Source: Elusimicrobiota bacterium (lineage in GTDB: Bacteria > CG03 > SLGR01 > JAFGSA01). Taken from it: a DNA stretch of 41,823 nt. The position numbers and the translations under genes were made by a program. Below, one piece after another: positions 1 to 41,823 of the stretch. The stretch is from positions 1 through 41,823 of the forward strand of contig JAFGSA010000066.1 in NCBI GenBank assembly GCA_016934855.1. Reading direction: 5' to 3'. The notes beneath the pieces are model-generated. The model worked only from the letters and a program-made list of their open reading frames with translations, was not told where the DNA came from and did no database searches. Each line of letters begins with the position of its first letter. Position 1 is the first letter of the stretch.

Positions 1-70
1 CCGGAGGCCGCAAGCGAGAAACCCCGTCCGAAATCGTCTGGGAAAAAAGGGGAGACGATGAGGAAGAATC
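1..70 (+). repeat. Copy A of a conserved ~70-nt block (U element), truncated by the window edge. It is homologous to the blocks at 13829-13898, 14031-14078 and 24184-24248
   Basis: By-eye alignment. The block starts ccggaggccg, like copy B (ggccggaggccgg). Later, aaaaggggagacgatgaggaagaatcc matches aaaggggagcgaacgaggagtatcc of copy B and ggaagtgaatgagaagaaatcc of copy D. Confidence 0.45.
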
Positions 71-85
71 CTGCCGGGCGTACCA
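66..85 (+). repeat. tRNA 3'-end-like fragment fused to copy A. It has the layout T-loop end, T-stem, acceptor 3' strand, discriminator, CCA, and resembles a tRNA-Arg 3' end
   Basis: The sequence gaatcc-tgc-cgggcgt-a-cca fits T-loop/T-stem(5)/acceptor(7)/discriminator/CCA exactly. No tRNA body lies upstream within the window. Confidence 0.4.
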
Positions 86-170
86 GAGTTAGTGAAAGGT
101 TGAAGGTTGAAGGTGGGAAGTGAATGACGCGGTGAATTTCACATTAAACATTACACTTTCCACATTACAC
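86..170 (+). repeat. E2 repeat copy 1 (~85 bp). It is homologous to 14127-14212, which lies immediately upstream of tRNA-Pro(GGG)
   Basis: Shared blocks: gttgaaggttgaa, gtgg.aagtg, gaatttca, and attacactttcca.att. Confidence 0.5.
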
Positions 171-196
171 AGGGTGTGTTTTCGGGGCAAGCATAA

Positions 197-245
197 GCCG
201 GGCGTACCAGAGTTAGTGGAAGTTTGAAGGTGAGAATAAGTCGCT
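197..245 (+). repeat. Second copy of the tRNA-3'-end-like 13-mer (gccgggcgtacca), followed by a truncated E2-like sequence
   Basis: gccgggcgtaccagagttagtggaagtttgaaggt at 197-231 versus gccgggcgtaccagagttagtgaaaggttgaaggt at 73-107. Confidence 0.45.
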
Positions 246-273
246 AGATGCTGGTTTCTAGTTGCTTGTGCAA

Positions 274-470
274 GTAAGTTATAAGTTTTAAGCTATAAGA
301 GAAGATACCGGATGCCAGATGTGAGATGCTAGATGAAATCACAAATGACAAATATCAAATAAGCTATAAGTTGTAAGCTGTAAGCGATAAGACTATGAAT
401 AGAATTAATTCGTATTATAAAAAGGGATTGGGATGGGAATCTTAAAACTTATAACTTACAGCTTACAGCT
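274..470. repeat. Inverted-repeat-bounded element of about 200 bp, with a perfect 19-bp IR and a nested imperfect IR. Possibly MITE-like or a structured RNA
   Basis: gtaagttataagttttaag (274-292) is the exact reverse complement of cttaaaacttataacttac (441-459). Inner arms gtaagctgtaag (~373-384) and cttacagcttac (~455-466) also pair. The interior is AT-rich with short direct repeats (agatgc.agatg). Confidence 0.4.
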
Positions 471-513
471 GAAGATGTTTGTTTTTTGGAGCTTGTTATT
501 TGATTATTATTAC

Positions 514-544
514 ACGAGATGCGTTTCACAAGATACGAGATGCG
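514..544 (+). promoter_or_regulatory. 10-bp direct repeat (acgagatgcg) at 514-523 and 535-544, spaced 21 bp apart, just upstream of the LOG-family gene. Candidate operator or regulator-binding site
   Basis: An exact 10-mer occurs twice, two helical turns apart, 33 bp before the ATG at 577. Confidence 0.25.
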
Positions 545-576
545 AATCATGATATCGTAATCTAGAAAGAATTATT

Positions 577-1050
577 ATGAAAGATATATCCCCTGCAAAG
601 GAAAAAAAGAAAATCATAGGTGTGATAGGCGGTGCCCAGGCTGATGAACATATGAGCGGGATCGCGTATGAACTGGGAAAAGAGATAGCCAGAAACGGGT
701 ATATACTTGTATGCGGCGGACTGGGCGGAGTCATGGAAGCGGCATGCAGGGGAGCGTATGAGGCAGGAGGAACGACGCTGGGAATACTTCCGGGAGCAGG
801 AAAAGACTCGGCTAACCCATATGTATCAATACCCGTAGTGACTGCCATGAGCCATGCGAGGAACGCAATTATTGTCAGAACGGCGGATATACTCGTCGCC
901 GTAGACGGGCGATACGGCACTTTATCAGAGATCGCTCTGGCCAAGGCCATAGGAAAGAGAGTTATTGGGCTTTATACATGGGAAGAGGTTCCCGGGGTGG
1001 AGCATGCCGGATCGGTGGAAGATGCCGTCGGGCTTATAAAAGAGTCTTGA
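577..1050 (+). CDS. LOG / TIGR00725-family Rossmann-fold protein (a small SLOG-superfamily protein, putative nucleotide-binding)
   Basis: 157 aa. Residues IIGVIGG.., LVCGGLGGVMEAA and a PGxGxxxE-like segment are typical of the short LOG/TIGR00725 family. Confidence 0.75.
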   Translation: MKDISPAKEKKKIIGVIGGAQADEHMSGIAYELGKEIARNGYILVCGGLGGVMEAACRGAYEAGGTTLGILPGAGKDSANPYVSIPVVTAMSHARNAIIVRTADILVAVDGRYGTLSEIALAKAIGKRVIGLYTWEEVPGVEHAGSVEDAVGLIKES

Positions 1051-1490
1051 GAGCGGTAATACAAAGAGTATCTGAAGCTTCGCTGACCAGCGGGGATTAT
1101 GCTGTCCGGATAGGCAGCGGGCTACTTGTCCTAGTAGCCGTATCGAAAGACGATACCGCGCGGGATGTCGATTATACAGTTGACAAGACGCTCAACCTCA
1201 GAATATTTTCCGACGAAAAAGGAAAGCTTAATCTATCGGTCAGGGATGTGTCGGGGGAAATACTCGCCGTATCTCAGTTCACGCTGTATGGCGACTCCAG
1301 GAAAGGCCGCCGGCCCAGTTTCGACAAGAGCGCCGACAGGGAAAAGGGGAAAGAATTCTTCGATATGTATGCGGATAAACTGAAAAGAGAGGGTATAAAA
1401 GTAGAAACAGGCCTGTTCGGAGAAGAGATGAAAGTCCGCCTTGTCAACGACGGCCCGGTTACGCTGATAATAGACAGCAATGTTTCTTGA
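1047..1490 (+). CDS. dtd: D-aminoacyl-tRNA deacylase
   Basis: The RAVIQRV N-terminus and the SQFTLY..D...G.RPSF motif identify it. The start is assigned to TTG at 1047, overlapping the upstream stop (TTGA); the ORF track began at a spurious upstream ATG. Confidence 0.8.
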   Translation: MRAVIQRVSEASLTSGDYAVRIGSGLLVLVAVSKDDTARDVDYTVDKTLNLRIFSDEKGKLNLSVRDVSGEILAVSQFTLYGDSRKGRRPSFDKSADREKGKEFFDMYADKLKREGIKVETGLFGEEMKVRLVNDGPVTLIIDSNVS

Positions 1491-3375
1491 AGCTTACGAA
1501 AAAAACAGCAGGCAGGTTACGCTGTATTTTTTTCTCCTGGTGGTTATAGCGGGCACTTTGTTCCATCTGTCTCTCATGCCTGATGTAAACGTGGATATAT
1601 CGAGGCTTGCCTATCTGCATTATCATTTCATCGAAGCATCCGCGGAGAACGTGAAATATGGCGCCGGTGCAGGGGATATAAGCGCCGTGATATTTAAGAA
1701 CTCGAAACCGGTGGTGACCATAGGCGGGCAGAGGATATTAAAACTCTCGTATGACGATTCCAGCGGAAAATACCTGGGCCGGTTTCCAGTCCCCTGGCGG
1801 GCGGCCGACGGCGTATACACAGTCAGGTATTTCAGCGGCGGAGAGATACTCAGGCATGAAGATGCGTTTATTGTCAAGTCGAGGATCCCTTCATATAAAT
1901 TCAGCGGTCCCCTGAAGATAATGGACCTGGAGAGCGTCAAGAGACTCAGCAGGTACAAGGTGACGACCCCATCGGGTAACGTCACCGGATACGAGGGTAT
2001 GTACGAATGGATAAAATATATCGGAGGGAACACTCTTTGGTATATAGCCGGACAGACCGCGTCCTACTCGAAAGGCGACCTGACCGAAGATCTCCCCTGG
2101 ATCGCGGGCAACGTGAATTCAATAGAAGAATTCTCCGCAAATACCGGACGTAACTCCATAAAATTCGGCGGCTGGATAGCCTGCTTCAGGTATTTCGGAA
2201 AAAGTGAGCTCAAACCGGCATGGTATAAGTACAGTTACAAATACATGGGGCCGAACGACAGGCTTAAAAGGTCCGGCGGGATATCCATACTGGATAACCG
2301 GAGGATAGAGGATGTCAGGGATCTGGCAGGACGGCTGAACGCTTCGGAGACAGTTGATTATATCGGGCTGGATTATATAAGACCCGCAGGCGGAGGACTG
2401 GAGCTGGTCGACGAGTTCATCGAATCCATGGATGTAGAAGAAATCCCCTCGGGCTGGAGCAGTTATACCCAGGAACAGCGCATGGAATGGCTCGGGGAGA
2501 TAGTGACCCGTACAAAAAACAGGGGTGTTCCGGTGATCGACAAATGGAACTGGTGGCGGGCGCACAGGATGTCGAAAATAATAAGATATATCAAGGAATC
2601 CGCCCAGATAAAGAAGCCGTTGTGGACATTTATCCTCAGCTGGGAGCTGGGGCACCAGCACGGGCAGGATCCCCTTATGTTCCAGGATGCCGGTGCCGAT
2701 ATAATCGCTGTGATGATGTACGAGACCGATGCGCCCAGATTAAACTACATGATAAAGAAATGGAAGGAATATCTCGAAGGCTTCAGAGTCAATCTTGCAG
2801 TCGGGAACCAGATAGACTGGCCTCTGCACCAGTATTGCGTGGAGCCCTCCGGCCCCGAAGAATATCACCGCAGGCTGTCACAAAGCATTTCATACCTGGG
2901 AGATAATGTAAAAGGTGTTTTTGTACACGATTTTTCAAGGGCAATGTGGGGGAGAAAAGGTCCTTATACATCTAAAGAGTGGCTTCTTTCCGCCGGAAAG
3001 GCGTTTACGCAGCTTGACAGGCATCCCGAAGTGAGGGTGGACATGCAGGCGGAAGGCAGGGTGAGGTCCGGAGCGTGGGATAAGCTCCGAGTGAAGGTCA
3101 GTAACGTCACAGGCAGCGATATAGAGCGTATAACAGTAGACATACCTGATGCAAGGGATATCGCGGTAAAGAAAAGCACTTATGAACTGGGCGGTCTGAA
3201 AGGTTTCGAGGCTAAGGATATAACCGTGGATTTCAGAATAACCGGCAGCCCTGATATGAAGATGGGCAGGTATATGCTCGCTTCCCGGGTGATAACCGGC
3301 AGGGACATATATATAGATACAGAATATATCAATACGGAAGGAGTCCCCCTGGATAGAGGTGTGAAGTACAGATGA
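1480..3375 (+). CDS. Membrane-anchored hypothetical protein of 631 aa, possibly with a glycoside-hydrolase-like TIM-barrel domain (DUF4015-like)
   Basis: The N-terminus carries a transmembrane helix (VTLYFFLLVVIAGTLF). The central DYIGLDYIRP motif recalls GHL/DUF4015 families. The domain call is weak. Confidence 0.55.
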   Translation: MFLEAYEKNSRQVTLYFFLLVVIAGTLFHLSLMPDVNVDISRLAYLHYHFIEASAENVKYGAGAGDISAVIFKNSKPVVTIGGQRILKLSYDDSSGKYLGRFPVPWRAADGVYTVRYFSGGEILRHEDAFIVKSRIPSYKFSGPLKIMDLESVKRLSRYKVTTPSGNVTGYEGMYEWIKYIGGNTLWYIAGQTASYSKGDLTEDLPWIAGNVNSIEEFSANTGRNSIKFGGWIACFRYFGKSELKPAWYKYSYKYMGPNDRLKRSGGISILDNRRIEDVRDLAGRLNASETVDYIGLDYIRPAGGGLELVDEFIESMDVEEIPSGWSSYTQEQRMEWLGEIVTRTKNRGVPVIDKWNWWRAHRMSKIIRYIKESAQIKKPLWTFILSWELGHQHGQDPLMFQDAGADIIAVMMYETDAPRLNYMIKKWKEYLEGFRVNLAVGNQIDWPLHQYCVEPSGPEEYHRRLSQSISYLGDNVKGVFVHDFSRAMWGRKGPYTSKEWLLSAGKAFTQLDRHPEVRVDMQAEGRVRSGAWDKLRVKVSNVTGSDIERITVDIPDARDIAVKKSTYELGGLKGFEAKDITVDFRITGSPDMKMGRYMLASRVITGRDIYIDTEYINTEGVPLDRGVKYR

Positions 3376-4868
3376 AGAAATATATTATAGTGCTGGGCAT
3401 GTTTACCGTGATGGCTTCATGTGCCGGAAGCTCTGATACGGGCAATGCCGGGACGAGGAAAGCGGCGGTAGCGGGGCAGTTCTATCCGGGAAATCCTGAC
3501 GTCCTCATGAAAGATGTCGATGCTTTCCTGGATACCGAAGTAAAAGAAGAACTCGGGGATGCGCATATAATGGGCATAATAGTGCCGCATGCCGGGTATA
3601 TGTATTCCGGCGCTACGGCGGGCCGGGTTTTTGCTTATTTGAAGAACAGGGGCTACGGTACAGTTATCCTTATGGGATCAAGTCATAACGTATACCTGGA
3701 CAAGCCTGTCACATGTTCGTTCGGCGATTGGGCGACACCCCTTGGAAAAGTTAAAGAAGATTATAAGCTAGTTGACGATATAGTAAAATATACAGGTATA
3801 TATATAAATAATAAAGTATTCGTGCCGGAGCATTCCCTGGAAGTTGAATTGCCTTTCCTGCAGAGGGTGCTGAAAGATGATTTTTCTATTGTCCCTATAC
3901 TTGTAAATGAGTTCAGGGAACAGAAACTCAGGGACTATGCCGCAGGGATATCCAGGGTGATAGGCCGGGGAAAAGGAATACTGATAGTGATGTCAACGGA
4001 TATGTCCCACTATTTTCCCGCCCGTACAGCAGCCGTCATGGATAAAAAGGTTTCCGATGCCCTCGTAAGATATGACCTGGAATCCCTTGAAAGGATAATG
4101 ACGGACAAATCCGGGCAGTTATGCGGCTGCGGCGCGGTTATGCTGGGTCTTATGACGCTCAGGAACCTGGGAGCCGACACGGTTGTGCAGGTAGATTATT
4201 CCCACTCGGGCGCGGCCACCGGAGACAACTCCAGGGTTGTCGGGTACGGGGCGTACGCAGTATATAAAAAAGAAGGAGTTGACGAATACGGACAGGAGGA
4301 AAAAATGGGATATACAAAAGAACAGAAGACAGAACTCCTGAAGCTTGCGAGAAATACGATACAGACATATGTCAAAACAGGAAGGACACTGCCGGCGGTA
4401 ACGGAAGACAAAGAACTCAGAGAACGCCGCGGGGTATTCGTAACGCTTCATAAAAAAGGGCAGCTCAGGGGCTGTATAGGGAACATATTCCCCGTTAACG
4501 AGCTGTATACCGCGGTCAGGGACATGGCTATAGAGGCTGCTGTGCATGATCCGCGGTTTTATCCTGTGACGGAAGACGAGCTCGATAAGATAGACATAGA
4601 AATATCCGTACTTACGGTGCCGGAAGAAGTAGATTCGCCGGACGAGATAGTAATGGGCCGGGACGGTGTCATAGTAAAGAAAGGGTTCAGGCAGGGTGTT
4701 TACCTTCCTCAGGTCGCTGATGAGACAGGCTGGAGCAGGGATGAGTTTTTAAGCAGCCTGTGCCATTCAAAAGCCGGGTTGCCGCCGGATGCATGGCAAC
4801 AGAAGGATACTACCCTTATGACGTTTCAGGCTGAGGTTTTTAACGAAAAGGAGCTGGGAATAAAATGA
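3372..4868 (+). CDS. Fusion of a Memo-like protein (AmmeMemoRadiSam system protein B) and an AMMECR1 domain (system protein A), with an N-terminal lipoprotein-type signal peptide
   Basis: AGQFYPG and IVPHAGYMYSG are Memo hallmarks. RGVFVTLHKKGQLRGCIGN is the AMMECR1 motif. The N-terminus MKKYIIVLGMFTVMASC contains a lipobox-like MASC. AGAGGTG lies upstream of the ATG. Confidence 0.8.
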   Translation: MKKYIIVLGMFTVMASCAGSSDTGNAGTRKAAVAGQFYPGNPDVLMKDVDAFLDTEVKEELGDAHIMGIIVPHAGYMYSGATAGRVFAYLKNRGYGTVILMGSSHNVYLDKPVTCSFGDWATPLGKVKEDYKLVDDIVKYTGIYINNKVFVPEHSLEVELPFLQRVLKDDFSIVPILVNEFREQKLRDYAAGISRVIGRGKGILIVMSTDMSHYFPARTAAVMDKKVSDALVRYDLESLERIMTDKSGQLCGCGAVMLGLMTLRNLGADTVVQVDYSHSGAATGDNSRVVGYGAYAVYKKEGVDEYGQEEKMGYTKEQKTELLKLARNTIQTYVKTGRTLPAVTEDKELRERRGVFVTLHKKGQLRGCIGNIFPVNELYTAVRDMAIEAAVHDPRFYPVTEDELDKIDIEISVLTVPEEVDSPDEIVMGRDGVIVKKGFRQGVYLPQVADETGWSRDEFLSSLCHSKAGLPPDAWQQKDTTLMTFQAEVFNEKELGIK

Positions 4869-5206
4869 AAAAAACAATATGCGGGATTATTATATTCATG
4901 TTTTTTTGCGGATGCAGCAGTATGCCTAAAAGAAACCTGGCGACCGAATCAGGTATCATCGCCGCAAATTTCAATATTGAAGAAGAAGAAGTTGTATCAT
5001 TGAGGGAAAAGGGGTTCGATACAGGGGAGATAGTGAAGATACTTATAATATCAGAGGGATCCTATCTCGGGCAGGGAGAAATACTCATGATGGTAGAAGA
5101 GGGCAAATCTTTCGAAGAAATAGGAAAAAAAGCCGGTATCGATACAGAGACACTTCAGCAGAGGTCGGATAAGATAGAGAAAAACCTCGCTAAATACTCA
5201 AGATAA
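4865..5206 (+). CDS. Small hypothetical lipoprotein of 113 aa
   Basis: The N-terminus MKKTICGIIIFMFFCGCSS has a lipobox FCGC. An internally repeated acidic helix-like segment is present. Its ATG overlaps the upstream stop (ATGA). Confidence 0.5.
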   Translation: MKKTICGIIIFMFFCGCSSMPKRNLATESGIIAANFNIEEEEVVSLREKGFDTGEIVKILIISEGSYLGQGEILMMVEEGKSFEEIGKKAGIDTETLQQRSDKIEKNLAKYSR

Positions 5207-7331
5207 ACACTGTTCCCAGATTGAATATTCCCAGCACGGGAAGCAGTTCTATGGTGCCTGTTACGGGCAGAAGCAGTATGGACCCCAGGCATGCCAGGAT
5301 CAACCCCGATATTACATAACCCGAAAGGGCCTCCGGGCGGTTATCGTCTATGCTCAGGTATGCCTTTATCTTGATGATCATGCTCCCCGCAAGAAGGAAA
5401 CCGCCCGCGAAAGAGAGAACTGTTATCATCGCAAGCGAAGGTAAATTCATCTGAGTCTCAAACAGCGTCGGCAGTATAATAAGGAGAAAGCCCGCAAACA
5501 TGGAAAACATGCGTATCAGAGAGAGGTAGGTATTGCTGCTTTTTTTCCTGAAATAGAACGCTGAAGCGGCGATTCCCAGGCACAGGAAAAGGAATACGAA
5601 CGAAATATCGGAGTATATCCTCCCGTAGTATGTCTGAAGCAGGACGACAATATTATATGTGAAAAGCCCTATCACAAGGGACGAAAGAAGGAGAGTGTGC
5701 TTGAGCTTAAGGGCCAGTTCCTTCTTAGACAGCGATCTTACCAGCAGTATATTGAGGGCAAGAATGAAACTGTATACCAGGATAGGATTTATCCTGTCGG
5801 TCATCCTTATTATAAGGTTGGGGAATATCCCGAAGTTCAGCACCAGCTGATTGAATGAATATTTCAGAGAAGCGGGTTTGCTGTCCATATTCACGGGGGC
5901 GTGTTTTATATCAAGCTGCTTTCTGACATTAGCCCCGGCGTCTATCTTGAATTTTAAGATGGAGGGTGAAAAATAAGAGGGAGGAGTATCCATAACGTTT
6001 ATGAATTCGGCAAGGGCGAGGTCGGATGTAGTGAAGTTTCGGCTGTGCGATGCCAGAATATTAGATTCGTCTCCGTACAACTCGAGAGTATTGGGAAAAA
6101 CCTTTTTTAAAGTGTTGTAGGCGATGGCGGTAAGCAGGGCCCAGTTCCAGCCGATATCAGGGCCGCCGGTTTTCAATGTAATGGCTATCATGGAATTATC
6201 GGACAGCACTGCTTTGACACTATGATAGAACTCTAAAGTGTAATACCTGTTAAGGAAGATATTGACCGGATTCGGAAGGGAAATAAAAACGATATCGAAA
6301 GTGTGCCTGTTCTTGATCTTTTTGATGAAAGAGATCGGGTCGGAATTGGACAGTATCCTGAGCCTGGAATAGTCCTTGGAATACAGATTGACCGGTACCA
6401 CATCAGGGAAAAGAGAGAAGATGTCCGGCGCGGGATCGGCCCAGTAAATATTTTTTATATCGGGATACCTCAGTATCTCATCTATCATCTCGGTCCATTC
6501 ACCTATCACCAGCACGCTTTCGGCCCAGGGATACTGCAGTAAGGCCGTATGCACTATTTCCTGGACGTTACGGGTGTTCGGATACTTGAATAACTTCGAA
6601 TGGTTCAGGGAGCTTATGTAATCATTGTTCTTCTTCAATACGGACAGCTCTCCGTACGGGGTTTTCTTCGTCTTTACCAGTTGCGTCTTGTATTCCCTTG
6701 TGAAAGAGCGGAACCGGCTGCTTATCCTGGCCGGTATAGAACTGAACAGCAGCGTGATGAAAACGACAGATAAAAACCAGTATTTCACCTTGGGAAGGGT
6801 CTCTATTGATACCAGGGCGAGGATCATAAGGCCGATAATGGATATAGTAAGAACTGTAATGAACGTGTCGGCATGCCACAAGACCGCAATATCCGAAACG
6901 AAATAGATCACGGCTCCGAGCAGTATGTGTTTTGTATATAGTGATTCGTCTGCCATATAGCCCATTACGATACCCGCAGAAAAAATGAGAGGAAAAAGTA
7001 TCGTCAGGGGATAAACCGTAACTGCAAACCACGGAAGAAAACTTAGAAAGGAAAGACCCATGAGGGTTCTTCCTCCCGTAAGAAAAAATGAAAAAACCGG
7101 CAGATAGAAAATGGATATGCATAGAAAAAGGGTGAAAGTCTTTAGTTTTCCCAGTATGCGGCTGAACTCAGGGTAGGCAATAAACCCTATGAGAAATTCC
7201 AGGCAGATTATTATCCCGATAACGGGGATGTGAAATATCGGCTGCTGTGACAGAACGTAGAATTCCCTGAACAGAGTCGTGAAAACAGCAGAATAGAAAA
7301 CCCCGAGAAGACACAGGGGTATGATTTGCAT
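5190..7331 (-). CDS. COG4262-type polytopic membrane protein with a central spermidine-synthase-like (PABS fold) domain whose catalytic motifs look degenerate
   Basis: About 8 transmembrane helices at each end. The middle region aligns to PABS (FDIVFISLPNP..RYYTLEFYHSV versus YDVIIVDSTDP..LFT.EFY), but GGGDGG is replaced by GEWTEM and DSTDP by SLPNP. Confidence 0.65.
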   Translation of the reverse strand: MQIIPLCLLGVFYSAVFTTLFREFYVLSQQPIFHIPVIGIIICLEFLIGFIAYPEFSRILGKLKTFTLFLCISIFYLPVFSFFLTGGRTLMGLSFLSFLPWFAVTVYPLTILFPLIFSAGIVMGYMADESLYTKHILLGAVIYFVSDIAVLWHADTFITVLTISIIGLMILALVSIETLPKVKYWFLSVVFITLLFSSIPARISSRFRSFTREYKTQLVKTKKTPYGELSVLKKNNDYISSLNHSKLFKYPNTRNVQEIVHTALLQYPWAESVLVIGEWTEMIDEILRYPDIKNIYWADPAPDIFSLFPDVVPVNLYSKDYSRLRILSNSDPISFIKKIKNRHTFDIVFISLPNPVNIFLNRYYTLEFYHSVKAVLSDNSMIAITLKTGGPDIGWNWALLTAIAYNTLKKVFPNTLELYGDESNILASHSRNFTTSDLALAEFINVMDTPPSYFSPSILKFKIDAGANVRKQLDIKHAPVNMDSKPASLKYSFNQLVLNFGIFPNLIIRMTDRINPILVYSFILALNILLVRSLSKKELALKLKHTLLLSSLVIGLFTYNIVVLLQTYYGRIYSDISFVFLFLCLGIAASAFYFRKKSSNTYLSLIRMFSMFAGFLLIILPTLFETQMNLPSLAMITVLSFAGGFLLAGSMIIKIKAYLSIDDNRPEALSGYVISGLILACLGSILLLPVTGTIELLPVLGIFNLGTVFILSI

Positions 7332-7386
7332 AAAACCTAGTGTTTTTTACTGCGGTGCCGGCTTTCCGGAAGGCACCGCTCATATG

Positions 7387-7575
7387 CTATTCTATCGTTA
7401 TGGCGGATACGGGACAAACGTCTTCGCAGTTGCCGCAAAGAGTACAGTCACCTGGTCTGGCAAGAACCGATACTCCGTTTTCCATTTCGAGCGCGCCAGT
7501 AGGGCATTCGTCTATACATATACTGCATCCCGTGCAAACATCCGCATCGATTTTTACTTTTTTGGAATCTGTCAT
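7387..7575 (-). CDS. 2x[4Fe-4S] ferredoxin (62 aa)
   Basis: Two CxxCxxCxxxCP clusters (CTGCSICIDECP and CTLCGNCEDVCP). It lies 55 bp upstream of the COG4262 gene on the same strand. Confidence 0.8.
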   Translation of the reverse strand: MTDSKKVKIDADVCTGCSICIDECPTGALEMENGVSVLARPGDCTLCGNCEDVCPVSAITIE

Positions 7576-7721
7576 ATTACCTCCTGGTGTATTTGATAAA
7601 GCAAATTATACATGCATATAACAAATTTTCCCCTTTTTTTCAAATAATATTGCTTACAGACGCGATTTTATATAAAATTACATAAGTTAATCAATGGGAA
7701 AGAAACTTGGAGGAGGTTATC

Positions 7722-8684
7722 ATGGGAGCATTTCTACTTTTTATATTGTTGATCGCAGCTATAATTTTTATAACATCACTGATGAAAACAGCGCCCGGCG
7801 CTGGTCAGGAAAAAATTATAGATATAAAGAGCGGATATACGAAGAAAAAGCTGCAGCAGGCGGCAGTGATCATCCTCCTGCTTTTCGGACTTGTGACGCT
7901 TCTTAAGGGAATAGTAATAGTCCCGGCAGGGCACAGGTATGTAGTATTCAATATATTCAGGGGGGTGCTTGACAAGGAACTGGACGAAGGTCTCCATGTG
8001 CTGCTGCCGTATGTAAATTCTACTGTATCGTACGAAGTAAGGTTACAGGAATATACGATGTCCAGCGTGCGCGGAGAAGGAAGGGTTTCGGAGCCTGACA
8101 GCCTGTGGTCTCCGACGGAAGAAGGACTGCAGGTGGGAATAGACCTGACAGTGCTGTATAGAATAGATCCGGATAAGGTTTCGGACCTGCACGAGAAGAT
8201 AGGGAAGAACTTCGAGTCCAAGATAATAAGGCCCGCGGTGAGATCGATCGTGAGGCATAATATATCCGAGCATAAGATAATGGAGGTGTATTCTAAAAGC
8301 AGGAAGGAGATAGAAGATAAGGTGTTCTCGGACCTGGAAGAACAGATGAAGAAAAACTATATCATTGTCGAAGGCGTAAAGCTCAGGGATGTCATATTCA
8401 CGGATAAATTCGCCGAATCAATAGAGCAGAAACAGGTGGCCCAGCAGGAAATGGAGCGATGGGAATACGTTAAAAAACAGAGAGAAAAAGAGGCAGATGC
8501 CAGAATAATAGAGGCTAAAGGCAAGGCCGAGGCTATGAGGATAATCGCCCAGCAGTTGAGGGCGAATCCCGACATAATCAAATATAATTATGTCGAAAAG
8601 CTTTCGGACGATGTGCAGGTAATAATAACGGATCAGTCAACGATAATGGATCTCAAGGGAATACTGAAAGATTCAGGTAAATAG
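7722..8684 (+). CDS. SPFH / band-7 (prohibitin/HflC-like) membrane protein
   Basis: An N-terminal transmembrane helix, an SPFH core and a C-terminal coiled coil (EQKQVAQQEMERWEYVKKQREKEAD). The start is assigned to the ATG at 7722, 5 nt after GGAGGAGG; the ORF track started at TTG 7707. Confidence 0.8.
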   Translation: MGAFLLFILLIAAIIFITSLMKTAPGAGQEKIIDIKSGYTKKKLQQAAVIILLLFGLVTLLKGIVIVPAGHRYVVFNIFRGVLDKELDEGLHVLLPYVNSTVSYEVRLQEYTMSSVRGEGRVSEPDSLWSPTEEGLQVGIDLTVLYRIDPDKVSDLHEKIGKNFESKIIRPAVRSIVRHNISEHKIMEVYSKSRKEIEDKVFSDLEEQMKKNYIIVEGVKLRDVIFTDKFAESIEQKQVAQQEMERWEYVKKQREKEADARIIEAKGKAEAMRIIAQQLRANPDIIKYNYVEKLSDDVQVIITDQSTIMDLKGILKDSGK

Positions 8685-8686
8685 CA

Positions 8687-9949
8687 TTGTGGGATATTAA
8701 CAGCGAGAATATAGAACGGGCCGTACTGATAGGGGTGGAGTACCCCAGGTCCAGGGTCCCGGCCGAAGAGAGCCTGTCAGAGCTTTATCAGCTCTCCAAG
8801 ACCGCCGGCGCCGCCGTGGCGGGTAAATTCCTGCAGCACCGCGCGCAGCCGCATCCGGCCAGTTACATAGGCAAAGGGAAGGTCCAGGAAATCAAGGCGT
8901 TTATCCTGGGGAACAAGGTCAACCTGGTAATAGTGGATGACGATATTACTCCTACCCAGGAAAGAAACCTTGAAGAGGAGTTCGGATGCAAGGTCGTTGA
9001 CAGGACGCGTCTTATACTTGATATATTCGCGCTTCATGCGTCATCAAGTGTCGGGAAACTGCAGGTAGAACTGGCGCAGCTGGAATATTACCTGCCCAGG
9101 CTGAAGAATATATGGACGGAGTTTTCCAGGCTGGGAGGGGGAATAGGCACGAGGGGTCCCGGAGAGAAGAAGATAGAGATAGACAGGCGGATAATAAGTG
9201 ACAGGATAGCTTCAATCAAAAGCAGACTCGATAAGATAAAAATCCAGAGGCGGGACCGCCGGAAACAGCGGAAACGCATGTTTAAGAAAAATATATCGCT
9301 CGTCGGCTATACGAATTCCGGAAAGTCAACGCTTATGAACGTTTTGACAGGTGCCGGGGTAGGGGTGGAGAACAAGCTGTTCTCTACGCTGTCACCTACC
9401 ACGAGAAGACTCGATTGCGGCAAATACGAAGTTCTGATAACGGATACAGTGGGGTTTATAAGGAAGCTTCCGCATAATGTCATAGAGGCTTTCATGGCTA
9501 CCCTGGAAGAAGTCCAGGAAGCGGATCTGCTCATCCATGTAGTTGATATATCCCTGGAGAATTTCAGGCACCAGGTGGAAGCCGTGGAAAACGTGCTTGG
9601 CGAACTGAAAGTGATGGATAAGCCCATGATAAAAGTATATAACAAGATAGATAAAAAAGGTCTTGAACCCGGCAGAAACGAGGGCGCGGTTCCGACTATA
9701 TCCATATCAGCACTCACCGGGAGCGGCATGGAAGAGCTTAAAAAAGAGATAGAAGAGCGCCTGGATAAGAGTATGGTCACGGCACAGCTCAAAATACCGC
9801 AGGCGAGGCAGGATATAATAAATTCTGTATATAAGAACATGCATGTTTATAACCGCGAATATTCGGGGAATTATGTCATCCTGACATGCCAGTCCGACGC
9901 AAATATCCTGAACATGTACAGAAAATATATGGCGAGGGATGCCGCGTGA
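8687..9949 (+). CDS. hflX: GTPase HflX
   Basis: G1 motif GYTNSGKST, the DTVGFI motif, and HflX N-terminal domains. Only a TTG start is possible, because an in-frame stop lies 9 nt upstream. Confidence 0.85.
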   Translation: MWDINSENIERAVLIGVEYPRSRVPAEESLSELYQLSKTAGAAVAGKFLQHRAQPHPASYIGKGKVQEIKAFILGNKVNLVIVDDDITPTQERNLEEEFGCKVVDRTRLILDIFALHASSSVGKLQVELAQLEYYLPRLKNIWTEFSRLGGGIGTRGPGEKKIEIDRRIISDRIASIKSRLDKIKIQRRDRRKQRKRMFKKNISLVGYTNSGKSTLMNVLTGAGVGVENKLFSTLSPTTRRLDCGKYEVLITDTVGFIRKLPHNVIEAFMATLEEVQEADLLIHVVDISLENFRHQVEAVENVLGELKVMDKPMIKVYNKIDKKGLEPGRNEGAVPTISISALTGSGMEELKKEIEERLDKSMVTAQLKIPQARQDIINSVYKNMHVYNREYSGNYVILTCQSDANILNMYRKYMARDAA

Positions 9950-10111
9950 GGATTCCTGACTGTATTACCTTTAGGGGGCTCATGCCGGTGATCGTGGCGC
10001 AGGTACCCTTCCTGGGTTTAAGAATCCCTTTTTATTATCCTGCGGCGGTCGTGCCGGGCTTATCGGGTCTGCAGTACATGGTAAAAGCGCTGTCGGGTAT
10101 GGGGGCGGATA

Positions 10112-11452
10112 ATGGTTAAAACCGTTGCGATAGTCGGAAGGCCGAATGTGGGCAAATCAACGCTTTTCAATACCCTGATCAACAGAAAGGAAGCTCTTAC
10201 ATCTCCAAATCCGGGATTGACCAGGGACCGGCATTATTCCTATTTTTCACCGGACGGGGAGAACGTTTATCTTCTTATAGACACGGGCGGTATTATTTTG
10301 GATGATAAAAGGTCAATCGTCGAGAACGTCAACCTCCAGGTAGAGCTGGCAGTGGAACAGGCGGACCTTCTTCTCTTCGTCGTGGATATAAGGGAAGGGC
10401 TTCTGCCGCTCGATGAAAGGATATGCGATAGGCTGCGAAAATCATCAAAGCCTATTATAGTAGCGGCAAACAAGGCAGATACTCCCGACAAAGACATACT
10501 CATTTCGGATTTTTACGGGTTGGGGCTGGATAACGTCATCGCGCTGTCTGCCCAGCACAAGAGAAACATATACGGGCTTATTTCCGGTATTCGGCGTATA
10601 ATACCGGAATCCAGGCAGGAGAAGAGGGGCCGTTGCCCAAGATTGTGTGTTGTAGGGAGGCCCAATGTAGGTAAATCTACCCTTGTCAACAGGATAGCCG
10701 GCGAAGAAAGAGTCATAGTGGATTCCGAGCCCGGGACGACCAGGAATCCTGCAAAATGCCATGTCAGGATAAAGGGCAGAGACTGGGAACTGGTGGATAT
10801 GGCAGGATTGTGGAGAAAGAGCAGGGGTAAGGAATTGGAAGAGATAATCAGCATGATTGCGGCGCGGCGGGAGCTGGAGAAGGCGGATGTCTGTATATTC
10901 CTCATGGACCTCACGGAACCCCTGACGTTTCAGGATAAAAGGATAGCCGGCTGGATAATAGAAGCCGGCACTTCCGTAGTGATCGCGGGGAACAAGGCAG
11001 ACCTGGTAGAAGACAGCCCGGAGATAAGAAGCGCATACGGTTCGGGGCTGTATGCCGAGATGCCTTTCATGAGCTTTGCGCCTTTCCTGGTCATCTCGGC
11101 AAAGACAGGCAATGCGGTCGAGGAGCTGTATGACGAGCTGCAGCGCGTTTATGAAAGCTCTCAAAAAAAGATAAAACAGGAGGAACTCGACATGTTCCTG
11201 GCAAAAATGCTGTCAAAACGGCCGCCGCCGGAATCTGCAAATGAAAGGCCAAGGGTAATCAGGCTTGTTCAGAAAAAAGTGAATCCGCCCGTATTCAGCC
11301 TGGTTATAGATCATTACAGACTTGACAAAATTCCGCAACACTGGAAAAATTATGTAAGAAACTTCATCTATGAGGAGTTCAGGTATTACGGGGTGCCGGT
11401 CGTTATAAATTATATTAAATACAAAAAGAGCAGAGAAGATGCAGGAATTTGA
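10112..11452 (+). CDS. der: Ribosome-biogenesis GTPase Der (EngA)
   Basis: Two tandem GTPase domains (GRPNVGKST twice) and a KH-like C-terminal domain. Confidence 0.9.
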   Translation: MVKTVAIVGRPNVGKSTLFNTLINRKEALTSPNPGLTRDRHYSYFSPDGENVYLLIDTGGIILDDKRSIVENVNLQVELAVEQADLLLFVVDIREGLLPLDERICDRLRKSSKPIIVAANKADTPDKDILISDFYGLGLDNVIALSAQHKRNIYGLISGIRRIIPESRQEKRGRCPRLCVVGRPNVGKSTLVNRIAGEERVIVDSEPGTTRNPAKCHVRIKGRDWELVDMAGLWRKSRGKELEEIISMIAARRELEKADVCIFLMDLTEPLTFQDKRIAGWIIEAGTSVVIAGNKADLVEDSPEIRSAYGSGLYAEMPFMSFAPFLVISAKTGNAVEELYDELQRVYESSQKKIKQEELDMFLAKMLSKRPPPESANERPRVIRLVQKKVNPPVFSLVIDHYRLDKIPQHWKNYVRNFIYEEFRYYGVPVVINYIKYKKSREDAGI

Positions 11453-12032
11453 CGCACTAAAGACCATACTGTATGCTGTCGGAGCTTTCCTCCTGGGGTC
11501 GATCCCGTTCTCGTATGTTATAACCAAGCTGGTGGCTAAAAAAGACATAAGGGATGTAGGCAGCGGCAATCCGGGCGCCACGAACGTTGTCCGGGCGCTG
11601 AACGCCAGGTACGGATTGCTTGTCCTCCTGCTGGATCTGGCCAAAGGGGCTGTTCCCGTATACTTTGCCAAAGGAACCGATAATACCGCATTTGTTTATG
11701 CGATTGCCCTTGCTATTGTCCTGGGCCACGATTATACCCCCGTGCTGGGATTTAAAGGGGGAAAAGGGGTTGCCTCCAGCCTGGGGATATTCATAGTACT
11801 GGCCCCGATTCCCACCCTGGTAGTTTCTATGATATTCACTCTTGTCACCGTCGTTTTTAAATTCGTATCATTCGGGTCTGTAATGGCTTCATTTTCTTAT
11901 CCCATCGTAGCATATCTTCTGGGGTACACAAGGTATATAGGACTGGCGACCATACTGGGACTGATGATAATCTACAGGCATAAAGAGAACCTGAAAAGAT
12001 TATGGCATGGAAATGAAAAAAGATCGATATAA
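11439..12032 (+). CDS. plsY: Glycerol-3-phosphate acyltransferase PlsY
   Basis: The GSGNPGATNVVRALN motif; a 197-aa polytopic protein; overlaps the der stop. Confidence 0.9.
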   Translation: MQEFDALKTILYAVGAFLLGSIPFSYVITKLVAKKDIRDVGSGNPGATNVVRALNARYGLLVLLLDLAKGAVPVYFAKGTDNTAFVYAIALAIVLGHDYTPVLGFKGGKGVASSLGIFIVLAPIPTLVVSMIFTLVTVVFKFVSFGSVMASFSYPIVAYLLGYTRYIGLATILGLMIIYRHKENLKRLWHGNEKRSI

Positions 12033-13041
12033 CATAGCTGTTCTGGGCGCCGGCAGCTGGGGAATAACCCTGGCTAATGTCCTGTATGAGAACGGCAATA
12101 CAGTTATATTATGGGAATTCGACAGGAAGCAGGCTGCGAATCTTACAAGAGAAAGGAAATTCCTGACGCTGGGAAGCTACAGGATACCCGCTGGGATAAC
12201 CGTTACCGATTCCATGAGGAGGGCAGTGGAGGCCGCGGATTACATTGTCATTTCAGTGCCTTCGTCCGTTGTAGGCTCCGTTATCGGCGAACTTAGCAGG
12301 CAGAAACTCCGGCCCGGTGTCACAGTCGTAAGCAGCGTAAAAGGCTTTGATCAGAAAACACTTAAAAGGCCGTCTCAGATAATAAAAGGGATGCTTGGAA
12401 GAAAGGCGAACGTGGCGGTCATATCGGGCCCGAGCCACGCCGAAGAAGTAATAAAGAGGGTCCCTACGGCCGTCGTTGCCGCTTCCGTTGACAATAAGAC
12501 CAGGACGCATGTCCAGAAGCTCTTTTCAAATCTCTACTTCAGGGTATATTCGTCTTCCGATATAAACGGAGTGGAACTGGGCGGAGCCCTTAAGAATATA
12601 ATAGGAATAGCATCAGGTATAGTGAGCGGGCTGAAACTGGGCGATAATACCCGGGCGGCCCTTATAACCAGGGGAAATGCCGAGATAACCAGGCTTGGTG
12701 CAAGGCTTGGCGCGAGATCGGGGACTTTCAGCGGATTATCGGGAATAGGAGATTTGATAGTCACGTGCTTTTCGCATCATTCTCGTAATTTCAGGTTCGG
12801 GAAACTCATAGGAGAAGGCAGCAGCATGGATGAGGCGCTCCGCAAGATAAAAACAACGGTCGAGGGCATAAATACGACCAGGAGCTGCTACAGGCTGTCC
12901 CGAAAGCTAGGTGTTCAGATGCCTGTATGCGGCAAGGTGTATGAAATACTCTACAGGAAGAAAGAACCCGAAAAGGCCTGGAGGGAGCTTATGAGCAGGC
13001 CTTTAAAGAGCGAGAAAACGTTCCGCGATTACCGGGATTAA
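12007..13041 (+). CDS. gpsA: NAD(P)H-dependent glycerol-3-phosphate dehydrogenase
   Basis: IAVLGAGSWG NAD-binding motif and a full-length GpsA-like protein. Confidence 0.9.
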   Translation: MEMKKDRYNIAVLGAGSWGITLANVLYENGNTVILWEFDRKQAANLTRERKFLTLGSYRIPAGITVTDSMRRAVEAADYIVISVPSSVVGSVIGELSRQKLRPGVTVVSSVKGFDQKTLKRPSQIIKGMLGRKANVAVISGPSHAEEVIKRVPTAVVAASVDNKTRTHVQKLFSNLYFRVYSSSDINGVELGGALKNIIGIASGIVSGLKLGDNTRAALITRGNAEITRLGARLGARSGTFSGLSGIGDLIVTCFSHHSRNFRFGKLIGEGSSMDEALRKIKTTVEGINTTRSCYRLSRKLGVQMPVCGKVYEILYRKKEPEKAWRELMSRPLKSEKTFRDYRD

Positions 13042-13068
13042 GGCGTAATATCAGGGAGGAAAACGGTT

Positions 13069-13335
13069 ATGAATAAGAACGAGATAATAGAAAACGTTTC
13101 GAGTGTCACCTGTGCAAAAAGCGAGGCTAAGGATGCGGTAGAGATGTTCATTAAAACTATTAAGGAAGCCCTGAAAAGCGGCGACAGGGTGACAATATCA
13201 GAATTGGGATCGTTTTACGTAAAATTTAAGAAAGCCAGAAAAGGACGCAATCCCATGACCGGAGAAATAATTGACATAGCACCCAGAAAAGTTGTAAAAT
13301 TTACGCCGTCTCCCAAGTTAAACGACATATTATGA
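13069..13335 (+). CDS. hup: DNA-binding protein HU
   Basis: 88 aa with the RKGRNPMTGEII arm motif. Confidence 0.9.
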   Translation: MNKNEIIENVSSVTCAKSEAKDAVEMFIKTIKEALKSGDRVTISELGSFYVKFKKARKGRNPMTGEIIDIAPRKVVKFTPSPKLNDIL

Positions 13336-13336
13336 T

Positions 13337-13687
13337 ATGAATAAAAAGTATTTTACAATCAGCGAGGTCTCGAATATAACCGAAATACCTTCGCATACCC
13401 TGAGATACTGGGAGTCCGAATTCAAACTCCTGAGGCCCATGCGAAGGGAAAGCGGGCAGAGACGCTATACTCAGCATGACATACATACGATAGAAAAGAT
13501 AAAGGTGCTGCTATACGAAAAAAAATACAGCATAGCCGGGGCAAAAAAACAGTTAATGAAGGAAAAGAGGCAGACGGGCAGCCAGATAGAGATGGATTTG
13601 AACTCAGCGGGCAATATCACCGACGAGCTTAAATCCGTAAAAGAAAGCCTTCTTGAAATTAAGAAAATTCTCTCTGAAGAGATTTAG
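13337..13687 (+). CDS. MerR-family transcriptional regulator
   Basis: N-terminal helix-turn-helix (YFTISEVSNITEIPSHTLRYWESEF) and a C-terminal coiled coil. Confidence 0.8.
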   Translation: MNKKYFTISEVSNITEIPSHTLRYWESEFKLLRPMRRESGQRRYTQHDIHTIEKIKVLLYEKKYSIAGAKKQLMKEKRQTGSQIEMDLNSAGNITDELKSVKESLLEIKKILSEEI

Positions 13688-13691
13688 CAGA

Positions 13692-13766
<75 letters not shown>

Positions 13767-13828
13767 GAAATCACCAGGTGAGGTATAAAGGGGATCGAAG
13801 GGAAATAGCCGCTCCCTGAGGGAGAAGA

Positions 13829-13943
13829 GGCCGGAGGCCGGAAGGTTATTTCCCCGGCTCCGAGAGAGCAGGAGAAAGGGGAGCGAACGAGGAGTATCCC
13901 CGTCTCCCCTGCACCGCGAGGGGCGCAGGGCGCGGCCGCTCCA
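13829..13943 (+). repeat. Repeat unit B: U block (~13829-13898) fused to a tRNA-Gly 3'-end copy (atccccgtctccc...gctccagaaatc). A 28-nt hairpin-forming insert interrupts the acceptor-strand copy
   Basis: atccccgtctccc and gctccagaaatc match the last nucleotides of tRNA-Gly, including 7 nt of its 3' flank. The insert cctgcaccgcgaggggcgcagg can form a CCTGC/GCAGG stem. Confidence 0.55.
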
Positions 13944-14030
13944 GAAATCTCAGAGTGAGAGATATATTAGGGGATAGAAGCCTTACGCGCGCATGCTGAG
14001 CATAAAAAGCACGGAGTGCGAAGGCAGATA

Positions 14031-14120
14031 AGGCCGGCTCCGAGAGAGCAGGAGAAAAGGGGCGAGCGAGGAGTATCCCCGTTTCCCCTGCACCACACGG
14101 GATGCAGGACACGGCCGCTA
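14031..14120 (+). repeat. Repeat unit C: a second U block plus a diverged tRNA-Gly 3'-end copy. It is about 85% identical to unit B over ~65 nt
   Basis: ggccggctccgagagagcaggagaaaaggggcgagcgaggagtatccccgtttcccctgcacc. The CCTGC/GCAGG stem is conserved with a different loop (accacacgggat). Confidence 0.55.
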
Positions 14121-14126
14121 CATGAA

Positions 14127-14212
14127 TTTAGTTGAAGGTTGAATGTGGAAAGTGGAAAGTTGCTTGGTAAGGAAGAATTTCATTTAACATTACACTTTCC
14201 ATATTAAACTGT
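14127..14212 (+). repeat. E2 repeat copy 2, immediately upstream of tRNA-Pro(GGG). It probably contains the tRNA promoter
   Basis: Homologous to 86-170. It includes the TTACAC-like block attacactttccatatt. Confidence 0.5.
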
Positions 14213-14219
14213 ATGGGGT

Positions 14220-14296
14220 CGGGATGTGGCGCAGTCTGGAAGCGCACTCGTCTGGGGGGCGAGGGGTCGCCAGTTCAAATCTGGCCATCCCGACCA
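14220..14296 (+). tRNA. tRNA-Pro (anticodon GGG), with encoded CCA
   Basis: Acceptor CGGGATG/CATCCCG, D arm GCGC-AGTCTGGAA-GCGC, anticodon stem CTCGT/GCGAG with loop CTGGGGG, T arm GGGTC/GCCAG? It folds as GGGTC-GCCAG with T-loop TTCAAAT and 3' strand CTGGC. Confidence 0.8.
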
Positions 14297-14488
14297 TTCT
14301 TTGTACCGCTGGCAGCGGAAACATGCCCGGCAGAGGACCATCCATCACGGTCATCAGAGAAAAACCCGCAAAAAAGGCCGGAAACCCGGAGAAAACACCT
14401 TCCGAAGGCCGGATATACCGGGATTTGACAGGCACATATTAAAATGCTAGAATAAAAAAGGATTATTGGGAATATTCTGTATAACAAG

Positions 14489-16078
14489 ATGCAGAAATTA
14501 CTTAACCAGAACATCAAAAAGATACTTGTCGTTGAAGACGATGAGCTCATCAATAACACCATCGTGGACTGCCTTAAGGTTGAAGGATTCAACACCGATT
14601 ATACCGATGACGCCGAGAAGGCTCTTTGGCTGATAAATTATAACGCGTACGATCTGGTCATAACTGACTTGAAACTGCCGGGATTGAGCGGTATGGACAT
14701 CGTAAAAGCTGTGAAAAAGAAGGATCCTTCATGCAGGACAATAATAATCACTGCGTACGGCACGATTGATTCCCAGGTCGAAGCCATTAAGGCGGGTGCG
14801 GAAGATTTTATAATAAAACCCTTCAATATAGAGGAGTTCACCGCGAAGATCGCGGGGTGCATGAAAAAACCCGCTAAAACCGTTCCCGGAGACGAAAACC
14901 GCAAAAAGAACATACTTAAAAAGACGAAAGAAAAAACCGGTGAGCTGGTGTTATACACGAATCTTAATATCCTCATGGAATATGCATGCGATCTGCTCGA
15001 GGCGCAGGGGGGATCTCTTTTGCTGAACAAGGAAGGGTTCCTTGAAGTCAAGGCTGTTTCGGACGCTTTCCGCGACGATCTGTTGGGAAAAAAGGTGTCT
15101 CCGGAAGGCGGTATCTTCTGTGAAGTAATAAAGGCCGGGAAACCACTTCTTATCACAGAAGATATTAATAATGTTTTCTTTAACGGTTTCAGGGAATCTG
15201 CCAAAGTCAACAGCTGCATCTGTATCCCGATCTCAGACAAAGACAGGTGTTTCGGGCTTCTCAACCTCTGCAGGACAGGAGAGAACTATTTCAACAGCGA
15301 AGACCTGGAAGTTGCCGGATATTTTTCGGACAACATACTTACTGCCATAAGAGCCAGCGAAGCCGAAGCCGAGCTGGAGAAAGCAAAGAACAGCCTGGAG
15401 ATATCAAGCAGGCAGCTGGAGGCTTTTACCAAGGCGGCTGCTAACGACCTCCAGGAACCTTTGCGCCGGGTGGTCAGCTTCCTTCAGCTTATCGAAACAA
15501 GATACAAGGACAAACTCGATGCAAGCGGAAGCGAATTCATCGAGTATGCCGTGAGCGGCGCAAAGCTGATGAAGACCATGGTGGAGAGGCTCCTGGAATA
15601 TTCCAAGCTGGGGAGAAAGGATTCACCGACGGAAGAAGTTGATTTTAACGCGGTACTGGACCAGGTAAAGAGCATGTTCGGGCCGGAAATAAAGGCTGCC
15701 GAGGCGGAAGTAGTCGCGGATGTCCTGCCCGTAATGGAGCTTAACAGGGCGGATATCCATCATCTTTTCAAGCACCTGTTATCGAATTCCATAAATTTCA
15801 GGGGAGACGAAAAACTGGAGATCACCGTATCTGCTATGGATAACGGGAAAGAATGGTATTTCTGCGTCAAAGATAACGGGATGGGATTCAATATGAAGGA
15901 TAAGGAAAAGATATTCGGGATGTTCAACCGCCTGTATGAGCAGAAAATACTCAGCCAGACCGGGATGGGGCTTGCCATATGCAAAAAGATAATAGAGAAC
16001 GCGGGAGGAAAGATATGGGCCGAATCCGTAATCGGGGAGGGGACTTCCATATATTTTACTATACCTCACAAAAAGTAA
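14489..16078 (+). CDS. Hybrid signalling protein REC-GAF-HisKA-HATPase. The H-box histidine is replaced by asparagine
   Basis: REC domain (ILVVEDDE...DLVITDLKLPG...IKPF); GAF domain; DHp domain FTKAAANDLQEPLRRV versus the consensus sHELRTPL; catalytic N box (HHLFKHLLSNSINF), G1 (DNGMGF) and G2 (GMGLA). Confidence 0.8.
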   Translation: MQKLLNQNIKKILVVEDDELINNTIVDCLKVEGFNTDYTDDAEKALWLINYNAYDLVITDLKLPGLSGMDIVKAVKKKDPSCRTIIITAYGTIDSQVEAIKAGAEDFIIKPFNIEEFTAKIAGCMKKPAKTVPGDENRKKNILKKTKEKTGELVLYTNLNILMEYACDLLEAQGGSLLLNKEGFLEVKAVSDAFRDDLLGKKVSPEGGIFCEVIKAGKPLLITEDINNVFFNGFRESAKVNSCICIPISDKDRCFGLLNLCRTGENYFNSEDLEVAGYFSDNILTAIRASEAEAELEKAKNSLEISSRQLEAFTKAAANDLQEPLRRVVSFLQLIETRYKDKLDASGSEFIEYAVSGAKLMKTMVERLLEYSKLGRKDSPTEEVDFNAVLDQVKSMFGPEIKAAEAEVVADVLPVMELNRADIHHLFKHLLSNSINFRGDEKLEITVSAMDNGKEWYFCVKDNGMGFNMKDKEKIFGMFNRLYEQKILSQTGMGLAICKKIIENAGGKIWAESVIGEGTSIYFTIPHKK

Positions 16079-16330
16079 GGTTTCTTCAAGGCCAAGCTTT
16101 TCGTTAATTTCTTATATTCGTAAAAACCGCATGCGAAGACTTTCCCTGCAGAAATTCCTGTTTTGCTTTCAGATTATATATCTGTATTTTCCTTTTTCCT
16201 TCCGGAAAACCAAATAAAAATACAGCAGCTGTTATTAATAATCCGCTGTCATGCAATGATTTGCAATTTTTCCAGTAATTTATATAATATCAGTTGCTTT
16301 TAAGACTAATCCAAAAATACAGGAGGAAAT

Positions 16331-17827
16331 ATGAAAACAAGGTTACTTCTGGCAGGGGCAATATGTTCTTTTCTGATCTTGCTCTCCGGCACAACGGCAA
16401 ATGCGGCAACCTGGTACCCGCTAACGACAAACGGTTTCGGTGATGAATACAATGAGACTGTGTACCCGGGCGGGGTATTCAACGATATGATATTCATAGG
16501 GACAAACCATCCGTACGGAGGCGAAATCTGGTATTCCTCGGAAGGTTCCAGTTTCAGCCTTTCTACGGAAGGCGGTATGGGAGATTCGGCCAACATGACA
16601 GTGCAGGTGATGCCGGAAGCCCCCTGGGGGGATCTGTTCGCCCACACCTATAACAACAACGGCGCGGAGATATGGAAGAGTGAAACGGGCCTGCCGGGCT
16701 CGTGGACCCAGGTGCAGGTGAACGGGAGCAGCTACAACGGTCTCGACGGAGGCACTGACAATGTCGCGCTGTGGGGATGGTCTAACGATGACGGCACCGT
16801 ATTCATGGGCACCGAGAACAACGGTACGAACGGATGCGAAGTGTGGTATACTCCGGACGGCATAAACTGGACGAGGAATGCCACTGGCAGCGTTGATTTC
16901 GGATGCAATTCTCACACTATCGCAATACCCGGCCCCGTATTCGGCACCCGTATTTTCTGCGGTACTTTCAGATCATATAACTACGGTTCCAGTCTTTTCT
17001 GCAGGGACGAACTTGTCGGCGCTACTGTTTATTCAAGCGACTGGACCACCAAGGATACCGGCGGTTTCGGGGATACCAATAACGACCAGGTCATCCTGTC
17101 CCCTCAGAGTTTCGGCGATCAGCTTTACGCGGGAACCATGAACGATGATACGGGCTGCGAAATATGGCGGACTGAGGACGGGGAAACATGGGAACAGGTA
17201 AACGAGGACGGATTCGGAGACCCCAATAACTGGGAGATAACATCGTTCTGCATACCCGGTGACGGATACATATATGCCGCGACGAGCAACAGCAGCACCG
17301 GCGGCGAGATATGGCGTTCTGAGGACGGGGAGACCTGGGAAAAAGTGGAAGGTACTGAAGGCGGTTTCGGAGACGCGCATAACACGTCCGTATATCTTTC
17401 CATGGGGACATATAACGATCATATGTACGCCGGCACCCATAACTATAACGGCGGGGGGCATCTATATATGATGTCCATTGAGGGAGAACCCCCGGTAGAT
17501 CCGAATACAAAGGCCGAGGGTCAGGATGAAGAAATACAGGCGACAAAAGCCGGCGAAATAGTCGTCGTAGGGTCGACAGAGCGCGAAGGCGTTATTAATC
17601 CTGACAAGGGTGATCCTATAGTAGTTGATTTCAGGGGCAAGAAACCCGGTAAATATACCCTGAGAATATTCACGATGCTCGGCGAACTCGTATATGACGA
17701 GACAAAGAGCTCGATAAGCGGCGGAAGATTTTCCTGGATACCCAAGAACCTGGCTTCAGGTATATACATAGCGCACGTAGAGGGTCCCGGATTAAACATC
17801 CAGAAGAAAATAGCGATAATTAGATAA
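16331..17827 (+). CDS. Secreted beta-propeller-repeat protein (BNR / ELWxxDGT-like repeats G.EIW.S.DGETW) with a C-terminal T9SS-type or FlgD-Ig-like sorting domain
   Basis: Signal peptide ending ANA-AT. At least 6 repeats (GGEIWYSSEG, GAEIWKSETG, GCEVWYTPDG, GCEIWRTEDGETW, GGEIWRSEDGETW). C-terminal ~80 aa reads GKYTLRIF...SGIYIAHVEG...KKIAIIR. Confidence 0.65.
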   Translation: MKTRLLLAGAICSFLILLSGTTANAATWYPLTTNGFGDEYNETVYPGGVFNDMIFIGTNHPYGGEIWYSSEGSSFSLSTEGGMGDSANMTVQVMPEAPWGDLFAHTYNNNGAEIWKSETGLPGSWTQVQVNGSSYNGLDGGTDNVALWGWSNDDGTVFMGTENNGTNGCEVWYTPDGINWTRNATGSVDFGCNSHTIAIPGPVFGTRIFCGTFRSYNYGSSLFCRDELVGATVYSSDWTTKDTGGFGDTNNDQVILSPQSFGDQLYAGTMNDDTGCEIWRTEDGETWEQVNEDGFGDPNNWEITSFCIPGDGYIYAATSNSSTGGEIWRSEDGETWEKVEGTEGGFGDAHNTSVYLSMGTYNDHMYAGTHNYNGGGHLYMMSIEGEPPVDPNTKAEGQDEEIQATKAGEIVVVGSTEREGVINPDKGDPIVVDFRGKKPGKYTLRIFTMLGELVYDETKSSISGGRFSWIPKNLASGIYIAHVEGPGLNIQKKIAIIR

Positions 17828-17855
17828 AAGCAGCAAACAATACAGGAGGATGTGA

Positions 17856-18779
17856 ATGCTTAAAAAATATTTGTTAACTTTGGTTGTCCTGATTACTTCG
17901 ACTGGGGTGTGTTTTTCCGGCAAGGTTGGAAAGACAGGCTGGTCCGTATTCAGGAAGGCGCGGTCAGCGAAATTCAAGCCGATAACGGTAACGCCCGTAA
18001 TGGCGGTCCGAGGAGACCTCTCCGGGGCTTTCTATAATCCCGCGGTGCTCGCGATGAATATACGCAAGGAGATATTCTTCCTTTCCGAGCTCGGGATTAC
18101 CGATGATATGTTCGGAGGAGTAGTCTACGGACACCCGCTTAAGGATTCTGCCATAGCCGGCGGAATAATATATTACGATGCGGGAGAAATAGAGCTCAAC
18201 TGGCTTGATAGAGACGGGGATCTGCAGTCAGAGGAGGTCTCTGCCCAGAAGGACGTGCTCGGGCTTGTGTCCTACGGGCGCAAAGTAAGAGATAACATAT
18301 GTCTCGGCGGTACCGTAAAATTCGCGACCAGTAAACTCGTCGAAAGAGAATCGGCGAATGCCTATGCCTTCGACGTGGGCGCGCTGTACCTCCCGAAAAA
18401 ATACGAGAATTTGAGCCTTACCGGTTCACTCCAGAACCTGGGTATGTCTACAAAGTTCGTCGATAAAGCCAACCCGCTGCCCGTATCGGCATTTGTCGGG
18501 GCGGGGTACTGGTATGACCTGAGCAACGACTATTACCTGACGCCGGGATTCGATTTTACTTATCTCGTCGCTGAAGAGAGGGTCGTTCCCGAACTGGGTT
18601 TTGAGCTGGGCAGAGACCCGATGTCTATAAATTTCGGGTACCAGTTCACGTCTGAAGGAGCCTGGCATCTGGGCTTTACGCTCCTTAAGAACGATTACGA
18701 TATAGCGTATGCTTATCTGCCCGGTCTGAGACTGGAATCTACCCACAGGATAAGCGTAGGAGTAAGGTTCGGCAAGTAA
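17856..18779 (+). CDS. Outer-membrane beta-barrel protein, FadL/PorV-like, containing an NPA motif
   Basis: Signal peptide (MLKKYLLTLVVLITSTGVCFS), an N-terminal FYNPAVLA motif (FadL hatch NPA-like), alternating amphipathic strands, and an aromatic-rich C-terminus. Sits next to the CTD cargo gene. Confidence 0.5.
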   Translation: MLKKYLLTLVVLITSTGVCFSGKVGKTGWSVFRKARSAKFKPITVTPVMAVRGDLSGAFYNPAVLAMNIRKEIFFLSELGITDDMFGGVVYGHPLKDSAIAGGIIYYDAGEIELNWLDRDGDLQSEEVSAQKDVLGLVSYGRKVRDNICLGGTVKFATSKLVERESANAYAFDVGALYLPKKYENLSLTGSLQNLGMSTKFVDKANPLPVSAFVGAGYWYDLSNDYYLTPGFDFTYLVAEERVVPELGFELGRDPMSINFGYQFTSEGAWHLGFTLLKNDYDIAYAYLPGLRLESTHRISVGVRFGK

Positions 18780-18809
18780 TACTGACTGAAGACATATAAG
18801 AAAATAACC

Positions 18810-18859
18810 GGCGGTTAGTATCCGGACAAACCGGATGCTAACCGCCTTTCCTTTTAAAA
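18810..18859 (+). terminator. Rho-independent terminator after the outer-membrane protein gene
   Basis: A 16-bp stem (ggcggttagtatccgg / ccggatgctaaccgcc, one mismatch) with loop acaaa, followed by tttccttttaaaa. Confidence 0.7.
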
Positions 18860-18913
18860 CAGCCTTAAAATAATGCCGAGAGCATCCCGGGGTATTCCGG
18901 CGCGAGAGATGTT

Positions 18914-21073
18914 CTACTTTGTTTTCAGTTCCCAGACCCCGTTCCAGTCGTCGGCAGGCGGTTCGGATTTATACTTTTTGCATCTTGAGAGATAGGTGAC
19001 GGAAGGCCCGTCTTCTGGCAGGATTTTTAACGCTTCTTCGAAAAGCCTTATGCCTTCGTCCCATTTGCGGGTCTTGTAGCATTTCAATCCTTCACTGTAA
19101 AGGGCAAGGACTTTTTCCTTGTCGGGAGAAAGGCTGCCTTTTACGGCCATAACTTCATATACGTGAACGGGTTTCTTCTTGCCTTTCACCCGCAGAGCGT
19201 CAAGCTCCCGGAATTCGATATCGTTTTCCACCTGGGCCTTAGTGAACTCGCTCATCATTATACAGGTGCCGTATTCCTTGTTGGCAGATTCCAGCCGGGC
19301 GCCCAGGTTTACCGAATCTCCCATGACAGTGTAGTCCATCCTCGTCTTCGATCCCATGTTCCCGACTATCATCGGCCCGGTGTTTATCCCGATGCGCATG
19401 CTCAGCGGGGGACGGCCTTCTTCTTTCCATTTTACCTGCAACTGCCCGAGCTTTTTCTGGCAGTCCAGGGAAGCTTTGCAGCATCTCAGCGCGTGGTCAT
19501 GCTGGTCCACCGGAGCGTTCCAGAACGCCATTATGGCGTCGCCCTCATACTTGTCCAGCGTACCTTCGTAATCGAATATTATATGCGTCATGGCTTCCAG
19601 GTATTCGTTTATGAGATGGACAAGGTCTTCCGGCTCGAGCGATTCGGATATAGTAGTGAAGCCCGAAAGGTCAGAGAAATACACGGTCATCTCCCTGCGT
19701 TCGCCGCCGAGAGTCAGGGAAGAAGGGTCTTTCAGTATCTTGGTGACTACCGACGGCGTTATATACGTGGAGAACACGTTCTTTATCCATTTTTTCTCCT
19801 TCTCTTCGGTGGCGTACTTATAGAAGACCAGGAACAGGTCTGTGAGGAATATGACCATGAGGGGGTAGACTATTATGATGCTCAGGCCGTGCTTAATAAA
19901 CAGATAATAATTGACGACAAGGTATAGTATGAAGATCATGAATGTATAGATTATGCTCCTGACGGGAGTGAGCCTCGGCAGAAGAAAACCCATGAAGATC
20001 CCCAGGAATATCAATAAAAGGATATTCTGGGACCTTGTAGTGTGGCTGATGAAGCTGCCTGTCAGGATGTTGTCGAATACTGTGGCGTGAACTCCCACGA
20101 TGGGATCCACGTTTGAGAAAGGAGTGGGCCCGACATCAAAAGACCCTGTGGCTGCCATGCCTATAAAGACGACCTTATCCTTGAAATCCACAAGGTCTAT
20201 GACGGGTTTATCCCCTCTTTTTAACTGCTCGTATGCCTGTATAATATCGGAGTATGAATGACTCCTGAAGGACTGTATGGAGCCGCTGTAATTAGCGGTG
20301 ATCTGTATATAATCGTTGACCGGTATCTTTATCGGTTTCCTGGTCTGCCCGGGGAAATTGATTATTACATATTTTTCCGGGATCACTTCTATGTCTTCAA
20401 GCCGCGCGCCCAGGTAATCGCAGGCCATTTTGAACGAGATAAGCGGGTATATCCTGTGCATGTACCATATGAACAGTAGAGCTCTCCTGTAAACACCGTC
20501 TTCGTCGGGGGCGCCGTTCACAAAACCGGATCCTTTTACCACGCCGAGTATGCCTCCGAACGGCAGGGTGACATCGTAACATTCGAAATAGGTATCCGGG
20601 TCTTCGTTGGGAATACCGAAGCTGTGAAAGAGCGGATTGAGCGACTGCGGTTTTTCCGTCGCCATGGGGAAGTAAAAGGGGAAATATACGTTCCCGGCTC
20701 TCCGGGCGGAATCTATGAGTTTCTTGTCGTCCTGGGGGAACAGGTTATCGGGTTCGGGAAAAAGGACATCGAAAAATACCGCGTATGCGCCGTATTCGGA
20801 AAGTATGTCTATCAGCTTTGCATGTATATTCCTTCTCCAGGGCCATTTCCCGAATGCGCCGAGGCTCGCGTCGTCTATAGCGACGATCCTGATAGGTGAC
20901 TCCGCTTCCTTCTGCCCCCTGAACTTGAACCTGAGGTCATACAGGTTGAGTTCGACTCTTTCCAGTATATTATACTGGTAGAATATTATCAGCAAAACGG
21001 TTACAAGAAGGCTGATTATCACGCCGGGCAGAAACCTGCGGAGCGTATCGTGAGTCTTTTTCATGATTTGCAA
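18914..21073 (-). CDS. CHASE2-domain membrane adenylate/guanylate cyclase with a C-terminal TPR-like tail
   Basis: N-terminal CHASE2 (IVAIDDASLG..WPWRR), transmembrane helices, a class III cyclase domain (FSDLSGFT...GDAIMAFW...GINTGPMIVGNMGS), and a TPR-like C-terminus. Confidence 0.85.
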   Translation of the reverse strand: MQIMKKTHDTLRRFLPGVIISLLVTVLLIIFYQYNILERVELNLYDLRFKFRGQKEAESPIRIVAIDDASLGAFGKWPWRRNIHAKLIDILSEYGAYAVFFDVLFPEPDNLFPQDDKKLIDSARRAGNVYFPFYFPMATEKPQSLNPLFHSFGIPNEDPDTYFECYDVTLPFGGILGVVKGSGFVNGAPDEDGVYRRALLFIWYMHRIYPLISFKMACDYLGARLEDIEVIPEKYVIINFPGQTRKPIKIPVNDYIQITANYSGSIQSFRSHSYSDIIQAYEQLKRGDKPVIDLVDFKDKVVFIGMAATGSFDVGPTPFSNVDPIVGVHATVFDNILTGSFISHTTRSQNILLLIFLGIFMGFLLPRLTPVRSIIYTFMIFILYLVVNYYLFIKHGLSIIIVYPLMVIFLTDLFLVFYKYATEEKEKKWIKNVFSTYITPSVVTKILKDPSSLTLGGERREMTVYFSDLSGFTTISESLEPEDLVHLINEYLEAMTHIIFDYEGTLDKYEGDAIMAFWNAPVDQHDHALRCCKASLDCQKKLGQLQVKWKEEGRPPLSMRIGINTGPMIVGNMGSKTRMDYTVMGDSVNLGARLESANKEYGTCIMMSEFTKAQVENDIEFRELDALRVKGKKKPVHVYEVMAVKGSLSPDKEKVLALYSEGLKCYKTRKWDEGIRLFEEALKILPEDGPSVTYLSRCKKYKSEPPADDWNGVWELKTK

Positions 21074-21174
21074 TTATACATTACGCGTGTCTAAAAGGCA
21101 ATTTCGGGCAGCCTTTGCCAGGTTGATTTTGAAGAATTAAACTTATAGAATAAAAGCAAAATTATCTGCGTAAT

Positions 21175-22185
21175 ATGGAACATAAAAAAATAATTGTTAC
21201 GGGGGGATGCGGGTTTCTCGGCCAGCACCTGGTCAGGTGTATTGCGGAATTGTCCGGGGACATCGCCGTAGAAGTGCTCGACCTGAAGAGCGACCAAGGC
21301 GGGCCTGCCGATTGCGGCGGGTTTGCTAATATAACCGTATCGGTCGGAACGGATATCTGTGATTATGAATCCGTCAAGAGAAGATTCGCGGGTGCCGATA
21401 CCGTAATACATCTGGCAGGTCTCGTATCCTTTTCACTCAGAGCGAGAGAGGATCTTGAAAGGGTAAACGTGGCCGGAACAAGGAATGTCCTCGGGGCGGC
21501 GTATGAAAATAATGTGAAAAATTTTATCCACGTGAGTTCGGTAGCGGCGCTTGGTTATACCGATGACAGGGAACTTCCCGCAGACGAGGACTTCATCTTC
21601 GACTGGGATATAGCGCGCAGGAGAAACAAGTTTTATATGCTCACCAAGCATATGGCGGACGAAGCAGTAAAAGAATACAAGGAAAAGGGCATGAACTGCG
21701 TGATAGTCTACCCCGGACTCATGTTCGGGCCCGGGGACGTCACAAACTCGAAAAAGCTTATCTCGGCTATCAGGGCGTCCCGGATACCTTTCAATATGCC
21801 GGGGGGAACCAATATAGTGGACGTGCGGGACGTGGCGCGAGGGATAGCGGAGATATTGAAAAGAGATGTAAGAAACGGAGATTTTCTTCTGCCGGGGCAT
21901 AACCTCGAATTTGCCCGTATAAACAGTGTCATCGCCGAAGAGCTTTCGGTGAGACCTCCCGGGATCACGTTGCCGCGGGCGCTGAACGGGCTCATGTACG
22001 GACTGCTGCTTCTGGTAGAGATGATATCAGCCAAAAGTCCGGAACTCACTGCGGATAACGTCGATTCCGCATTCAAATTCAGGTATTTCAGCGGTGAAAA
22101 AGCCGAAAGGGAACTCGGGTGGCGGCCTGAATACGGGTTCCGGCAGACAATAAATGACACAATAAGATGGATGGACGGAAAATGA
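21175..22185 (+). CDS. NAD-dependent epimerase/dehydratase (3-beta-HSD family)
   Basis: IIVTGGCGFLGQHLV Rossmann motif and a YxxxK (YMLTK) motif. Confidence 0.8.
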   Translation: MEHKKIIVTGGCGFLGQHLVRCIAELSGDIAVEVLDLKSDQGGPADCGGFANITVSVGTDICDYESVKRRFAGADTVIHLAGLVSFSLRAREDLERVNVAGTRNVLGAAYENNVKNFIHVSSVAALGYTDDRELPADEDFIFDWDIARRRNKFYMLTKHMADEAVKEYKEKGMNCVIVYPGLMFGPGDVTNSKKLISAIRASRIPFNMPGGTNIVDVRDVARGIAEILKRDVRNGDFLLPGHNLEFARINSVIAEELSVRPPGITLPRALNGLMYGLLLLVEMISAKSPELTADNVDSAFKFRYFSGEKAERELGWRPEYGFRQTINDTIRWMDGK

Positions 22186-22961
22186 GCAGTTTGGAAGGTA
22201 AGGTAGTAATAATAACCGGCGCTTCCAGCGGTATCGGCCGCTCCGCGGCTTTAAAATTCGCGGAAGAAGGCGCGAAACTGGTCCTGGCCGCGCGCAGAGC
22301 CGGGAGGCTTGAGGAAATACGACAGCAAATTGCCGCATATAACGCCGAGTGCATAGCCGTTAAAGCCGACGTGTCGCGCGAAGAAGATGTGCGCAATCTG
22401 TTTGACGAAACAGAAAAGGTATTCGGCGCGCCGGATATACTGGTTAATAATGCGGGGAGGGGACTTAAGGCGGAGATCCGGGACATAGGGCTTGATGAGT
22501 GGATGTCCGTGCTGAACACTAACCTGACAGGAGTATTTCTCTGCACAAGGGAGTTCGTGAGGAGGAAGAAAGACAGCCCGTCAATAAAACGGATAATAAC
22601 GGTATCTTCTATAGCCGGCCTTTTCGGCGCCCCGACTTACGCGGCCTACTGCGCCTCAAAACACGCCGTGACGGGTTTTAACAGGTCTGCCAGATGGGAG
22701 CTTTCCCGAAAGGGGATTAAAGTTACGGTCATACACCCGGCGAGGGTAGATACCGAGTTCTTCGACAGCTATAAAAAAAGGCCCGGCAGGGCCCAGATGC
22801 TCTCTCCGTCTGACATCGCGGAACTTATAACTGCAATAGCATCTGGTTCCGCTGCCAGAGCCGTGCTGGTAAGAGGGCTTAATTTCTTTAAAAGGGTCTA
22901 TTATTTAGCGAGATATACGGTCATACCTCAAGGAGAAAAAAATGAAAAGAACATACCTTAG
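22182..22961 (+). CDS. SDR-family oxidoreductase
   Basis: TGASSGIGRS and YCASKHAV motifs. The ATG at 22182 overlaps the epimerase stop (ATGA); an alternative start is at 22167. Confidence 0.8.
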   Translation: MSSLEGKVVIITGASSGIGRSAALKFAEEGAKLVLAARRAGRLEEIRQQIAAYNAECIAVKADVSREEDVRNLFDETEKVFGAPDILVNNAGRGLKAEIRDIGLDEWMSVLNTNLTGVFLCTREFVRRKKDSPSIKRIITVSSIAGLFGAPTYAAYCASKHAVTGFNRSARWELSRKGIKVTVIHPARVDTEFFDSYKKRPGRAQMLSPSDIAELITAIASGSAARAVLVRGLNFFKRVYYLARYTVIPQGEKNEKNIP

Positions 22962-23412
22962 TAAAGAAGGCTATAAAAAACTCAAGGAAGAACTGAAATA
23001 TTTGAAGGAAGTGAAGAAGCCCGAGATATCCAAAAGGATCGGCGTAGCCAGGGAGCACGGCGATCTGAGGGAAAACGCGGAATACGATACGGCCAAAGAA
23101 GCGCTTGCCCAGGTCATGATAAAGATAAGGGACATCTCCATGAAGCTCAGCACTGCAGAGATAATAGAGAACACGGACATAGCTTCTGATAAAGTCTATA
23201 TAGGGGCATCCGTGCACTTGGTAGACCAGAAGAGCAAAGAAGAGCTCAAGTATATCCTCGTGAGCCCAGATGAAGTCGACGTGCTCGAAGACAAGATATC
23301 GGTAGATTCACCCATAGCCAAGGGGCTGTTGGGCCACAAGGTCGGAGATACGGTAGAGATCAGGATACCTGCGGGTACCGTAAAATACAGGATAACGAAA
23401 ATAGAAAGATAA
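22942..23412 (+). CDS. greA: Transcription elongation factor GreA
   Basis: 157 aa, with N-terminal coiled-coil residues and the GDLRENAEYD motif. Confidence 0.9.
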   Translation: MKRTYLSKEGYKKLKEELKYLKEVKKPEISKRIGVAREHGDLRENAEYDTAKEALAQVMIKIRDISMKLSTAEIIENTDIASDKVYIGASVHLVDQKSKEELKYILVSPDEVDVLEDKISVDSPIAKGLLGHKVGDTVEIRIPAGTVKYRITKIER

Positions 23413-23417
23413 ACGCC

Positions 23418-23780
23418 ATGAACGGAAAAATACTTGTTGTAGATGATGATGCGGCTCTTAACGAGCTTATAAGGGACACCCTGGAGTTCGCAGGTTACGC
23501 TACTGTGCCTGTTTTTGACGGCGACAGGGTTATAGACGCCGCGGTATCGGAGAAACCCGACCTTATCCTCCTGGACCTGACACTGCCGAACGTCAGGGGG
23601 GAAGACCTGTACCGGCGCATCAGGCAGATGCCTGAAATAAGCGGGATACCGGTTCTTCTTATGACGGCCAATATCCCCCGGGAGCTCCTGGAGTCAGGTA
23701 TCAGGAAGGAGGATGTTGTTTCCAAGCCGATAGATTTCAAGGCGCTCAAAGCAAGGATATCGAAGCTTGTTTCCTTGTAA
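23418..23780 (+). CDS. Single-domain response regulator (REC only)
   Basis: ILVVDDD...DLILLDLTLP...K; 120 aa with no output domain. Confidence 0.8.
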   Translation: MNGKILVVDDDAALNELIRDTLEFAGYATVPVFDGDRVIDAAVSEKPDLILLDLTLPNVRGEDLYRRIRQMPEISGIPVLLMTANIPRELLESGIRKEDVVSKPIDFKALKARISKLVSL

Positions 23781-23819
23781 TAAAAAGGCAAATTATATAT
23801 ATTAATATCCAGTATAAGT

Positions 23820-23897
23820 CGGGGTGTGGCTCAGTTTGGCTAGAGCACTCGGTTCGGGACCGAGAGGCCGTCGGTTCAAATCCGACCACCCCGACCA
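23820..23897 (+). tRNA. tRNA-Pro (anticodon CGG), with encoded CCA
   Basis: Acceptor CGGGGTG/CACCCCG, D arm GCTC-AGTTTGGCTA-GAGC, anticodon stem CTCGG/CCGAG with loop TTCGGGA, T arm GTCGG-TTCAAAT-CCGAC. Confidence 0.85.
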
Positions 23898-23928
23898 TGC
23901 TGTCTGATTGAAACGACGGCCAAAAAGG

Positions 23929-23952
23929 TCCGGAAAAAGTTATTTTTCCGGA
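23929..23952 (+). terminator. Perfect 10-bp hairpin (tccggaaaaa-gtta-tttttccgga) downstream of tRNA-Pro(CGG). Probable terminator or processing signal
   Basis: An exact inverted repeat whose 3' arm supplies the U-run. Confidence 0.5.
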
Positions 23953-23958
23953 TATATG

Positions 23959-24086
23959 CGGGGTGACAGCGACCCCGATGTTTTGTTTTGCAGAGCAAGA
24001 ATATCGGGGGAAGCGCAAGAGGGGCGGTCGAGCCCCTATTGGGAGCGGGAGCGACGCCGTGGGTTCAAATCCGACCACCCCTACCA
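23959..24086 (+). repeat. A ~128-nt unit that begins with the tRNA-Pro 5' acceptor heptamer (cggggtg) and ends with a 26-nt copy of the tRNA-Pro(CGG) 3' end (gggttcaaatccgaccacccctacca, one mismatch). It is a degenerate repeat unit, not a functional tRNA
   Basis: 24061-24086 matches 23872-23897 at 25 of 26 positions. The interior has no D or anticodon arms. It contains a diverged U-like segment (gagcgggagcga). Confidence 0.55.
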
Positions 24087-24183
24087 TGAACCACGGGGGG
24101 GCATGGTATGCCAGGTTCATGAGTAAATATATAAAAGAGGATTTGAAAGGAAATCATCGCTCACAGTGTGAGATGAGGCCGTA

Positions 24184-24262
24184 GGCCGGAAGAGGATTTC
24201 CCCGACTTCGAGTGAGCGGGAGGATAGGAAGTGAATGAGAAGAAATCCGACCACCCCGACCA
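24184..24262 (+). repeat. Repeat unit D: U block (~24184-24248) fused to a 20-nt exact copy of the tRNA-Pro(CGG) 3' end (aaatccgaccaccccgacca, 24243-24262)
   Basis: ggccggaagaggatttccccgacttcgagtgagcgggagg aligns to ggccggaaggttatttccccggctccgagagagcaggag of unit B. Its 3' end merges with the T-loop/acceptor copy. Confidence 0.55.
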
Positions 24263-24486
24263 GCCTCCGTTCCGCTTGAGACATACGATCGGAGGCTGTC
24301 GCGACGCATTTTGCGGCTGCAAACGAAATCGGTCATCCGGGAGTGATAAACTACAGCTAGACAGGTCAGGGGGTGATTTTTAAAACTCTGGCCGAAAAGT
24401 CATTGTAAAATATACAAAATATGAACGTTACGGCGGAGAATCCGGTATTAAAGGAAAAGTTTTATATCATATGCTGAACGCTAAAT

Positions 24487-25098
24487 ATGATAATAAATTC
24501 ATCGCAGGCAACCTATTATGATAAATATAATTCAAAAAATCTTGCCGAGAAGCATATAATGCGGAAATTATTAAAGAATATAAAGAAATTTCTTGGACGC
24601 ATCAATCCCAAAAACATTCTGGAAGTTGGATGCGGCGAAGGATTTGTGAGTAAGTATATGTATGATTTTTATTCCGGTCGCGCCGAAGTTCACGGCATAG
24701 ATATTTCAGAAGAGATTATTGGCGATGCGCGGAAAAACTATTCCGATATTAAATTTTCAGTCCAGTCCGCGTATTCATTGGATATCGAAAACAACCATTA
24801 CGATCTTGTAGCGGCATTTGAGACGCAGGAGCAACTGGAAGATCCTGGGAAGGCTCATCGGGAGATGAAAAGGGTATGTAAACGCTGTTTTATCTTTACG
24901 GTTCCGCAAGAACCTGTATGGCGATTATTAAATATATTGCGTTTAAAATATGTCTGTTCACTCGGTAATACGCCTGGACATATACAGCATTGGAACCGGA
25001 AAACCTTTCTGAATATGCTTTCATGTACTATGCGTCCCATAGAGATCATGACACCGATACCTTTTATGCAGGTATTCTGCGAAGGATATTCAAAATGA
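24487..25098 (+). CDS. Class I SAM-dependent methyltransferase
   Basis: Motif I LEVGCGEG. The stop overlaps the GT2 start (ATGA). Confidence 0.75.
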   Translation: MIINSSQATYYDKYNSKNLAEKHIMRKLLKNIKKFLGRINPKNILEVGCGEGFVSKYMYDFYSGRAEVHGIDISEEIIGDARKNYSDIKFSVQSAYSLDIENNHYDLVAAFETQEQLEDPGKAHREMKRVCKRCFIFTVPQEPVWRLLNILRLKYVCSLGNTPGHIQHWNRKTFLNMLSCTMRPIEIMTPIPFMQVFCEGYSK

Positions 25099-26042
25099 AA
25101 CTGGTAGTTCAGATCCCCTGTTTTAACGAAGAAGAAACACTGCAGGAAACAGTAGACGGAATTCCTGAGCGGTTTCCCGGAATAGATGACATTGAGATAA
25201 TTGTTATCGATGACGGGTCGACTGACAATACTGTAGAAACTGCAGAAAGAATAGCGCGCGTTACGGATGTGGTGCGTTTGCCGGTTCACCGGGGACTTGC
25301 TTCCGCCTTCATGGCAGGTATCCATAGGAGTCTTGCCAGGGGTGCGGATGTCATCGTCAATACGGATGCGGACAACCAGTATTGCGGTGAGGATATCGCC
25401 AAGCTGATAAAGCCTATACTGGACGGAAAGACGAACGTGGTGATAGGCAACAGGCAGGTACATGATATCAGGCATTTCTCCTTTATTAAAAAAATCCTGC
25501 AGAAATTAGGATCTAAAACTGTGAATATTCTTGCAAAAAGGGAGATATCAGATGTGACATCGGGTTTCCGCGCATTTTCCAGGGAGAGCGCGACCAGGCT
25601 GAGGGTATTTTCAACATACAGTTACACTCTCGAGACGATACTGCAGCTGTCAAGCATGAAGTTCGATATTGTCTCCGTCAACATCAGGACAAATCCGAAG
25701 CTGAGAAAATCACGTCTGATGAGAAGTATGCCGGAATACGTCTGGAGATCCATGCTTACGATAATAAAATTATTTTACATATATAATCCGTTCAAATTGT
25801 TTTTTTCTTTAAGCATGATATTCGGCATCCCGGGAATCACTCTTGTTGCCCGATTCTTTTTTCTATATTTTAAAATAAAAGGGCAGACAGGGCATGTGCA
25901 GTCCCTGATCATCGGGTTGACGCTTTGCGGGGCATCCGGTATAATGCTTTTAATAGGCGCGGTTGCCCAGCTGATAACCACCAACAGGAAAATCCTAGAA
26001 GATATTGATTATACGATAAAGACAATCCAATATAATAAATAG
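25095..26042 (+). CDS. GT2 polyprenyl-phosphate glycosyltransferase (GtrB/ArnC/DPM1-like) with two C-terminal transmembrane helices
   Basis: QIPCFNEE, VIDDGSTDNT and a TDADNQY (DxD) motif, plus two C-terminal transmembrane helices. The start is assigned to the ATG at 25095 (MKLVVQIP). Confidence 0.85.
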   Translation: MKLVVQIPCFNEEETLQETVDGIPERFPGIDDIEIIVIDDGSTDNTVETAERIARVTDVVRLPVHRGLASAFMAGIHRSLARGADVIVNTDADNQYCGEDIAKLIKPILDGKTNVVIGNRQVHDIRHFSFIKKILQKLGSKTVNILAKREISDVTSGFRAFSRESATRLRVFSTYSYTLETILQLSSMKFDIVSVNIRTNPKLRKSRLMRSMPEYVWRSMLTIIKLFYIYNPFKLFFSLSMIFGIPGITLVARFFFLYFKIKGQTGHVQSLIIGLTLCGASGIMLLIGAVAQLITTNRKILEDIDYTIKTIQYNK

Positions 26043-26073
26043 ATACAAAGCAGACGGCAGTTCACTCGATACA

Positions 26074-26712
26074 ATGGAAAATAGATCGAATAAAGAGATG
26101 AAAGAAAAAAATAGTAAGGTAGGACAGAGGGAGGGTGTGCTTTCTCCGCTGCTGGGCCGAATAAGGCTAAAAAAAATATCACAAAAAATAGTCCCTGACA
26201 GTTCCGTCCTGGATGTGGGCTGCGGTATTCTCTGCAGGCCCGGACTTATACAACGGAAGATAGATTATTCAGGGATAGATATCGACGAAAGAACGATAAG
26301 AGCCAATATATCGCTTTTCCCGGATGGTAGATTCTACTGTGTGGACATAGAAAAAGAGGATGTTCCTGAAACAGGCAAGAAGTACGATTTTATAATCATG
26401 GCCGCAGTGATAGAGCATGTTAATAATCCCGTCAAAGTGATGACGAAGATCGGGGGGCTGCTGAAACCGCAGGGCAGAATACTCCTTACAACGCCCGCAC
26501 CGCTGGGCGAGATAATATTGAAAATGGGCGCCTGCCTGGGTATATTCAGCAGGGAAGCCGAAAAACAGCATAATGCTCTGCTGGGAAAGAGAGATTTGTC
26601 GCGCCTGGCGGAATGCTGCGGTTTGGAATTGGAATACTACGAAAGGTTTCTTTTCGGCATGAATCAGTTTGTGGTATTCAGAATCAGGCAGGATACGGCC
26701 GCGGGCGAATAG
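26074..26712 (+). CDS. Class I SAM-dependent methyltransferase
   Basis: VLDVGCG motif I, acidic motif II, and 212 aa. Confidence 0.7.
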   Translation: MENRSNKEMKEKNSKVGQREGVLSPLLGRIRLKKISQKIVPDSSVLDVGCGILCRPGLIQRKIDYSGIDIDERTIRANISLFPDGRFYCVDIEKEDVPETGKKYDFIIMAAVIEHVNNPVKVMTKIGGLLKPQGRILLTTPAPLGEIILKMGACLGIFSREAEKQHNALLGKRDLSRLAECCGLELEYYERFLFGMNQFVVFRIRQDTAAGE

Positions 26713-26727
26713 ACAGCAGATATAATT

Positions 26728-27300
26728 ATGGCAGAATTAGAGTCACGAACAGTGAATAACGAATCATCGCGGACCCCGATGAGTAAGTTTTATAATGTTT
26801 TATGGTGGATTATAATTTTATTATCGTTGTATCTTGTAAAAGCAAATATTGAAACATCGTGGCGTTATTTCAGCAGGCAGAGATCGAGGTCTGATGGTAT
26901 GGATATTCTTTACCAGAGGGCGGGTGGCAAGGGCAGCCTGGGGGTATTTATCGAAGAATGCAGTATTAGGAATATGGGTAATCTGTATTATCCCGAAGAA
27001 CCAAAAACGGTTTACATGGGAAATCTGGGAATAAACCTGCTGGAAATGAGGATGTTGCCCGGTAAGTGTATAAAGGGTATGTATGAAGATAATATAACCG
27101 GCGAAGAAGTGAAATACCTCAGGAATATAAGCCTGAATCACAAGACAAGCGCATGCAGATCGGGAAATGCCGTATTATATTACGCTGATTATGATAAACC
27201 AAAAACCGGGAAAAGCGATTATATCGTGCTGGAGGCGCAAGATATTAGTGACGAATTGATATTCGTAGTGCCCCGGGACTGGAGAAAGGGACTGCAGTAA
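26728..27300 (+). CDS. Hypothetical membrane-anchored protein (190 aa)
   Basis: A single N-terminal transmembrane helix (FYNVLWWIIILLSLYLV) with no recognisable domain. The gene is tightly packed within the operon. Confidence 0.5.
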   Translation: MAELESRTVNNESSRTPMSKFYNVLWWIIILLSLYLVKANIETSWRYFSRQRSRSDGMDILYQRAGGKGSLGVFIEECSIRNMGNLYYPEEPKTVYMGNLGINLLEMRMLPGKCIKGMYEDNITGEEVKYLRNISLNHKTSACRSGNAVLYYADYDKPKTGKSDYIVLEAQDISDELIFVVPRDWRKGLQ

Positions 27301-27302
27301 AA

Positions 27303-28808
27303 ATGACCGGGCAAGTCCTGTATCTGAGTATAATATTCCTGACCGGTATATTGTTTACCGCGTTATTGAAGCCGTTTTTCCCGGACAGCCGGGTTATATG
27401 GCTGCTAGGGTTTCCTGCCGGAATGTTTATATGGGTTTTTTCCACCGTAATAATGATCATTATCTCCGTTCCCGTAAAACTGCCGTGCCTGTTCATACTC
27501 ATAGGAATCCTGTTTTCCGGGATGATGTTCTATTCTTACAGGAAAGAGCATCACGTCATTGGGTCAGTGAAAAAGCAGGATATATCGGCTGTTGCGATTC
27601 TGGCTGTCGTATTTTTGCTGTTGTCTGTCATATGCAGCCGATATAATTATATACATATGACAAATGATTCCTTTTATCATGAAGCGATGGGAAGGATGAT
27701 AGCCCGATACAGTAAAATCAACGGCGATTATATCGTCTATTTTACGCAGACAAGGCTGATATTCCTGTCTTCTCTTCATGGGATAGGCTATCTGTTCGGG
27801 GTCAGGATGGTGAACGCTATATATCCGGTAACCGGCATCTGGTTCGTCATTCTATTTGTAGCTTTCTGCCGGGAAGGCATGAAGGATATCTATATAGGGC
27901 CTGTTAAAAGGTCTTTGATATTAACAGCAGCCGGATCGTTCCTGGCGTCTTTTCCCTTGTATATTATGCACACCACATATCTATTGACTAACCTCATGAC
28001 ATCGATGTATTTCAGCATAGCACTGATAAGTTATTTTCTCAGTAAGAATGAGAATAAGGGATGGATGATAATATCGGCATTCTCTCTTGGCGCAACCGTG
28101 CTGATAAGGAAAGACATGGCTTTTGCCAATATCATCCCTTTGATACTCTTCACGAGCTGTAAGGACGACCGGATAAAAGAGAAATTCCCGTTGTGGCAGT
28201 ATCTTGTCATATATGTATCAATTGCCTATATATGGTCGTTCTACGGCCTGCTTATTTCCGGAGGCGATCTTCTGATAAACCAGCAGTTCGGATTTCCTTT
28301 CTATATCCTGTGCTTTATGTTTTCCATAGCGTGTGTCATGATTTTCGGATATACGAGACCTTTTAAATATATGAAACGCTGGCTGCCTGCAATCTGCATT
28401 TTATCATTGGCTATGGTGTTGCTGATAGCCGTGTTATTCTGTCCGGAGAAGATAATTTATTATTACAGGGTATTAATAAGCTATCTGGCCACAGGAAGGA
28501 TGTCGACTAAAGGTTCTATCGGTGTCCTTTTGTGTTTTATCATGATTATTTATACGGTGAGGAGAACGGCAGACATGTGGAAATACTTATTTGTCATAAC
28601 AGGTTTTCTCTTGATATGGTTTATCATCAACGGCGTATATCTGATGCCGGTAACAGTGAGTAAGTTCAAATATCACTGGAATTTTTCCGCGAGCAGGATA
28701 CTCCTGCATATCTTTCCGTTCATCCTTTACAGTTATGCGGTCTTCCTGGGTTCTCTGGGAAAAAAGGCATTGCCGCTGCCCGCGGAAAGCGTCGGACGTG
28801 CCGACTGA
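27303..28808 (+). CDS. Polytopic membrane protein of 501 aa with ~12 transmembrane helices. Possibly a GT-C-fold glycosyltransferase that uses the polyprenyl-P-sugar made by the upstream GT2
   Basis: Hydrophobicity pattern. The first loop has NDSFYHEAMGR (an acidic motif as in ArnT/PMT-type GT-C). The functional call comes from context only. Confidence 0.55.
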   Translation: MTGQVLYLSIIFLTGILFTALLKPFFPDSRVIWLLGFPAGMFIWVFSTVIMIIISVPVKLPCLFILIGILFSGMMFYSYRKEHHVIGSVKKQDISAVAILAVVFLLLSVICSRYNYIHMTNDSFYHEAMGRMIARYSKINGDYIVYFTQTRLIFLSSLHGIGYLFGVRMVNAIYPVTGIWFVILFVAFCREGMKDIYIGPVKRSLILTAAGSFLASFPLYIMHTTYLLTNLMTSMYFSIALISYFLSKNENKGWMIISAFSLGATVLIRKDMAFANIIPLILFTSCKDDRIKEKFPLWQYLVIYVSIAYIWSFYGLLISGGDLLINQQFGFPFYILCFMFSIACVMIFGYTRPFKYMKRWLPAICILSLAMVLLIAVLFCPEKIIYYYRVLISYLATGRMSTKGSIGVLLCFIMIIYTVRRTADMWKYLFVITGFLLIWFIINGVYLMPVTVSKFKYHWNFSASRILLHIFPFILYSYAVFLGSLGKKALPLPAESVGRAD

Positions 28809-28918
28809 GGTATGCAATTTATCACAAAAAAAAGGTATATTGCGGAGATTTTCCCGGTCAGAAACTTAGAAAAAAGTGACTAAAACCGCAAGGGTTTCCT
28901 TAAAGGATCCTGATATAA

Positions 28919-31201
28919 TTACTCTGTTTGCGAGGGATGGCTGTTTTTTCGCCTGTTAATGCCGTTCACCGGATTTTCTATAGACGCGAATATCCTGTAA
29001 AGCGCGCTGCTCTTGGCGCTCGTAAGTATCCTGTGCCTGTTGGATTTGTCCGCAAGGAACTTCGAGATTTCGGCTATATATTGAAGATAAGACTCATTGC
29101 CTTCGGTGGGGATCAGGGTGAGTATGAATATCCTGGAAGGCTTCTTGTCGAGCGCATTGAACTCCACGCCGTCTCTGCTCACTCCGACGGCCGATATCAG
29201 GTGCCGTATACCCGCGGACCGCGCATGCGGTAAAGCTATTCCGTACTGCATCCCTGTCGACATCGACTTTTCCCGTTCGAAGACGGCGCTGACAGTATTT
29301 TCCTTTTCCTCCGGGGCCAGATAGCCGGCTTTGACTATGGTTTCTATGAGTTCGGAAATAATATCCCGTGGGCTTTTCCCTTTGAGCCAGGAAGTGACGG
29401 TTCCAGGCCTTATTATATTTCTTATGTGCATGCGCCTGGTTCCCCCGGGGACGGCGGACTTGAGTATCTGCATGCCTATGGCGTCCCTGTCTATACTGGT
29501 CTGAAGAGACCTGACGGTGTATTCCAGGTCGGCTATTATCTCGTAGAACAGCGTATGCACGAAAGCCTCGTCGGGCCTCCTGCATTCGAATATAAGTTCC
29601 GACGGGTCATACTGCAGAGTAAGTGAAGTGTCTTCCTTGCGTATCTGAAAAAGGGTGTAGGGGATCTCCATGCGATATACATAAAATCCCTCGTCTTCAA
29701 ATGCACTGATGACCCTGCTGAGCACCATCTCGGCGGTCTGCTGGTTCGGCATGGGATAGCGTATCTTCGCGTGCTCGACCGGCGACTGCGCCTCTTTTTT
29801 CAGTATGGGTTTTTCACTGGTAATCATTCTCGAAAGGAGTCCCGGAGTGATAAGGGTGGTTAAAAATACCATAGTGACAGTGACGCTGAATATCTCATGC
29901 GGTATGATCCCCTGCGAAAGGCCTATCCCCGCGATTATCAGGGCTACCTCGCTCCTGGGGACCATGCCTATTCCCACCGTAGCCGCTCCGTGCAGACTGA
30001 AATTTAAAAGATACGCAGGCAGACCGCAGCCCAGGTATTTGCTTGCAAAGGCCACAACGAAATAGGCTGCGCCGAAAATAAGAGTATTCCATCCGGCCAT
30101 CTCCCTGAAATTCACGAACATCCCCATGGTGCAGAAGAATACCGGAACCAGGAAACGCTGGAGTACCGATATGTTTTCGCGTATCATGAAAGAGAGATCG
30201 GATTTCGACAGGCTGAGCCCCATGACATACGCGCCGATTATCATGGCAAGCCCCGACTTTTCGAATATTCCCGAAAGCAGCAGTGCAAAAGAGAAACTCA
30301 TTATTGATATTGTCACCTTGTCGCGGAACTTCTTAAGGAAGCGCTCGATATGCCTGTAAAATATAACGCCGGCCACGGTAAAACCCAGCCATATGCCGAC
30401 GGCTTTAGCCGAGATGGCTGCCACCTGGCCCCACATAACATGGCCGCTCTTGATGATGCCTATTACCACGGCAAGAGCTATTATCCCAAGAACATCGTCA
30501 ATTACGGCGGCTGAGATGATGGTTATGCCTTCGGGGGAATCCATCTTCCTCTTTTCGGAGAGGATCCTCGCGCTAATTCCAACGGAGGTAGCGGTGGTTA
30601 TTATGCCCAGAAACATAGGCACGGGGTGCAGGAATCCGTAGAATTTCCCGAAAACGGTCCGGGAAAAAAGCATTCCTGTTATATCGCCGAAAATAAAACT
30701 GAAAATGACGCCCGATATGCCTACCATGGTCGATACGAATGAAAAAGACAGGAATGTATCGATATTCGTTTCGATGCCGGCGATGAAAAGGAGTATTATG
30801 GCTGCGAGTGTCGTTATGCTGTACAGTTCCCTGGATACCGGGAGCCCGTCGCTGATGGGGAAGAACCCGCCGGGGAAGCCCGGCAGAGGAATACTGCCTA
30901 AAAGATACGGCCCCAGTATTATGCCCGCGAATATTTCGCCGAGCACTCCGGGCATTTTCATGCGCTCGAAGAGACGGCCGCTGGCCCAGGCGGCGAGAAC
31001 CATAACCCCGAGCTGCATGACCATCTGGGCTATCCCTGAGTTGAGATTATCTGCGCCGCCGTTTTCGGCGGCAGAAACTGATCGTAATGCGAGCAGTAAG
31101 AAGGCGGGCAGTATCGCGTAGCGGAGCCAGCCGCGAAATTCGCCTGGACTTGTTCTGCCGGTTTCAGCCGATATGGTTTTATGTGTATATCCCAAAATCA
31201 T
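28919..31201 (-). CDS. CPA2-family cation:proton antiporter fused to a C-terminal PTS EIIA type-2 (PtsN-like) domain
   Basis: MKMPGVLGEIFAGIILGPYLLG is an NhaP/Kef-type N-terminus with ~12 transmembrane helices. The C-terminus has GIALPHAR (the EIIA-2 His motif). The start is uncertain: the ATG at 31201 is preferred (AGGTAG upstream), but the ORF is open to 31273. Confidence 0.75.
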   Translation of the reverse strand: MILGYTHKTISAETGRTSPGEFRGWLRYAILPAFLLLALRSVSAAENGGADNLNSGIAQMVMQLGVMVLAAWASGRLFERMKMPGVLGEIFAGIILGPYLLGSIPLPGFPGGFFPISDGLPVSRELYSITTLAAIILLFIAGIETNIDTFLSFSFVSTMVGISGVIFSFIFGDITGMLFSRTVFGKFYGFLHPVPMFLGIITTATSVGISARILSEKRKMDSPEGITIISAAVIDDVLGIIALAVVIGIIKSGHVMWGQVAAISAKAVGIWLGFTVAGVIFYRHIERFLKKFRDKVTISIMSFSFALLLSGIFEKSGLAMIIGAYVMGLSLSKSDLSFMIRENISVLQRFLVPVFFCTMGMFVNFREMAGWNTLIFGAAYFVVAFASKYLGCGLPAYLLNFSLHGAATVGIGMVPRSEVALIIAGIGLSQGIIPHEIFSVTVTMVFLTTLITPGLLSRMITSEKPILKKEAQSPVEHAKIRYPMPNQQTAEMVLSRVISAFEDEGFYVYRMEIPYTLFQIRKEDTSLTLQYDPSELIFECRRPDEAFVHTLFYEIIADLEYTVRSLQTSIDRDAIGMQILKSAVPGGTRRMHIRNIIRPGTVTSWLKGKSPRDIISELIETIVKAGYLAPEEKENTVSAVFEREKSMSTGMQYGIALPHARSAGIRHLISAVGVSRDGVEFNALDKKPSRIFILTLIPTEGNESYLQYIAEISKFLADKSNRHRILTSAKSSALYRIFASIENPVNGINRRKNSHPSQTE

Positions 31202-31502
31202 TAATATATCTACCTTAATACGTTTTTCAAATATGCCGTTTATGTATTTTCTGTTTCCGAATATATTAAACAAAATAGCGAAAAAGTCAAAAATATATTA
31301 CGGAGATGTTTCTCATCGGCCCCGAAAAGATAAATAAACAAAGATGTCCGGCGTTCAAGACTGCAGTATAAAGCGGATAAAATAGATAATACAAATCCCT
31401 GACGGTTTTCCCTTAAAAGCCCGGACTGCATGCAGGAATCCTTTTACGCATATTTTACGCCGTTTTCTAAATAAATACATATATATGCGGTATAATATAC
31501 CT

Positions 31503-31649
31503 GGAAGAAGGAAATCTGATCTTTGAAACTGCAGGAAAGAAACACCCGGCTTATCCCCGCAAGGCGTCTTCAAGTCCGGATAAGCGGGTTTGGTATATAT
31601 AGCCCCGCTCAAAACCGTAAGGTCTTGGGCGGGGTTCTCTTTTATTTTT
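31503..31649 (+). ncRNA. Candidate small RNA of about 145 nt, with a TATAAT box at 31491-31496, an internal long stem-loop at 31545-31588, and a strong intrinsic terminator
   Basis: No plus-strand ORF is present. gcggTATAATat lies upstream. An 11-bp bulged stem forms from cccggcttatcc and ggataagcggg. The terminator is at 31603-31649. Confidence 0.3.
31603..31649 (+). terminator. Rho-independent terminator on the plus strand: a 14-bp stem with a GTAA tetraloop, followed by ttctcttttattttt
   Basis: ccccgctcaaaacc-gtaa-ggtcttgggcgggg (one mismatch, one G-U pair) followed by a T-run. It is oriented for the plus strand only. Confidence 0.6.
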
Positions 31650-31759
31650 GCATTTTACTTCTGAAAAACTTACGCTGCTGTTCTCCCGGGCAGCTTTAAG
31701 AAGCGGCGTGAAAGACGTCAGCGGCATGTCGGGCGCAAGCCTGCGGGGAACAGGCTGTC

Positions 31760-34708
31760 CTATTCCAGGTATAAGGTTTCGCTGATTCTTATGTCCGAAG
31801 AAGAACTCCCGATCATTATTACGAACTTTCCGGGTTCTGCGATCCAGGATTTTCCCCCGGGGTCATAGTAAGAAAAGGCGTCCCTGTCCAGAAGGAAAGT
31901 GATGGTCTTCTTCTCACCAGGCTTGAGATTCACCTTTTTAAAGCCCTTGAGTTCTTTAACGGGCCTGGGCAGGCTGGATTCGGTATCGGATACATAGAGC
32001 TGTACTACTTCTTTCCCTTCGTATTCTCCCGTGTTCTCGACATCCAGGTCTACGGCATACGGGCAGCCACCGGTCTTCTTATCCGGGGTTATCTTCAGGT
32101 CGCTGTACCTGAACCCGGTATAGGACAGGCCGTAACCGAAAGGAAAGAGAGGCTCGATGCCGTTCTTGTCGAAGTGCCTGTACCCTATGAAAATGCCTTC
32201 TTCGTACCGGACGGTATCGCTGCCCGGGTAGTTCTTCGAAGAGGCCGTATCGCCGTATATCTTAGGAAAAGTCACGGGCAGTTTGCCGGAGGGGGTGACG
32301 TCGCCGAACAGCACCGCGGCTATGGCGCTGCCGCCTTCCTGCCCGGGATACCACGCTTCGACGAGAGCGTGAATGTCGCCTATCCAGGCGCTCATGTCTA
32401 CGGGAGACCCGTTTATCAGTATGACGACTGTATTGCCGTTCGCCGAGGCTACGGCCTTTATCAGGTCATCCTGCGCTTTTGTGAGGAACATGTCTTTCTT
32501 ATCGAATCCTTCTCCTTCAAAAGCGTTTGTAAGGCCGGCAAAGACGAGCGCTATGTCTGAATCCTTTGCCGCCGCGACCGCTTTCTCCAGCATTTCTTCG
32601 TCCAGTCTGTCCATGCCGAACCTGATTATCGCATCTCCCGAGTTCTCGTAATATTCTATCCTGATATCATACCTGATCCCTTTCTTCATCTGGAGGGTGC
32701 AGCTTCTGTACGAATCTCCGTGATCGCCCCAGTTGTCGATTGCCAGGGTTTCGTTTACATAGAGGCGGCTTCCGTCGTCACTGGAGAGCCCGAAAATGTA
32801 TTTCCCGTCAGACGAGGGGTAGAAAGAGCATGACCATCTGGCCGAGAAGCCGTCAATAGGTATATCCGCTGAGGGAGAACCCTGTCCCCATGCGTACTGG
32901 ATGTTCTTATCGTTCCTGACAAGTTTCGGCTTGCCTTCCAGGGAGATATTGTCGTAGAATTCCGCCTTATATCCCCTGATATCACCGGACTTGTTCTTGT
33001 ACGATATCATATCCAGGGGTATATCGTAGACGTTTCCCCCGAAGGAGCAGCCTTCCGCATATACTATCTCAATACCGCCGCCGCATCTGTTTTTCAGACC
33101 TTCCAGGGGGCTCACGGTATACGGCGGGTAGACAGTCGAGCTTCCTCCCCCGCCGAGCCTGGCGAAAGCGGCGTTAGGCCCGATTACGGCGATCTTTTTC
33201 ACTTTTTTAATTTCCAGGGGAAGGATATCCTTATCGTTCTTTAGAAGTATTATGGAGTTCTCCGCGGCTTCGCGCGCGAGCCGCTTGTGTTCGGGGGTGT
33301 TCTTTTCTGCCCTATATTCCTTAGAAGGGCTGTCGAAGAGGCCGAGTATGAACGCGGCCCTGAGTATGCGTCTCACTTTATCGTCCAGGAGTTTTTCGTC
33401 GATCTCTCCGTTCTCCAGCAGGGGCAGGAGGCGGTCCGCGTTAAAGAACTTGCCCGGGCCCGGCATCTCTATGTCGCAGCCCCCGTCAAACGCTTCGGGA
33501 CCGTGGTACACGGCGCCCCAGTCGGAAATCACAAAACCGTCGAATCCCCACTCGTTTTTCAGGATATCCGTAAGCAGGTATCTGTTCTCGCAGCAGTATT
33601 CTCCTCTCAGCCTGTTATAGGCGCCCATTATGCTCAGGGTGCCAGCCTCCTTTACTGCGGCTTTGAACGAGGGGAGGTATATCTCCCTCAACGCCCGCTC
33701 GTCGACCTCAACATTTATGTTATTGCGGTCCCACTCCTGGTTATTGCATGCGAAATGCTTTGTAGATGTTCCGATCCCCTGGCTCTGGACTCCTTTGACA
33801 TAGGCAACCGCCATCCGGGAAGAAAGGAAGGGATCTTCGCTGTAGCTTTCGAAGTTCCTCCCGCCAAGGGGTGTCCTGTGTATATTTACGCAGGGTCCGA
33901 GAAGGATATCCTTCCCGTTGGCGCGGGTTTCGCGGCCAAGCACCTCGCCTATACGGTACACCAGCTCCTCGTCCCAGGTCGAAGCGATCGAGATACCTGT
34001 CGGAAAACATGTTGACCTGCTGCCGCCTCCCACGCCGTGGGGACCGTCAGTTACGCGCATGCAGGGTATCCTCAGTCTCTGGTTCGATCCTGTCTGCCAG
34101 GAGCTGTCGCCGCCGAGAATAGACAGTTTCTCCTTCAGTGACATCCTTGAAATAAGATCGTCGACCCGCACTTCCGCGGGCAGTTTCCGATCGGTATAGG
34201 GCGCATGCGGATCATATGGGGGAAGGACGGCCTCATCCGGGTTCAGGACGATTTCCCATATGGAGTATCCCCAGCTGGTAGTCCTTTGCGAGCAGAGTAT
34301 CCTTATATATCCCGAGTTCACGGGCTTAAAGGAAATCACGCGCTTTTCGTTTTCCTTCCCGTCGCTGATCTCGGCTACATCTTTCCATTCTACTGCGTTA
34401 TCCGAAACCTGCACTGTATATTTTTTCGCGGAAGCGGTCTCCCAGATTATTTTGATAGCCGACAAAGATACGTTTTCGCGGAATTTTATCATGATCCAGG
34501 AGGGATCGGCGTCGTGTGCTGATTCCCATCTTGTAGAGGGATCCGAATCGAGCGCGAAACCGGCTTTATTCCTGCCGTTTTCGGAGGAGGCGGTTATCTC
34601 TTCTATAGCGCCGGGACGTATGAGGAAATCCCCGGCATCCCCGGCATCCCCGGCGAACAGATCAACAGCTGCCATCAGGAAAAGCGTTAATATAAGAATT
34701 TTTTTCAT
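31760..34708 (-). CDS. Secreted multidomain GH3 beta-glucosidase: F5/8 type C (discoidin) domain, GH3 N-terminal and C-terminal domains with a PA14 insertion, and an Fn3-like domain
   Basis: Signal peptide; discoidin region (DSDPSTRWES..); the GH3 nucleophile motif GFDGFVISDW; a PA14 stretch (KAEFYDNISLEG...); a C-terminal Fn3-like fold. Confidence 0.85.
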   Translation of the reverse strand: MKKILILTLFLMAAVDLFAGDAGDAGDFLIRPGAIEEITASSENGRNKAGFALDSDPSTRWESAHDADPSWIMIKFRENVSLSAIKIIWETASAKKYTVQVSDNAVEWKDVAEISDGKENEKRVISFKPVNSGYIRILCSQRTTSWGYSIWEIVLNPDEAVLPPYDPHAPYTDRKLPAEVRVDDLISRMSLKEKLSILGGDSSWQTGSNQRLRIPCMRVTDGPHGVGGGSRSTCFPTGISIASTWDEELVYRIGEVLGRETRANGKDILLGPCVNIHRTPLGGRNFESYSEDPFLSSRMAVAYVKGVQSQGIGTSTKHFACNNQEWDRNNINVEVDERALREIYLPSFKAAVKEAGTLSIMGAYNRLRGEYCCENRYLLTDILKNEWGFDGFVISDWGAVYHGPEAFDGGCDIEMPGPGKFFNADRLLPLLENGEIDEKLLDDKVRRILRAAFILGLFDSPSKEYRAEKNTPEHKRLAREAAENSIILLKNDKDILPLEIKKVKKIAVIGPNAAFARLGGGGSSTVYPPYTVSPLEGLKNRCGGGIEIVYAEGCSFGGNVYDIPLDMISYKNKSGDIRGYKAEFYDNISLEGKPKLVRNDKNIQYAWGQGSPSADIPIDGFSARWSCSFYPSSDGKYIFGLSSDDGSRLYVNETLAIDNWGDHGDSYRSCTLQMKKGIRYDIRIEYYENSGDAIIRFGMDRLDEEMLEKAVAAAKDSDIALVFAGLTNAFEGEGFDKKDMFLTKAQDDLIKAVASANGNTVVILINGSPVDMSAWIGDIHALVEAWYPGQEGGSAIAAVLFGDVTPSGKLPVTFPKIYGDTASSKNYPGSDTVRYEEGIFIGYRHFDKNGIEPLFPFGYGLSYTGFRYSDLKITPDKKTGGCPYAVDLDVENTGEYEGKEVVQLYVSDTESSLPRPVKELKGFKKVNLKPGEKKTITFLLDRDAFSYYDPGGKSWIAEPGKFVIMIGSSSSDIRISETLYLE

Positions 34709-34813
34709 GATATAGATCCCCCTTTGTCTAAGAGATAATTTTATTATTTAGCGGGCTTAAGTCAAATCTTGATTTTTCATGTTTTTATTATATAAAATGA
34801 AATAATACAGATC

Positions 34814-36010
34814 ATGAAAGAAAAACCGAAGACAGTAAAACAGCTTGAAGGAGAAATATCAGAGCTCAGGGTAAAGCTGGAGCAGGCGAATTCCGAGAAC
34901 AGGAAATCCGAAGAAAGGCACAGGGAATCCGAAGAACGCTATAAGGATTTCATCGAAAGCGCCAGGTATGCCATTTTCACGACAGACGTTAACGGCGTCA
35001 TAACTTCGCTTAATCCCCATTTCGAGAAACTGACGGGCTGGAACTGCGCTGAATGGATAGGTAAGGATTTCTCGGATATAATACATCCCGAAGACAGGAT
35101 TTCTTCCGTGGAGTCTTTTATAAGGCTGATGAAAGGGTATGAAGACCCCTTCATAGAGCTCAGGGTGCTGACAAAGTCGGGTAAGTACATCATAGGGGAG
35201 TTCAAATCCACCTTGCTCAAGCAGAACGGGGAAGTCATAGGCGCTCACGGGATAGCTCATGACGTGACGGAGCGTAAAGAAAACGCGGAGAAACTGAAAA
35301 AGTACAGGGACAAGCTCCAGGAACTGGTAAACGATCAGATGAAAGAGCTCATAAAGACGAACGAACAGCTTTACAGGGAGATAAACGAGAGGAAAGATAC
35401 AGAGAAGAAACTCCAGACAAGTCTTTCGAATTTCAAGAAAAGCCTTACGGGCACGGTCAACGCCCTGGGGGCCGCTGTCGAAAAAAGGGATCCGTATACT
35501 TCGGGCCACCAGCTGAGAGTAGCCAGGCTCGCCTGCGAAATTGCGAGGGAGATGAGACTCTCGGAACAGGAAATAGACGGCATCCGTATCGCGAGCCTCC
35601 TGCATGACATCGGGAAGATCACTGTCCCTGCCGAGATACTCAGCAAGCCCGGCGTATTGACAGAGCTGGAATACAACCTTATCAAGAACCACTCGAGGAT
35701 AGGCTATGAGATATTGAGCGAGATAGAGTTCCCCTGGCCGATCGCGGATATAGTCTTCCAGCATCATGAAAGGATAGACGGCTCGGGGTATTCCCAGGGG
35801 CTGTACAGGGATCAGATAATGATCGAGGCCAGGATCCTGAGCGTAGCAGACGTTGTCGAAGCAATGTCTTCTCACAGGCCTTACAGGCCCATCAGGGGGC
35901 TGGACAAGGCTTTAAAAGAGATATCCAACAACAAGGGAGTCCTTTATGACGAAAAAGTCGTAGAGGCCTGTTTAAGAGTCTTTATCGAGAAAGGTTTTCA
36001 GTTCGAGTAG
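34814..36010 (+). CDS. Coiled-coil / PAS / HD-GYP-type phosphodiesterase, with a GYS variant of the GYP motif
   Basis: PAS domain (TTDVNGVITSLNPHFEKLTGW); HD residues (LLHDIGKI); HHERIDGSGYSQGL. Confidence 0.8.
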   Translation: MKEKPKTVKQLEGEISELRVKLEQANSENRKSEERHRESEERYKDFIESARYAIFTTDVNGVITSLNPHFEKLTGWNCAEWIGKDFSDIIHPEDRISSVESFIRLMKGYEDPFIELRVLTKSGKYIIGEFKSTLLKQNGEVIGAHGIAHDVTERKENAEKLKKYRDKLQELVNDQMKELIKTNEQLYREINERKDTEKKLQTSLSNFKKSLTGTVNALGAAVEKRDPYTSGHQLRVARLACEIAREMRLSEQEIDGIRIASLLHDIGKITVPAEILSKPGVLTELEYNLIKNHSRIGYEILSEIEFPWPIADIVFQHHERIDGSGYSQGLYRDQIMIEARILSVADVVEAMSSHRPYRPIRGLDKALKEISNNKGVLYDEKVVEACLRVFIEKGFQFE

Positions 36011-36941
36011 GGATATCCCTGCCGGCGAGCAGCTTTTTCGTAAATCCGTATAGCAGAAAAACAGATATCAAGGTATGGAGCAGGTAACATAAGAGGGATA
36101 TCAGTATCCCCGCACTGAGGAGCCGCTCCGTGTCCGCAATCCCCGCGAAGAAAACCATTACGGCCGCTTCCCTGGTGCCTACGCCCGAGACTGTTACTGG
36201 TATGTTCGTAATGAGCACGGTAAGCGGGATGAAAACAGCCAGGCGCGGAAATATCACGTCTATGTCCAGTGACCCGAATATCAGTCCCGCCGCGAGTATG
36301 AATGAGGCCTGGAAGACTATTCCCGAAAAAAACATAACAAGCTTCTGAGCCGCTGATATATCCGCGGCGATATCCCCGGGCGCATAATGTTCTGCGCGGG
36401 AAAAACGCAGGGCTTTCCGGAAGATTACAGCCATCGGTCCTGAAACAAAGTATATCATGGCTATAAGAACCAGTGCGGCAAGGATTTTTACAGTAACCGG
36501 GATTCGGAAAAAGACAAAACCTGCATAAATACAGGAAAATATGCCGAGTGAACTGTATGCTTTGTCGAGCACTATGGAGTATATCGACTTGATGACGGGA
36601 AAGCCGTTGTTTCTTTTCAGGTAGAGAGGAAGAGCGAGAGTGCCTATCTTAAGGGGTATGATCGAACGCACAGGCCGGCTGCCCATGAAGAGGAACAGCG
36701 TTTCCCTGAAACTTATGCCGCAGCCGGTCGCCCTGAGTATATAGTGCCACCTGTAAGCGGCAAAAATATTATTGAAAAAAAGGGATACCGCTACGGCGGG
36801 CAGGATGAGAGACATCCTGGCGGAGATTAGATGGTCTATGAATAACCGTGGCTGGATGTTTCTGAACAGCAGGCAGATTATGGCGGAACTCACCGCAAGG
36901 GGAAGCAGTATTTTAAAAATTTTTGCAAACCGGCCGGACAT
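35982..36941 (-). CDS. UPF0104 / lysylphosphatidylglycerol-synthase-TM-region-like (flippase-like) membrane protein
   Basis: 319 aa with ~8 transmembrane helices and an N-terminus typical of the TIGR00374 family. It lies downstream of a REC-only gene on the same strand. Confidence 0.5.
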   Translation of the reverse strand: MSGRFAKIFKILLPLAVSSAIICLLFRNIQPRLFIDHLISARMSLILPAVAVSLFFNNIFAAYRWHYILRATGCGISFRETLFLFMGSRPVRSIIPLKIGTLALPLYLKRNNGFPVIKSIYSIVLDKAYSSLGIFSCIYAGFVFFRIPVTVKILAALVLIAMIYFVSGPMAVIFRKALRFSRAEHYAPGDIAADISAAQKLVMFFSGIVFQASFILAAGLIFGSLDIDVIFPRLAVFIPLTVLITNIPVTVSGVGTREAAVMVFFAGIADTERLLSAGILISLLCYLLHTLISVFLLYGFTKKLLAGRDIPTRTENLSR

Positions 36942-36958
36942 GCGAGGGAACTTTCCTT

Positions 36959-37351
36959 TTACAGGTCTATCCCCAGGAGATCGGAAACCTTCATTTTAAG
37001 GCGGTCCCAGTCAAGCGGTTTTATCAGGTAATCGTCGGCTCCGCATTTGAATCCTTTGTCGATATCGGGGGATTTTCCCATTCCTGTGAGGAGGATTATA
37101 GGTATTTTATGAGTCGAAGGGTCTTTTTTCAGTATCCTGCAGACGTTGAATCCGTCGATGTCGGGTATGTTGAGATCGAGTATGATCAGGTCGGGTTTAT
37201 TTTTTTTTGCGATCTCTACAGCTTTAAAGCCGCTTTCTTCGGTAAGTATCCTGAACCCCCAGCTTTCGAATATCAGGCTGGCAGTGTCTTTAACACCCTG
37301 TTCATCGTCAACTATCAGTACGGTTTTGTTTTTCCTAAGGTTGAATATCAC
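36959..37351 (-). CDS. Single-domain response regulator (REC only)
   Basis: VLIVDDE...DLIILDLNIPD...K; 130 aa. Confidence 0.8.
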   Translation of the reverse strand: MIFNLRKNKTVLIVDDEQGVKDTASLIFESWGFRILTEESGFKAVEIAKKNKPDLIILDLNIPDIDGFNVCRILKKDPSTHKIPIILLTGMGKSPDIDKGFKCGADDYLIKPLDWDRLKMKVSDLLGIDL

Positions 37352-37474
37352 AAAGAAATTTTAGATACTTTTAAGCTTAAAATCAAGAGAGCACCGGCAG
37401 GGAAGGAGCATCGTTTGATTTTACGTACAAAAAAATATAAAATTCATTAAACTCTTTCGAGTGCGGAGGAAAAT

Positions 37475-37867
37475 GTGCCCAATAAGAAAATACTTATAAT
37501 AGAGGATGACAGGAACGTCAACGAAGTGATAAAGGAAAATCTCCGGGCGGAAGGATACCTGACAGTGTCGGCATATGACGGGGCGCAGGCAACGCAGTAC
37601 GCGAATTCTGAAAAACCGGACCTGATTACGCTCGATATAAACATGCCTGCAGGAAAAGGCGACGTGATATATGAAAGGCTGAAGAAGCTCGAGACTACCA
37701 GGAATATACCGGTCATAATAATAACCGCACAATCACCGGAAAACATGGAAAAGATCATTGTTGATAAAAATATCAGAAAAGAAGATATTTTTTACAAGCC
37801 TATCAGGTTTGAAAAACTTCTGGAAAAGATAAACATGTATCTGGGGGGCAGAGAAGGAGCCTCCTGA
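37475..37867 (+). CDS. Single-domain response regulator (REC only), with a GTG start
   Basis: ILIIEDD...DLITLDINMP...K. GGAGG lies 5 nt upstream of the GTG at 37475. Confidence 0.8.
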   Translation: MPNKKILIIEDDRNVNEVIKENLRAEGYLTVSAYDGAQATQYANSEKPDLITLDINMPAGKGDVIYERLKKLETTRNIPVIIITAQSPENMEKIIVDKNIRKEDIFYKPIRFEKLLEKINMYLGGREGAS

Positions 37868-37952
37868 ATAGTATTGACAAAATCGACCTTATAAAGTAAA
37901 TTATCAGGAAAATTTCAAAAGGATCCGGATTAAACGGGACAAGAAAGAGAAA

Positions 37953-38510
37953 ATGATACCAAACAAATTATTTCTTACACGCGGAGTGGGCGTGCACAAG
38001 GACAAGCTCGCTTCTTTCGAGCTGGCGCTGAGAGATGCCGGAATAGAGAAATGCAACCTGGTATGCGTCTCCAGCATATTGCCTCCCAACTGCAAAATGA
38101 TCGCCAAGACAGAGGGTCTTAAAATACAGAAACCGGGAGAGATAACATTCTGCGTTATGGCGCGAAACGAGACGAATGAACCGAGCAGGCTGATCTCGGC
38201 CGCTATAGGCATAGCCGTGCCCAAGGACAGATCTTATTACGGGTACCTGTCCGAACATCATGCTTTCGGCGAGATGGCAAAGATATCCGGTGAATATGCG
38301 GAGGATCTTGCCGCTACCATGCTCGCAACGACGCTCGGCGTGGCTTTCGATCCTGATTCGGCCTGGGACGAACGCAAGCAGGTCTATCACGCGAGCGGAC
38401 ATATATTCAAAACCAACAACATATGCCAGTCGGCTACGGGGCACAAAGACGGACTCTGGACTTCCGTAATAGCGCTGGCAGTTTTCATCAAAGACGATTT
38501 TGGAATATAA
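37953..38510 (+). CDS. pdaD: Pyruvoyl-dependent arginine decarboxylase
   Basis: The N-terminus [26 protein letters not shown] is the PdaD family signature, including the serine cleavage-site region. The protein is 185 aa. Confidence 0.8.
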
Positions 38511-39360
38511 CGCTTCCAGAAATTTCAACGGTCTTCCGGAAAAACATTCACTATACAGTACTTCAAGGATCGCAATACTGCCGGTACCTTTCGACGGAAC
38601 GAGCACCTGGATCAAGGGGGCGGATAAAGGACCTTCAGCAATAATAGAAGCCTCGCAGAACCTTGAATTGTATGATATCGAGACGGGTTCGGAGGTTTTC
38701 AGAAAGGGGATATACACAGGGAAGGAGATAAAAGCTTCCGGGCCGGATGAAATGGTGGGTGCTGTCTATAAAGAAGTAGGAAAACTGCTGGAGGACGAGA
38801 AGTTCCCCGTAATTATCGGGGGCGAACACTCGGTATCTATCGGCGCAGTCAGGGCAGTGAACGAATTTCACGGGGGAATATCGGTACTGCATCTTGATGC
38901 TCATTCGGATATGCGGGATATTTATGAGGGGTCTCCCAATAACCATGCCTGCGTGATGGCAAGAGTGAAGGAGATGGGGTGCAGGTATGTCTCGGTAGGG
39001 ATCAGGAGTTCGGATACATCCGAACTGAAGAATATAGAAAGGGACCGGACTTTCTATGCCGAGAACATATACGGCTCGGGGGATTGGATGGAGAAAGTGA
39101 TAGACAGCCTGCCGGAAGGCAGGGTTTATATCACAATAGATCTGGACGTCTTTGATATAGGGCTGATGCCCTCGACTGGCACCCCGGAACCCGGCGGGCT
39201 TGACTGGTACCAGGTGACGGGACTGCTCAGAAGGGTTGCCGAAAACAGGGAAATAGTCGCATTTGACGTAGTAGAATTGTGCCCTTCCGGCAATAAGGCG
39301 CCTGATTTCCTCGCCGCGAAGCTCATTTACAAGCTTTTAAGTTACATATTCAGGATTTAA
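38500..39360 (+). CDS. speB: Agmatinase (arginase/ureohydrolase family)
   Basis: GGEHS, DAHSD and DLDVFD Mn-binding motifs. It overlaps the pdaD stop. Confidence 0.8.
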
Positions 39361-39445
39361 AGGATATTGTTTCATTTGATTTTTTTACCTTAAATAAATA
39401 AAATCCATAATAATTGGTTTATTAATCAGGCGATCCAGGCACAGA

Positions 39446-40285
39446 ATGAAAGAAATACAGAAATATCAGCTTGCGCAGCTGGTCAATATGCACAGCATAA
39501 AAGCGATGTTCGAGGAAATCAAATATAATTTCCTTTATAACTATTCTATAAACGATTTTCAGAAAGTAAGAGACATTTTCAATGATTTCCTAAGCCTTTG
39601 CAGGACAAATACCTTTGAACACGACGGCATAGTCAACGCCGTAAACACGATGCTCGCCTATTCGTGTATAATCGACGGATATAATATAGATAACGCAACT
39701 CTCCCCGCTTCTGTAGCCAAGGTGGGGCTTATAACCTGTTTGCTACACGACAGTTCAATAGCGGACTCAAAGCCGGCACATGACCATATACAGCGCAGTA
39801 TAAGTTTTATTAACAGATATTTCGACGAGAATAAGATAGACAGGCAGGAATATAACCTGGCGGTCAGGATGGTCGAATATACCGATCTTTTCAACGATGT
39901 TTCCGGAATCGACCTGAAAAAAGAAGAAGAGAGGCTCGCGGGATGCATGGTAGGTACCGCAAATATAGTCGGCCAGATGTCGACAAGGACGTACCTCGAA
40001 AGGCTGTTCGCCTCTTACGACGTCATAAGGAAGTTCAAGATAATAGACCAGCCGTCCATACTCCAGCTTCTGAAAAAAACGATAGAGTTTTACAATACTA
40101 CGATAAAAACAAGAATAGAAAAGGACTACAAAGGCGTGTACAAATACTGCCGGACCCATTTTAATAAAAGATACAGAATAGATGCGAACTTATATATAGA
40201 AGCGATAGAAAGGCAGTTGAACTATCTTGAGGACGTCCTTGAGAAGGCTCCCGACACTTTTAAAGAAAAGCTGAGAAGAACATGA
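39446..40285 (+). CDS. HD-domain-like hypothetical protein, paralog 1, with partly degenerate motifs
   Basis: Homologous to the downstream gene (LAY..IDGYNI, LLHDS, GTANIVGQM...RTYLE, KEKLRR). The first His of H..HD is missing and D is replaced by N in GTAD. Confidence 0.55.
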   Translation: MKEIQKYQLAQLVNMHSIKAMFEEIKYNFLYNYSINDFQKVRDIFNDFLSLCRTNTFEHDGIVNAVNTMLAYSCIIDGYNIDNATLPASVAKVGLITCLLHDSSIADSKPAHDHIQRSISFINRYFDENKIDRQEYNLAVRMVEYTDLFNDVSGIDLKKEEERLAGCMVGTANIVGQMSTRTYLERLFASYDVIRKFKIIDQPSILQLLKKTIEFYNTTIKTRIEKDYKGVYKYCRTHFNKRYRIDANLYIEAIERQLNYLEDVLEKAPDTFKEKLRRT

Positions 40286-41259
40286 ACATGGAGAATATCA
40301 CGAAAGACAAAAGGTACGACAAGATACTGAAAAACGAGATAGCTCAGCTCACAAAACTCGTGGACATAGACAGTCCGAACGCGGTGCTGGAGGAAGTCAA
40401 GTGCATTTTCATCCAGAATTACCATGTTAAGGATTTCCTGATAATGCGGAAAGTCTTCAAGGATTTCATCACTCTTTACAACGGATTATATCCCGGCTAT
40501 AAAAAATGCAACACGCCTTATCATGATATAAATCATTCTATGGACACTTTCCTGGCTTACGCGAGATTGGTCGACGGGTATAATATCAGAGAAAAACCCC
40601 TGCCTGTCAAGAGCGTCGTGATAGGGCTTATAGCTGTTCTCTTTCACGACAGCGGGTATATCCAGAAAAAGAACGATAATGTCGGTACAGGCGCCAAATA
40701 CACCAAGAATCACGAGAAAAGAAGCATGGAATTCTTGAAAAAATATTTCAGGCTTATAGGTTTTGACGAGAAATCTTACGAATTATCCTGTAAGATGGTA
40801 AGGTGTACCGACCTGAAAGAAGATGCATCCAGGATAAGATTCGGCAGCAATGACGAAAAAATACTGGCTCATATTGTAGGAACCGCCGATCTGATTGGGC
40901 AGATGGCGTCGAGGACATATCTTGAAAATCTTTCGTATTTATACAGGGAATTCAAGGAATCGCAGATGCCGGGGTACGATTCAGAGATGGATCTTCTGAG
41001 AAACACGGTGAAATTTTATGATAACATAGCCAAAATCAAGCTTAAAAACGAGCTTGGCGGCTTATTTGAATACGCCAGGGATCATTTCGCCAAAAGGTAC
41101 GGGATAGACAGGAACCTGTATGTCGAATCCATAGAAAAACAGCTGGGATACCTTACTATGGTTATGGAAACCGCTCCCAGGGGTTCTTATAAGGAGAAAC
41201 TGAGAAGGAAAAGGAAGAAGACGAAAAAGACGGGAAAGAAAGGGAAGAATCATGACTGA
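40282..41259 (+). CDS. HD-domain phosphohydrolase-like hypothetical protein, paralog 2, with an intact H..HD..D pattern and a Lys-rich tail
   Basis: YHDINH, LFHDSGY and GTADLIGQM. The C-terminus is RRKRKKTKKTGKKGK. Its ATG overlaps the paralog-1 stop (ATGA). Confidence 0.55.
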   Translation: MNMENITKDKRYDKILKNEIAQLTKLVDIDSPNAVLEEVKCIFIQNYHVKDFLIMRKVFKDFITLYNGLYPGYKKCNTPYHDINHSMDTFLAYARLVDGYNIREKPLPVKSVVIGLIAVLFHDSGYIQKKNDNVGTGAKYTKNHEKRSMEFLKKYFRLIGFDEKSYELSCKMVRCTDLKEDASRIRFGSNDEKILAHIVGTADLIGQMASRTYLENLSYLYREFKESQMPGYDSEMDLLRNTVKFYDNIAKIKLKNELGGLFEYARDHFAKRYGIDRNLYVESIEKQLGYLTMVMETAPRGSYKEKLRRKRKKTKKTGKKGKNHD

Positions 41260-41823
41260 TATCAAAAGTATGGGGCTGGCCGGAGAAGGCCGCAGGCGTA
41301 TAGAATGGGCTGACCAGGACATGCCTGTCCTGCAGTTAGTGAGGGACGAATTCAAGAAGTCCGGTATACTGAGAGGATTAAAGATGTCATGCTGTCTTCA
41401 TGTTACGGCCGAGACGGCAAACCTCGTCAGGACACTGAAAGCCGGCGGGGCCGATGTCCTTTTGTGCGCGTCCAATCCTCTCAGCACGCAGGACGATGTG
41501 GCGGCGTCTCTCGTAAAAGACTACGGGATAAAGGTCTTCGCTATAAAAGGAGAAAACACGAAAACCTTCTATAAACACATACAGGCCGCCATAGACCACA
41601 ATCCCGTGATCACGATGGATGACGGTGCGGACCTTATATCGACGCTTCATTCAAAATATCCGAAAAAGTGCTCGAAGGTGCTGGGAAGCATGGAGGAGAC
41701 AACAACCGGGGTCATAAGGCTCAAGGCTATGGAGAGGGACGGGGTACTGAGGCTTCCCGTCATAGCTGTGAATGACGCTAAGACCAAGAACCTGTTTGAT
41801 AACAGGTACGGCACGGGACAATC
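41252..41823 (+). CDS. ahcY: Adenosylhomocysteinase, N-terminal part; it runs off the window end
   Basis: MTDIKSMGLAGEGRRRIEWADQDMPVL and VNDAKTKNLFDNRYGTGQ are the AhcY N-terminal signature. No stop codon is reached. Confidence 0.85.
   Translation, partial: MTDIKSMGLAGEGRRRIEWADQDMPVLQLVRDEFKKSGILRGLKMSCCLHVTAETANLVRTLKAGGADVLLCASNPLSTQDDVAASLVKDYGIKVFAIKGENTKTFYKHIQAAIDHNPVITMDDGADLISTLHSKYPKKCSKVLGSMEETTTGVIRLKAMERDGVLRLPVIAVNDAKTKNLFDNRYGTGQ

Follow-up and report, generated by a model that had tools for sequence, protein, structure and literature searches.

A 41,823-nucleotide stretch of DNA from an Elusimicrobiota bacterium (GCA_016934855.1, JAFGSA010000066.1), referred to here as the window and constituting an entire NCBI MAG contig, begins with 85 bases that end as a tRNA gene ends and start as no tRNA does, which raises the question of what has been joined to the tRNA end at this locus. 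tRNA genes are classic landing sites for large integrating elements, and to our knowledge the elements that target them either carry their own integrase or derive, at kilobase scale, from ones that did. An earlier note on this DNA had proposed that the window opens inside a repeat termed the U block, that the 3' end of a tRNA-Arg, without its body, is joined to this block, and that a second repeat, E2, follows. Our analysis of the window and of related loci bore out each of the note's concrete statements and led to the view that bases 1 to 85 are probably the right end of one undescribed, small, gene-less, structured element that targets tRNA T-loops. The coordinates of all features are collected in Table 1.

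The start of the contig

When anchored at the junction with the tRNA end and aligned end to end, bases 1 to 65 (copy A) were identical to the other U copies of the window at 48 of 65 positions for copy B, 44 for copy C, and 42 for copy D, and dinucleotide shuffles reached these scores in 0, 1, and 8 of 5000 cases, respectively. By free local alignment the match was much weaker (score of 24 versus 16.8 +/- 2.7, reached by 39 of 2000 shuffles). The clear anchored match, taken together with the much weaker free local match, indicated that the homology of copy A to U is real yet diverged. Covariance model R1, which was trained on the four window copies only, gave copy A 56.9 bits over model positions 68 to 152; since copy A is part of the training alignment, this score is not independent evidence, unlike the anchored alignments, among them that to the last 65 nt of the U insert of a second MAG, L062 (43 of 65 bases identical; reached by 0 of 5000 shuffles), and unlike the model's match to L062 described below.

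Bases 66 to 85, gaatcctgccgggcgtacca, matched nt 57 to 76 of the tRNA-Arg(CCG) of relative L031 at 19 of 20 positions and were close to the tRNA-Arg of L062 and L063. They span the T-loop end, the 3' strands of the T and acceptor stems, the discriminator, and CCA, and it was on the basis of both synteny and this sequence match that their type was set as tRNA-Arg(CCG), in agreement with the Arg-like end of the earlier note. Likewise as proposed there, the tRNA body was absent: neither ARAGORN nor Rfam found a tRNA at bases 1 to 85, even at E <= 10 with truncation allowed, and of the tRNA family (RF00005) nt 57 to 76 alone were present. An ordinary truncated tRNA without U similarity, the outcome that the earlier note had named as its own refutation, was not what we found: bases 1 to 65 are unlike a tRNA body and align to U, and in L062 U plus a tRNA copy lies downstream of an intact tRNA-Arg(CCG). 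The 13-mer for which a recurrence at 197-209 had been noted was found to be part of a 35-nt repeat (73-107 and 197-231; 94% identity; repeat family D10). The second repeat copy falls in a further partial tRNA-Arg remnant, in which AGCATAAG, equal to tRNA nt 39 to 46, is joined to CCGGGCGTACCA; 11 bases of the latter, CGGGCGTACCA, match tRNA nt 66 to 76, and the remnant ends in a repeat of the first ~22 nt of E2.

Because the window is the whole contig, the truncation of U at base 1 is the contig end, that is, an assembly break. In the Logan assembly of SRR13394437, contigs break at window position ~473, within tRNA-Gly, and where tRNA-Pro(CGG) ends; in practice these repeats cause assemblies to break at tRNA loci, base 1 of this contig being one instance. 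Nonetheless, an assembly artefact is unlikely, given that copies B, C, and D all lie within the contig with mutually distinct sequences and that L062 was assembled independently. The exact 22-mer GCCGGGCGTACCAGAGTTAGTG had no match in JGI metagenomes. The LOG-like TIGR00725 protein encoded by the window's first gene is 100% identical to MBN2407886.1 (Elusimicrobia bacterium), and, judging from gene order and sequence, copy A would sit behind a tRNA-Arg(CCG) gene just past the contig edge.

A full-length homologue behind an intact tRNA-Arg

L062 (GCA_043813605.1) is a different Elusimicrobiota MAG, whose LOG-like protein and GpsA are 71% and 63% identical, respectively, to those of the window. 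The order at this locus is alaS, tRNA-Arg(CCG), a 117-nt insert, a perfect 20-nt copy of tRNA nt 57 to 76 (GAATCCTGCCGGGCGCGCCA; 20/20), 22 nt, and the LOG-like gene. The insert was found full length by the window-only model R1 (70.1 bits; E = 8e-16). Just outside the two repeat copies the flanks were unrelated (left, GGTTC versus AGGAA; right, AAGGATC versus TTATTTA). We define the U family by two features, namely that R1 matches over its full length and that the upstream tRNA, starting at nt 57 or 58, is then copied; the independent L062 copy showed both. Since the L062 U is homologous, full length, and placed behind an intact tRNA-Arg(CCG), it reveals the arrangement that in copy A is cut off by the contig edge. 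Copies A and L062, both at the Arg locus, could be orthologous and vertically inherited, in which case the direct evidence for movement is the three tRNA types and the patchy distribution described below.

U units behind tRNA-Gly and tRNA-Pro(CGG)

Five copies of U from two MAGs were recognized, behind three types of tRNA: A and L062 (Arg), B and C (Gly), and D (Pro-CGG). They adjoin the tRNA genes downstream, in the orientation and on the strand of the tRNA, and have a conserved core of ~115 nt, ~70% purine on the + strand, within whole units of 137 to 180 bp including one repeat. By ARAGORN and Rfam the window holds three tRNA genes only (Gly-CCC, Pro-GGG, and Pro-CGG), and the repeat finder placed the U-block family at 13816-13881, 13996-14061, and 24164-24229, along with the tRNA 3' copies and the two E2 arms. 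In each complete unit an intact tRNA stands on the left and a direct copy of its 3' end, from nt 57 (nt 58 in B and C) to nt 76, stands on the right; of copy A, the distal repeat alone is visible. The junction with the tRNA copy lies in the T-loop, at nt 56/57 in A, D, and L062 and at nt 57/58 in B and C, and the right end of the repeat lies at or just past CCA (nt 76), with repeats running beyond CCA at the B/C and Arg loci (families D10 and D13). The tRNA copies of B and C are both broken by a hairpin insert of ~27 nt. Given an intact tRNA on the left and a copy of nt 57 to 76 on the right, each such locus looks like an insertion into the T-loop (nt 56/57) that restored the tRNA 3' end. The physical linkage of U, tRNA 3' copies, and E2 that the earlier note had described is thus real and recurs at the Gly-Pro locus, with the refinement that each U is better described as an insertion between a tRNA and a direct repeat of its nt 57 to 76. 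Among the 26 tRNAs in all sequence fetched, copies of the tRNA's own 3' end were found downstream only of the window tRNA-Pro(CGG) and the L062 tRNA-Arg, in a test that misses the interrupted Gly copies.

Table 1. Positions of the U units, tRNA genes, and associated structures in the window
Feature	Position	Strand	Basis or remarks
U copy A	1-65	+	5' end lost to contig edge; anchored alignment with B, C, D, and L062
Copy A contents: 3' part of hairpin P2, H1 3' strand, hairpin P3, linker	1-65	+	Aligned rows
tRNA-Arg(CCG) nt 57-76, displaced direct copy	66-85	+	19/20 to L031 tRNA-Arg; junction as in L062
E2a, imperfect hairpin, G/T-rich then A/C-rich	86-170	+	Homologous to 14127-14212
Second partial tRNA-Arg remnant	190-231	+	k-mer matches; 35-nt repeat D10
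AT-rich long-hairpin region with TAAG-type short motifs, upstream of LOG-like gene	240-576	+	Inverted repeats I6 and I8
tRNA-Gly(CCC), intact, left of units B and C	13692-13766	+	ARAGORN, Rfam
U unit B	13767-13943	+	Trailer hairpin, anti-T box, H1/P1/P2/P3, tRNA-Gly copy
Unit B anti-T box GGGGATCGAA	13790-13799	+	
Unit B copy of tRNA-Gly nt 58-76, broken by ~27-nt hairpin insert	13896-13943	+	
U unit C	13944-14122	+	Architecture as B; H1, P1, and P2 stems differ from those of B and still pair
Unit C anti-T box GGGGATAGAA	13970-13979	+	
Unit C interrupted copy of tRNA-Gly nt 58-76	14075-14122	+	
E2b hairpin, directly upstream of tRNA-Pro(GGG)	14127-14212	+	Homologous to E2a
tRNA-Pro(GGG)	14220-14296	+	ARAGORN, Rfam
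tRNA-Pro(CGG), intact, left of units 'a' and D	23820-23897	+	ARAGORN, Rfam
Unit 'a', unrelated structured insert	23898-24088	+	Repeat family D2; k-mer matches
Unit 'a' opening, inverted copy of tRNA T arm	23902-23921	+	
Unit 'a' hairpin built from both acceptor-stem strands	23959-23977	+	
Unit 'a' end, direct copy of tRNA-Pro nt ~44-76 plus TG	24053-24088	+	
U unit D	24089-24262	+	Trailer hairpin, anti-T box, H1/P1/P2/P3
Unit D anti-T box GGATTTGAA	24139-24147	+	
Unit D exact copy of tRNA-Pro(CGG) nt 57-76 (20/20)	24243-24262	+	

At the corresponding sites of relatives the spacers were mostly short. From tRNA-Arg(CCG) to the LOG-like gene there are 7 nt in L031 and 88 nt in L063, both without U, and 159 nt in L062, with one U. 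The spacer from tRNA-Gly to tRNA-Pro(GGG), which is 453 nt in the window, is 17 nt in L025 and L026, 64 nt in L023, and 62 nt in L064, and the gene after tRNA-Pro(CGG) follows at a distance of 589 nt in the window, 94 nt in L025, and 64 nt in L064. L064 is on the contig of L062, where both of the latter sites are empty. By this comparison, the units are lineage-specific insertions with a patchy distribution.

The fold of the U core

The U core folds as P0(H1(P1,P2),P3), in which P0 is the closing helix, the long helix H1 carries hairpins P1 and P2, and P3 is a further hairpin. RNAalifold, run without an input structure, recovered P1, P2, P3, and H1; in the region of P0, which is just 6 bp long, it favored a local alternative. 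Across the five copies, 18 of 30 pairs had changed on both sides and 89.8% of cells were paired, compared to 32 to 53% with slid partners, and none of 500 shuffles reached the observed values, in an alignment that was fitted to a model with hand-drawn P0 to P3, to which structure such counts lean. Indeed, stems H1, P1, and P2 are nearly all different between copies B and C and still pair (GCCTTA/TAAGGC in C against GGGAAA/TTTCCC in B). G-U pairs accounted for only 1 of the 127 cells with letters on both sides, and the fold energies of the + and - strands were about equal (-72.0 and -74.3 kcal/mol for B, -59.6 and -57.4 for C, and -47.3 and -42.4 for D). The near-lack of G-U pairs and the equal folding of both strands in B, C, and D fit a structure that is maintained at the level of DNA.

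A conserved fold downstream of a tRNA might also be that of a functional structured RNA, and we considered the possibility that U belongs to the tRNA operon transcript, as a spacer small RNA or as a processing or stabilizing module. Its tRNA-like tail and anti-T box would then act by RNA pairing, for example by alternative pairing with the tRNA T arm or the 5' acceptor strand, and it would have spread by duplication, not by transposition, and been kept by selection. Consistent with this, every copy is on the tRNA strand and the fold is kept by covariation. No terminator-like site was found on the + strand between tRNA-Gly and tRNA-Pro(GGG), and the units are therefore probably transcribed with the tRNAs. 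Moreover, the L062 unit starts 11 nt past CCA, without a promoter-like box, inside a tight alaS-tRNA-LOG gene string, and its repeat is perfect although U itself is ~35% diverged from copy A, which suggests selection or gene conversion. However, an RNA under selection would not usually be almost devoid of G-U pairs or fold equally well on both strands, no Rfam family was matched, and co-transcription leaves unexplained why the same core is found behind three tRNAs and is fused each time, at 56/57 or 57/58, to the 3' end of that tRNA. We consider a function at the RNA level unlikely but worth keeping in view; if it did hold, U would be a new tRNA-linked noncoding RNA with a mimic of the tRNA 3' end.

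Several other candidates were rejected. A cmscan search of all three loci at E <= 10 gave weak, chance-level matches to Rfam families only, and neither a hammerhead nor any other known ribozyme was supported, the CUGA-like loop not being conserved in D. A promoter specific to U was discarded since the TATA-like box of B, C, and D is absent from L062, and the 7- to 8-mers that U shares with tRNA bodies, GAGGCCGT and CCGGAGGC among them, were at chance level.

The anti-T box and the proposed mode of insertion

Near the 5' end of each complete unit lies an anti-T box, which is complementary to the T-loop and the 3' strand of the T-stem of the unit's own tRNA (GGGGATCGAA for tRNA-Gly, 10/10; GGATTTGAA for tRNA-Pro(CGG), 9/9; and CAGGAT for the L062 tRNA-Arg). 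The box forms the 5' strand of P0, where it pairs with nt 58 to 63 of the downstream copy, and three of the six P0 pairs change on both sides between tRNA types; the terminal complementarity varies with the tRNA accordingly (GGGGAT, GGATTT, and CAGGAT). No inverted T-arm copy was found at the empty tRNA sites of relatives. Unit 'a', which is not a U unit, also opens with an inverted T arm of tRNA-Pro (18/21; reached by 1 of 1000 shuffles). Together, the repeat of nt 57 to 76 and the anti-T box would set which tRNA a subfamily uses.

We propose that U is a non-autonomous element defined by its structure, which relies on an enzyme acting in trans to enter tRNA T-loops and leaves the tRNA 3' end restored, and we give this proposal an even chance of being correct. 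U would insert between nt 56 and nt 57 of the T-loop, with the copy of nt 57 to 76 rebuilding the tRNA 3' end. Its mover would be an enzyme encoded elsewhere, for which the most economical candidate may be a site-specific recombinase or another DNA strand-transferase, and which might act on a folded single-stranded or cruciform form, as with integron attC or the attP of CTX phage. This enzyme, the single-stranded intermediate, and a role for P0 are putative. Neither a population with both occupied and empty sites nor a circular or excised form of U was seen. It is a more tentative extension, and one that we doubt more than we believe, that U represents a new class of gene-less mobile DNA of ~115 nt that brings its own replacement for nt 57 to 76, in which the anti-T box is a programmable address, making the element self-addressing, and a host or unlinked enzyme acting on folded single-stranded DNA does the work. 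What distinguishes U is the unit of only ~140 bp, the conservation of a branched fold, and the joint change of the nt 57 to 76 repeat and the anti-T box with the tRNA. If mobile, U would be the smallest known tRNA-targeting element and a compact model of target choice coded in nucleic acid structure, as well as a possible lead to an unrecognized recombinase or nuclease that reads tRNA-shaped DNA.

Two further explanations involve RNA. In the first, U is a SINE-like retroposon, whose RNA would be reverse transcribed where the bottom strand of the T-loop is nicked (56/57); nicking again close to the 3' end of the tRNA would yield the duplication of nt 57 to 76, sometimes with some trailer. The duplication does have a fixed left boundary and a right boundary at or just past nt 76, U is small, structured, and noncoding, and the anti-T box could guide target choice, a part that is played in group II introns by exon-binding sites. 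However, no reverse transcriptase was seen in the 30 main open reading frames (ORFs) of the window, a priming tail, A-rich or otherwise, is absent, the scarcity of G-U pairs speaks against structural selection on an RNA intermediate, and we know of no bacterial precedent for a SINE-like retroposon. A retroposon origin is thus highly improbable in our view. The second explanation takes U and its 20-nt tail together as a gene for a guide RNA like the omega-RNA of TnpB/Cas12 or a crRNA, with U as the scaffold, nt 57 to 76 as a 3' guide matching the tRNA gene, and the universal GTTC immediately before it as the adjacent motif. The geometry fits, in that a multi-hairpin scaffold of ~110 nt precedes a stretch of ~20 nt whose identical counterpart in the target starts directly behind a conserved 4-nt motif. 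Against it, there was no match to an Rfam guide RNA at E <= 10, no transposase- or nuclease-type Pfam family occurred in the 30 main ORFs (42 kb) and none was called next to L062, and the repeat exceeds CCA at the B/C and Arg loci. Moreover, IS200/IS605-type insertion produces no duplication, and the intact upstream tRNA would need an explanation of its own. A guide RNA gene was therefore judged the least probable of the explanations weighed here.

Gene content and the possibility of passive scars

U has no recognizable coding content. A protein database search with its lone long ORF (88 amino acids, spanning B and C, and spurious) returned no match, and among the 30 main ORFs of the window (42 kb) Pfam revealed no integrase, transposase, reverse transcriptase, Cas-like, or Cas1-type protein. 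The families found were ordinary chromosomal ones (gpsA, HU, MerR, greA, response regulators, glycosyl hydrolases, and polyamine genes), and no recombinase gene or fragment was called adjoining L062 or L064. Model R1 found no further U copies in the window, in L023 to L031, or in L063 and L064, and blastn found no match to U in phages or plasmids. A degenerate U pattern gave 21 matches in GTDB genomes and 27 in JGI metagenomes, all of which looked like chance, with no P2 hairpin and no tRNA end following, and pattern scans of IMG/VR gave nothing or one match inside a coding region. Because the scan patterns were narrow and had been designed from three or four copies, these results argue only weakly for the absence of U elsewhere.

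We also considered whether the units are passive scars, either remnants of large integrase-bearing islands or prophages of which only the att arms were left or decayed tandem tRNA duplications. Partial tRNAs around tRNA genes, as att repeats and remnants, are the classic sign of integrase insertion or of degraded events, and several units may stack at one tRNA (bioRxiv 10.1101/2020.12.28.424599). Unit 'a' does resemble such debris, as do the remnant at 190-209 and the acceptor-stem hairpin at 23959-23977, and the gene block downstream of tRNA-Pro(GGG) varies among relatives; a direct repeat of the tRNA-Pro(GGG) tail bounding that variable block was looked for and not found. However, three independent deletions would not leave collinear remnants of equal length, and decay keeps neither five helices by compensatory change nor a 20/20 repeat. 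U cores resemble one another and not the local tRNAs, a finding on which the idea of U as a decayed tRNA was also rejected, and no integrase fragment was detectable. Scarring of this kind is accordingly quite unlikely to account for U, and a non-autonomous element moved in trans remains the explanation that we prefer.

Relation to known systems

In our comparison, the closest known kind would be integrase-type tRNA insertions together with their gene-less derivatives and, among recombination sites, the folded single-strand sites of integrons and CTX phage. A "T-loop sublocation" class of tRNA-gene integration was reportedly described by Williams in 2002. As in integrase-type insertions, U lies 3' of an intact tRNA with a distal repeat that starts within the T-loop and extends as far as the tRNA 3' terminus, the tRNA remains functional, and units can pile up. 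In contrast to them, the whole U unit is 137 to 180 bp without a gene, one core serves three tRNAs, the core is a secondary structure and not a set of arm-type binding sites, and there is no integrase nearby. Of the features that define the class, the flanking direct repeat is present in L062 and D (20/20 in each), interrupted in B and C, and visible only distally in A, and a tyrosine or serine recombinase gene or fragment was not found in the window's 30 main ORFs. CIMEs are kilobase-scale derivatives that arise from a specific ICE by deletion, and their movement depends on an ICE landing alongside. They have lost the genes for integration and transfer and retain intact attL and attR (PMC6323972). 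U units resemble an extreme state of such gene loss, and their repeats and absence of genes fit; however, no parent element is known for U, and CIMEs have no counterpart of the structured core.

The attC site of integrons is a single imperfect hairpin with R and L boxes that recombines at G|TT, and CTX-type elements target dif, the host XerCD using a folded single-strand attP. With both of these U shares a structure that is kept while the sequence drifts, pairing that is nearly all Watson-Crick, and the lack of a dedicated gene. In CTX phage two inverted target-like copies pair, and the anti-T box of U likewise pairs with nt 58 to 63. Unlike attC, U has a branched five-helix fold, a T-loop junction at 56/57 and not 53/54, and a P0 of 6 bp, and it was therefore not classed as an attC site. 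MITEs, REP/BIME, Correia elements, and RPE are, like U, small, noncoding, non-autonomous, intergenic, and hairpin forming. MITEs, however, have intrinsic terminal inverted repeats and short fixed target duplications, whereas the terminal inverted repeat of U is 6 to 10 nt and comes from the local tRNA and its duplication is at least 20 nt, and U does not qualify as a MITE.

Integration by casposons or Cas1 makes a 14- to 15-bp or repeat-length duplication with terminal inverted repeats and involves cas1; at U there was no Cas1 Pfam match in the window, no intrinsic inverted repeat, and a 20-nt duplication set by tRNA landmarks, which does not fit that kind of integration. IS200/IS605 insertion makes no target duplication. 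IS200/IS605 derivatives and IS91 nevertheless resemble U in their use of single-stranded DNA, subterminal hairpins, and a 4- to 5-nt motif, the U junction lying after GTTC, and TnpB omega-RNA resembles it in having a scaffold followed by a flank-derived guide. Both insertion sequence groups differ from U in that they duplicate nothing and would enter any GTTC or TAM and not only tRNAs. IS91-type insertion at GTTC was rejected, since this family, which targets GTTC/CTTG, makes no duplication and has its target beside oriIS (bioRxiv 10.1101/2025.01.24.634351).

E2 and the neighboring structured regions

The earlier note had matched E2 at 86-170 with 14127-14212, and this homology was upheld (local score of 66 versus 15.1 +/- 2.4, with a maximum of 30 in 2000 shuffles). 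E2 was found in this contig only and is absent from the L062 unit. The earlier placement of E2 as a family linked to U thus holds here, with the refinement that it is a different kind of thing, a hairpin, and we regard it as a spacer hairpin in its own right, placed behind the final tRNA copy at two of this genome's loci. The hairpin region at 240-576 had no counterpart ahead of the LOG-like gene in those relatives that were inspected; in L031 that gap measures 7 nt. The + and - strand fold energies were -20.2 and -15.8 kcal/mol for E2a, -22.8 and -13.6 for E2b, -85.9 and -62.4 for the 240-576 region, and -80.3 and -62.4 for unit 'a'. All of these neighbors of U thus fold better on the + strand, as is typical of RNA structures that contain G-U pairs, and this counts in favor of reading U itself as a structured RNA. 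E2 and the other hairpins would accordingly appear to be separate spacer structures, probably at the RNA level, that accumulated at the same loci as U.

Hairpin elements within and beside the tRNA-associated inserts

In the structured U units (A to D), each of which ends in a copy of a tRNA 3' end, the cores (Table) were rich in GGA and GGAG motifs, several of which sit in hairpin loops, and in four of the five U copies compared (the four units and the copy in a second genome, GCA_043813605.1) GGA formed the loop of the P2 hairpin. Units B and C have diverged from one another, yet in both of them the tRNA-Gly 3' copy was split, within its acceptor-strand part, by the same type of hairpin insert of approximately 27 nt. 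Unit a (positions 23898 to 24088, + strand), a structured insert unrelated to U that lies between tRNA-Pro(CGG) and unit D, is a second insert type assembled from tRNA pieces; it starts with an inverted T-arm copy, and it contains a terminator-like hairpin with the 5' acceptor-stem strand of tRNA-Pro(CGG) as one arm and the 3' strand as the other.

Coordinates of the features described
Feature	Sequence	Positions	Description
U cores (units A, B, C, D)	window	1-65, 13790-13895, 13967-14074, 24139-24242	~66-70% purine, + strand
Hairpin insert, unit B	window	13909-13935	~27 nt, CCCTGC...GCAGGG, in tRNA-Gly 3' copy
Hairpin insert, unit C	window	14088-14114	~27 nt, CCCTGC...GCAGGG, in tRNA-Gly 3' copy
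Inverted copy of tRNA-Pro(CGG) T arm	window	23902-23921	start of unit a; 18/21 match
Terminator-like hairpin	window	23959-23977	in unit a; CGGGGTG...ACCCCG, then T-rich tail
TAAG-type hairpins	window	360-475	long hairpins of short motifs (AGCTGTAAGCTGTAAG...)
tRNA-Pro(GGG)-greA interval	window	14297-22941	8.6 kb; signalling and sugar-nucleotide genes
tRNA-Pro(GGG)-greA interval	L064	11925-14526	four unrelated genes
tRNA-Pro(GGG)-greA interval	L025	7831-7839	no gene between
Stretch after tRNA-Pro(GGG)	L023	8134-10500	IS21 after the tRNA

A 17-nt stretch of the TAAG-type hairpin region was identical in the spacer between tRNA-Gly and tRNA-Pro(GGG) of the second genome (contig L064, 11790 to 11806), and these hairpins look like a further repeat family linked to tRNA spacers in the clade. 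Separately, the MerR-tRNA-Gly interval of the related contig L023 (7750 to 7915) carried a long inverted repeat, cccatttgttgcaatagg ... ctattgcaataaatggg, around approximately 130 nt. Inserts of the hairpin type in the vicinity of tRNAs may be frequent in the clade.

The interval between tRNA-Pro(GGG) and greA

The interval from tRNA-Pro(GGG) to greA differed between the relatives compared (the window and contigs L064, L025, and L023); greA was not seen in the examined part of L023. No bounding repeat of the tRNA-Pro(GGG) tail accompanied the variable block in either the window or L064. Within the window's block, a 498-amino-acid open reading frame (16331 to 17827) contained an internal DNA repeat (families D6 and D9; approximately 147 nt) and gave a weak match to Por_Secre_tail; its predicted product is probably a secreted protein with repeats.

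Follow-up and report, generated by a model that had tools for sequence, protein, structure and literature searches.

The Memo and AMMECR1 protein families are conserved from archaea to humans, and MEMO1 is linked to cell migration and cancer, and AMMECR1 to the AMME syndrome. Their genomic contexts were reportedly extended to isoprenoid modification by Burroughs et al. in 2019 (JBC), as stated in the abstract. Fusions of Memo (under the name "ring-opening dioxygenase") with AMMECR1, and their neighbourhood with radical-SAM genes, were described by Balaji & Aravind in 2007 (PMC2034487), who predicted a role in RNA base modification, which is still the standing bioinformatic prediction for AMMECR1. 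In the AmmeMemoRadiSam system the three components are represented by the models TIGR04335 (AmrA, the AMMECR1 protein), TIGR04336 (AmrB, the Memo protein) and TIGR04337 (AmrS, the radical-SAM protein).

The Memo-AMMECR1 fusion considered here is encoded on a 41.8-kb contig (41,823 nucleotides, the window in what follows) of an Elusimicrobiota metagenome-assembled genome (MAG). It resembles the AmmeMemoRadiSam system in that both domains score far above the model cut-offs and AmrS is present in the genome, but A and B are fused and carry a lipoprotein signal, AmrS is located on another contig, and the window adds a 14-TM SpeE-like protein, a ferredoxin, a glycoside-hydrolase-like protein and a small lipoprotein. 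The fusion is of the same type, with the same RGChG and DxRa motifs, as those described in 2007 (PMC2034487), whereas RNA modification implies a cytoplasmic substrate, which does not fit an exported clade. Each half also has sequence-detectable homology to the human MEMO1 (3bcz, 7m8h) or the archaeal PH0010, MM0484 and ST0229 (1vaj, 1zq7, 1wsc), with the metal-site and Cys motifs conserved, although those proteins are separate, soluble and intracellular, and have no signals.

The fusion gene and its product

3372..4868, forward strand: Memo-AMMECR1 fusion gene, 498 aa (NCBI MBN2407889.1)
3355..3361, forward strand: SD-like AGAGGTG, read from the sequence, 10 nt before the fusion ATG
3372..3422, forward strand: predicted signal peptide, residues 1-16, with n-region MKK, h-region YIIVLGMFTVMA and lipobox M-A-S before C17
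3423..3452, forward strand: flexible tether, residues 18-27 (AGSSDTGNAG; pLDDT <50 for 19-24), joining the predicted lipid anchor to the Memo domain
3453..4271, forward strand: Memo/AmrB domain, residues 28-300 (Pfam, TIGR04336)
4272..4316, forward strand: inter-domain linker, residues 301-315 (pLDDT <50 for 303-311)
4317..4853, forward strand: AMMECR1/AmrA domain, residues 316-494 (Pfam, TIGR04335)

The open reading frame is real and joins the two domains, as the original prediction had it: Pfam places Memo at residues 31-294 (1e-56) and AMMECR1 at residues 323-490 (2.6e-60), TIGR04336 scores 249.9 bits over residues 29-297 (cut-off 26), and TIGR04335 scores 193.4 bits (cut-off 99), with the RGChG and DxRa motifs present. 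The NCBI name of the protein is "AmmeMemoRadiSam system protein B", and its sequence matches in the PDB include PH0010 (1vaj, 2.4e-40) and MEMO1 (3bcz/7m8h, 2.5e-16). Residues H73, H105, D210, H213 and C251 of the Memo domain, which we take to be equivalent to the human MEMO1 metal site, are near-invariant columns in alignment A1. In the same alignment, G367, C368, G370, D393, R395 and F396 of the AMMECR1 motifs (RGC368IG and D393-x-R395-F396, as defined in PMC2034487) are invariant. The predicted product keeps all catalytic motifs, with the Memo metal site and the AMMECR1 RGCxG/DxRF motifs intact. The AF2 model has a pLDDT of 91 and a pTM of 0.60, and the latter leaves the mutual orientation of the two domains undefined.

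Start codon and lipoprotein signal

To judge from the ATGA overlap at its start, the SD-like sequence and orthologues that lack an alternative ATG, the fusion is translated from M1. Stop/start overlaps of this kind are found at both ends of the gene (3372-3375 and 4865-4868), the predicted AGAGGTG is indeed present at 3355-3361, in orthologues L002 and L085 the stretch from M1 to the Memo domain offers no second in-frame ATG, and the PGAP and Logan gene calls both begin at M1. That this start was mis-called, and M10 or M14 opens an ordinary cytoplasmic AmrB-AmrA fusion, is very improbable. In-frame ATGs do occur at M10, M14 and M46, the first two of them before the Memo domain, and PGAP trimmed away the signal of the neighbouring 113-aa protein, so start calls are fallible here; but no SD-like sequence precedes M10 or M14, and the pattern of K/R, hydrophobic stretch and Cys is kept in orthologues at 46-61% identity. 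The argument that a later start would delete the AGxFYP motif does not hold, since AGQFYPG occupies residues 34-40, downstream of M10 and M14, and only a start at M46 would remove it.

The N-terminus of the fusion, MKKYIIVLGMFTVMASC, with a hydrophobic run of 12 residues after MKK, fits a lipobox rule of the PROSITE PS51257 type. The rule, in the form applied here, asks for a K or R within residues 1-7, a hydrophobic run without charges, and [LIVMFWSTAG]2-[LIVMFYSTAGCQ]-[AGS]-C with the Cys at 15-35; the corresponding elements are K2 and K3, residues 7-12 (VLGMFT) and V13-M14-A15-S16-C17. Two of the 27 window proteins tested fit it, the fusion and the downstream 113-aa protein. A generic "h-region" rule gives false positives, flagging two Rossmann-fold N-termini in the window that the lipobox rule passes over. 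At lipobox position -3, Met is rarer than Leu, Val or Ile, which counts against the signal. The Tat motif (S/T)RRxFLK was sought in the n-region, which reads MKK, and is absent, and in the AF2 model residues 2-16 form a detached helix of low pLDDT. By rule-based matching and conservation, including equivalent signals in orthologues, the fusion very probably bears a genuine lipoprotein export signal, as was first proposed, with Cys17 predicted to be lipidated and to open the mature protein.

Export signals across the fusion clade

At E<=1e-20 the fusion has more than 7,800 matches among the cluster representatives of the database, and both Pfam domains are present in all of the best 120 homologues listed. 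The view that A and B are normally separate cytoplasmic proteins is thus incomplete, the fusion having been noted already in 2007 (PMC2034487). Among full-length sampled fusions, a sample skewed towards relatives of the window protein, 165 of 185 carry a lipobox, Sec-type or RRxFL Tat-like signal, and these signal-positive proteins span Elusimicrobiota, Omnitrophota, Planctomycetota, Bacteroidota, Desulfobacterota and other phyla; signal-less relatives make up about 11%, and the Fitch root state of the 185 is signal-positive. The best 120 homologues include 110 with a hydrophobic N-terminus: 32 with a lipobox (31 plus P0052, which is also Tat-like), 9 further with a Tat-like RRxFL (10 in total) and 69 others. 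An N-terminal export signal, as predicted from these sequences, is the state of the majority, and by inference the ancestral one, in a large multi-phylum fusion clade, of which the window fusion is a typical, not a peculiar, member. The core idea of an extracytoplasmic, lipid-anchored Memo-AMMECR1 module therefore holds and generalises, while its presentation as an oddity does not; relatives retain the hydrophobic property, in three kinds of signal, but not the sequence of the signal peptide.

It might be supposed that the hydrophobic N-terminus is an uncleaved anchor that holds both domains on the cytoplasmic face beside AmrS. This would reconcile cytoplasmic SAM chemistry with membrane association, and the 69 homologues mentioned above have no recognisable lipobox or Tat motif. 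However, the MKK charges before the h-region predict an N-in/C-out orientation, the h-regions are 12-15 residues long, which is the length of a signal and not of a TM segment, the operon neighbours are extracytoplasmic, and a lipobox Cys is found in the window fusion and 32 homologues and RRxFL in 10, so that we regard this arrangement as quite improbable.

Operon neighbours and membrane partners

1480..3375, forward strand: 631-aa membrane-anchored glycoside-hydrolase-like protein (JXJ19_09345), stop overlapping the fusion start
4865..5206, forward strand: 113-aa small lipoprotein (lipobox rule), start overlapping the fusion stop
5190..7331, reverse strand: 713-aa polytopic membrane protein (JXJ19_09360), convergent with the fusion operon, with 7 TM, a spermidine-synthase-like loop and 7 TM
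7387..7575, reverse strand: 62-aa 2x[4Fe-4S] ferredoxin with two CxxCxxCxxxCP motifs, just past the 713-aa gene on forward coordinates

The 631-aa protein has no match in Pfam or NCBIfam, and 193 cluster representatives match it at E<=1e-3. Its AF2 model (pLDDT 90.9, pTM 0.89) consists of a TM helix (residues 2-31), a β-sandwich, an α/β barrel-like core and a second β-sandwich, and the top Foldseek matches are GH5, GH13 and GH2 enzymes (5e-12 to 1e-9), though their global TM-scores are low, at 0.25-0.33. The TIM-barrel fold with flanking β-sandwich domains expected of a glycoside hydrolase is thus found by AF2 and Foldseek; at the level of a defined GH family, there is a sub-threshold GHL10 match in one homologue. 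The gene is syntenic in L001 and L002, and the protein is an operon partner specific to the window lineage. In the 113-aa protein, the lipobox Cys and NL[AS]T..G[IV]IAA.F are conserved in 5 orthologues; the NCBI version (JXJ19_09355) has 94 aa, the signal being trimmed away. The N-terminal TM helix of the one, the lipobox of the other and the ATGA overlaps bear out the predicted coupling of the fusion to envelope genes.

The 713-aa protein matches Pfam Spermine_synth (1.5e-7) and PRK03612 (4e-18), and it is the only window partner that recurs beside fusions across phyla, with relatives next to a fusion at 19-23 loci in six or more phyla. The Gly-rich loop and the β2 acidic residue of the SpeE-like domain are lost in the window subclade, and the domain of the window protein may be non-catalytic. 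Either a relative of this protein or a DsbD_TM (CcdA-like) protein adjoins 27 of 59 signal-positive fusions and none of 12 signal-negative ones (Fisher p = 0.002, kinship ignored). The DsbD_TM protein, found beside signal-bearing fusions in 12-13 loci and having two "PC" motifs in L003, recalls CcdA/DsbD-type conduits. Locus L085, with the gene order fusion-TatA-SpeE/FMN/FeS protein-mini-protein-AmrS-mini-protein, encodes between the fusion and AmrS both TatA and a 1165-aa SpeE-like protein extended by FMN_bind and Fer4_5, modules that occur in NosR/NapH/RnfG-type conduits; this extension was found only in L085, L087 and P0144. In contrast to both types of conduit, the window has only the SpeE-like membrane protein and the separate 62-aa ferredoxin, which is named "4Fe-4S binding protein" by NCBI and is syntenic in L001, L002 and L086.

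The radical-SAM partner AmrS

The window contains no radical-SAM gene, as had been stated: CxxxCxxC or its variants are absent from every real ORF, and the complete set of six-frame segments, searched with an HMM built on 120 AmrS sequences, yields no match better than E = 0.9. The further claim that the fusion has no partner arose because a single contig was examined. A protein scoring 385.9 bits on TIGR04337 (cut-off 220), P0152 = MBN2407189.1, lies on a contig of 23,414 bp from the same MAG; the locus-tag prefix of its neighbour (JXJ19_05780) is that of the window genes (JXJ19_09345–09360), the sequencing run (SRR13394437) is the same, and its accession compares with MBN2407889.1 for the fusion. 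By these matches the genome encodes AmrS at a second locus, and the orphan-module reading, which an amrS elsewhere in the genome had been said to weaken, fails. The AmrS contig carries none of the 120 best fusion homologues, which leaves the window fusion as the only close AmrB/AmrA candidate found for AmrS. The three genes are not clustered here, AmrS being on a contig separate from the fusion, and we infer that the two loci of the MAG are linked in function.

Among relatives, L003 and L085 have AmrS (395 and 407 bits, respectively) in one cluster with a signal-bearing fusion, the L085 fusion being an Elusimicrobiota orthologue 50% identical to that of the window. About half of the signal-positive loci (31 of 59) have a linked AmrS, often within 160 bp and on the same strand, with gaps of 3-160 bp or overlaps; the other 28 have none in the fetched flanks, which is weak evidence of absence as many loci are short. 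In the syntenic L001, L002 and L086, AmrS was not found within ±10 kb of the fusion.

These absences, together with the conserved and translationally coupled triad of 631-aa protein, fusion and 113-aa protein, are what an AmrS-independent envelope enzyme would predict, a reading close to the first one: in this Elusimicrobiota lineage the exported fusion would have joined an operon with the glycoside-hydrolase-like protein and the small lipoprotein, acting on an envelope glycan or glycolipid with no radical-SAM step, and AmrS would serve another function. It also fits that the AmrS locus has its own paralogue of the 713-aa protein, while cofactor motifs of the window copy are degenerate. Against this, AmrS is retained in the same MAG, where the window fusion is its sole close candidate among the homologues compared, the L085 orthologue clusters with AmrS, and absence from short flanks says little; we consider such an enzyme unlikely.

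AmrS may instead be a maturase that modifies a residue of the fusion before export, such as the Cys of AMMECR1 or one of the residues of the Memo site, and the matured fusion would then act alone in the periplasm. Anaerobic sulfatase-maturing enzymes (anSME) modify Sec-exported sulfatases in the cytoplasm, and the likeness is that a radical-SAM enzyme of the cytoplasm is coupled genetically with a signal-bearing protein, although there is no homology beyond the radical-SAM core and no formylglycine-type target motif. The secondary matches of AmrS are glycyl-radical and PFL activases, whose targets are proteins, and the tight coupling of AmrS and fusion genes, the triple AmrS-AmrB-AmrA fusion in L059, the Tat-like subset of signals and the TatA of L085 (the last two suggesting export after cytoplasmic folding or modification) are in keeping with such a role. 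It seems doubtful, however, as no target motif was identified, the signal of the window fusion is of the KK, Sec type, no export logic is called for in archaeal systems whose A and B proteins are separate and cytoplasmic, and mini-proteins flanking AmrS offer an alternative substrate. These mini-proteins, seen in Elusimicrobiota and Omnitrophota, have a TM or Tat-like leader and a conserved C-terminal KEAx[FY]Y[KR].

A possible membrane-spanning system

On balance we favour the reading in which the fusion faces the periplasm as one part of an AmmeMemoRadiSam variant that spans the membrane. After Sec export and processing by Lgt and Lsp, it would be tethered through Cys17 to the membrane, facing the periplasm, and would work with the co-translated 631-aa glycoside-hydrolase-like protein and 113-aa lipoprotein and with the adjacent 14-TM SpeE-like protein. 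The SAM-dependent radical step of AmrS, probably fed by ferredoxin, would remain in the cytoplasm, while the Memo (metal) and AMMECR1 (Cys-thiol) steps would take place on the outer face of the membrane. To our knowledge, radical-SAM chemistry is impossible in the periplasm, which counts against AmrS cooperating with an exported fusion. As the triple fusion in L059 and the signal-less relatives show, a single compartment, presumably the cytoplasm, can suffice for all three domains. Among Pfam families, AMMECR1 is the one that most strongly indicates an anaerobe (PMC13386939), which speaks against dioxygenase chemistry that depends on O2. The substrate would be embedded in the membrane or exported, either linked to a lipid or glycan or a small peptide, and would not be cytoplasmic RNA, and in related lineages reducing power might cross the membrane via CcdA/DsbD_TM or via the NosR/RnfG-like FMN_bind and Fer4_5 extension of the membrane partner.

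If most fusions of the clade are exported and yet tied to a cytoplasmic radical-SAM enzyme and membrane partners, their substrate would have to be accessible on the outer face of this membrane, so the search for it narrows to lipids, envelope glycans and exported peptides; compact clusters such as L085 are candidates for expression and assay. The lesson of the window itself is smaller: its fusion is a typical clade member and its missing partner a one-contig artefact. A broader and more speculative possibility, to which we give perhaps one chance in three at the most, is that a large branch of AmmeMemoRadiSam systems, not recognised so far, works across the cytoplasmic membrane, cytoplasmic AmrS, with ferredoxin, modifying a small exported protein or membrane-bound molecule and the exported fusion finishing the chemistry in the periplasm, with the mini-proteins as substrates or docking partners. 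The 14-TM SpeE-like protein would assist, as would CcdA- or NosR-like electron conduits in some lineages. If so, the KEAx[FY]Y[KR] mini-proteins would point to a Tyr-containing peptide, and not RNA, as the substrate class of Memo and AMMECR1.

Genes upstream of the operon

577-1050, forward strand: SLOG/LDcluster4 protein (PF18306, 4.3e-43)
978-1490, forward strand: D-Tyr-tRNA deacylase-like ORF (longest ORF; synteny with PF02580 genes in L001 and L002; neighbour cluster 15)

These two ORFs (577..1490, forward strand) overlap each other upstream of the 631-aa gene and are probably housekeeping passengers.

Fusion protein and its start codon

3372..4868, + strand: AmrB-AmrA fusion ORF, 498 aa

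The product of this gene is 100% identical to NCBI MBN2407889.1, from an Elusimicrobia MAG of which the window is one complete contig (41,823 bp), and the fusion is already named by NCBI. Pfam places Memo at residues 31-294 (1e-56) and AMMECR1 at residues 323-490 (2.6e-60), and the NCBIfam models of AmrB (TIGR04336, 249.9 bits, cut-off 26) and AmrA (TIGR04335, 193.4 bits, cut-off 99) agree. A search of PDB sequences related the N-terminal half to human MEMO1 (2.5e-16) and the C-terminal half to PH0010/1vaj (2.4e-40). Residues H73, H105, D210, H213 and C251 of the Memo domain, which we take to be its metal-site positions, are (near-)invariant when 29 diverse homologues are aligned, as are the AMMECR1 motifs RGC368IG and D393-x-R395-F396. 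The RGC.. and DxR.. motifs were defined by Balaji & Aravind (PMC2034487), whose 2007 paper also reported the Memo-AMMECR1 fusion along with its radical-SAM neighbours and predicted a function in RNA base modification. AMMECR1 is also the top anaerobe-indicator Pfam family, found in 3.4% of aerobes versus 50.7% of anaerobes (PMC13386939), a bias that counts against O2-dependent dioxygenase chemistry in the Memo half. The AlphaFold model (pLDDT 91) consists of a helix (2-16), a disordered tether, Memo (28-300), a low-confidence linker (303-311) and AMMECR1 (316-491), the relative orientation of the two domains being undefined because pTM is 0.60.

The ATG at 3372 shares ATGA with the stop codon of the upstream gene and lies 10 nt downstream of AGAGGTG. 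A cagATGA/cagGTGA junction is also present in the syntenic orthologous loci L001 and L002, and after M1 no further in-frame ATG precedes the Memo domain in L002 or in the Elusimicrobiota locus L085. The original prediction held that any later start would remove AGxFYP, which does not hold for M10 and M14, neither of which is preceded by an SD-like sequence. The predicted signal, MKK followed by YIIVLGMFTVMA and S, with the cut placed before C17, conforms to the PS51257-type lipobox rule, as do only 2 of the 27 window proteins tested, the fusion and the downstream 113-aa protein.

Export signals across the fusion clade

The best 120 homologues in the database, with identities of 40-61%, come from Elusimicrobiota, Omnitrophota, Ratteibacteria, Edwardsbacteria and other groups; in 110 of them a hydrophobic N-terminus precedes the conserved R-x-P-x-x-AG-x-FYP, and it is missing in 10. 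Among these 120, a lipobox occurs in 32 (31 plus P0052, which has a Tat-like motif too), a Tat-like RRxFL(S) in 9 further proteins and another type of h-region in 69. A subgroup of the fusions (P0021, P0022, P0027, P0035, P0036, P0038, P0039, P0045, P0046 and P0052) opens with a twin-arginine-type motif, (S/F/L)RRxFL(S/T), in place of a Sec or lipobox signal, and in L085 a TatA gene lies directly 3' of the fusion. The strongest evidence that export is under selection is that three mechanistically distinct signals converge on one protein.

The 80 loci recovered by scanning one genome per GTDB species span Omnitrophota, Planctomycetota, Desulfobacterota, Bacteroidota, Zixibacteria, Latescibacteria, Ignavibacteria, Leptospira and other groups, and the DNA read 5' of each Memo domain agrees with the picture from the database homologues. 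On a neighbour-joining tree of mature sequences 165 of 185 are signal-positive, in a sample skewed towards relatives of the window fusion, and reconstruction on this tree puts a signal at the root and about 14 changes of state along the branches. Signals in orthologous fusions, a check proposed earlier, are the majority state. Export and membership of this clade are strongly supported, and the window fusion is an ordinary member and no exception. The closest homologue, P0002, was considered as a paralogue from the same sample and ruled out, as its sequencing run is another one (ERR10503155).

The literature searched, which did not include Burroughs et al. 2019 (JBC), a paper that may touch on membrane contexts, yielded nothing on exported forms of AMMECR1 or of the AmmeMemoRadiSam system, nor any description of Memo-AMMECR1 fusions as mostly bearing an export signal.

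The radical-SAM partner

No CxxxCxxC or variant motif was found in the real ORFs of the window, and an HMM built from 120 AmrS sequences gave a best E of 0.9 against all its six-frame segments. The earlier statement that the fusion has no radical-SAM partner is correct for the window and fails for the genome, where a TIGR04337 gene is present (P0152, MBN2407189.1, 386 bits). It was retrieved with the AmrS of L085, to which it is 68% identical. P0152 shares the sequencing run SRR13394437 with the window fusion, and its adjoining mini-ORF is "hypothetical protein JXJ19_05780", while window genes are JXJ19_09345, 09355 and 09360; run, accession and prefix agree, so that AmrS belongs to the MAG of the window, where its contig measures 23,414 bp. 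It is the locus-tag prefix that settles this, because in tetranucleotide composition the short contig resembles the window too weakly for assignment (r = 0.82; GC 0.52 vs 0.48). Contigs of that length carry none of the 120 best-matching fusions, which leaves the window gene as the one close AmrB/AmrA candidate identified for P0152. A radical-SAM gene 10 kb 3' of the fusion in L002 (L002:19044-19473), whose GCSSDNCTFCG looks like a CX4CX2C cluster motif, was rejected as AmrS, being a weak HpnJ-like match; it has no counterpart in the window.

Linkage was seen in other loci. AmrS lies within the fetched flanks of 31 of 59 signal-positive loci, mostly at no more than 160 bp and on the same strand. 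The gene order in L085, whose fusion is 50% identical to that of the window, is fusion, TatA, a 1165-aa membrane protein, a 96-aa ORF, AmrS (407 bits) and a 50-aa ORF, and in L003 a 350-aa TIGR04337 protein (395 bits) overlaps the start of a lipobox-bearing fusion. A model in which the exported fusion works independently of AmrS seems unlikely. AmrS might instead modify the fusion before export. The anaerobic sulfatase-maturating enzyme anSME modifies sulfatases ahead of their export, and by analogy such a maturase role for AmrS is possible, though unlikely. The most likely role of the fusion is that of a lipid-anchored catalytic part, facing the periplasm, in an AmmeMemoRadiSam variant that spans the membrane.

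One ORF in L059 (L059:8975-11380) joins AmrS, AmrB and AmrA and has no hydrophobic stretch separating AmrS from Memo; it is presumably a cytoplasmic all-in-one version. Since this triple fusion and signal-less relatives exist, AmmeMemoRadiSam chemistry can run in one compartment, which cautions against over-reading the exported form.

Membrane partners and possible electron transfer

5190-7331, - strand: p713, 7 TM + K/R-rich spermidine-synthase-like loop + 7 TM, convergent to the fusion

Relatives of p713 adjoin the fusion in 19-23 loci (Bacteroidota, Latescibacteria, Omnitrophota, Phycisphaerae, Thermodesulfobacteriota, Leptospira, Elusimicrobiota), distant members being named "fused MFS/spermidine synthase" by NCBI, and a CcdA/DsbD_TM protein lies 3' of the fusion in 12-13 loci. 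Partners of the p713 or DsbD_TM type accompany 27 of 59 fusions that have a signal and none of 12 that lack one (Fisher p = 0.002, ignoring phylogeny). In the Elusimicrobiota subclade of the window, the GxGxxG of p713 is replaced by G-(E/G)-W-x-(E/D), with one residue deleted, and the acidic residue found after β2 in the rest of the family, VE(L/I)(D/N)P, is absent, while NR[FY]YT is kept. Judging from these motifs, the SpeE-like domain may be catalytically dead in this subclade.

The L085 membrane protein (L085:5376-8873, 1165 aa) and the protein P0144 (1189 aa) add RnfG/NosR-type FMN_bind and NapH/NosR-type Fer4_5 to the 7TM+SpeE-like+7TM arrangement. By crude hydropathy seven TM helices separate the SpeE-like and FMN_bind loops, which would place them on opposite sides of the membrane. 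The NosR-like module was rejected as a general feature, as tblastn found it only in L085, L087 (a locus of the window's MAG) and P0144, and this confinement makes it lineage-specific support. Neither this architecture nor conserved membrane partners of exported fusions were found described in the literature searched.

A gene for a 62-aa 2x[4Fe-4S] ferredoxin follows that of p713, syntenic in L001, L002 and L086, and a DUF362 + 2x[4Fe-4S] protein lies immediately 5' of AmrS in L003 (L003:7883-8932). Together, these two proteins hint at a dedicated low-potential electron donor. The exported fusion would work jointly with p713, the ferredoxin and AmrS.

Mini-proteins flanking AmrS

L085:8858-9146 and 10109-10259: mini-protein pair flanking AmrS
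L087:2559-2702: mini-protein (JXJ19_05780), MAG of the window
L022:7426-7627 and 8649-8796: mini-protein pair flanking AmrS

The upstream mini-protein is TM-anchored with a C-terminal ...KEA(L/K)YY.., and the downstream one (47-50 aa) ends in ...KEA(D/K)(F/Y)YK(K/R)...G and has a Tat or Tat-like leader (RREFLK, TRRNFIK, TRSEFLK). Searched for over 1.26 Mb x 6 frames, the KEA-type motif turned up nowhere but at these 5 places; the L087 FMN_bind protein itself ends in ...KESMFYRK. The mini-proteins may be substrate or docking peptides, and the substrate of the system would be of envelope or peptide type.

Lineage-specific and other neighbours

Two partners are lineage-specific, occurring in the window, L001, L002 and partly L086 and L089: the upstream membrane-anchored 631-aa protein p631 and the downstream 113-aa lipoprotein. 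No Pfam/NCBIfam family matches p631, which has 193 representatives among 1.84 billion proteins, and single-sequence and profile searches of PDB sequences gave nothing significant (arrestin-like β-sandwich noise, E~0.02), so only fold comparison is informative. In its confident model (pTM 0.89) a TM helix is followed by an α/β barrel-like core set between two β-sandwiches. Foldseek ranks glycoside hydrolases of families GH5, GH13 and GH2 highest (5e-12 to 1e-9), with low global TM-scores. The ATG of the 113-aa gene (4865-5206) overlaps the stop codon of the fusion, and the lipobox Cys is conserved in five orthologues. The NCBI call (MBN2407890.1, 94 aa) starts at M20 and loses the lipoprotein signal.

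Elsewhere in the window, a 498-aa protein (16331-17827) with a signal-like N-terminal segment shows a weak, sub-threshold match (E = 8e-4) to the T9SS C-terminal sorting domain Por_Secre_tail, in an Elusimicrobia genome. A secreted 982-aa GH3 enzyme with F5/8-type-C, PA14 and Fn3-like domains (31760-34708, - strand) and a 719-aa CHASE2-adenylate/guanylate cyclase (18914-21073, - strand) appear ordinary and unconnected with the fusion.

Follow-up and report, generated by a model that had tools for sequence, protein, structure and literature searches.

Tandem units behind tRNA genes of an Elusimicrobia contig resemble the tRNA-linked repeats of E. coli

Results

Units at three tRNA-linked loci

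The tandem units that follow tRNA-Gly(CCC) in this Elusimicrobia contig are probably, judging by their sequence and predicted fold, an Elusimicrobia form of the tRNA-linked repeats (TLRs), to which the RtT RNA (rttR) of E. coli also belongs. The window, meaning the whole contig of 41,823 nucleotides (42 kb) that was analysed, holds units at three loci: two behind tRNA-Gly(CCC), one (plus a decayed tRNA copy) in the array headed by tRNA-Pro(CGG), and at least one at the contig start (Table 1). Each full unit consists of a module of ~125 nt and, at its end, a copy of the last 18–20 nt of a tRNA, running from T-loop base 57/58 to CCA. A sequence-only reading of this DNA had found no described class that fits the units; in anatomy they match the tRNA-linked repeats and RtT RNA described in E. 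coli (PMC8144298).

Table 1. Coordinates of the tRNA genes, units and unit parts in the window.
Feature	Positions	Strand	Basis
3' part of a further unit, 5' side cut by contig start	1-85	+	R1 match 1-79, E = 0.0017, model positions 50-127
tRNA-Gly(CCC), CCA encoded	13692-13766	+	ARAGORN; Rfam tRNA 65.5 bits
tRNA-Gly(CCC) T-loop and 3' T-stem strand, TTCGATCCCC	13744-13753	+	
GlyU1 (unit 1), 177 nt	13767-13943	+	sequence, repeats, inverted repeats I4 and I5, model R1, pair counts
GlyU1 leader hairpin TCAC-CAG-GTGA	13771-13781	+	
GlyU1 TATAAA	13784-13789	+	
GlyU1 anti-T-loop GGGGATCGAA	13790-13799	+	
GlyU1 P1	13800-13810 with 13844-13854	+	
GlyU1 P2	13812-13816 with 13820-13824	+	
GlyU1 P3	13829-13832 with 13836-13839	+	
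GlyU1 linker, purine-rich	13855-13894	+	
GlyU1 tRNA copy	13896-13908	+	
GlyU1 28-nt hairpin insert	13909-13936	+	
GlyU1 end CGCTCCA	13937-13943	+	
GlyU2 (unit 2), 179 nt	13944-14122	+	sequence, repeats, pair counts, model R1
GlyU2 anti-T-loop GGGGATAGAA	13970-13979	+	
GlyU2 P1	13980-13990 with 14024-14034	+	
GlyU2 P2	13992-13996 with 14000-14004	+	
GlyU2 P3	14009-14012 with 14016-14019	+	
GlyU2 tRNA copy ATCCCCGTTTCCC	14075-14087	+	
GlyU2 28-nt insert	14088-14115	+	
GlyU2 end CGCTACA (CCA to ACA mutation)	14116-14122	+	
AT-rich hairpin, 7-nt periodicity	14131-14209	+	inverted repeat I1, 24-nt arms
tRNA-Pro(GGG), 3' partner of tRNA-Gly in conserved Gly-Pro pair	14220-14296	+	ARAGORN, Rfam
tRNA-Pro(CGG), heads second array	23820-23897	+	
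First segment behind tRNA-Pro(CGG), outside unit family	23898-24086	+	no R1 match
Inverted T-arm copy in first Pro segment	~23901-23921	+	
Hairpin in first Pro segment, also behind tRNA-Pro in L015	23928-23953	+	BLAST
Decayed tRNA-Pro copy riddled with insertions	~23958-24086	+	global alignment to tRNA
ProU2, related unit	24087-24262	+	sequence; BLAST; R1 135 bits; pair counts
ProU2 first hairpin CATGAACC...GGTTCATG, then TATAAAA	within 24087-24262	+	
ProU2 anti-T-loop GGATTTGAA	24139-24147	+	complement of TTCAAATCC at 24064-24072
ProU2 P1	24148-24158 with 24192-24202	+	
ProU2 P2	24160-24164 with 24168-24172	+	
ProU2 P3	24177-24180 with 24184-24187	+	
ProU2 linker	24203-24242	+	
ProU2 end AAATCCGACCACCCCGACCA, the tRNA-Pro(CGG) 3' end, 20/20 identical	24243-24262	+	BLAST

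GlyU1 begins at the base directly after the tRNA-Gly CCA, and GlyU1 and GlyU2 stand head-to-tail, as the sequence-only reading had described, with a start-to-start spacing of 179/180 nt. A repeat search gave identities of 81% over 69 nt and 71% over 66 nt, and by BLASTN the two units are 87% identical over 90 nt (E = 3.5e-25); together with the block CCGGCTCCGAGAGAGCAGGAGAAA, which occurs exactly twice (13854 and 14034) against 0 expected (100 shuffles), this places their similarity above background. The ends had been put at ~13943 and ~14120, which is right for the first unit, while the second runs to 14122. The range given for the units had extended to 14219, and here the reading was mistaken, as 14123-14219 is a separate AT-rich hairpin. 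This hairpin is probably native spacer, separate from the units: a ~92% similar copy lies behind the contig-start unit (99-167; BLAST matches to 99-122 and 142-167), and the short Gly-Pro spacers of relatives contain heptamer hairpins. No terminator-like site was found on the plus strand between tRNA-Gly and tRNA-Pro.

The proposed copy of the tRNA-Gly 3' end at the end of each unit, starting in the T-loop, was borne out by repeats at 13896 and 14075. The stretch ATCCCCGTCTCCC, positions 58-70 of tRNA-Gly (13748-13760), is copied in GlyU1 and, with one change, in GlyU2, and CCGCTCCAGAAATC of tRNA-Gly is found again at 13936. The 28-nt insert reported in the acceptor copy is real; it divides the copies into 13 nt and 7 nt (with two substitutions in unit 2), and is present in both Gly units and missing from the Pro unit and from the unit of a second genome (L027, see below). 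Covariation had also been claimed for the CCTGC/GCAGG stem of the insert. The stem has the same sequence in both units, with a different loop plus one change from A.C to A-U, and this is therefore conservation, not covariation. Genuine covariation lies elsewhere in the unit, in parts on which the earlier reading was silent.

A coding role for the units was rejected. The only long ORF across them, on the minus strand (13846-14112, 88 aa), has 0 homologues among 5.8 billion proteins and is itself unrecorded, and the two units differ by 1-nt indels.

The sequence-only reading had also overlooked the family members at the contig start (1-85) and at 24087-24262. ProU2 is 75% identical to GlyU1 over 109 nt (BLAST, E = 7e-15). 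In the segment that separates it from its tRNA gene, the decayed tRNA-Pro copy retains CGGGGTG and GTTTTGCAGAGCA, which resembles a D-loop, as well as a 3' part of 36 nt with the whole T-loop, 91.7% identical to the tRNA (BLAST). The unit at the contig start holds the 3' sides of both P3 and P1, then the linker and a tRNA-like 3' end, the 19 nt AATCCTGCCGGGCGTACCA (67-85), which looks like the 3' end of a third tRNA; bases 73-107 recur at 197-231 with 94% identity (BLAST).

The units are mosaic, across loci and genomes alike. In its junction region GlyU1 shares 76% identity with ProU2 versus 47% with the neighbouring GlyU2, and between the linkers of the two Gly units identity is 90%. We take this as sequence-level evidence that modules have been exchanged between loci.

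A shared fold with an anti-T-loop that tracks the tRNA

The four full units share one fold, in which a segment complementary to the T-loop (anti-T-loop) pairs with the terminal tRNA copy to form an outer helix (P0) around a three-way junction. P1 closes the junction, which carries the short hairpins P2 and P3, and the module is completed by a purine- and GGA-rich linker. Hairpins that present GGA recur in the units (GGCC-GGA-GGCC, GCAC-GGA-GTGC, GAGC-GGA-GCTC). In alignment A2, which like the fold is built on these four full units, the 27 pairs are 88.9% paired, versus 30–47% when the partners are slid by 1–3 columns; 15/27 pairs have changes on both sides, and none of five measures was reached in shuffled alignments (0/500). 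P0 is 92.9% paired with both-side changes in 3/7 pairs, and P1, P2 and P3 are 80–100% paired with both-side changes in 12/20. The hint at a structured RNA in the sequence-only reading is plausible. Since the compensatory changes all go from Watson-Crick to Watson-Crick, with one G.U pair only, the fold is just as compatible with the minus strand or with single-stranded DNA. R1, a covariance model made from the four units, matches GlyU1 at 13782-13908 (141 bits), GlyU2 at 13963-14087 (127 bits) and ProU2.

The anti-T-loop changes with the tRNA: GGGGATCGAA faces TTCGATCCCC at the Gly locus of the window, GGGAATCGAA faces TTCGATTCCC at the Gly locus of L027, and GGATTTGAA faces TTCAAATCC at the Pro locus. 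It forms 9–10 bp with the upstream T-loop, a better pairing than the 6–7 bp with the copy in its own unit, so that P0 is possibly not the relevant pairing. The 3' ends of the Gly units are unclean tRNA mimics, as a 28-nt hairpin sits inside the copy and unit 2 ends in ACA. Two other foldings were considered and set aside. An acceptor/T-arm minihelix formed by the 3' part of the unit holds in GlyU1 only and fails in ProU2, and pairing of the anti-T-loop with CGGCTCC beside P1, found in the RNAfold minimum free energy structure, is less consistent among units than P0.

Units and empty sites in related genomes

Another Elusimicrobia genome (L027) carries a unit behind its tRNA-Gly, 1.4 units in total. 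[quoted passage not shown] The sequence-only reading had suggested looking for empty sites in relatives, and these exist in most of the related genomes: the units are absent at L015, L018, L024 and L029–L035. The Gly-Pro tRNA pair recurs in relatives, and in eight related genomes its spacer is 17–92 nt long and without units. A scan for exact CCGRCTYCGAGWGAGCRGGAG, a pattern that is too strict for this family (the L027 unit departs from it at three positions), gave single matches in 7 genome contigs, 6 metagenome contigs and 0 viral contigs. We regard these as chance matches, since all lie in unrelated high-GC organisms and none has a tRNA in the locus.

Comparison with enterobacterial tRNA-linked repeats and other systems

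TLRs are defined by a 3' identity of 18–19 bp to the upstream tRNA or rRNA (PMC8144298; Rudd 1999). E. coli K-12 has 22 copies at 10 loci, with 1–5 per locus, for which there is no accepted function or origin (PMC8144298), and RtT copy number differs among Salmonella strains (PMC2658671). At E. coli tyrT/tyrV we found four matches to the Rfam family RF00391, each of which closes with the 19 final nt of tRNA-Tyr; the outer helix in Rfam is GGGGAAGGAU with AUCCUUCCCC. At proK of Salmonella and Klebsiella the matches end in the tRNA-Pro 3' end and have the antisense segment GAGGAU.

The units agree with this anatomy in several ways. They stand immediately 3' of a tRNA, on the same strand (Gly, Pro(CGG) and L027), at several loci with 1–5 units each (three loci on the contig; the 1.4 units of L027), and the terminal tRNA identity is 20/20 in ProU2 and L027, the copies of the Gly units being split by the insert. 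Both families form tandem arrays, with a period of ~170–178 nt in E. coli versus 142–179 nt here, and in both the copy is the last 18–20 nt of the upstream tRNA from T-loop base 57–59. When the units are set against the Rfam consensus structure, an outer antisense/copy helix surrounds a two-hairpin junction; an inner helix encloses both hairpins, and the copy is preceded by a purine-rich stretch (..GAGNA). The Elusimicrobia units (from a MAG of that phylum) differ from the enterobacterial ones in that their antisense segment reaches the 5' half of the T-loop (bases 54–57) rather than the acceptor strand, their linker is about twice as long, the Gly units have a 28-nt hairpin within the tRNA copy, and intrinsic terminators behind each CCA, as in Salmonella proK, are missing.

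Sequence similarity between the two families was not detected. RF00391, which scored 96–138 bits on E. coli, Salmonella and Klebsiella as positive controls, gave no match to the units at E <= 10 (13000-15000 and 13760-14130), none at E <= 1 on L027 and none at the gathering threshold (45 bits) over the whole window, and model R1 had no match at the enteric RtT loci. As each model is blind to the other family, we do not claim common descent with the E. coli TLRs, and the resemblance could be convergent. Look-alikes such as GAGCGAAGCGACGAATAATCC and GAGCGAACGAGGAGTATCC were rejected as signs of homology, as they are not collinear throughout. Other Rfam models at permissive thresholds gave noise only, e.g. 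miRNA and lncRNA models.

The 5S-linked TLRs RrA, RrB and RrF are trailers of stable-RNA operons, each finishing with a copy of the 3' end of the RNA before it (PMC8144298), and the units would be candidate trailers of this sort; Hfq/CsrA binding has been shown for E. coli RrB (PMC8144298). Like RrB, with its CCC-GGA-GGG, the units have a short hairpin that presents GGA and several GGA motifs. RrA, RrB and RrF differ in lying behind 5S rRNA between two terminators, and the antisense closing segment was not seen in rrB. A further likeness, in that the units too may be small RNAs from a tRNA trailer, is to the 3'ETS sRNAs (e.g. 3'ETS-leuZ of E. coli). These are set free when the trailer of a tRNA operon is processed together with its tRNAs and, unlike the units, are not known to carry a tRNA 3' copy or to be tandemly repeated.

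Discussion

Proposed mechanism

We consider it most likely that the units are trailer RNAs that are co-transcribed with the tRNA, matured like a tRNA 3' end and kept in arrays that recombine. The module would be transcribed as a tRNA trailer within the tRNA-Gly/tRNA-Pro operon, and the terminal copy would provide a tRNA-type 3' end to be cut and trimmed by the tRNA-finishing enzymes, so that a discrete and stable small RNA is left. The 18–20 nt at the end of every unit are also those at the end of the tRNA gene, which would allow unequal or inter-locus recombination to gain, lose and reshuffle units; arrays of 1–3 units, sites without them in relatives and mosaic units would be the outcome.

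Alternative explanations

An improbable alternative is that the units are scars or miniatures of tyrosine-integrase elements that target the T-loop, of which an attP arm and the tRNA 3' copy were left. The sequence-only reading had likened the units to an attR junction, and the likeness is partial. As in attL/attR sites of the T-loop class, the tRNA 3' part is directly repeated, from T-loop base 57/58 to CCA, and against the empty sites of related genomes the units stand out as insertions. Williams reportedly described in 2002 an identity block from T-loop to CCA as typical of T-loop-targeting integrases. In L032, moreover, a large serine recombinase gene abuts tRNA-Pro(CGG). What does not fit is that integrase, recombinase and mobile-element genes are all missing from the contig, where a Pfam scan of 28 ORFs found housekeeping, signalling and glycan genes only, and that the would-be element between the repeats is only ~125–160 nt long, folded, and common to different tRNA targets. 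One module sits on three tRNA ends, while a member of an integrase family normally has one target, and the 15 compensatory pairs and the segment that covaries with the tRNA would be needless in DNA arm sites. Similar sequences were not found in phage, plasmid or viral collections (BLAST of the units against phages and plasmids gave nothing meaningful). The E. coli TLRs that stand behind 5S rRNA with a copy of its 3' end are likewise beyond the reach of a T-loop integrase (PMC8144298).

We likewise give little credence to a non-autonomous tRNA-homing element, with guides like those of the IS110 bridge RNA and a recombinase encoded elsewhere in the genome. Such an element would account for the presence of units at at least three loci in 42 kb and their patchiness among relatives, for an antisense and a sense segment that address one target and follow it from tRNA to tRNA, and for the mosaic units; the unit size of 142–179 nt is near that of a bridge RNA. 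Assembly breaks point the same way: Logan contigs from the same sample end at both tRNAs (so that no variant alleles were seen), and the MAG contig begins inside a unit. Any repeat is expected to break contigs, however, and a recombinase was not seen, the contig having no IS110-type DEDD (RuvC-like)/Tnp gene. The two "guides" share their target bases and are paired together instead of lying in open loops, the tRNA copy sits at the extreme end of the unit through CCA and flank, as in a duplication, and unequal recombination of the 3' copies accounts for the arrays without transposition. Similar elements with other machinery were also set aside: a TnpB omega-RNA-like scaffold plus guide and an IS605-type MITE, as tnpB and TAM/hairpin-end anatomy are both missing, and tRNA-primed reverse transcription (minus-strand PBS), as there is no RT gene and a local duplication explains the copy better.

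That the units are decayed tandem duplicates of a tRNA gene and its spacer, without function of their own, is very improbable, even though 23958-24086 resembles a decayed tRNA-Pro copy, whole tRNA genes are duplicated in the E. coli tyrT/tyrV arrays, and the stretch TTCCCCGGCTCCG, made up of the 3' strand of P1 and the bases that follow, has 77% similarity to the 3' part of the tRNA: the module before the tRNA copy has no tRNA-like sequence, cloverleaf or Rfam tRNA match, it is 75% conserved between the Gly and Pro loci although those tRNAs differ, and its helices are retained through compensatory changes, which indicates selection, not decay.

Implications

A wider, rather unlikely reading is that modules of the TLR type form a structured class that spans phyla, being old or horizontally spread, and re-targets itself from one stable-RNA gene to another by co-evolving antisense and sense segments. 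If true, this would imply either a guide-like recognition of tRNA genes that drives insertion beside new tRNAs, or an RNA switch that acts in cis to control tRNA maturation or to back it up; in such a switch the antisense segment would sequester the tRNA 3' strand (9–10 bp with the upstream T-loop) and the downstream copy would substitute for it.

TLRs of E. coli have been known for almost fifty years; Egan and Landy reportedly described the 178-bp repeat of tyrT in 1978. A full-text literature search for the phrase "tRNA-linked repeats" returned work on E. coli only. The same anatomy without sequence similarity in a remote phylum speaks for a mechanism or selective advantage of a general kind and against an accident of the enterobacteria, and the Elusimicrobia family offers independent comparative evidence on the essential features that the E. 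coli family alone lacks. These features are a tRNA copy from base 57–59, an antisense partner that covaries with the tRNA, and a two-hairpin junction in which one hairpin usually presents GGA. They suggest a simple search rule that could open the long-standing question of these repeats to testing: an 18–20-nt copy of a tRNA 3' end 120–180 nt downstream of the gene with its reverse complement in between, which could chart such elements in all bacteria.

Tandem units behind tRNA-Gly and further copies

Upstream of tRNA-Gly(CCC) lies a housekeeping context (hflX, der, plsY, gpsA, an HU-family gene and a MerR-family gene), and the 453-nt spacer between this tRNA and tRNA-Pro(GGG) contains two head-to-tail units, GlyU1 and GlyU2, followed by an AT-rich hairpin. 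The sequence-only reading had described tandem units ending in tRNA-Gly 3' copies, and both points held. The similarity lies far above background (BLASTN E = 3.5e-25 between the units; one 24-mer and one 27-mer with 2 exact occurrences each in the window, against 0 expected), and each unit closes with ATCCCCGT(C/T)TCCC, a copy of tRNA bases 58-70, then a 28-nt hairpin and CGCTCCA (GlyU1) or CGCTACA (GlyU2). The tRNA's own 3' flank (GAAATC...) reappears behind GlyU1, unlike GlyU2, which is followed by the native spacer TGAATTT. The stem of the 28-nt insert, previously thought to covary, is identical in the aligned units and shows no covariation.

Positions of the features (contig coordinates unless a related locus is named)
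Feature	Position	Remark
Contig-start unit	1-79	truncated
35-nt direct repeat	73-107 / 197-231	94% identical; flanks first heptamer hairpin
Heptamer hairpins	94-175, 215-480	AT-rich
MerR-family protein	13337-13687
tRNA-Gly(CCC)	13692-13766
GlyU1	13767-13943	head-to-tail with GlyU2
GlyU2	13944-14122	head-to-tail with GlyU1
Heptamer hairpin	14131-14209	AT-rich; after GlyU2
tRNA-Pro(GGG)	14220-14296
tRNA-Pro(CGG)	23820-23897	ProU2 downstream
ProU2	24087-24262
Aligned junction regions	13800-13854, 13980-14034, 24148-24202; L027 6411-6467	GlyU1, GlyU2, ProU2, L027 unit
P3 GGA triloop hairpins	13829-13839, 14009-14019; L027 6441-6451
Heptamer hairpins in relatives	L015 5432-5493; L029 6594-6685	AT-rich

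A further unit, ProU2, is 75% identical to GlyU1 over 109 nt (BLAST E = 7e-15). Its last 20 nt reproduce the 3' end of tRNA-Pro, rather than of tRNA-Gly, without a mismatch. A fifth, truncated unit at the contig start was detected with a covariance model built from the units (E = 0.0017), and it terminates in a third tRNA-like 3' end (AATCCTGCCGGGCGTACCA, 67-85). Near the 5' end of each unit is an anti-T-loop segment that varies in step with the tRNA. In GlyU1 it is GGGGATCGAA (13790-13799), which perfectly complements the T-loop and stem of tRNA-Gly, TTCGATCCCC; at the Pro locus it is GGATTTGAA (24139-24147), the complement of TTCAAATCC; in the related Elusimicrobia locus L027 it is GGGAATCGAA, where tRNA-Gly has TTCGATTCCC. 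The segment's match to the T-loop upstream spans 9-10 bp, that to the copy in its own unit only 6-7 bp; conceivably, therefore, the tRNA's own 3' strand and the copy downstream of it are the two alternatives of a cis switch.

Other repeats surround these units. Directly after tRNA-Pro(CGG), within 23898-24086, come a slightly degenerate copy of its T-arm and variable region in inverted orientation (TGTCTGATTGAAACGACGGCC, ~23901-23921), a hairpin (23928-23953) also present behind tRNA-Pro(GGG) in L015, a related locus, and a ~130-nt cloverleaf-like, insertion-riddled tRNA-Pro copy that neither ARAGORN nor Rfam called. The 35-nt direct repeat holds the acceptor 3' strand, CCA and 22-nt flank of the contig-start tRNA-like end and is a second kind of duplication taking in a tRNA 3' end. 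The large AT-rich hairpins consist of runs of 7-nt repeats (AAGGTTG, ATTACAC, TAAGTTA, AGATGCC, ATAAGCT, CTTACAG). Those behind the Gly array and the contig-start unit are ~92% similar in both arms, and in relatives heptamer hairpins likewise occupy the short spacer between tRNA-Gly and tRNA-Pro. One possibility is a terminator or processing structure peculiar to this lineage, another is a separate repeat family.

A mosaic module with a conserved fold

The four full units (GlyU1, GlyU2, ProU2 and that of L027) align with 78% mean column identity. Their junction regions fall into two subtypes: GlyU1 is 76% identical to ProU2 at the other locus versus 47% to its neighbour GlyU2 (type A), and GlyU2 shares 70% identity with that of L027 (type B). 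As the subtypes follow neither locus nor genome, yet the adjacent Gly linkers are 90% identical, the alignment implies mosaic units between which modules have been exchanged.

On this alignment we tested a fold of four helices, in which P0 pairs the anti-T-loop segment with the start of the tRNA copy, P1 closes a three-way junction, and P2 and P3 are short hairpins. Across its 27 pairs, 88.9% of cells are paired, versus 30-47% with partners slid by 1-3 columns. Changes occur on both sides in 15 pairs and on one side in none, and 0/500 shuffles attained any of five fold measures. P3, for example, reads GGCC-GGA-GGCC, GCAC-GGA-GTGC, GAGC-GGA-GCTC or GGCC-GTA-GGCC. Although four sequences do not amount to a formal significance test, the pattern strongly supports selection for a fold in single-stranded form. 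As almost every pair is Watson-Crick, the fold is uninformative about the strand; only context and analogy favour the + (tRNA) strand as the functional one. The sole long ORF across the units, on the minus strand, had no homologue. The P3 triloop is GGA in 3/4 units, and the purine-rich linker has several additional GGA or AGGAG motifs.

Empty and occupied sites in relatives

Exact-protein look-ups of MerR homologues (65-72% identical) recovered the syntenic locus from about ten other Elusimicrobia genomes. In eight (L015, L018, L024, L029, L030, L032, L033, L035) the tRNA-Gly/tRNA-Pro gap is 17-92 nt and unit-free. L027 (JGI 3300033153) carries one full 142-nt unit, which closes with the 3' end of the local tRNA-Gly copied without change, and the first 59 nt of another (exact match over the 58 nt compared). 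By this comparison, the units are insertions or expansions with a patchy distribution, and the 28-nt hairpin, absent from the L027 unit, is a secondary feature of the Gly units in the window's genome. Units are recorded from two genomes; the pattern used for DNA scans of large collections was too strict.

In L032, a gene for a 537-aa large serine recombinase (3490-5103, minus strand; Resolvase, Recombinase and Zn_ribbon_recom domains) abuts tRNA-Pro(CGG) (3511-3588) or overlaps it, which suggests an integrated element at a tRNA that bears units in the window's genome. Two Logan contigs (L014 and L019, SRR13394437) with exact MerR and response-regulator proteins break at window ~13719 and ~23893, within tRNA-Gly and tRNA-Pro(CGG) or where these end, and the window contig's 5' end falls within a unit. 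These breaks suggest that units are numerous or variable enough to interrupt assemblies.

Comparison with enteric tRNA-linked repeats

At E. coli tyrT, a 178-bp unit is 'repeated 3.14 times'. The tyrT-tyrV-rttR region of MG1655 gave four matches (133-138 bits) to RF00391, the RtT RNA family of enteric tRNA-linked repeats (TLRs), each ending in the last 19 nt of tRNA-Tyr; annotated rttR (171 nt) terminates at the CCA of the copy. In the RF00391 consensus, an internal antisense segment (GGGGAAGGAU) pairs with the tRNA copy as the outer helix around a junction with two hairpins. In Salmonella and Klebsiella, the proK matches score 96-100 bits and terminate in the 3' end of tRNA-Pro instead; their antisense segment is GAGGAU. 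[quoted passage not shown] RtT copy number differs among strains of Salmonella (PMC2658671); according to a 2024 preprint, how RtT acts is still unknown (10.1101/2024.07.17.603846).

In position and architecture the units from Elusimicrobia agree throughout with the definition of a TLR, but RF00391 did not match them, nor did their covariance model match the enteric loci. We therefore file them, by anatomy, as TLR-like and outside RF00391, perhaps but not necessarily of common descent with the enteric repeats. The CCC-GGA-GGG hairpin of E. coli RrB (L039, the rrnB 3' region, 283-291) resembles P3, and the purine-rich linker and GGA triloop recall this CsrA-binding RNA. The 5S-linked rrB also shares a core hairpin and flank (AACGTTGC-GAAG-GCAACGGCCCGGAGGG) with tRNA-linked RtT units (L020, L022) and holds a sense/antisense T-loop-like pair (AAATCCGC...GCGGATTTGAA), as if derived from a tRNA-linked unit.

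Origin and proposed mechanism

Beyond the observation itself, now confirmed and extended, the sequence-only reading had likened the units to attR junctions of a tRNA-targeting integrative element. This fits in part: the T-loop boundary of the copy and the empty sites suit such scars, but contig gene scans found no recombinase, one module is common to three tRNAs, the fold is compensatory and E. coli has 5S-linked TLRs. With low probability, the units may be a guide-bearing, bridge-RNA-like mobile element, given antisense and sense segments to one target that both change with it, a patchy distribution and assemblies broken at arrays; against this, the antisense and sense segments are paired to one another, and a candidate enzyme is nowhere apparent. 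Mere decay of tRNA gene duplicates accounts for 23958-24086 only and leaves the conserved module unexplained.

Anatomy, fold, linkage to three tRNAs and the presence/absence pattern are observed; the remaining mechanism of these TLR-like units we infer. They would likely be transcribed as tRNA trailers; no terminator-like site was found on the + strand between tRNA-Gly and tRNA-Pro. Because the copy at the unit's end corresponds to the unbroken 3' strand of the acceptor/T-arm stack together with CCA, the nucleases that finish the tRNA should give the module a tRNA-type 3' end as well, as proposed for the 5S copy in RrB (PMC8144298). The repeated 18-20 nt would supply homology for unequal recombination, which would explain the arrays and their VNTR behaviour. 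By their anatomy, the units most likely represent an Rfam-invisible variant of TLRs, a kind of element already known and still unexplained.

Follow-up and report, generated by a model that had tools for sequence, protein, structure and literature searches.

The bacteriophytochrome of Deinococcus radiodurans, DrBphP (structures PDB 8sgk/8avv), has no autokinase activity and serves as a light-activated, ATP-dependent response-regulator phosphatase (PMC8292422). In NtrB/NRII-H139N, CrdS-H371A and the His mutants of EnvZ, kinase activity is abolished and phosphatase activity towards the cognate regulator is largely kept. NRII-H139N works solely as a phosphatase (10.1101/122606). DivL of Caulobacter and PsmA of Streptomyces act through binding, not autophosphorylation (PMC4211667, PMC12963549). 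Annotation of two-component proteins usually goes no further than their domain content, and domain censuses include kinase-dead members that act as a phosphatase, phosphate sink or scaffold, reversing or rewiring signal flow. MBN2407901.1, the protein analyzed here, would count as a hybrid kinase. The protein probably lacks kinase activity and works as a phosphatase or scaffold, a known sort of oddity and not a new system. The favored reading, to which we assign a probability of roughly 45%, is a HisKA protein of the HDLQEPL (Cph1/bacteriophytochrome-type) subfamily that lost its kinase activity long ago, most likely a phosphatase gated by its receiver (REC) and GAF domains.

MBN2407901.1 comes from an uncultured Elusimicrobia bacterium and is encoded on one MAG contig; the window is the whole stretch of DNA analyzed, 41,823 nt. 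The reading frame runs through 529 codons without interruption. In the database the protein is labelled merely "response regulator". The earlier note, made from the DNA letters and translated reading frames, gave the domain order as receiver, GAF, DHp and CA, and this order is borne out by the Pfam matches (REC 12-121, GAF 159-287, HisKA 310-375, HATPase_c 421-528). The gene and its domains are as follows.

14489 to 16078, forward strand: whole open reading frame, 529 aa, REC-GAF-DHp(Asn)-CA, identical to NCBI MBN2407901.1.
14522 to 14851, forward strand: receiver domain, residues 12-121 (Pfam 94.1 bits; pLDDT about 96).
14963 to 15349, forward strand: GAF domain, residues 159-287 (GAF 44.4 bits, cut-off 22.4; GAF_2 43.1 bits, cut-off 28.6; families PF01590/PF13185).
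15416 to 15613, forward strand: HisKA-type DHp domain, residues 310-375 (Pfam HisKA, PF00512; modelled helices 270-338 and 345-373).
15749 to 16072, forward strand: HATPase_c (CA) domain, residues 421-528 (PF02518, Pfam 79.6 bits; pLDDT 93-98 except in the ATP lid, 482-490).

The predicted structure is confident for the receiver, DHp and CA domains. The receiver is intact and has the acidic pocket, acceptor Asp, Thr/Ser and Lys of PF00072; alignment to CheY identifies the acidic pair E16/D17, the phospho-acceptor D60, T88, F107 and K110. The last GAF helix is predicted to be continuous with DHp helix 1, one modelled helix spanning residues 270-338, and the N-terminal half of the GAF domain is modelled with low confidence. 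A PDB sequence search for a clue to the GAF ligand returned a sole match, the generic GAF domain 3e0y, whose function is not known, and no inference was drawn from it.

On sequence comparison, the homology of MBN2407901.1 to HisKA kinases is beyond doubt (E=1.9e-34 against the solved kinase 8f71). The HisKA score is 26.7 bits for the full protein, against a curated cut-off of 26.9, and 30.6 bits for the isolated segment, rising to 38.5 bits when N319H is introduced in silico. Two features define the phospho-acceptor site.

15437 to 15466, forward strand: H-box, A317-A-N-D-L-Q-E-P-L-R326 (from the sequence and homolog columns).
15443 to 15445, forward strand: AAC codon of Asn319, in the place of the phospho-acceptor His; a single transversion separates it from CAC.

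Residues 317-325 thus read AANDLQEPL. An Asn had been noted at the autophosphorylation position, and the assignment holds: Asn319 falls in the same alignment column as the phospho-His of 8f71, of the bacteriophytochromes 9ys3/8uph and of DrBphP 8sgk, and occupies position 11 of the Pfam HisKA model. In contrast, His is present in every recognised H-box among 266 homologs, combined from the top 120 of a word-index search and the top 147 of an exhaustive HMMER search. The only His residues of MBN2407901.1 are 424, 425, 429 and 527; residues 1-423, and hence the DHp domain, contain none. The HisKA_2, HisKA_3 and HWE models gave no Pfam match even at E<=10. An alternative register with a His elsewhere in the DHp helix, the finding that the earlier note had named as fatal to its claim, is excluded by both results. 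The flank of the H-box is conserved, with Asp320 at H+1 (the acidic general base), Glu323 at H+4, Pro324 at H+5 and Arg326 at H+7; the parts played by H+1, H+4 and H+7 have been described (PMC8292422, PMC3510030). The residue preceding the His position, Ser in relatives, is Ala318.

The CA domain is altered as well.

15761 to 15796, forward strand: degenerate N-box, H425-L-F-K-H429-L-L-S-N433-S-I-N436 (homolog column comparison).
15872 to 15886, forward strand: G1 box, D462-N-G464-M-G466, intact (homolog column comparison).
15950 to 15973, forward strand: ATP lid and G2 box, L488-S-Q490-T-G492-M-G494-L495 (homolog columns; the lid is modelled with low confidence).

Among 117 homologs, the column of the first N-box Asn is 100% N and holds His429 here; the N-box Lys (97% K) is replaced by Asn436, the first G2 Gly (99% G) by Gln490 and the lid Tyr (95% Y) by Leu488. 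The description of the N, G1 and G2 boxes as intact is accordingly correct for G1 (D462, G464, G466), the Mg-binding N433 and the G2 core G492-x-G494-L495, and fails at His429, Asn436 and Gln490. Altogether, 21 of 79 near-invariant DHp-CA columns deviate in MBN2407901.1, compared to 3.9 +/- 3.2 (maximum 15) in other members, whereas 1 of 11 conserved receiver columns deviates (family 0.8 +/- 1.1). The degeneration is specific to the kinase core, and the receiver is within the normal range. Given 21/79 deviating columns, seven consecutive retentions (DLQEPLR) have a chance probability of ~0.1, and this retained stretch, taken alone, is weakly significant. The 20 deviations besides the acceptor position would lend indirect support to a conserved loss of the His.

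These substitutions bear on whether any kinase activity is left. That the protein cannot autophosphorylate canonically, as had been proposed, is supported and is strengthened by the further losses at H429, N436, Q490, L488 and A318; because the N-box and G2 box are degenerate, reverting N319 to His would probably not by itself give autophosphorylation. The protein could still be a kinase with a non-canonical acceptor, be it another residue in cis, the His of a partner in a heterodimer, or a Ser/Thr target in the manner of GHKL anti-sigma kinases. ATP binding may persist with G1, the Mg-binding Asn and the G2 core retained, and a nearby His has been proposed as the acceptor in Caulobacter CCNA_03265, in which the aligned His is absent (PMC11481889). 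However, the DHp domain here offers no His at all; the first N-box Asn, which is reported to act in phosphoryl transfer (PMC8292422), is lost together with the N-box Lys, the first G2 Gly is replaced, and the analogous N-box His in DrBphP goes with a complete absence of kinase activity. A non-canonical site is the least supported of the options listed in the earlier note, and we regard it as very improbable.

Searches of 5.8 billion clustered proteins and of 1.84 billion representatives yielded no ortholog of MBN2407901.1; in the latter set the protein scores 1175 bits against itself and 313 bits against the next best sequence. There were no relatives above about 40% identity over the kinase core or about 31% over the full length, a cluster look-up returned a singleton, and an exact-sequence contig look-up for relatives had nothing on record. 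Neither the word-index nor the exhaustive HMMER search found an ortholog through which to trace the conservation of Asn319 or date the substitution, which counts against the favored reading.

The same replacement was, however, found in other kinases. A pattern scan of genomes and metagenomes for Asn variants recovered ASNDLQEPLR kinases from deltaproteobacterial, gammaproteobacterial and Bacteroidota CheB-CheR-PAS clades (loci L004-L054). The His-to-Asn change arose in independent lineages of the HDLQEPL subfamily and is conserved within clades; deltaproteobacterial members that share as little as 63% identity still have the Asn, encoded by AAC in some and by AAT in others. In clades other than that of MBN2407901.1, Asn at the acceptor position is demonstrably held by selection. 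The other Asn variants belong to the same subfamily as MBN2407901.1, but their sensors are PAS, TM-GAF or CheB-CheR-PAS and they lack an N-terminal receiver. Their identity to MBN2407901.1 is 29-44%, no closer than that of canonical kinases, and the Asn variants are therefore independent events. A common origin was rejected on this identity and on the differing architectures. The first N-box Asn is also missing in the gammaproteobacterial Asn clade and in L031; it has been lost in 3 of ~7 independent Asn lineages versus 0 of 117 canonical homologs (hypergeometric p ~1e-4). MBN2407901.1 is the most degenerate Asn variant seen, with K436N, G490Q, Y488L and R360L unique to it; the first two are absent from the other Asn-variant kinases.

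A protein this degenerate might be the product of a non-functional or decaying gene or of a loss-of-function allele in the population, or the Asn might be a base-calling or assembly error in which CAC was read as AAC. His to Asn is a single nucleotide change, a single MAG contig is the only source of MBN2407901.1, for which the ortholog search came back empty, and the many altered kinase-core columns are as relaxed constraint would give. Yet the frame is open throughout, and conservation is full in the receiver domain and extends to G1, the Mg-binding Asn and the H-box flank; the fold is confidently predicted. What happened at the first Asn and the Lys of the N-box matches DrBphP, a functional kinase-dead phosphatase, and Asn at the acceptor position is selected elsewhere. 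Sequencing error as the entire explanation is ruled out, as one error cannot yield 20 further changes in near-invariant columns, including the adjacent S318A; position 15443 may still carry a SNP in the population. Decay or error in the wider sense appears improbable.

The surroundings of the gene provide candidate partners by context.

14425 to 14453, forward strand: promoter-like TTGACA-17-TAGAAT with extended TG (11/12 consensus matches), 36 nt upstream of the ATG.
23418 to 23780, forward strand: stand-alone receiver protein, 120 aa, candidate partner by context alone.
36959 to 37351, reverse strand: stand-alone receiver protein, 130 aa, candidate partner by context alone.
37475 to 37867, forward strand: stand-alone receiver protein, 130 aa, candidate partner by context alone.

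The gene lies between tRNA-Pro and a secreted-protein gene, and the promoter-like site, a consensus match alone in a region where such sites are no more numerous than shuffling predicts, suggests that it may be transcribed on its own. On the contig, no response regulator or kinase gene shares an operon with it, and an Rfam scan detected three tRNAs and nothing else. A cyclase encoded nearby makes cAMP and cGMP candidate ligands of the GAF domain. The three receiver-only proteins reported earlier are present, and there is no further DHp or CA domain in the window; their description as lacking a cognate kinase is valid for the 41.8-kb contig only and does not extend to the genome.

With three single-domain receivers on the contig, MBN2407901.1 could be a non-catalytic pseudokinase or scaffold similar to DivL or PsmA, in which a dead DHp-CA module binds a partner and relays a signal without phosphatase chemistry. 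The partner could be a phosphorylated single-domain receiver, or a kinase bound as a heterodimer as RetS binds GacS. There is precedent in DivL, with Tyr in place of the His (PMC4211667), and in PsmA, with Glu, Asp, Gln, Val or Tyr (PMC12963549), and the four unique substitutions could mean that nucleotide-dependent catalysis is gone altogether. Against this, PsmA has lost the D/ExxT/N phosphatase motif, whereas the H-box flank of MBN2407901.1 is complete, with both the H+4 Glu and the H+7 Arg. The Mg-binding Asn, G1 and the G2 core, for which a protein serving purely as a scaffold would have no use, are kept as well, and no operon partner was found. A scaffold is possible, but we consider it unlikely.

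The favored reading, a gated phosphatase, accounts for activity as follows. MBN2407901.1 would not autophosphorylate, judging from its sequence losses. The DHp surface, which still carries Glu (H+4), Pro (H+5) and Arg (H+7), would dock a phosphorylated response regulator, which would most likely be dephosphorylated. MBN2407901.1 would then be nature's parallel to two phosphatases devoid of kinase activity, the engineered NtrB-H139N and DrBphP. D60 of its own receiver would be phosphorylated by another kinase and the GAF domain would bind a ligand; acting along the unbroken helix that leads from GAF to DHp, these two events would determine the conformation of the DHp domain and thereby gate the activity. 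The candidates for a substrate are the protein's own receiver and the receiver-only proteins, three in number, of the contig.

Support for phosphatase activity comes from the retained E323 and R326, as the phosphatase activity of DrBphP depends on the Glu and Arg found at these two positions, H+4 and H+7 (PMC8292422). It also comes from P324, given that P376A causes a strong drop in phosphatase activity (PMC3510030). Evidence that the His contributes to the HisKA phosphatase reaction weighs against it: PleC-H610A loses both activities (PMC3510030), and the phosphatase activity of HK853 is tied to the chemistry of the His (PMC7005713). Nucleotide binding is required by, or stimulates, phosphatase activity (PMC8292422, PMC7005713), and a possible weakening of this binding in MBN2407901.1 through K436N, G490Q and Y488L likewise weighs against a phosphatase.

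A broader proposal is that natural His-to-Asn HisKA proteins are convergent, selectively maintained, dedicated response-regulator phosphatases, in which the Asn amide is favored as a substitute for the imidazole in positioning the hydrolytic water, and of which the Elusimicrobia member is REC-switched. We view this proposal as doubtful. The class would have members in Bacteroidota, delta- and gammaproteobacteria and Elusimicrobia, some of which have lost the first N-box Asn as well. If the proposal is true, the His-to-Asn proteins are natural equivalents of NtrB-H139N, and the Elusimicrobia protein is a kinase-to-phosphatase feed-forward node switched by its own N-terminal receiver. The recurrence of His-to-Asn under selection in several phyla marks a possible natural source of phosphatase-only sensors, and the proteins could be used to gauge how much phosphatase chemistry needs the acceptor His. 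The value of MBN2407901.1 itself is limited: its source organism is uncultured, and neither orthologs nor a partner could be identified.

Finally, MBN2407901.1 can be set beside the characterized systems. It has a kinase fold without the acceptor His, as is typical of histidine pseudokinases, and shares with DivL and PsmA a kinase architecture and a degenerate CA domain. However, DivL has Tyr, and PsmA a variable residue with neither the H-box phosphatase motif nor the ATP-binding residues, whereas MBN2407901.1 has Asn within an intact flank. DivL, whose partners are DivK~P and CckA, and PsmA, whose partner is DivIVA, are clade-conserved; MBN2407901.1, unlike them, has an N-terminal receiver and no orthologs were found. 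NtrB/NRII-H139N carries the same residue change, but it and the CrdS and EnvZ mutants are point mutants made in the laboratory from kinases that are intact elsewhere, and their H+4 residue is Thr or Asn, whereas MBN2407901.1 occurs naturally, has Glu at that position and shows additional degeneration in its CA domain. DrBphP differs in its acceptor His532 with His at H+1, where MBN2407901.1 has Asn and Asp, in retaining the first G2 Gly, which is Gln490 here, and in its PAS-GAF-PHY sensor and cognate response regulator, as opposed to REC-GAF and no adjacent partner. Nevertheless, DrBphP belongs to the same HisKA subfamily, its His648 corresponds to H429 at the replaced first N-box Asn and its Thr655 to N436 at the lost N-box Lys, and both proteins retain Glu at H+4 and Arg at H+7. 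The combination of N-box His429, E323 and R326 would, by sequence, place MBN2407901.1 with proteins of the DrBphP type.

The window is a complete contig of 41,823 bp from an Elusimicrobia MAG. The 529-aa product of the open reading frame at 14489-16078 (+) is identical to NCBI MBN2407901.1, annotated there as a 'response regulator'. Pfam assignments agree with the domain order REC, GAF, DHp, CA read earlier from the sequence:

aa 12-121, REC (receiver), 94.1 bits
aa 159-287, GAF, 44.4 bits
aa 310-375, HisKA (DHp), 26.7 bits (cut-off 26.9)
aa 421-528, HATPase_c (CA, ATP-binding), 79.6 bits

REC contains the active-site set, comprising the acidic pair E16/D17, phospho-acceptor D60, T88, F107 and K110. 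An AlphaFold2 model, built from an input alignment of 53 sequences, has high confidence in REC and CA (block-mean pLDDT ~93-98), somewhat lower confidence in DHp (~79-94), and is poor for the N-terminal half of GAF. DHp consists of helices 270-338 and 345-373, the first of which runs on unbroken from the last GAF helix, and the ATP lid (482-490) is the only disordered part of the kinase core.

The H-box AANDLQEPL spans residues 317-325, and the placement of Asn at the autophosphorylation position, in the PF00512 register, is confirmed. In phmmer alignments Asn319 faces the phospho-acceptor His of 8f71 and that of each of three bacteriophytochromes, one of them from Deinococcus radiodurans (DrBphP); hmmscan coordinates assign Asn319 to HisKA model position 11. 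With His put at this position in silico, the isolated segment scores 38.5 bits against HisKA instead of 30.6, the kind of gain to be expected at a near-invariant column. The codon is AAC (15443-15445), one transversion away from the His codon CAC. The earlier note had named a conserved His elsewhere in DHp, as in a HisKA_3/HWE register, as the counter-evidence to look for. This alternative is excluded and the Asn reading stands: the only four His are at 424, 425, 429 and 527, so DHp contains none, and the HisKA_2, HisKA_3 and HWE profiles gave no match to the protein even at E<=10.

When DHp-CA was aligned with 117 homologs, the protein was off consensus at 21 of the 79 columns with a conservation of at least 85%, compared with a mean of 3.9 deviating columns (sd 3.2, maximum 15) for the other members in a leave-one-out test. 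REC is within the normal range in the same test with 95 receiver domains (1 of 11 columns, vs 0.8 +/- 1.1). Deviating positions include:

Ser318Ala, adjoining the His position
Arg360Leu, in DHp-CA
His429, at the first N-box Asn position (Asn in 100% of the family)
Asn436, at the N-box Lys position (Lys in 97%)
Leu488, at the lid Tyr position (Tyr in 95%)
Gln490, at the first G2 Gly position (Gly in 99%)

The H-box flank is kept, with Asp320 (H+1, the position after the acceptor), Glu323 (H+4), Pro324 and Arg326 (H+7), as are F476/F479/R481 in CA. The N, G1 and G2 boxes, described in the earlier note as intact, are so for G1 (D462/G464/G466), the Mg-binding Asn433 and G492/G494/L495, and not for the first N-box Asn, the N-box Lys and the first G2 Gly. 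With so many kinase-core columns deviating, neither one sequencing error nor a point mutation of very recent origin can account for the pattern. That the gene is decaying or a polymorphic allele is improbable. Because of His429, Asn436 and Gln490, reversion of Asn319 to His would probably not restore kinase activity by itself. Use of a non-canonical phospho-site is very improbable.

The subfamily ('ASHDLQEPLR', Cph1/bacteriophytochrome-type HisKA) is very large. His is present in every recognized H-box of the 119 best word-index homologs and of the 147 best matches when 1.84 billion representatives were scanned exhaustively with HMMER. Neither search found an ortholog; the next best protein scored 313 bits vs 1175 bits for the self-match, and identity to the closest relatives is at most 45% in the kinase core and ~30% over the full length. 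Two of the closest homologs (P0003 and P0004) have two ASHDLQEPL H-boxes each, indicating tandem kinase cores within one polypeptide.

Scans for DNA encoding A-x-N-D-L-Q-E-P-L-R gave 23 matches in one genome per GTDB species and 31 in the JGI metagenome collection, of which ~12 and ~16, with some overlap, are genuine ASNDLQEPLR kinases. These group by lineage into deltaproteobacterial PAS-kinase, gammaproteobacterial and Bacteroidota CheB-CheR-PAS-kinase clades, besides several singletons including a TM-GAF kinase. The deltaproteobacterial clade (L004, L007, L013, L016 and L023 from genomes; L026, L038, L039, L045 and L051 from metagenomes) consists of PAS-DHp-CA proteins in which ASNDLQEPLRKIQILNDRI replaces the His-containing H-box; they keep intact N, G1 and G2 boxes and have a variable insertion in CA. 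Members of this clade as little as 63% identical at the protein level still have Asn, and both AAC and AAT occur as its codon, indicating that the residue is maintained through synonymous change. In the gammaproteobacterial clade (L006, L019, L021, L049, L054) the first N-box Asn is replaced by His or Gln, and the conserved RLH His of the family (position 483 in the protein studied here) by Pro; here, too, the acceptor His and the first N-box Asn have both been lost, the second such case. L031 has Glu at the first N-box Asn position and Asn at the acceptor. Altogether the first N-box Asn is lost in 3 of ~7 independent Asn lineages, including the present protein, vs 0 of 117 canonical homologs (p ~1e-4, a hypergeometric estimate with independence of lineages judged by eye). 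The Bacteroidota members (L018, L046, L047, L048; ~935-1079 aa, with AASNDLQEPLRKI), one such fusion being from Flavobacterium zubiriense, have an Asn-variant kinase core inside a chemotaxis-methylation fusion. The Elusimicrobiota protein is 29-44% identical to the other Asn variants, none of which has REC-GAF, so its His-to-Asn change arose independently. That the other variants retain the flank carries no weight, since the search pattern itself required DLQEPLR; in this protein, unlike in those, it does count.

The gene lies 3' of a tRNA-Pro, has a near-consensus promoter-like site upstream (14425-14453, TTGACA-17-TAGAAT with TG), and is followed after a 253-nt gap by a secreted-protein gene. 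Its surroundings include:

13759-14127, spacer from tRNA-Gly(ccc) to tRNA-Pro(ggg): two directly repeated units (~178-180 nt; identity 71-81%), both of which end with a copy of the 3' end of tRNA-Gly (...ATCCCCGTCTCCC...GCCGCTCCAGAAATC), with no Rfam match
14138-14209, inverted repeat of 24 nt with 83% complementarity and a 24-nt spacer, directly upstream of tRNA-Pro(ggg)
16331-17827 (+), 498-aa secreted repeat protein directly downstream, whose match to the type IX secretion C-terminal sorting domain is weak and falls below threshold (20.1 bits, cut-off 27)
17856-18779, next ORF, no Pfam match
18914-21073 (-), CHASE2-adenylate/guanylate cyclase-TPR protein, 2.8 kb downstream
28919-31273 (-), 784-aa fusion of a Na+/H+ exchanger and a C-terminal PTS EIIA-2 domain
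34814-36010 (+), PAS-HD protein (HD_5/HD-GYP-like)
36923-37450 (+), 175-aa ORF, no Pfam match
36959-37351 (-) and 37475-37867 (+), divergent stand-alone receivers near the PAS-HD protein

The repeat units may be scars left by integration at the tRNA, or tRNA copies that have decayed. The 175-aa ORF is probably spurious, as Pfam matches nothing in it and it overlaps the receiver on the minus strand. The three REC-only proteins without a cognate kinase reported previously were recovered as stand-alone receivers with intact active sites, and the 41,823-bp contig contains no second DHp or CA domain. The remaining genes are otherwise housekeeping. A cyclic-nucleotide link between the CHASE2 cyclase and the GAF domain is conceivable.

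The protein as encoded is without the acceptor His and three other ATP-site residues; it keeps its fold, the H-box flank that faces response regulators, and a competent receiver. It presumably does not autophosphorylate. Most likely, at a probability of roughly 45%, it is a gated phosphatase: a phosphorylated response regulator would dock on the retained DHp surface and be dephosphorylated there, and REC phosphorylation and the GAF domain would gate DHp via the continuous helix. The chief alternative, a scaffold without catalysis like DivL or PsmA (PMC4211667, PMC12963549), is consistent with the strong degeneration of the nucleotide site but not readily with the intact H-box flank, and is rather unlikely.

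The phosphatase reading has a parallel in DrBphP, an ATP-dependent phosphatase without autokinase or phosphotransfer activity (Multamaki et al., PMC8292422). Its phosphatase activity requires Glu at H+4, where Gln is also accepted but Thr, Asn and Asp leave no activity, and Arg at H+7 is needed for response-regulator binding (PMC8292422); both residues are common to the two proteins. Numbering in its PDB entry 8sgk is native plus 14 (H546, H547, E550 and R553 are native H532, H533, E536 and R539). With this offset corrected, His429 lies opposite DrBphP His648, Asn436 opposite Thr655, and Asn433 opposite the Mg-binding Asn. The first N-box Asn normally pairs with an acidic H+1 residue and participates in phosphoryl transfer (PMC8292422). 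Among acceptor mutants, NRII-H139N has phosphatase activity only (10.1101/122606). CrdS-H371A is kinase-dead yet still cuts CrdA~P's half-life from 53.5 min to 2.6 min (0.7 min with the wild type), EnvZ is similar, and neither activity survives in PleC-H610A (PMC3510030). For HK853 and EnvZ, the His plays a part in phosphatase chemistry, and the reaction is stimulated by nucleotide (PMC7005713).

The more interesting by-product is the recurrent, selected Asn variants with partial co-loss of the first N-box Asn. Kinases without an acceptor His are already known among plant phytochrome and ethylene receptors. DivL and PsmA (PMC4211667, PMC12963549) and Caulobacter CCNA_03265 (PMC11481889) also lack it, and kinase-dead phosphatases such as DrBphP are known as well (PMC8292422). 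What is new here is an orphan protein whose REC-GAF architecture is undescribed and which has Asn at the acceptor site.

Follow-up and report, generated by a model that had tools for sequence, protein, structure and literature searches.

The tRNA-linked repeats (TLRs) of Escherichia coli were sequenced in 1978 (Egan & Landy 1978 and Rudd 1999, as cited in PMC8144298) and still have no known function or origin (PMC8144298). [quoted passage not shown] The 178-bp repeats of the tyrT locus correspond to the rtT RNA (rttR), described in Rfam as the RtT family, RF00391 (PMC8144298). In our E. coli controls, four RtT units were recovered at tyrT with scores of 133-137 bits, the last 19 nt of each repeating tRNA-Tyr from A58 to A76, and the 3' identity was 19/19 at tyrT and 18 nt at rrnB. 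What defines a TLR is its arrangement rather than a match to any single model, since the rrnB TLR of E. coli is itself missed by RtT at E <= 0.01. The RtT consensus comprises a closing helix pairing the 5' segment GGGAAGGAU with the tRNA-derived AUCCUUCCC, an inner stem around two hairpins, and a purine-rich strand, with CCACCA left unpaired as the tail.

The window analysed here, a contig of 41,823 nucleotides from an Elusimicrobiota bacterium, carries a comparable arrangement. A preliminary description had not recognised in it the layout of the tRNA-linked repeats described from E. coli (PMC8144298). The window sequence is not an artefact of its own assembly, since independently assembled Logan contigs of SRR13394437 are 100% identical to it over 18368-23893 and 23895-31343.

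Repeated tRNA 3' ends and the U-unit family

The intact tRNA-Pro(CGG), whose CCA is encoded, occupies positions 23820-23897 of the + strand (ARAGORN; Rfam tRNA, 67.5 bits). As reported in the preliminary description, its 3' end is repeated twice downstream on the same strand, at 24053-24088 and 24243-24262, and the start-to-start spacings of 189 and 176 nt bear out the units of ~175-190 bp proposed there. The first extra end closes what we call unit 1 and spans 36 nt with 3 mismatches (92% identity to 23864-23899), which include a G72 to T change and one in the T-stem; it reaches into the variable loop and extends 2 nt beyond the CCA. It had been described as a copy at 24061-24086 with a single mismatch: the 3'-end copy is real, but comparison with 23872-23897 gives 2 mismatches out of 26, a stretch of 25 nt with 1 mismatch being obtained from 24062. 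The second extra end is, as described, an exact 20-mer at 24243-24262 and corresponds to tRNA positions 57-76. Searching with this Pro 20-mer and up to 3 mismatches returned tRNA ends only, for 0.00 chance matches expected. Right after the last CCA, a strong hairpin formed by CAGCCTCCGTTC and GATCGGAGGCTG was identified at 24261-24298 (+ strand) from an inverted repeat and from folding.

The structured core of the second unit, ProU2, was delimited at 24134-24256 (+ strand) using alignment A3 and its consensus fold. Its homology to the units behind tRNA-Gly is longer than was first claimed, 24132-24257 matching 13784-13909 over 126 nt at 71% identity. At that locus, tRNA-Gly(CCC) at 13692-13766 (+ strand; ARAGORN, Rfam) is followed on the same strand by GlyU1 at 13767-13943 and GlyU2 at 13944-14122, the end of the latter, formerly set at 14120, being moved to include its terminal GCTACA. 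In GlyU1 the tRNA-Gly copy runs over 13896-13908, is interrupted by a 29-nt hairpin insertion (13909-13937) and resumes as GCTCCA (13938-13943); the copy in GlyU2 is interrupted in the same manner. The presence of this insertion in the tRNA copies of both units suggests that they arose by tandem duplication in place rather than by separate insertions. A hairpin inside both Gly copies would be awkward if an intact 3' end were needed as a processing signal. The fourth unit, at 1-85 (+ strand), is cut by the contig end and was recognised from a unique 19-mer and from a covariance model match over 1-79 (model positions 45-122, E 0.004). It carries 19 nt of a tRNA end, and its 3' terminus, AATCCTGCCGGGCGTACCA, is that of a tRNA absent from the window, probably Arg-like judging by the acceptor sequence.

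ProU2, GlyU1, GlyU2 and the truncated unit at the window start form one family of tRNA-linked repeats. The covariance model, built from the units themselves, gives 127-140 bits on each full copy (127 for ProU2, 140 for GlyU1 and 128 for GlyU2). One conserved block is joined to three tRNA 3' ends, as initially noticed, namely Gly, Pro and the Arg-like one whose gene lies off the contig, with 1-2 copies per locus at three loci in 41.8 kb. A U unit was also found behind tRNA-Gly in the related lineage L062 (an Elusimicrobia metagenome contig), with L071 from a second sample. Units start at the base following a CCA, either that of the tRNA (tRNA-Gly, 13767; tRNA-Gly of L062, 9607) or that of the preceding unit (13944 and 24087), and all U units lie on the tRNA strand, directly behind the tRNA gene or the preceding unit. 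Identity to the tRNA begins at position 57/58 in 5 out of 5 copies. The 3' copy matches the upstream tRNA at 20/20 positions in ProU2 and in L062; in GlyU1 and GlyU2 it consists of 13 nt and 6 nt split by the 29-nt insertion. Unit lengths range from 141 to 180 nt and comprise a structured module of ~120 nt and an A/T-rich linker of 15-50 nt.

Searching Rfam at E <= 10 over 23700-24500, 13680-14300 and positions 9500-9920 of L062 detected no ribozyme, riboswitch or small RNA family beyond noise, and a promoter scan found no promoter-like site inside the units. A promoter of their own is disfavoured because only 0-3 nt separate the TATAAA-like A/T-rich stretch from the closing helix, and a start there would delete the 5' strand of this helix. 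An 88-aa minus-strand ORF (13846-14112) had only two low-complexity matches among 1.84 billion proteins.

Unit 1 (23898-24086) is a tRNA-Pro trailer with terminator-like hairpins, followed by the degenerate 36-nt tRNA 3' copy. As a diverged U unit it was rejected, the U covariance model having no real match in 23880-24130 with filters off. At 23908-23921 (+ strand) the trailer segment TTGAAACGACGGCC forms with GGCCGTCGGTTCAA of the adjoining tRNA (23866-23879, covering the variable loop together with the 5' T-stem and the 5' half of the tRNA-Pro T-loop) an inverted repeat of 14 nt, 93% complementary, with arms 28 nt apart; reverse-complemented unit 1 scores above 300 out of 300 shuffles against the tRNA-Pro 3' end. 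A perfect 10-bp terminator-like hairpin, TCCGGAAAAA/TTTTTCCGGA, lies at 23929-23952 (+ strand; terminator scan and inverted-repeat search), and BLAST of unit 1 found a resembling one behind tRNA-Pro(GGG) in the relative L063 (7448-7484). A further terminator-like hairpin, CGGGGT-GACAGCG-ACCCCG followed by ATGTTTTGTTTT, was picked up by the terminator scan at 23959-23990 (+ strand). Unit 1 had been thought to begin with the heptamer CGGGGTG, identical to the 5' end of tRNA-Pro, and to form a tRNA-like shell of 128 nt. The heptamer, which occurs 9 times in the window for 4.2 expected, is actually situated at 23959-23965, 61 nt inside unit 1, and is the 5' arm of the latter hairpin, after which comes a T-rich run; the shell thus rests on a 7-mer belonging to a terminator-like hairpin. 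As in tmRNA and tRNA-like RNAs, the heptamer and the T-arm/acceptor/CCA copy can close a 128-nt shell, a pairing used in the predicted minimum-energy fold of unit 1, but in contrast to tmRNA both the T-stem and the 1:72 pair are broken in the 3' copy. A tmRNA or tRNA-like gene was not retained as a candidate for unit 1: ARAGORN detected none, and the Rfam tmRNA score was 10.5 bits against a threshold of 47. Finally, TGAACCACGG at 24087-24096 (+ strand), read from the sequence, is complementary to the variant T-arm CCGTGGGTTCA of the first copy and compensates its C-to-G change (GTGGG/CCAC here versus GTCGG/CGAC in the tRNA).

Predicted fold and covariation of the U units

A consensus fold was calculated from alignment A3, made of 4 full copies from 2 lineages (3 in the window and 1 in L062), and predicts five helices common to all 4 copies: S1, S2, P0, P1 and P2. 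In the predicted closing helix S1, a segment near the 5' end that complements the T-loop and the 3' T-stem pairs with the tRNA-derived segment, corresponding to 24138-24144 (AGGATTT) with 24243-24249 (AAATCCG) in ProU2, 13790-13796 with 13895-13901 in GlyU1 and 13970-13976 with 14074-14080 in GlyU2. By tRNA, S1 reads GGGGATC/ATCCCC for Gly in the window, GGGAATC/GATTCCC for Gly in L062 and GGATTT/AAATCC for Pro. The inner stem S2 would enclose the hairpins P0 and P1 and be followed by the purine-rich P2 region, and the acceptor strand and CCA of the copy would be left as a free single-stranded tail of 12-13 nt. In ProU2, the copy at 24243-24262 would provide both the 3' strand of S1 and this unpaired tail.

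The 31 consensus pairs are 96% paired across the 4 copies and 17 of them have changed on both sides; in S2, compensatory changes affect 6 out of 8 pairs. For 4 of the 5 fold measures none of 500 shuffles reached the observed value, the shuffles ignoring the relatedness of the copies, and sliding the 3' partner by 1-3 columns brought the number of compensatory pairs down to 1-3. Because S2 joins the tRNA-proximal and distal halves with compensatory changes, we consider the unit to be complete as it is. In the strand test, the consensus helices contain 2 G-U pairs versus 2 C-A mismatches, which favour neither strand. The 5' complement matches the real upstream tRNA over 9-10 bp, versus 6-7 bp for the downstream copy of its own unit; in view of this longer match the closing helix could form with the upstream copy, the covariation being compatible with either. 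Between GlyU1 and GlyU2, P2 is 89% identical and the 5' halves just 54%, the 5' half of GlyU1 being closer to ProU2 (73%) and that of GlyU2 to L062 (70%).

Distribution and possible origins

Relatives were fetched via the flanking proteins. The L062 unit is ~76% identical to GlyU2 over 117 nt, for GreA and MerR proteins that are just 67-71% identical. Matching loci without units were found in 3 out of 4 related lineages (L063, L072 and L073-78); L064 (only tRNA-Pro(TGG) and tRNA-His) and L069 (no tRNA) are without these loci, and L067 and L068 end before them. Since the unit is present in L062 and absent at the equivalent loci of three relatives, it is not a fixed, universal structure. The preliminary description had set its own reading against copies fixed in all relatives, and occupancy was found to differ among them. 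The Gly units sit between co-oriented tRNA-Gly and tRNA-Pro(GGG) genes, which in unit-less relatives are 17-62 nt apart, and a simple terminator scan of the + strand from tRNA-Gly to tRNA-Pro(GGG) flagged nothing. Judged by eye, the other tRNA spacers inspected in these lineages display no similarity. Assemblies break at unit loci, and the window itself begins inside a unit. The patchy occurrence among relatives and the association with three tRNAs would fit a mobile element too.

U-block patterns demanding exact letters at 18-22 positions, with which diverged copies would be missed, gave 58 matches in the genome contig collection and 2 in metagenome contigs, collections in which the source genome is evidently not represented. 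All were discarded as chance matches, the former lying mostly in GC-rich unrelated genomes with no BLAST similarity and the latter in coding-like sequence without tRNAs. Two such scans of viral contigs gave 0 matches, and when phage and plasmid records were queried with the units by BLAST, nothing relevant was retrieved. A MITE or IS-derived miniature transposon was also rejected, the sole end-to-end inverted repeat being S1, which changes with the tRNA, and no short flanking duplication being found.

The explanation that we favour, and hold to be probable, is that the U units are TLR-type structured modules behind tRNAs, with 3' copies tracking the tRNA and duplicated in place, unit 1 being separate. 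The module, located in the tRNA trailer or in the spacer ahead of the next tRNA, would be transcribed within the tRNA precursor, in favour of which speak its location between co-oriented tRNAs and the terminator scan that flagged nothing there. Its copied 3' end, which a helix would hold as it does the genuine one, would enable the tRNA 3'-end processing enzymes to excise the module and release a separate RNA whose end resembles that of a tRNA, as proposed for the E. coli TLR/RtT. Arrays would grow by local tandem duplication or by unequal crossing-over where the ends are repeated, sequence would be exchanged among units of different tRNA loci, and the 3' copy and its complement would follow the resident tRNA. 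A wider reading, to which we give a slim chance, is that TLR-type modules represent an ancient cross-phylum RNA class or a repeated invention, with ends re-templated on whichever tRNA precedes them, functioning as a T-arm switch or as a self-propagating element templated by tRNA 3' ends. A module acting as a switch would alternate between clamping the T-arm of the upstream tRNA, which its 5' complement matches over 9-14 bp, and folding on itself, and would be a cis-acting controller of tRNA maturation with the purine-rich core as a sensor or protein-binding part.

These modules have to be weighed against a non-autonomous integrative element of ~140-180 nt moved in trans by a site-specific recombinase crossing over at T-loop position 57/58, which we regard as unlikely. 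The order of such an element would be tRNA copy, 5' half and 3' half, its integration would regenerate the tRNA and displace the old 3' end, and its fold would be a recognition structure in single-stranded DNA or RNA. Elements of the T-loop class that integrate into tRNA genes classically leave an identity of 19-20 nt beginning in the T-loop (PMC1762012, PMC4383910), and one family occurs at three tRNAs with matched ends. Unit presence also varies at equivalent loci among relatives, assemblies break at these loci, and in L062 the tRNA end and 59 nt of trailer are repeated exactly on either side of a 63-nt core, as if a circle carrying both had recombined in. However, while a direct repeat of the tRNA 3' end does bound the DNA, a Pfam scan of ORFs together with precomputed Pfam tags of the remaining genes found no tyrosine or serine recombinase, integrase, transposase or reverse transcriptase in the 41.8 kb. 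Nor did viral contigs or the records of phages and plasmids yield a match to the units. Circles of 141-177 bp, if double-stranded, are moreover unfavourable substrates, base-pair covariation would not be expected at integrase arm sites, and the insertion common to GlyU1 and GlyU2 reflects a tandem duplication and not two integrations. For the E. coli analogues, no movement has ever been demonstrated (PMC8144298). The preliminary description had argued for active or formerly active targeting elements or templated copying and had suggested looking for an integrase or recombinase; activity, targeting and a copying mechanism are conjectural, and Pfam identified neither type of gene within the window.

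Templated copying would imply that a reverse transcriptase or a stalled polymerase copied the tRNA 3' end as far as the T-loop and linked this copy with the module, in which case the tRNA pieces in direct and inverted orientation would be footprints of copying; we consider this very improbable. The 57/58 boundary adjoins A58, where retroviral reverse transcriptases stop on tRNA primers if it is methylated (PMC8599865), but the boundary includes A58, and only 18 nt would be expected if copying had stopped at the methylated base. Each tRNA copy is trailed by part of its own T-arm in inverted orientation, with matching variants at the Pro locus, and reverse-complemented GlyU1 P2 resembles the tRNA-Gly 3' end (score 28 versus a shuffle mean of 17.8, p about 0.013). 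That p value fails correction for 24 comparisons, and the inverted tRNA-Gly copy inside P2, suggestive and non-significant after these tests, was not retained. The window harbours no reverse transcriptase gene, and the CCA is no evidence of an RNA origin because it is encoded in the tRNA genes here. A last alternative, for which we see next to no likelihood, is that the units are the ends of larger islands or prophages at tRNAs, later deleted down. Direct repeats of tRNA 3' ends are the usual marks of islands (PMC4383910), unit 1 could be an island remnant in view of its 36-nt copy and its unique interior, and an 8.6-kb gene block behind tRNA-Pro(GGG) here is missing in compact relatives; no second tRNA-Pro(GGG) end, however, was found at the far side of this block. 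The U units are equal in size and content at three loci and in two lineages, and their paired halves (S2, 6 out of 8 pairs compensatory) imply that nothing is missing from the middle, so that for them this reading is effectively refuted. A single decayed island was already judged insufficient in the preliminary description, and we concur, the block being joined to three tRNA ends and S2 pairing the halves of the unit.

Comparison with known systems

On sequence grounds, the U units share the three TLR features of position and strand, 3' identity and a family spread over several loci. The RtT model (gathering threshold 45 bits) had no match at E <= 10 on 23700-24500, 13680-14300 and 9500-9920 of L062; being blind to the U units, it leads us to file them as a new variant and not as RtT members. 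Conversely, the U model gave 4-8 bits (E 0.1-0.8) on the E. coli tyrT units, and 3 of its 6 best matches in E. coli, including all the full-span ones, fell exactly on three of the four tyrT units. Neither model detects the other family, and convergence is possible as well as common descent.

The U units would represent a second TLR-like family in a distant phylum, with the same layout and undetectable by sequence. The comparison indicates which features may be constrained, namely the A57/58 boundary, a closing helix covarying with the tRNA, two hairpins in the inner stem, a purine-rich arm and a free CCA tail, and offers a comparative handle on the old question of TLR function and origin. Because the units mimic island attachment sites or pseudo-tRNAs, they can mislead island finders and tRNA annotation, and here they coincide with assembly breakpoints.

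With the attL/attR sites of T-loop integrators (mycobacteriophage Ms6; Islander), the U units have in common a direct repeat of the tRNA 3' end from the T-loop, an intact tRNA upstream with a displaced copy downstream, and an occupancy varying between relatives. They differ in having no cargo and, in the window, no integrase, in that the 'element' of 120-180 nt is itself one base-paired structure, and in that tandem copies share an insertion, implying duplication in place. Like 3'ETS-leuZ of E. coli, one of the small RNAs derived from spacers and trailers of tRNA operons (PMC8144298), they would be non-tRNA segments co-transcribed with tRNAs and freed by processing, whereas the 3'ETS-leuZ has no tRNA 3'-end copy, is unrepeated and base-pairs with small RNAs (PMC8144298).

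The U units and the E. coli TLRs are found in different phyla (Elusimicrobia versus Enterobacterales) and behind different tRNAs (Gly, Pro and Arg-like versus Tyr and others). In the U units, 29 nt are inserted in the Gly copies, a purine-rich part longer than that of RtT forms its own stem P2, and the tail measures 12-13 nt versus 9 nt. Both families directly follow a tRNA gene, share its strand and lie within an operon, as single or tandem units of similar length (141-180 nt versus 178 nt at tyrT). Both end in a tRNA copy from about A58 to the CCA (19-20 nt versus 19 nt at tyrT), and each joins one family to different tRNA ends at different loci. An A/T-rich linker precedes the closing helix in both, the junction GAGU followed by A58 is common to RtT, GlyU1 and GlyU2, and the fold topology is equal to that of RtT, with a closing helix, two hairpins enclosed by an inner stem, a strand rich in purines and a CCA tail.

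The repeated tRNA ends and the fold of the U unit

Three tRNA genes, all on the + strand, were identified in the window by ARAGORN and Rfam: tRNA-Gly(CCC) (13692-13766), tRNA-Pro(GGG) (14220-14296) and tRNA-Pro(CGG) (23820-23897). As the preliminary description had stated, two extra copies of the tRNA-Pro(CGG) 3' end lie downstream of the intact gene, also on the + strand. Copy 1 spans 36 nt with 3 mismatches (24053-24088), and the 26-nt stretch previously given 1 mismatch has 2; copy 2 is an exact 20-nt repeat (24243-24262). The start-to-start spacings of these 3' ends are 189 and 176 nt. Searching for the 20-mer with up to 3 mismatches returned tRNA ends only, for a chance expectation of 0.00. 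The proposed homology of the second Pro unit (ProU2) to the block at the Gly locus was recovered over 126 nt at 71% identity with GlyU1, the first of the two units behind tRNA-Gly(CCC). ProU2 is also homologous to the second, GlyU2, and to the truncated unit that opens the window; the latter terminates in AATCCTGCCGGGCGTACCA, the last bases of a tRNA located off the contig.

The evidence for this U family consists of four full copies from two lineages, gathered in alignment A3: GlyU1 (13787-13908), GlyU2 (13967-14087), ProU2 (24134-24256) and the unit of the related lineage L062 (9619-9741). RNAalifold predicted 31 pairs organised in five helices (six under the helix-splitting used for covariation testing), with 96% of the alignment cells paired and two-sided changes in 17 pairs among the 4 copies. 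On four of five measures none of 500 shuffles reached the observed value, and sliding the 3' partners by 1-3 columns as a control lowered the number of pairs with two-sided changes to 1-3. The fold comprises a closing helix (S1) whose 3' strand is the tRNA-derived segment, an inner stem (S2) enclosing two small hairpins (P0 and P1), and a purine-rich arm (P2). In S2, 6 of the 8 pairs are compensated, for instance GGGAAAT/ATTTCCC versus GCCTTAC/GATAAGGC versus CTTTAC/GTTAAG, and P1 reads GGCC-GGA-GGCC, GCAC-GGA-GTGC, GAGC-GGA-GCTC and GGCC-GTA-GGCC in the four copies. The 5' strand of S1 follows the tRNA (GGGGATC/ATCCCC for the tRNA-Gly of the window, GGGAATC/GATTCCC for that of L062, GGATTT/AAATCC for tRNA-Pro). 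Since it changes to match the tRNA-derived 3' strand, the tRNA copy is a working part of the fold and not a scar beside it. Identity to the tRNA starts at T-loop position 57/58 in every copy and, beyond S1, the copied acceptor strand and CCA form a free tail of 12-13 nt. S2 joins the tRNA-proximal half with the distal half; the U unit is therefore complete and cannot represent the joined ends of an island whose middle was deleted, in agreement with the earlier view that simple decay of one island does not explain it.

The 5' complement in S1 fits the upstream copy better than the downstream one. In GlyU1, GGGGATCGAA is perfectly complementary to TTCGATCCCC, which lies 36 nt upstream in the real tRNA-Gly; GGGAATCGAA of L062 is likewise perfectly complementary to its own upstream tRNA, and GGATTTGAA of ProU2 is complementary to TTCAAATCC in the copy before it. 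Within the unit itself, the 5' complement forms only 6-7 bp with the 3' copy, because TTCR lies outside that copy. Covariation cannot tell the two S1 pairings apart, because neighbouring copies have identical sequence. The covariance model of the U unit scored the four full copies at 127-140 bits and the truncated copy at E 0.004. It found no further U units in the rest of the window or in ~200 kb of related loci, and no Rfam family matched the U units. The reverse complement of P2 in GlyU1 (13850-13893) reads GTTCGCTCCCC-TT-TCTCCTGCTC, to be compared with GTTCGATCCCC-G-TCTCCCGCTC in tRNA-Gly (shuffle p ~0.013, not significant after 24 tests); this likeness may hint at a module built from inverted tRNA sequence.

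Unit 1 behind tRNA-Pro(CGG)

Unit 1 (23898-24086, + strand) lies between tRNA-Pro(CGG) and ProU2. Its first element is a tRNA complement. Two hairpins come next: one is perfect and 10 bp long (23929-23952), the other is terminator-like and has a T-rich run (23959-23990). About 60 nt of unique sequence then lead to the 36-nt tRNA copy, whose T-stem and 1:72 pair are both disrupted. The complement following the tRNA is 14 nt long and covers its variable loop and T-arm, so that the theme of the U units' 5' complement recurs here outside that family. Behind copy 1, which is degenerate, stands TGAACCACGG, which compensates the C-to-G change of that copy. Unit 1 folds with z = -5.0, its minimum-energy fold pairing with the 3' copy the heptamer from which a 'tRNA-like shell' had been proposed. 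That heptamer proved to be part of the terminator-like hairpin, where it forms one arm; as a 7-mer it is frequent in the window, found 9 times for 4.2 expected. Unit 1 was not recognised as a U-family member by the covariance model with filters off, and ARAGORN and Rfam turned it down as a tmRNA or tRNA-like gene. It may represent a second kind of tRNA-linked repeat, or else an island remnant.

Distribution among relatives and exchange between loci

Four related lineages were reached via flanking proteins (GreA or MerR identity of 65-72%). In L062/L070 (JGI sample 3300033153), one U unit with an exact 20-nt copy stands behind tRNA-Gly, followed by a second, exact repeat of both the tRNA end and the unit's first 59 nt, and then by a T-run; no unit was found behind tRNA-Pro(CGG). 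L071 is a second sample of this lineage. Units are absent from both the Gly and Pro(CGG) loci of L063, L072 and L073-78, where 17-62 nt separate tRNA-Gly from tRNA-Pro(GGG). All 35 tRNAs in the loci examined were scanned for a further copy of their last 16 nt; within 400 nt downstream, such copies occurred in the window and the L062 lineage alone. The remaining matches were those among the paralogous tRNA-Pro genes and, in an unrelated genome, one with 2 mismatches located 1,058 nt downstream. The L062 unit is ~76% identical to GlyU2 over 117 nt, with flanking proteins at only ~70%, and the other tRNA spacers read in these lineages showed no similarity, by eye and not by formal alignment. Such conservation would fit selection on the unit, or a transfer later than the lineage split.

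The units are mosaics. Over the 5' 72 columns, GlyU1 and ProU2 share 73% identity and GlyU2 and L062 70%, GlyU1 and GlyU2 only 54%; in the P2 region the latter two reach 89%. They also have in common a 29-nt GC-rich hairpin (CCTGCACC...GCAGG; 13909-13937 and 14088-14116) inserted in the copied acceptor strand, which splits the tRNA copy into 13 nt + 6 nt. This insertion being incompatible with a working tRNA, both Gly units derive from a local duplication. The 5' half of one of them was later swapped with the Pro-locus type, or the reverse. The mosaic 5' halves thus indicate sequence exchange between U units at different tRNA loci.

Independently assembled Logan contigs of run SRR13394437 were 100% identical over both flanks and both Pro-locus units. 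Assembly breakpoints fall at U loci (window 1, 23893/23895, the ends of L071 (3410) and L061): the window's contig starts within a U unit, the L071 contig terminates inside one, and Logan contigs end at the tRNA-Pro 3' end and within tRNA-Gly. These coincident breaks could come from repeats or from strain variation in unit number.

Other features were observed in the tRNA flanks. In L062, every CCA is followed by an A-rich linker (CAGAAAAAATAAAAAA) that is complementary to the T-run preceding tRNA-Pro(GGG) (TTTTTTAATTTTTGTG) (9605-9620, 9746-9761, 9807-9822), so that the second, partial unit is bracketed as in a two-way terminator. A second conserved module, V, follows the last tRNA copy at two loci (86-176 and 14123-14219) and consists of GAGTTAGTGAAAGGTTGAAGGT, then a hairpin GTGG(G/A)AAGTG ... 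CACTTTCCA(C/T). At the window start, 35 nt comprising the last 13 nt of the tRNA copy and 22 nt of V are duplicated (73-107 and 197-231, 124 nt apart, 94% identity), the second occurrence lying in the stretch 197-239. Upstream of the first gene (361-391 and ~447-471) lies a long hairpin made of TAAG-rich inverted repeats (AAGCTATAAGTTGTAAGCTGTAAGC ... GCTTACAGCTTACA...). The same AGCTGTAAGCTGTAAGC motif fills the tRNA-Gly/tRNA-Pro spacer of L063 (7262-7300); these sequences may belong to a further family of small repeats that flank tRNAs in this clade. L073-78 are packed as MerR, tRNA-Gly, 17 nt, tRNA-Pro(GGG), 9 nt, GreA, 3 nt, tRNA-Pro(CGG). In the window, an 8.6-kb block (14297-22941) separates tRNA-Pro(GGG) from greA, its place being taken by 100 nt in L062 and by a different 2.5-kb block in L063. 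It encodes a response-regulator/GAF histidine kinase, two ORFs without Pfam hits, a CHASE2 guanylate cyclase, an epimerase and a short-chain dehydrogenase, and no second tRNA-Pro(GGG) end bounding it was found. One ORF without a Pfam match (16331-17827, 498 aa) carries three tandem repeats of ~147-153 nt (17060-17383, 79-82% identity) and encodes an internally repetitive protein, its family unassigned by Pfam.

Origin of the units and comparison with E. coli tRNA-linked repeats

Position, strand and fold, covariation with tRNA identity, a constant boundary, tandem duplication, inter-locus exchange and patchy occurrence are the established features of the U units. A unit may have arrived behind a new tRNA, with matched 3' copy and 5' complement, by T-loop recombination followed by conversion and compensation, by a recombinase, or by a copying mechanism. 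The preliminary description saw in the units a family of tiny elements targeting tRNA 3' ends, or a templated mechanism copying such ends. The window, a contig of 41,823 bp from a metagenome-assembled Elusimicrobia bacterium (GreA and MerR are 100% matches to records of that name), holds ordinary chromosomal genes (among them HflX, Der, PlsY, GpsA, HU, MerR, GreA, response regulators, methyltransferases and a GH3 glycosidase), and a Pfam scan of its ORFs together with precomputed Pfam tags detected no integrase, transposase or reverse transcriptase domain. Mobility is a live option that we regard as improbable. As transcribed modules, U units would be synthesised together with their tRNA and could be freed by the enzymes that process tRNA 3' ends, since the copy offers them the same end in a helical context; the 5' end of the released RNA might arise by cleavage in the A/U-rich linker.

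We compared this arrangement with the E. coli K-12 tyrT locus. K-12 contains 22 tRNA-linked repeats (TLRs), which are located in tRNA or rRNA operons at ten loci with 1-5 copies each. As a hallmark, their last 18-19 bp repeat exactly the 3' end of the gene immediately upstream (Stenum et al., PMC8144298). TLRs have no known function, an early rtT claim having been retracted; one processing RNase was suggested to recognise both the repeat and the real 3' end, and three rRNA-linked TLRs bind Hfq and CsrA in vitro (PMC8144298). A covarying tandem G-A motif is present in RtT (PMC7657543), and the tyrT/rttR region gives a raised 'mobilome'-preparation signal under stress, with unknown mode of action (bioRxiv 10.1101/2024.07.17.603846).

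Downstream of tyrT and tyrV, the units correspond to Rfam RtT (RF00391; four matches, 133-137 bits). Each terminates in AATCCTTCCCCCACCACCA, that is A58-A76 of tRNA-Tyr, and their period after tyrV is 178 nt. The RtT consensus has a closing helix made of a 5' GGGAAGGAU and a tRNA-derived AUCCUUCCC, an inner stem with two hairpins, a purine-rich strand and a free CCACCA tail, a topology identical to that of U units. The junction GAGU followed by A58 recurs as well (in GlyU1 and GlyU2), as do the A/T-rich linker that precedes the closing helix and the GAA behind that helix's 5' strand, and U units agree with TLRs in all organisational criteria. The RtT model gave no match to U units at E <= 10, and the U covariance model scored only 4-8 bits on the E. 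coli units; three of its six best matches in E. coli, the sole full-span ones, fell exactly on three of the four RtT units. The RtT model also misses the E. coli rrnB TLR (E <= 0.01), whose 18-nt repeat of the 5S end we confirmed; the TLR class is therefore defined by arrangement and by no single model. U units are thus a variant of the TLR arrangement beyond the reach of the RtT model, their likeness to the E. coli TLRs being due either to common descent or to convergence.
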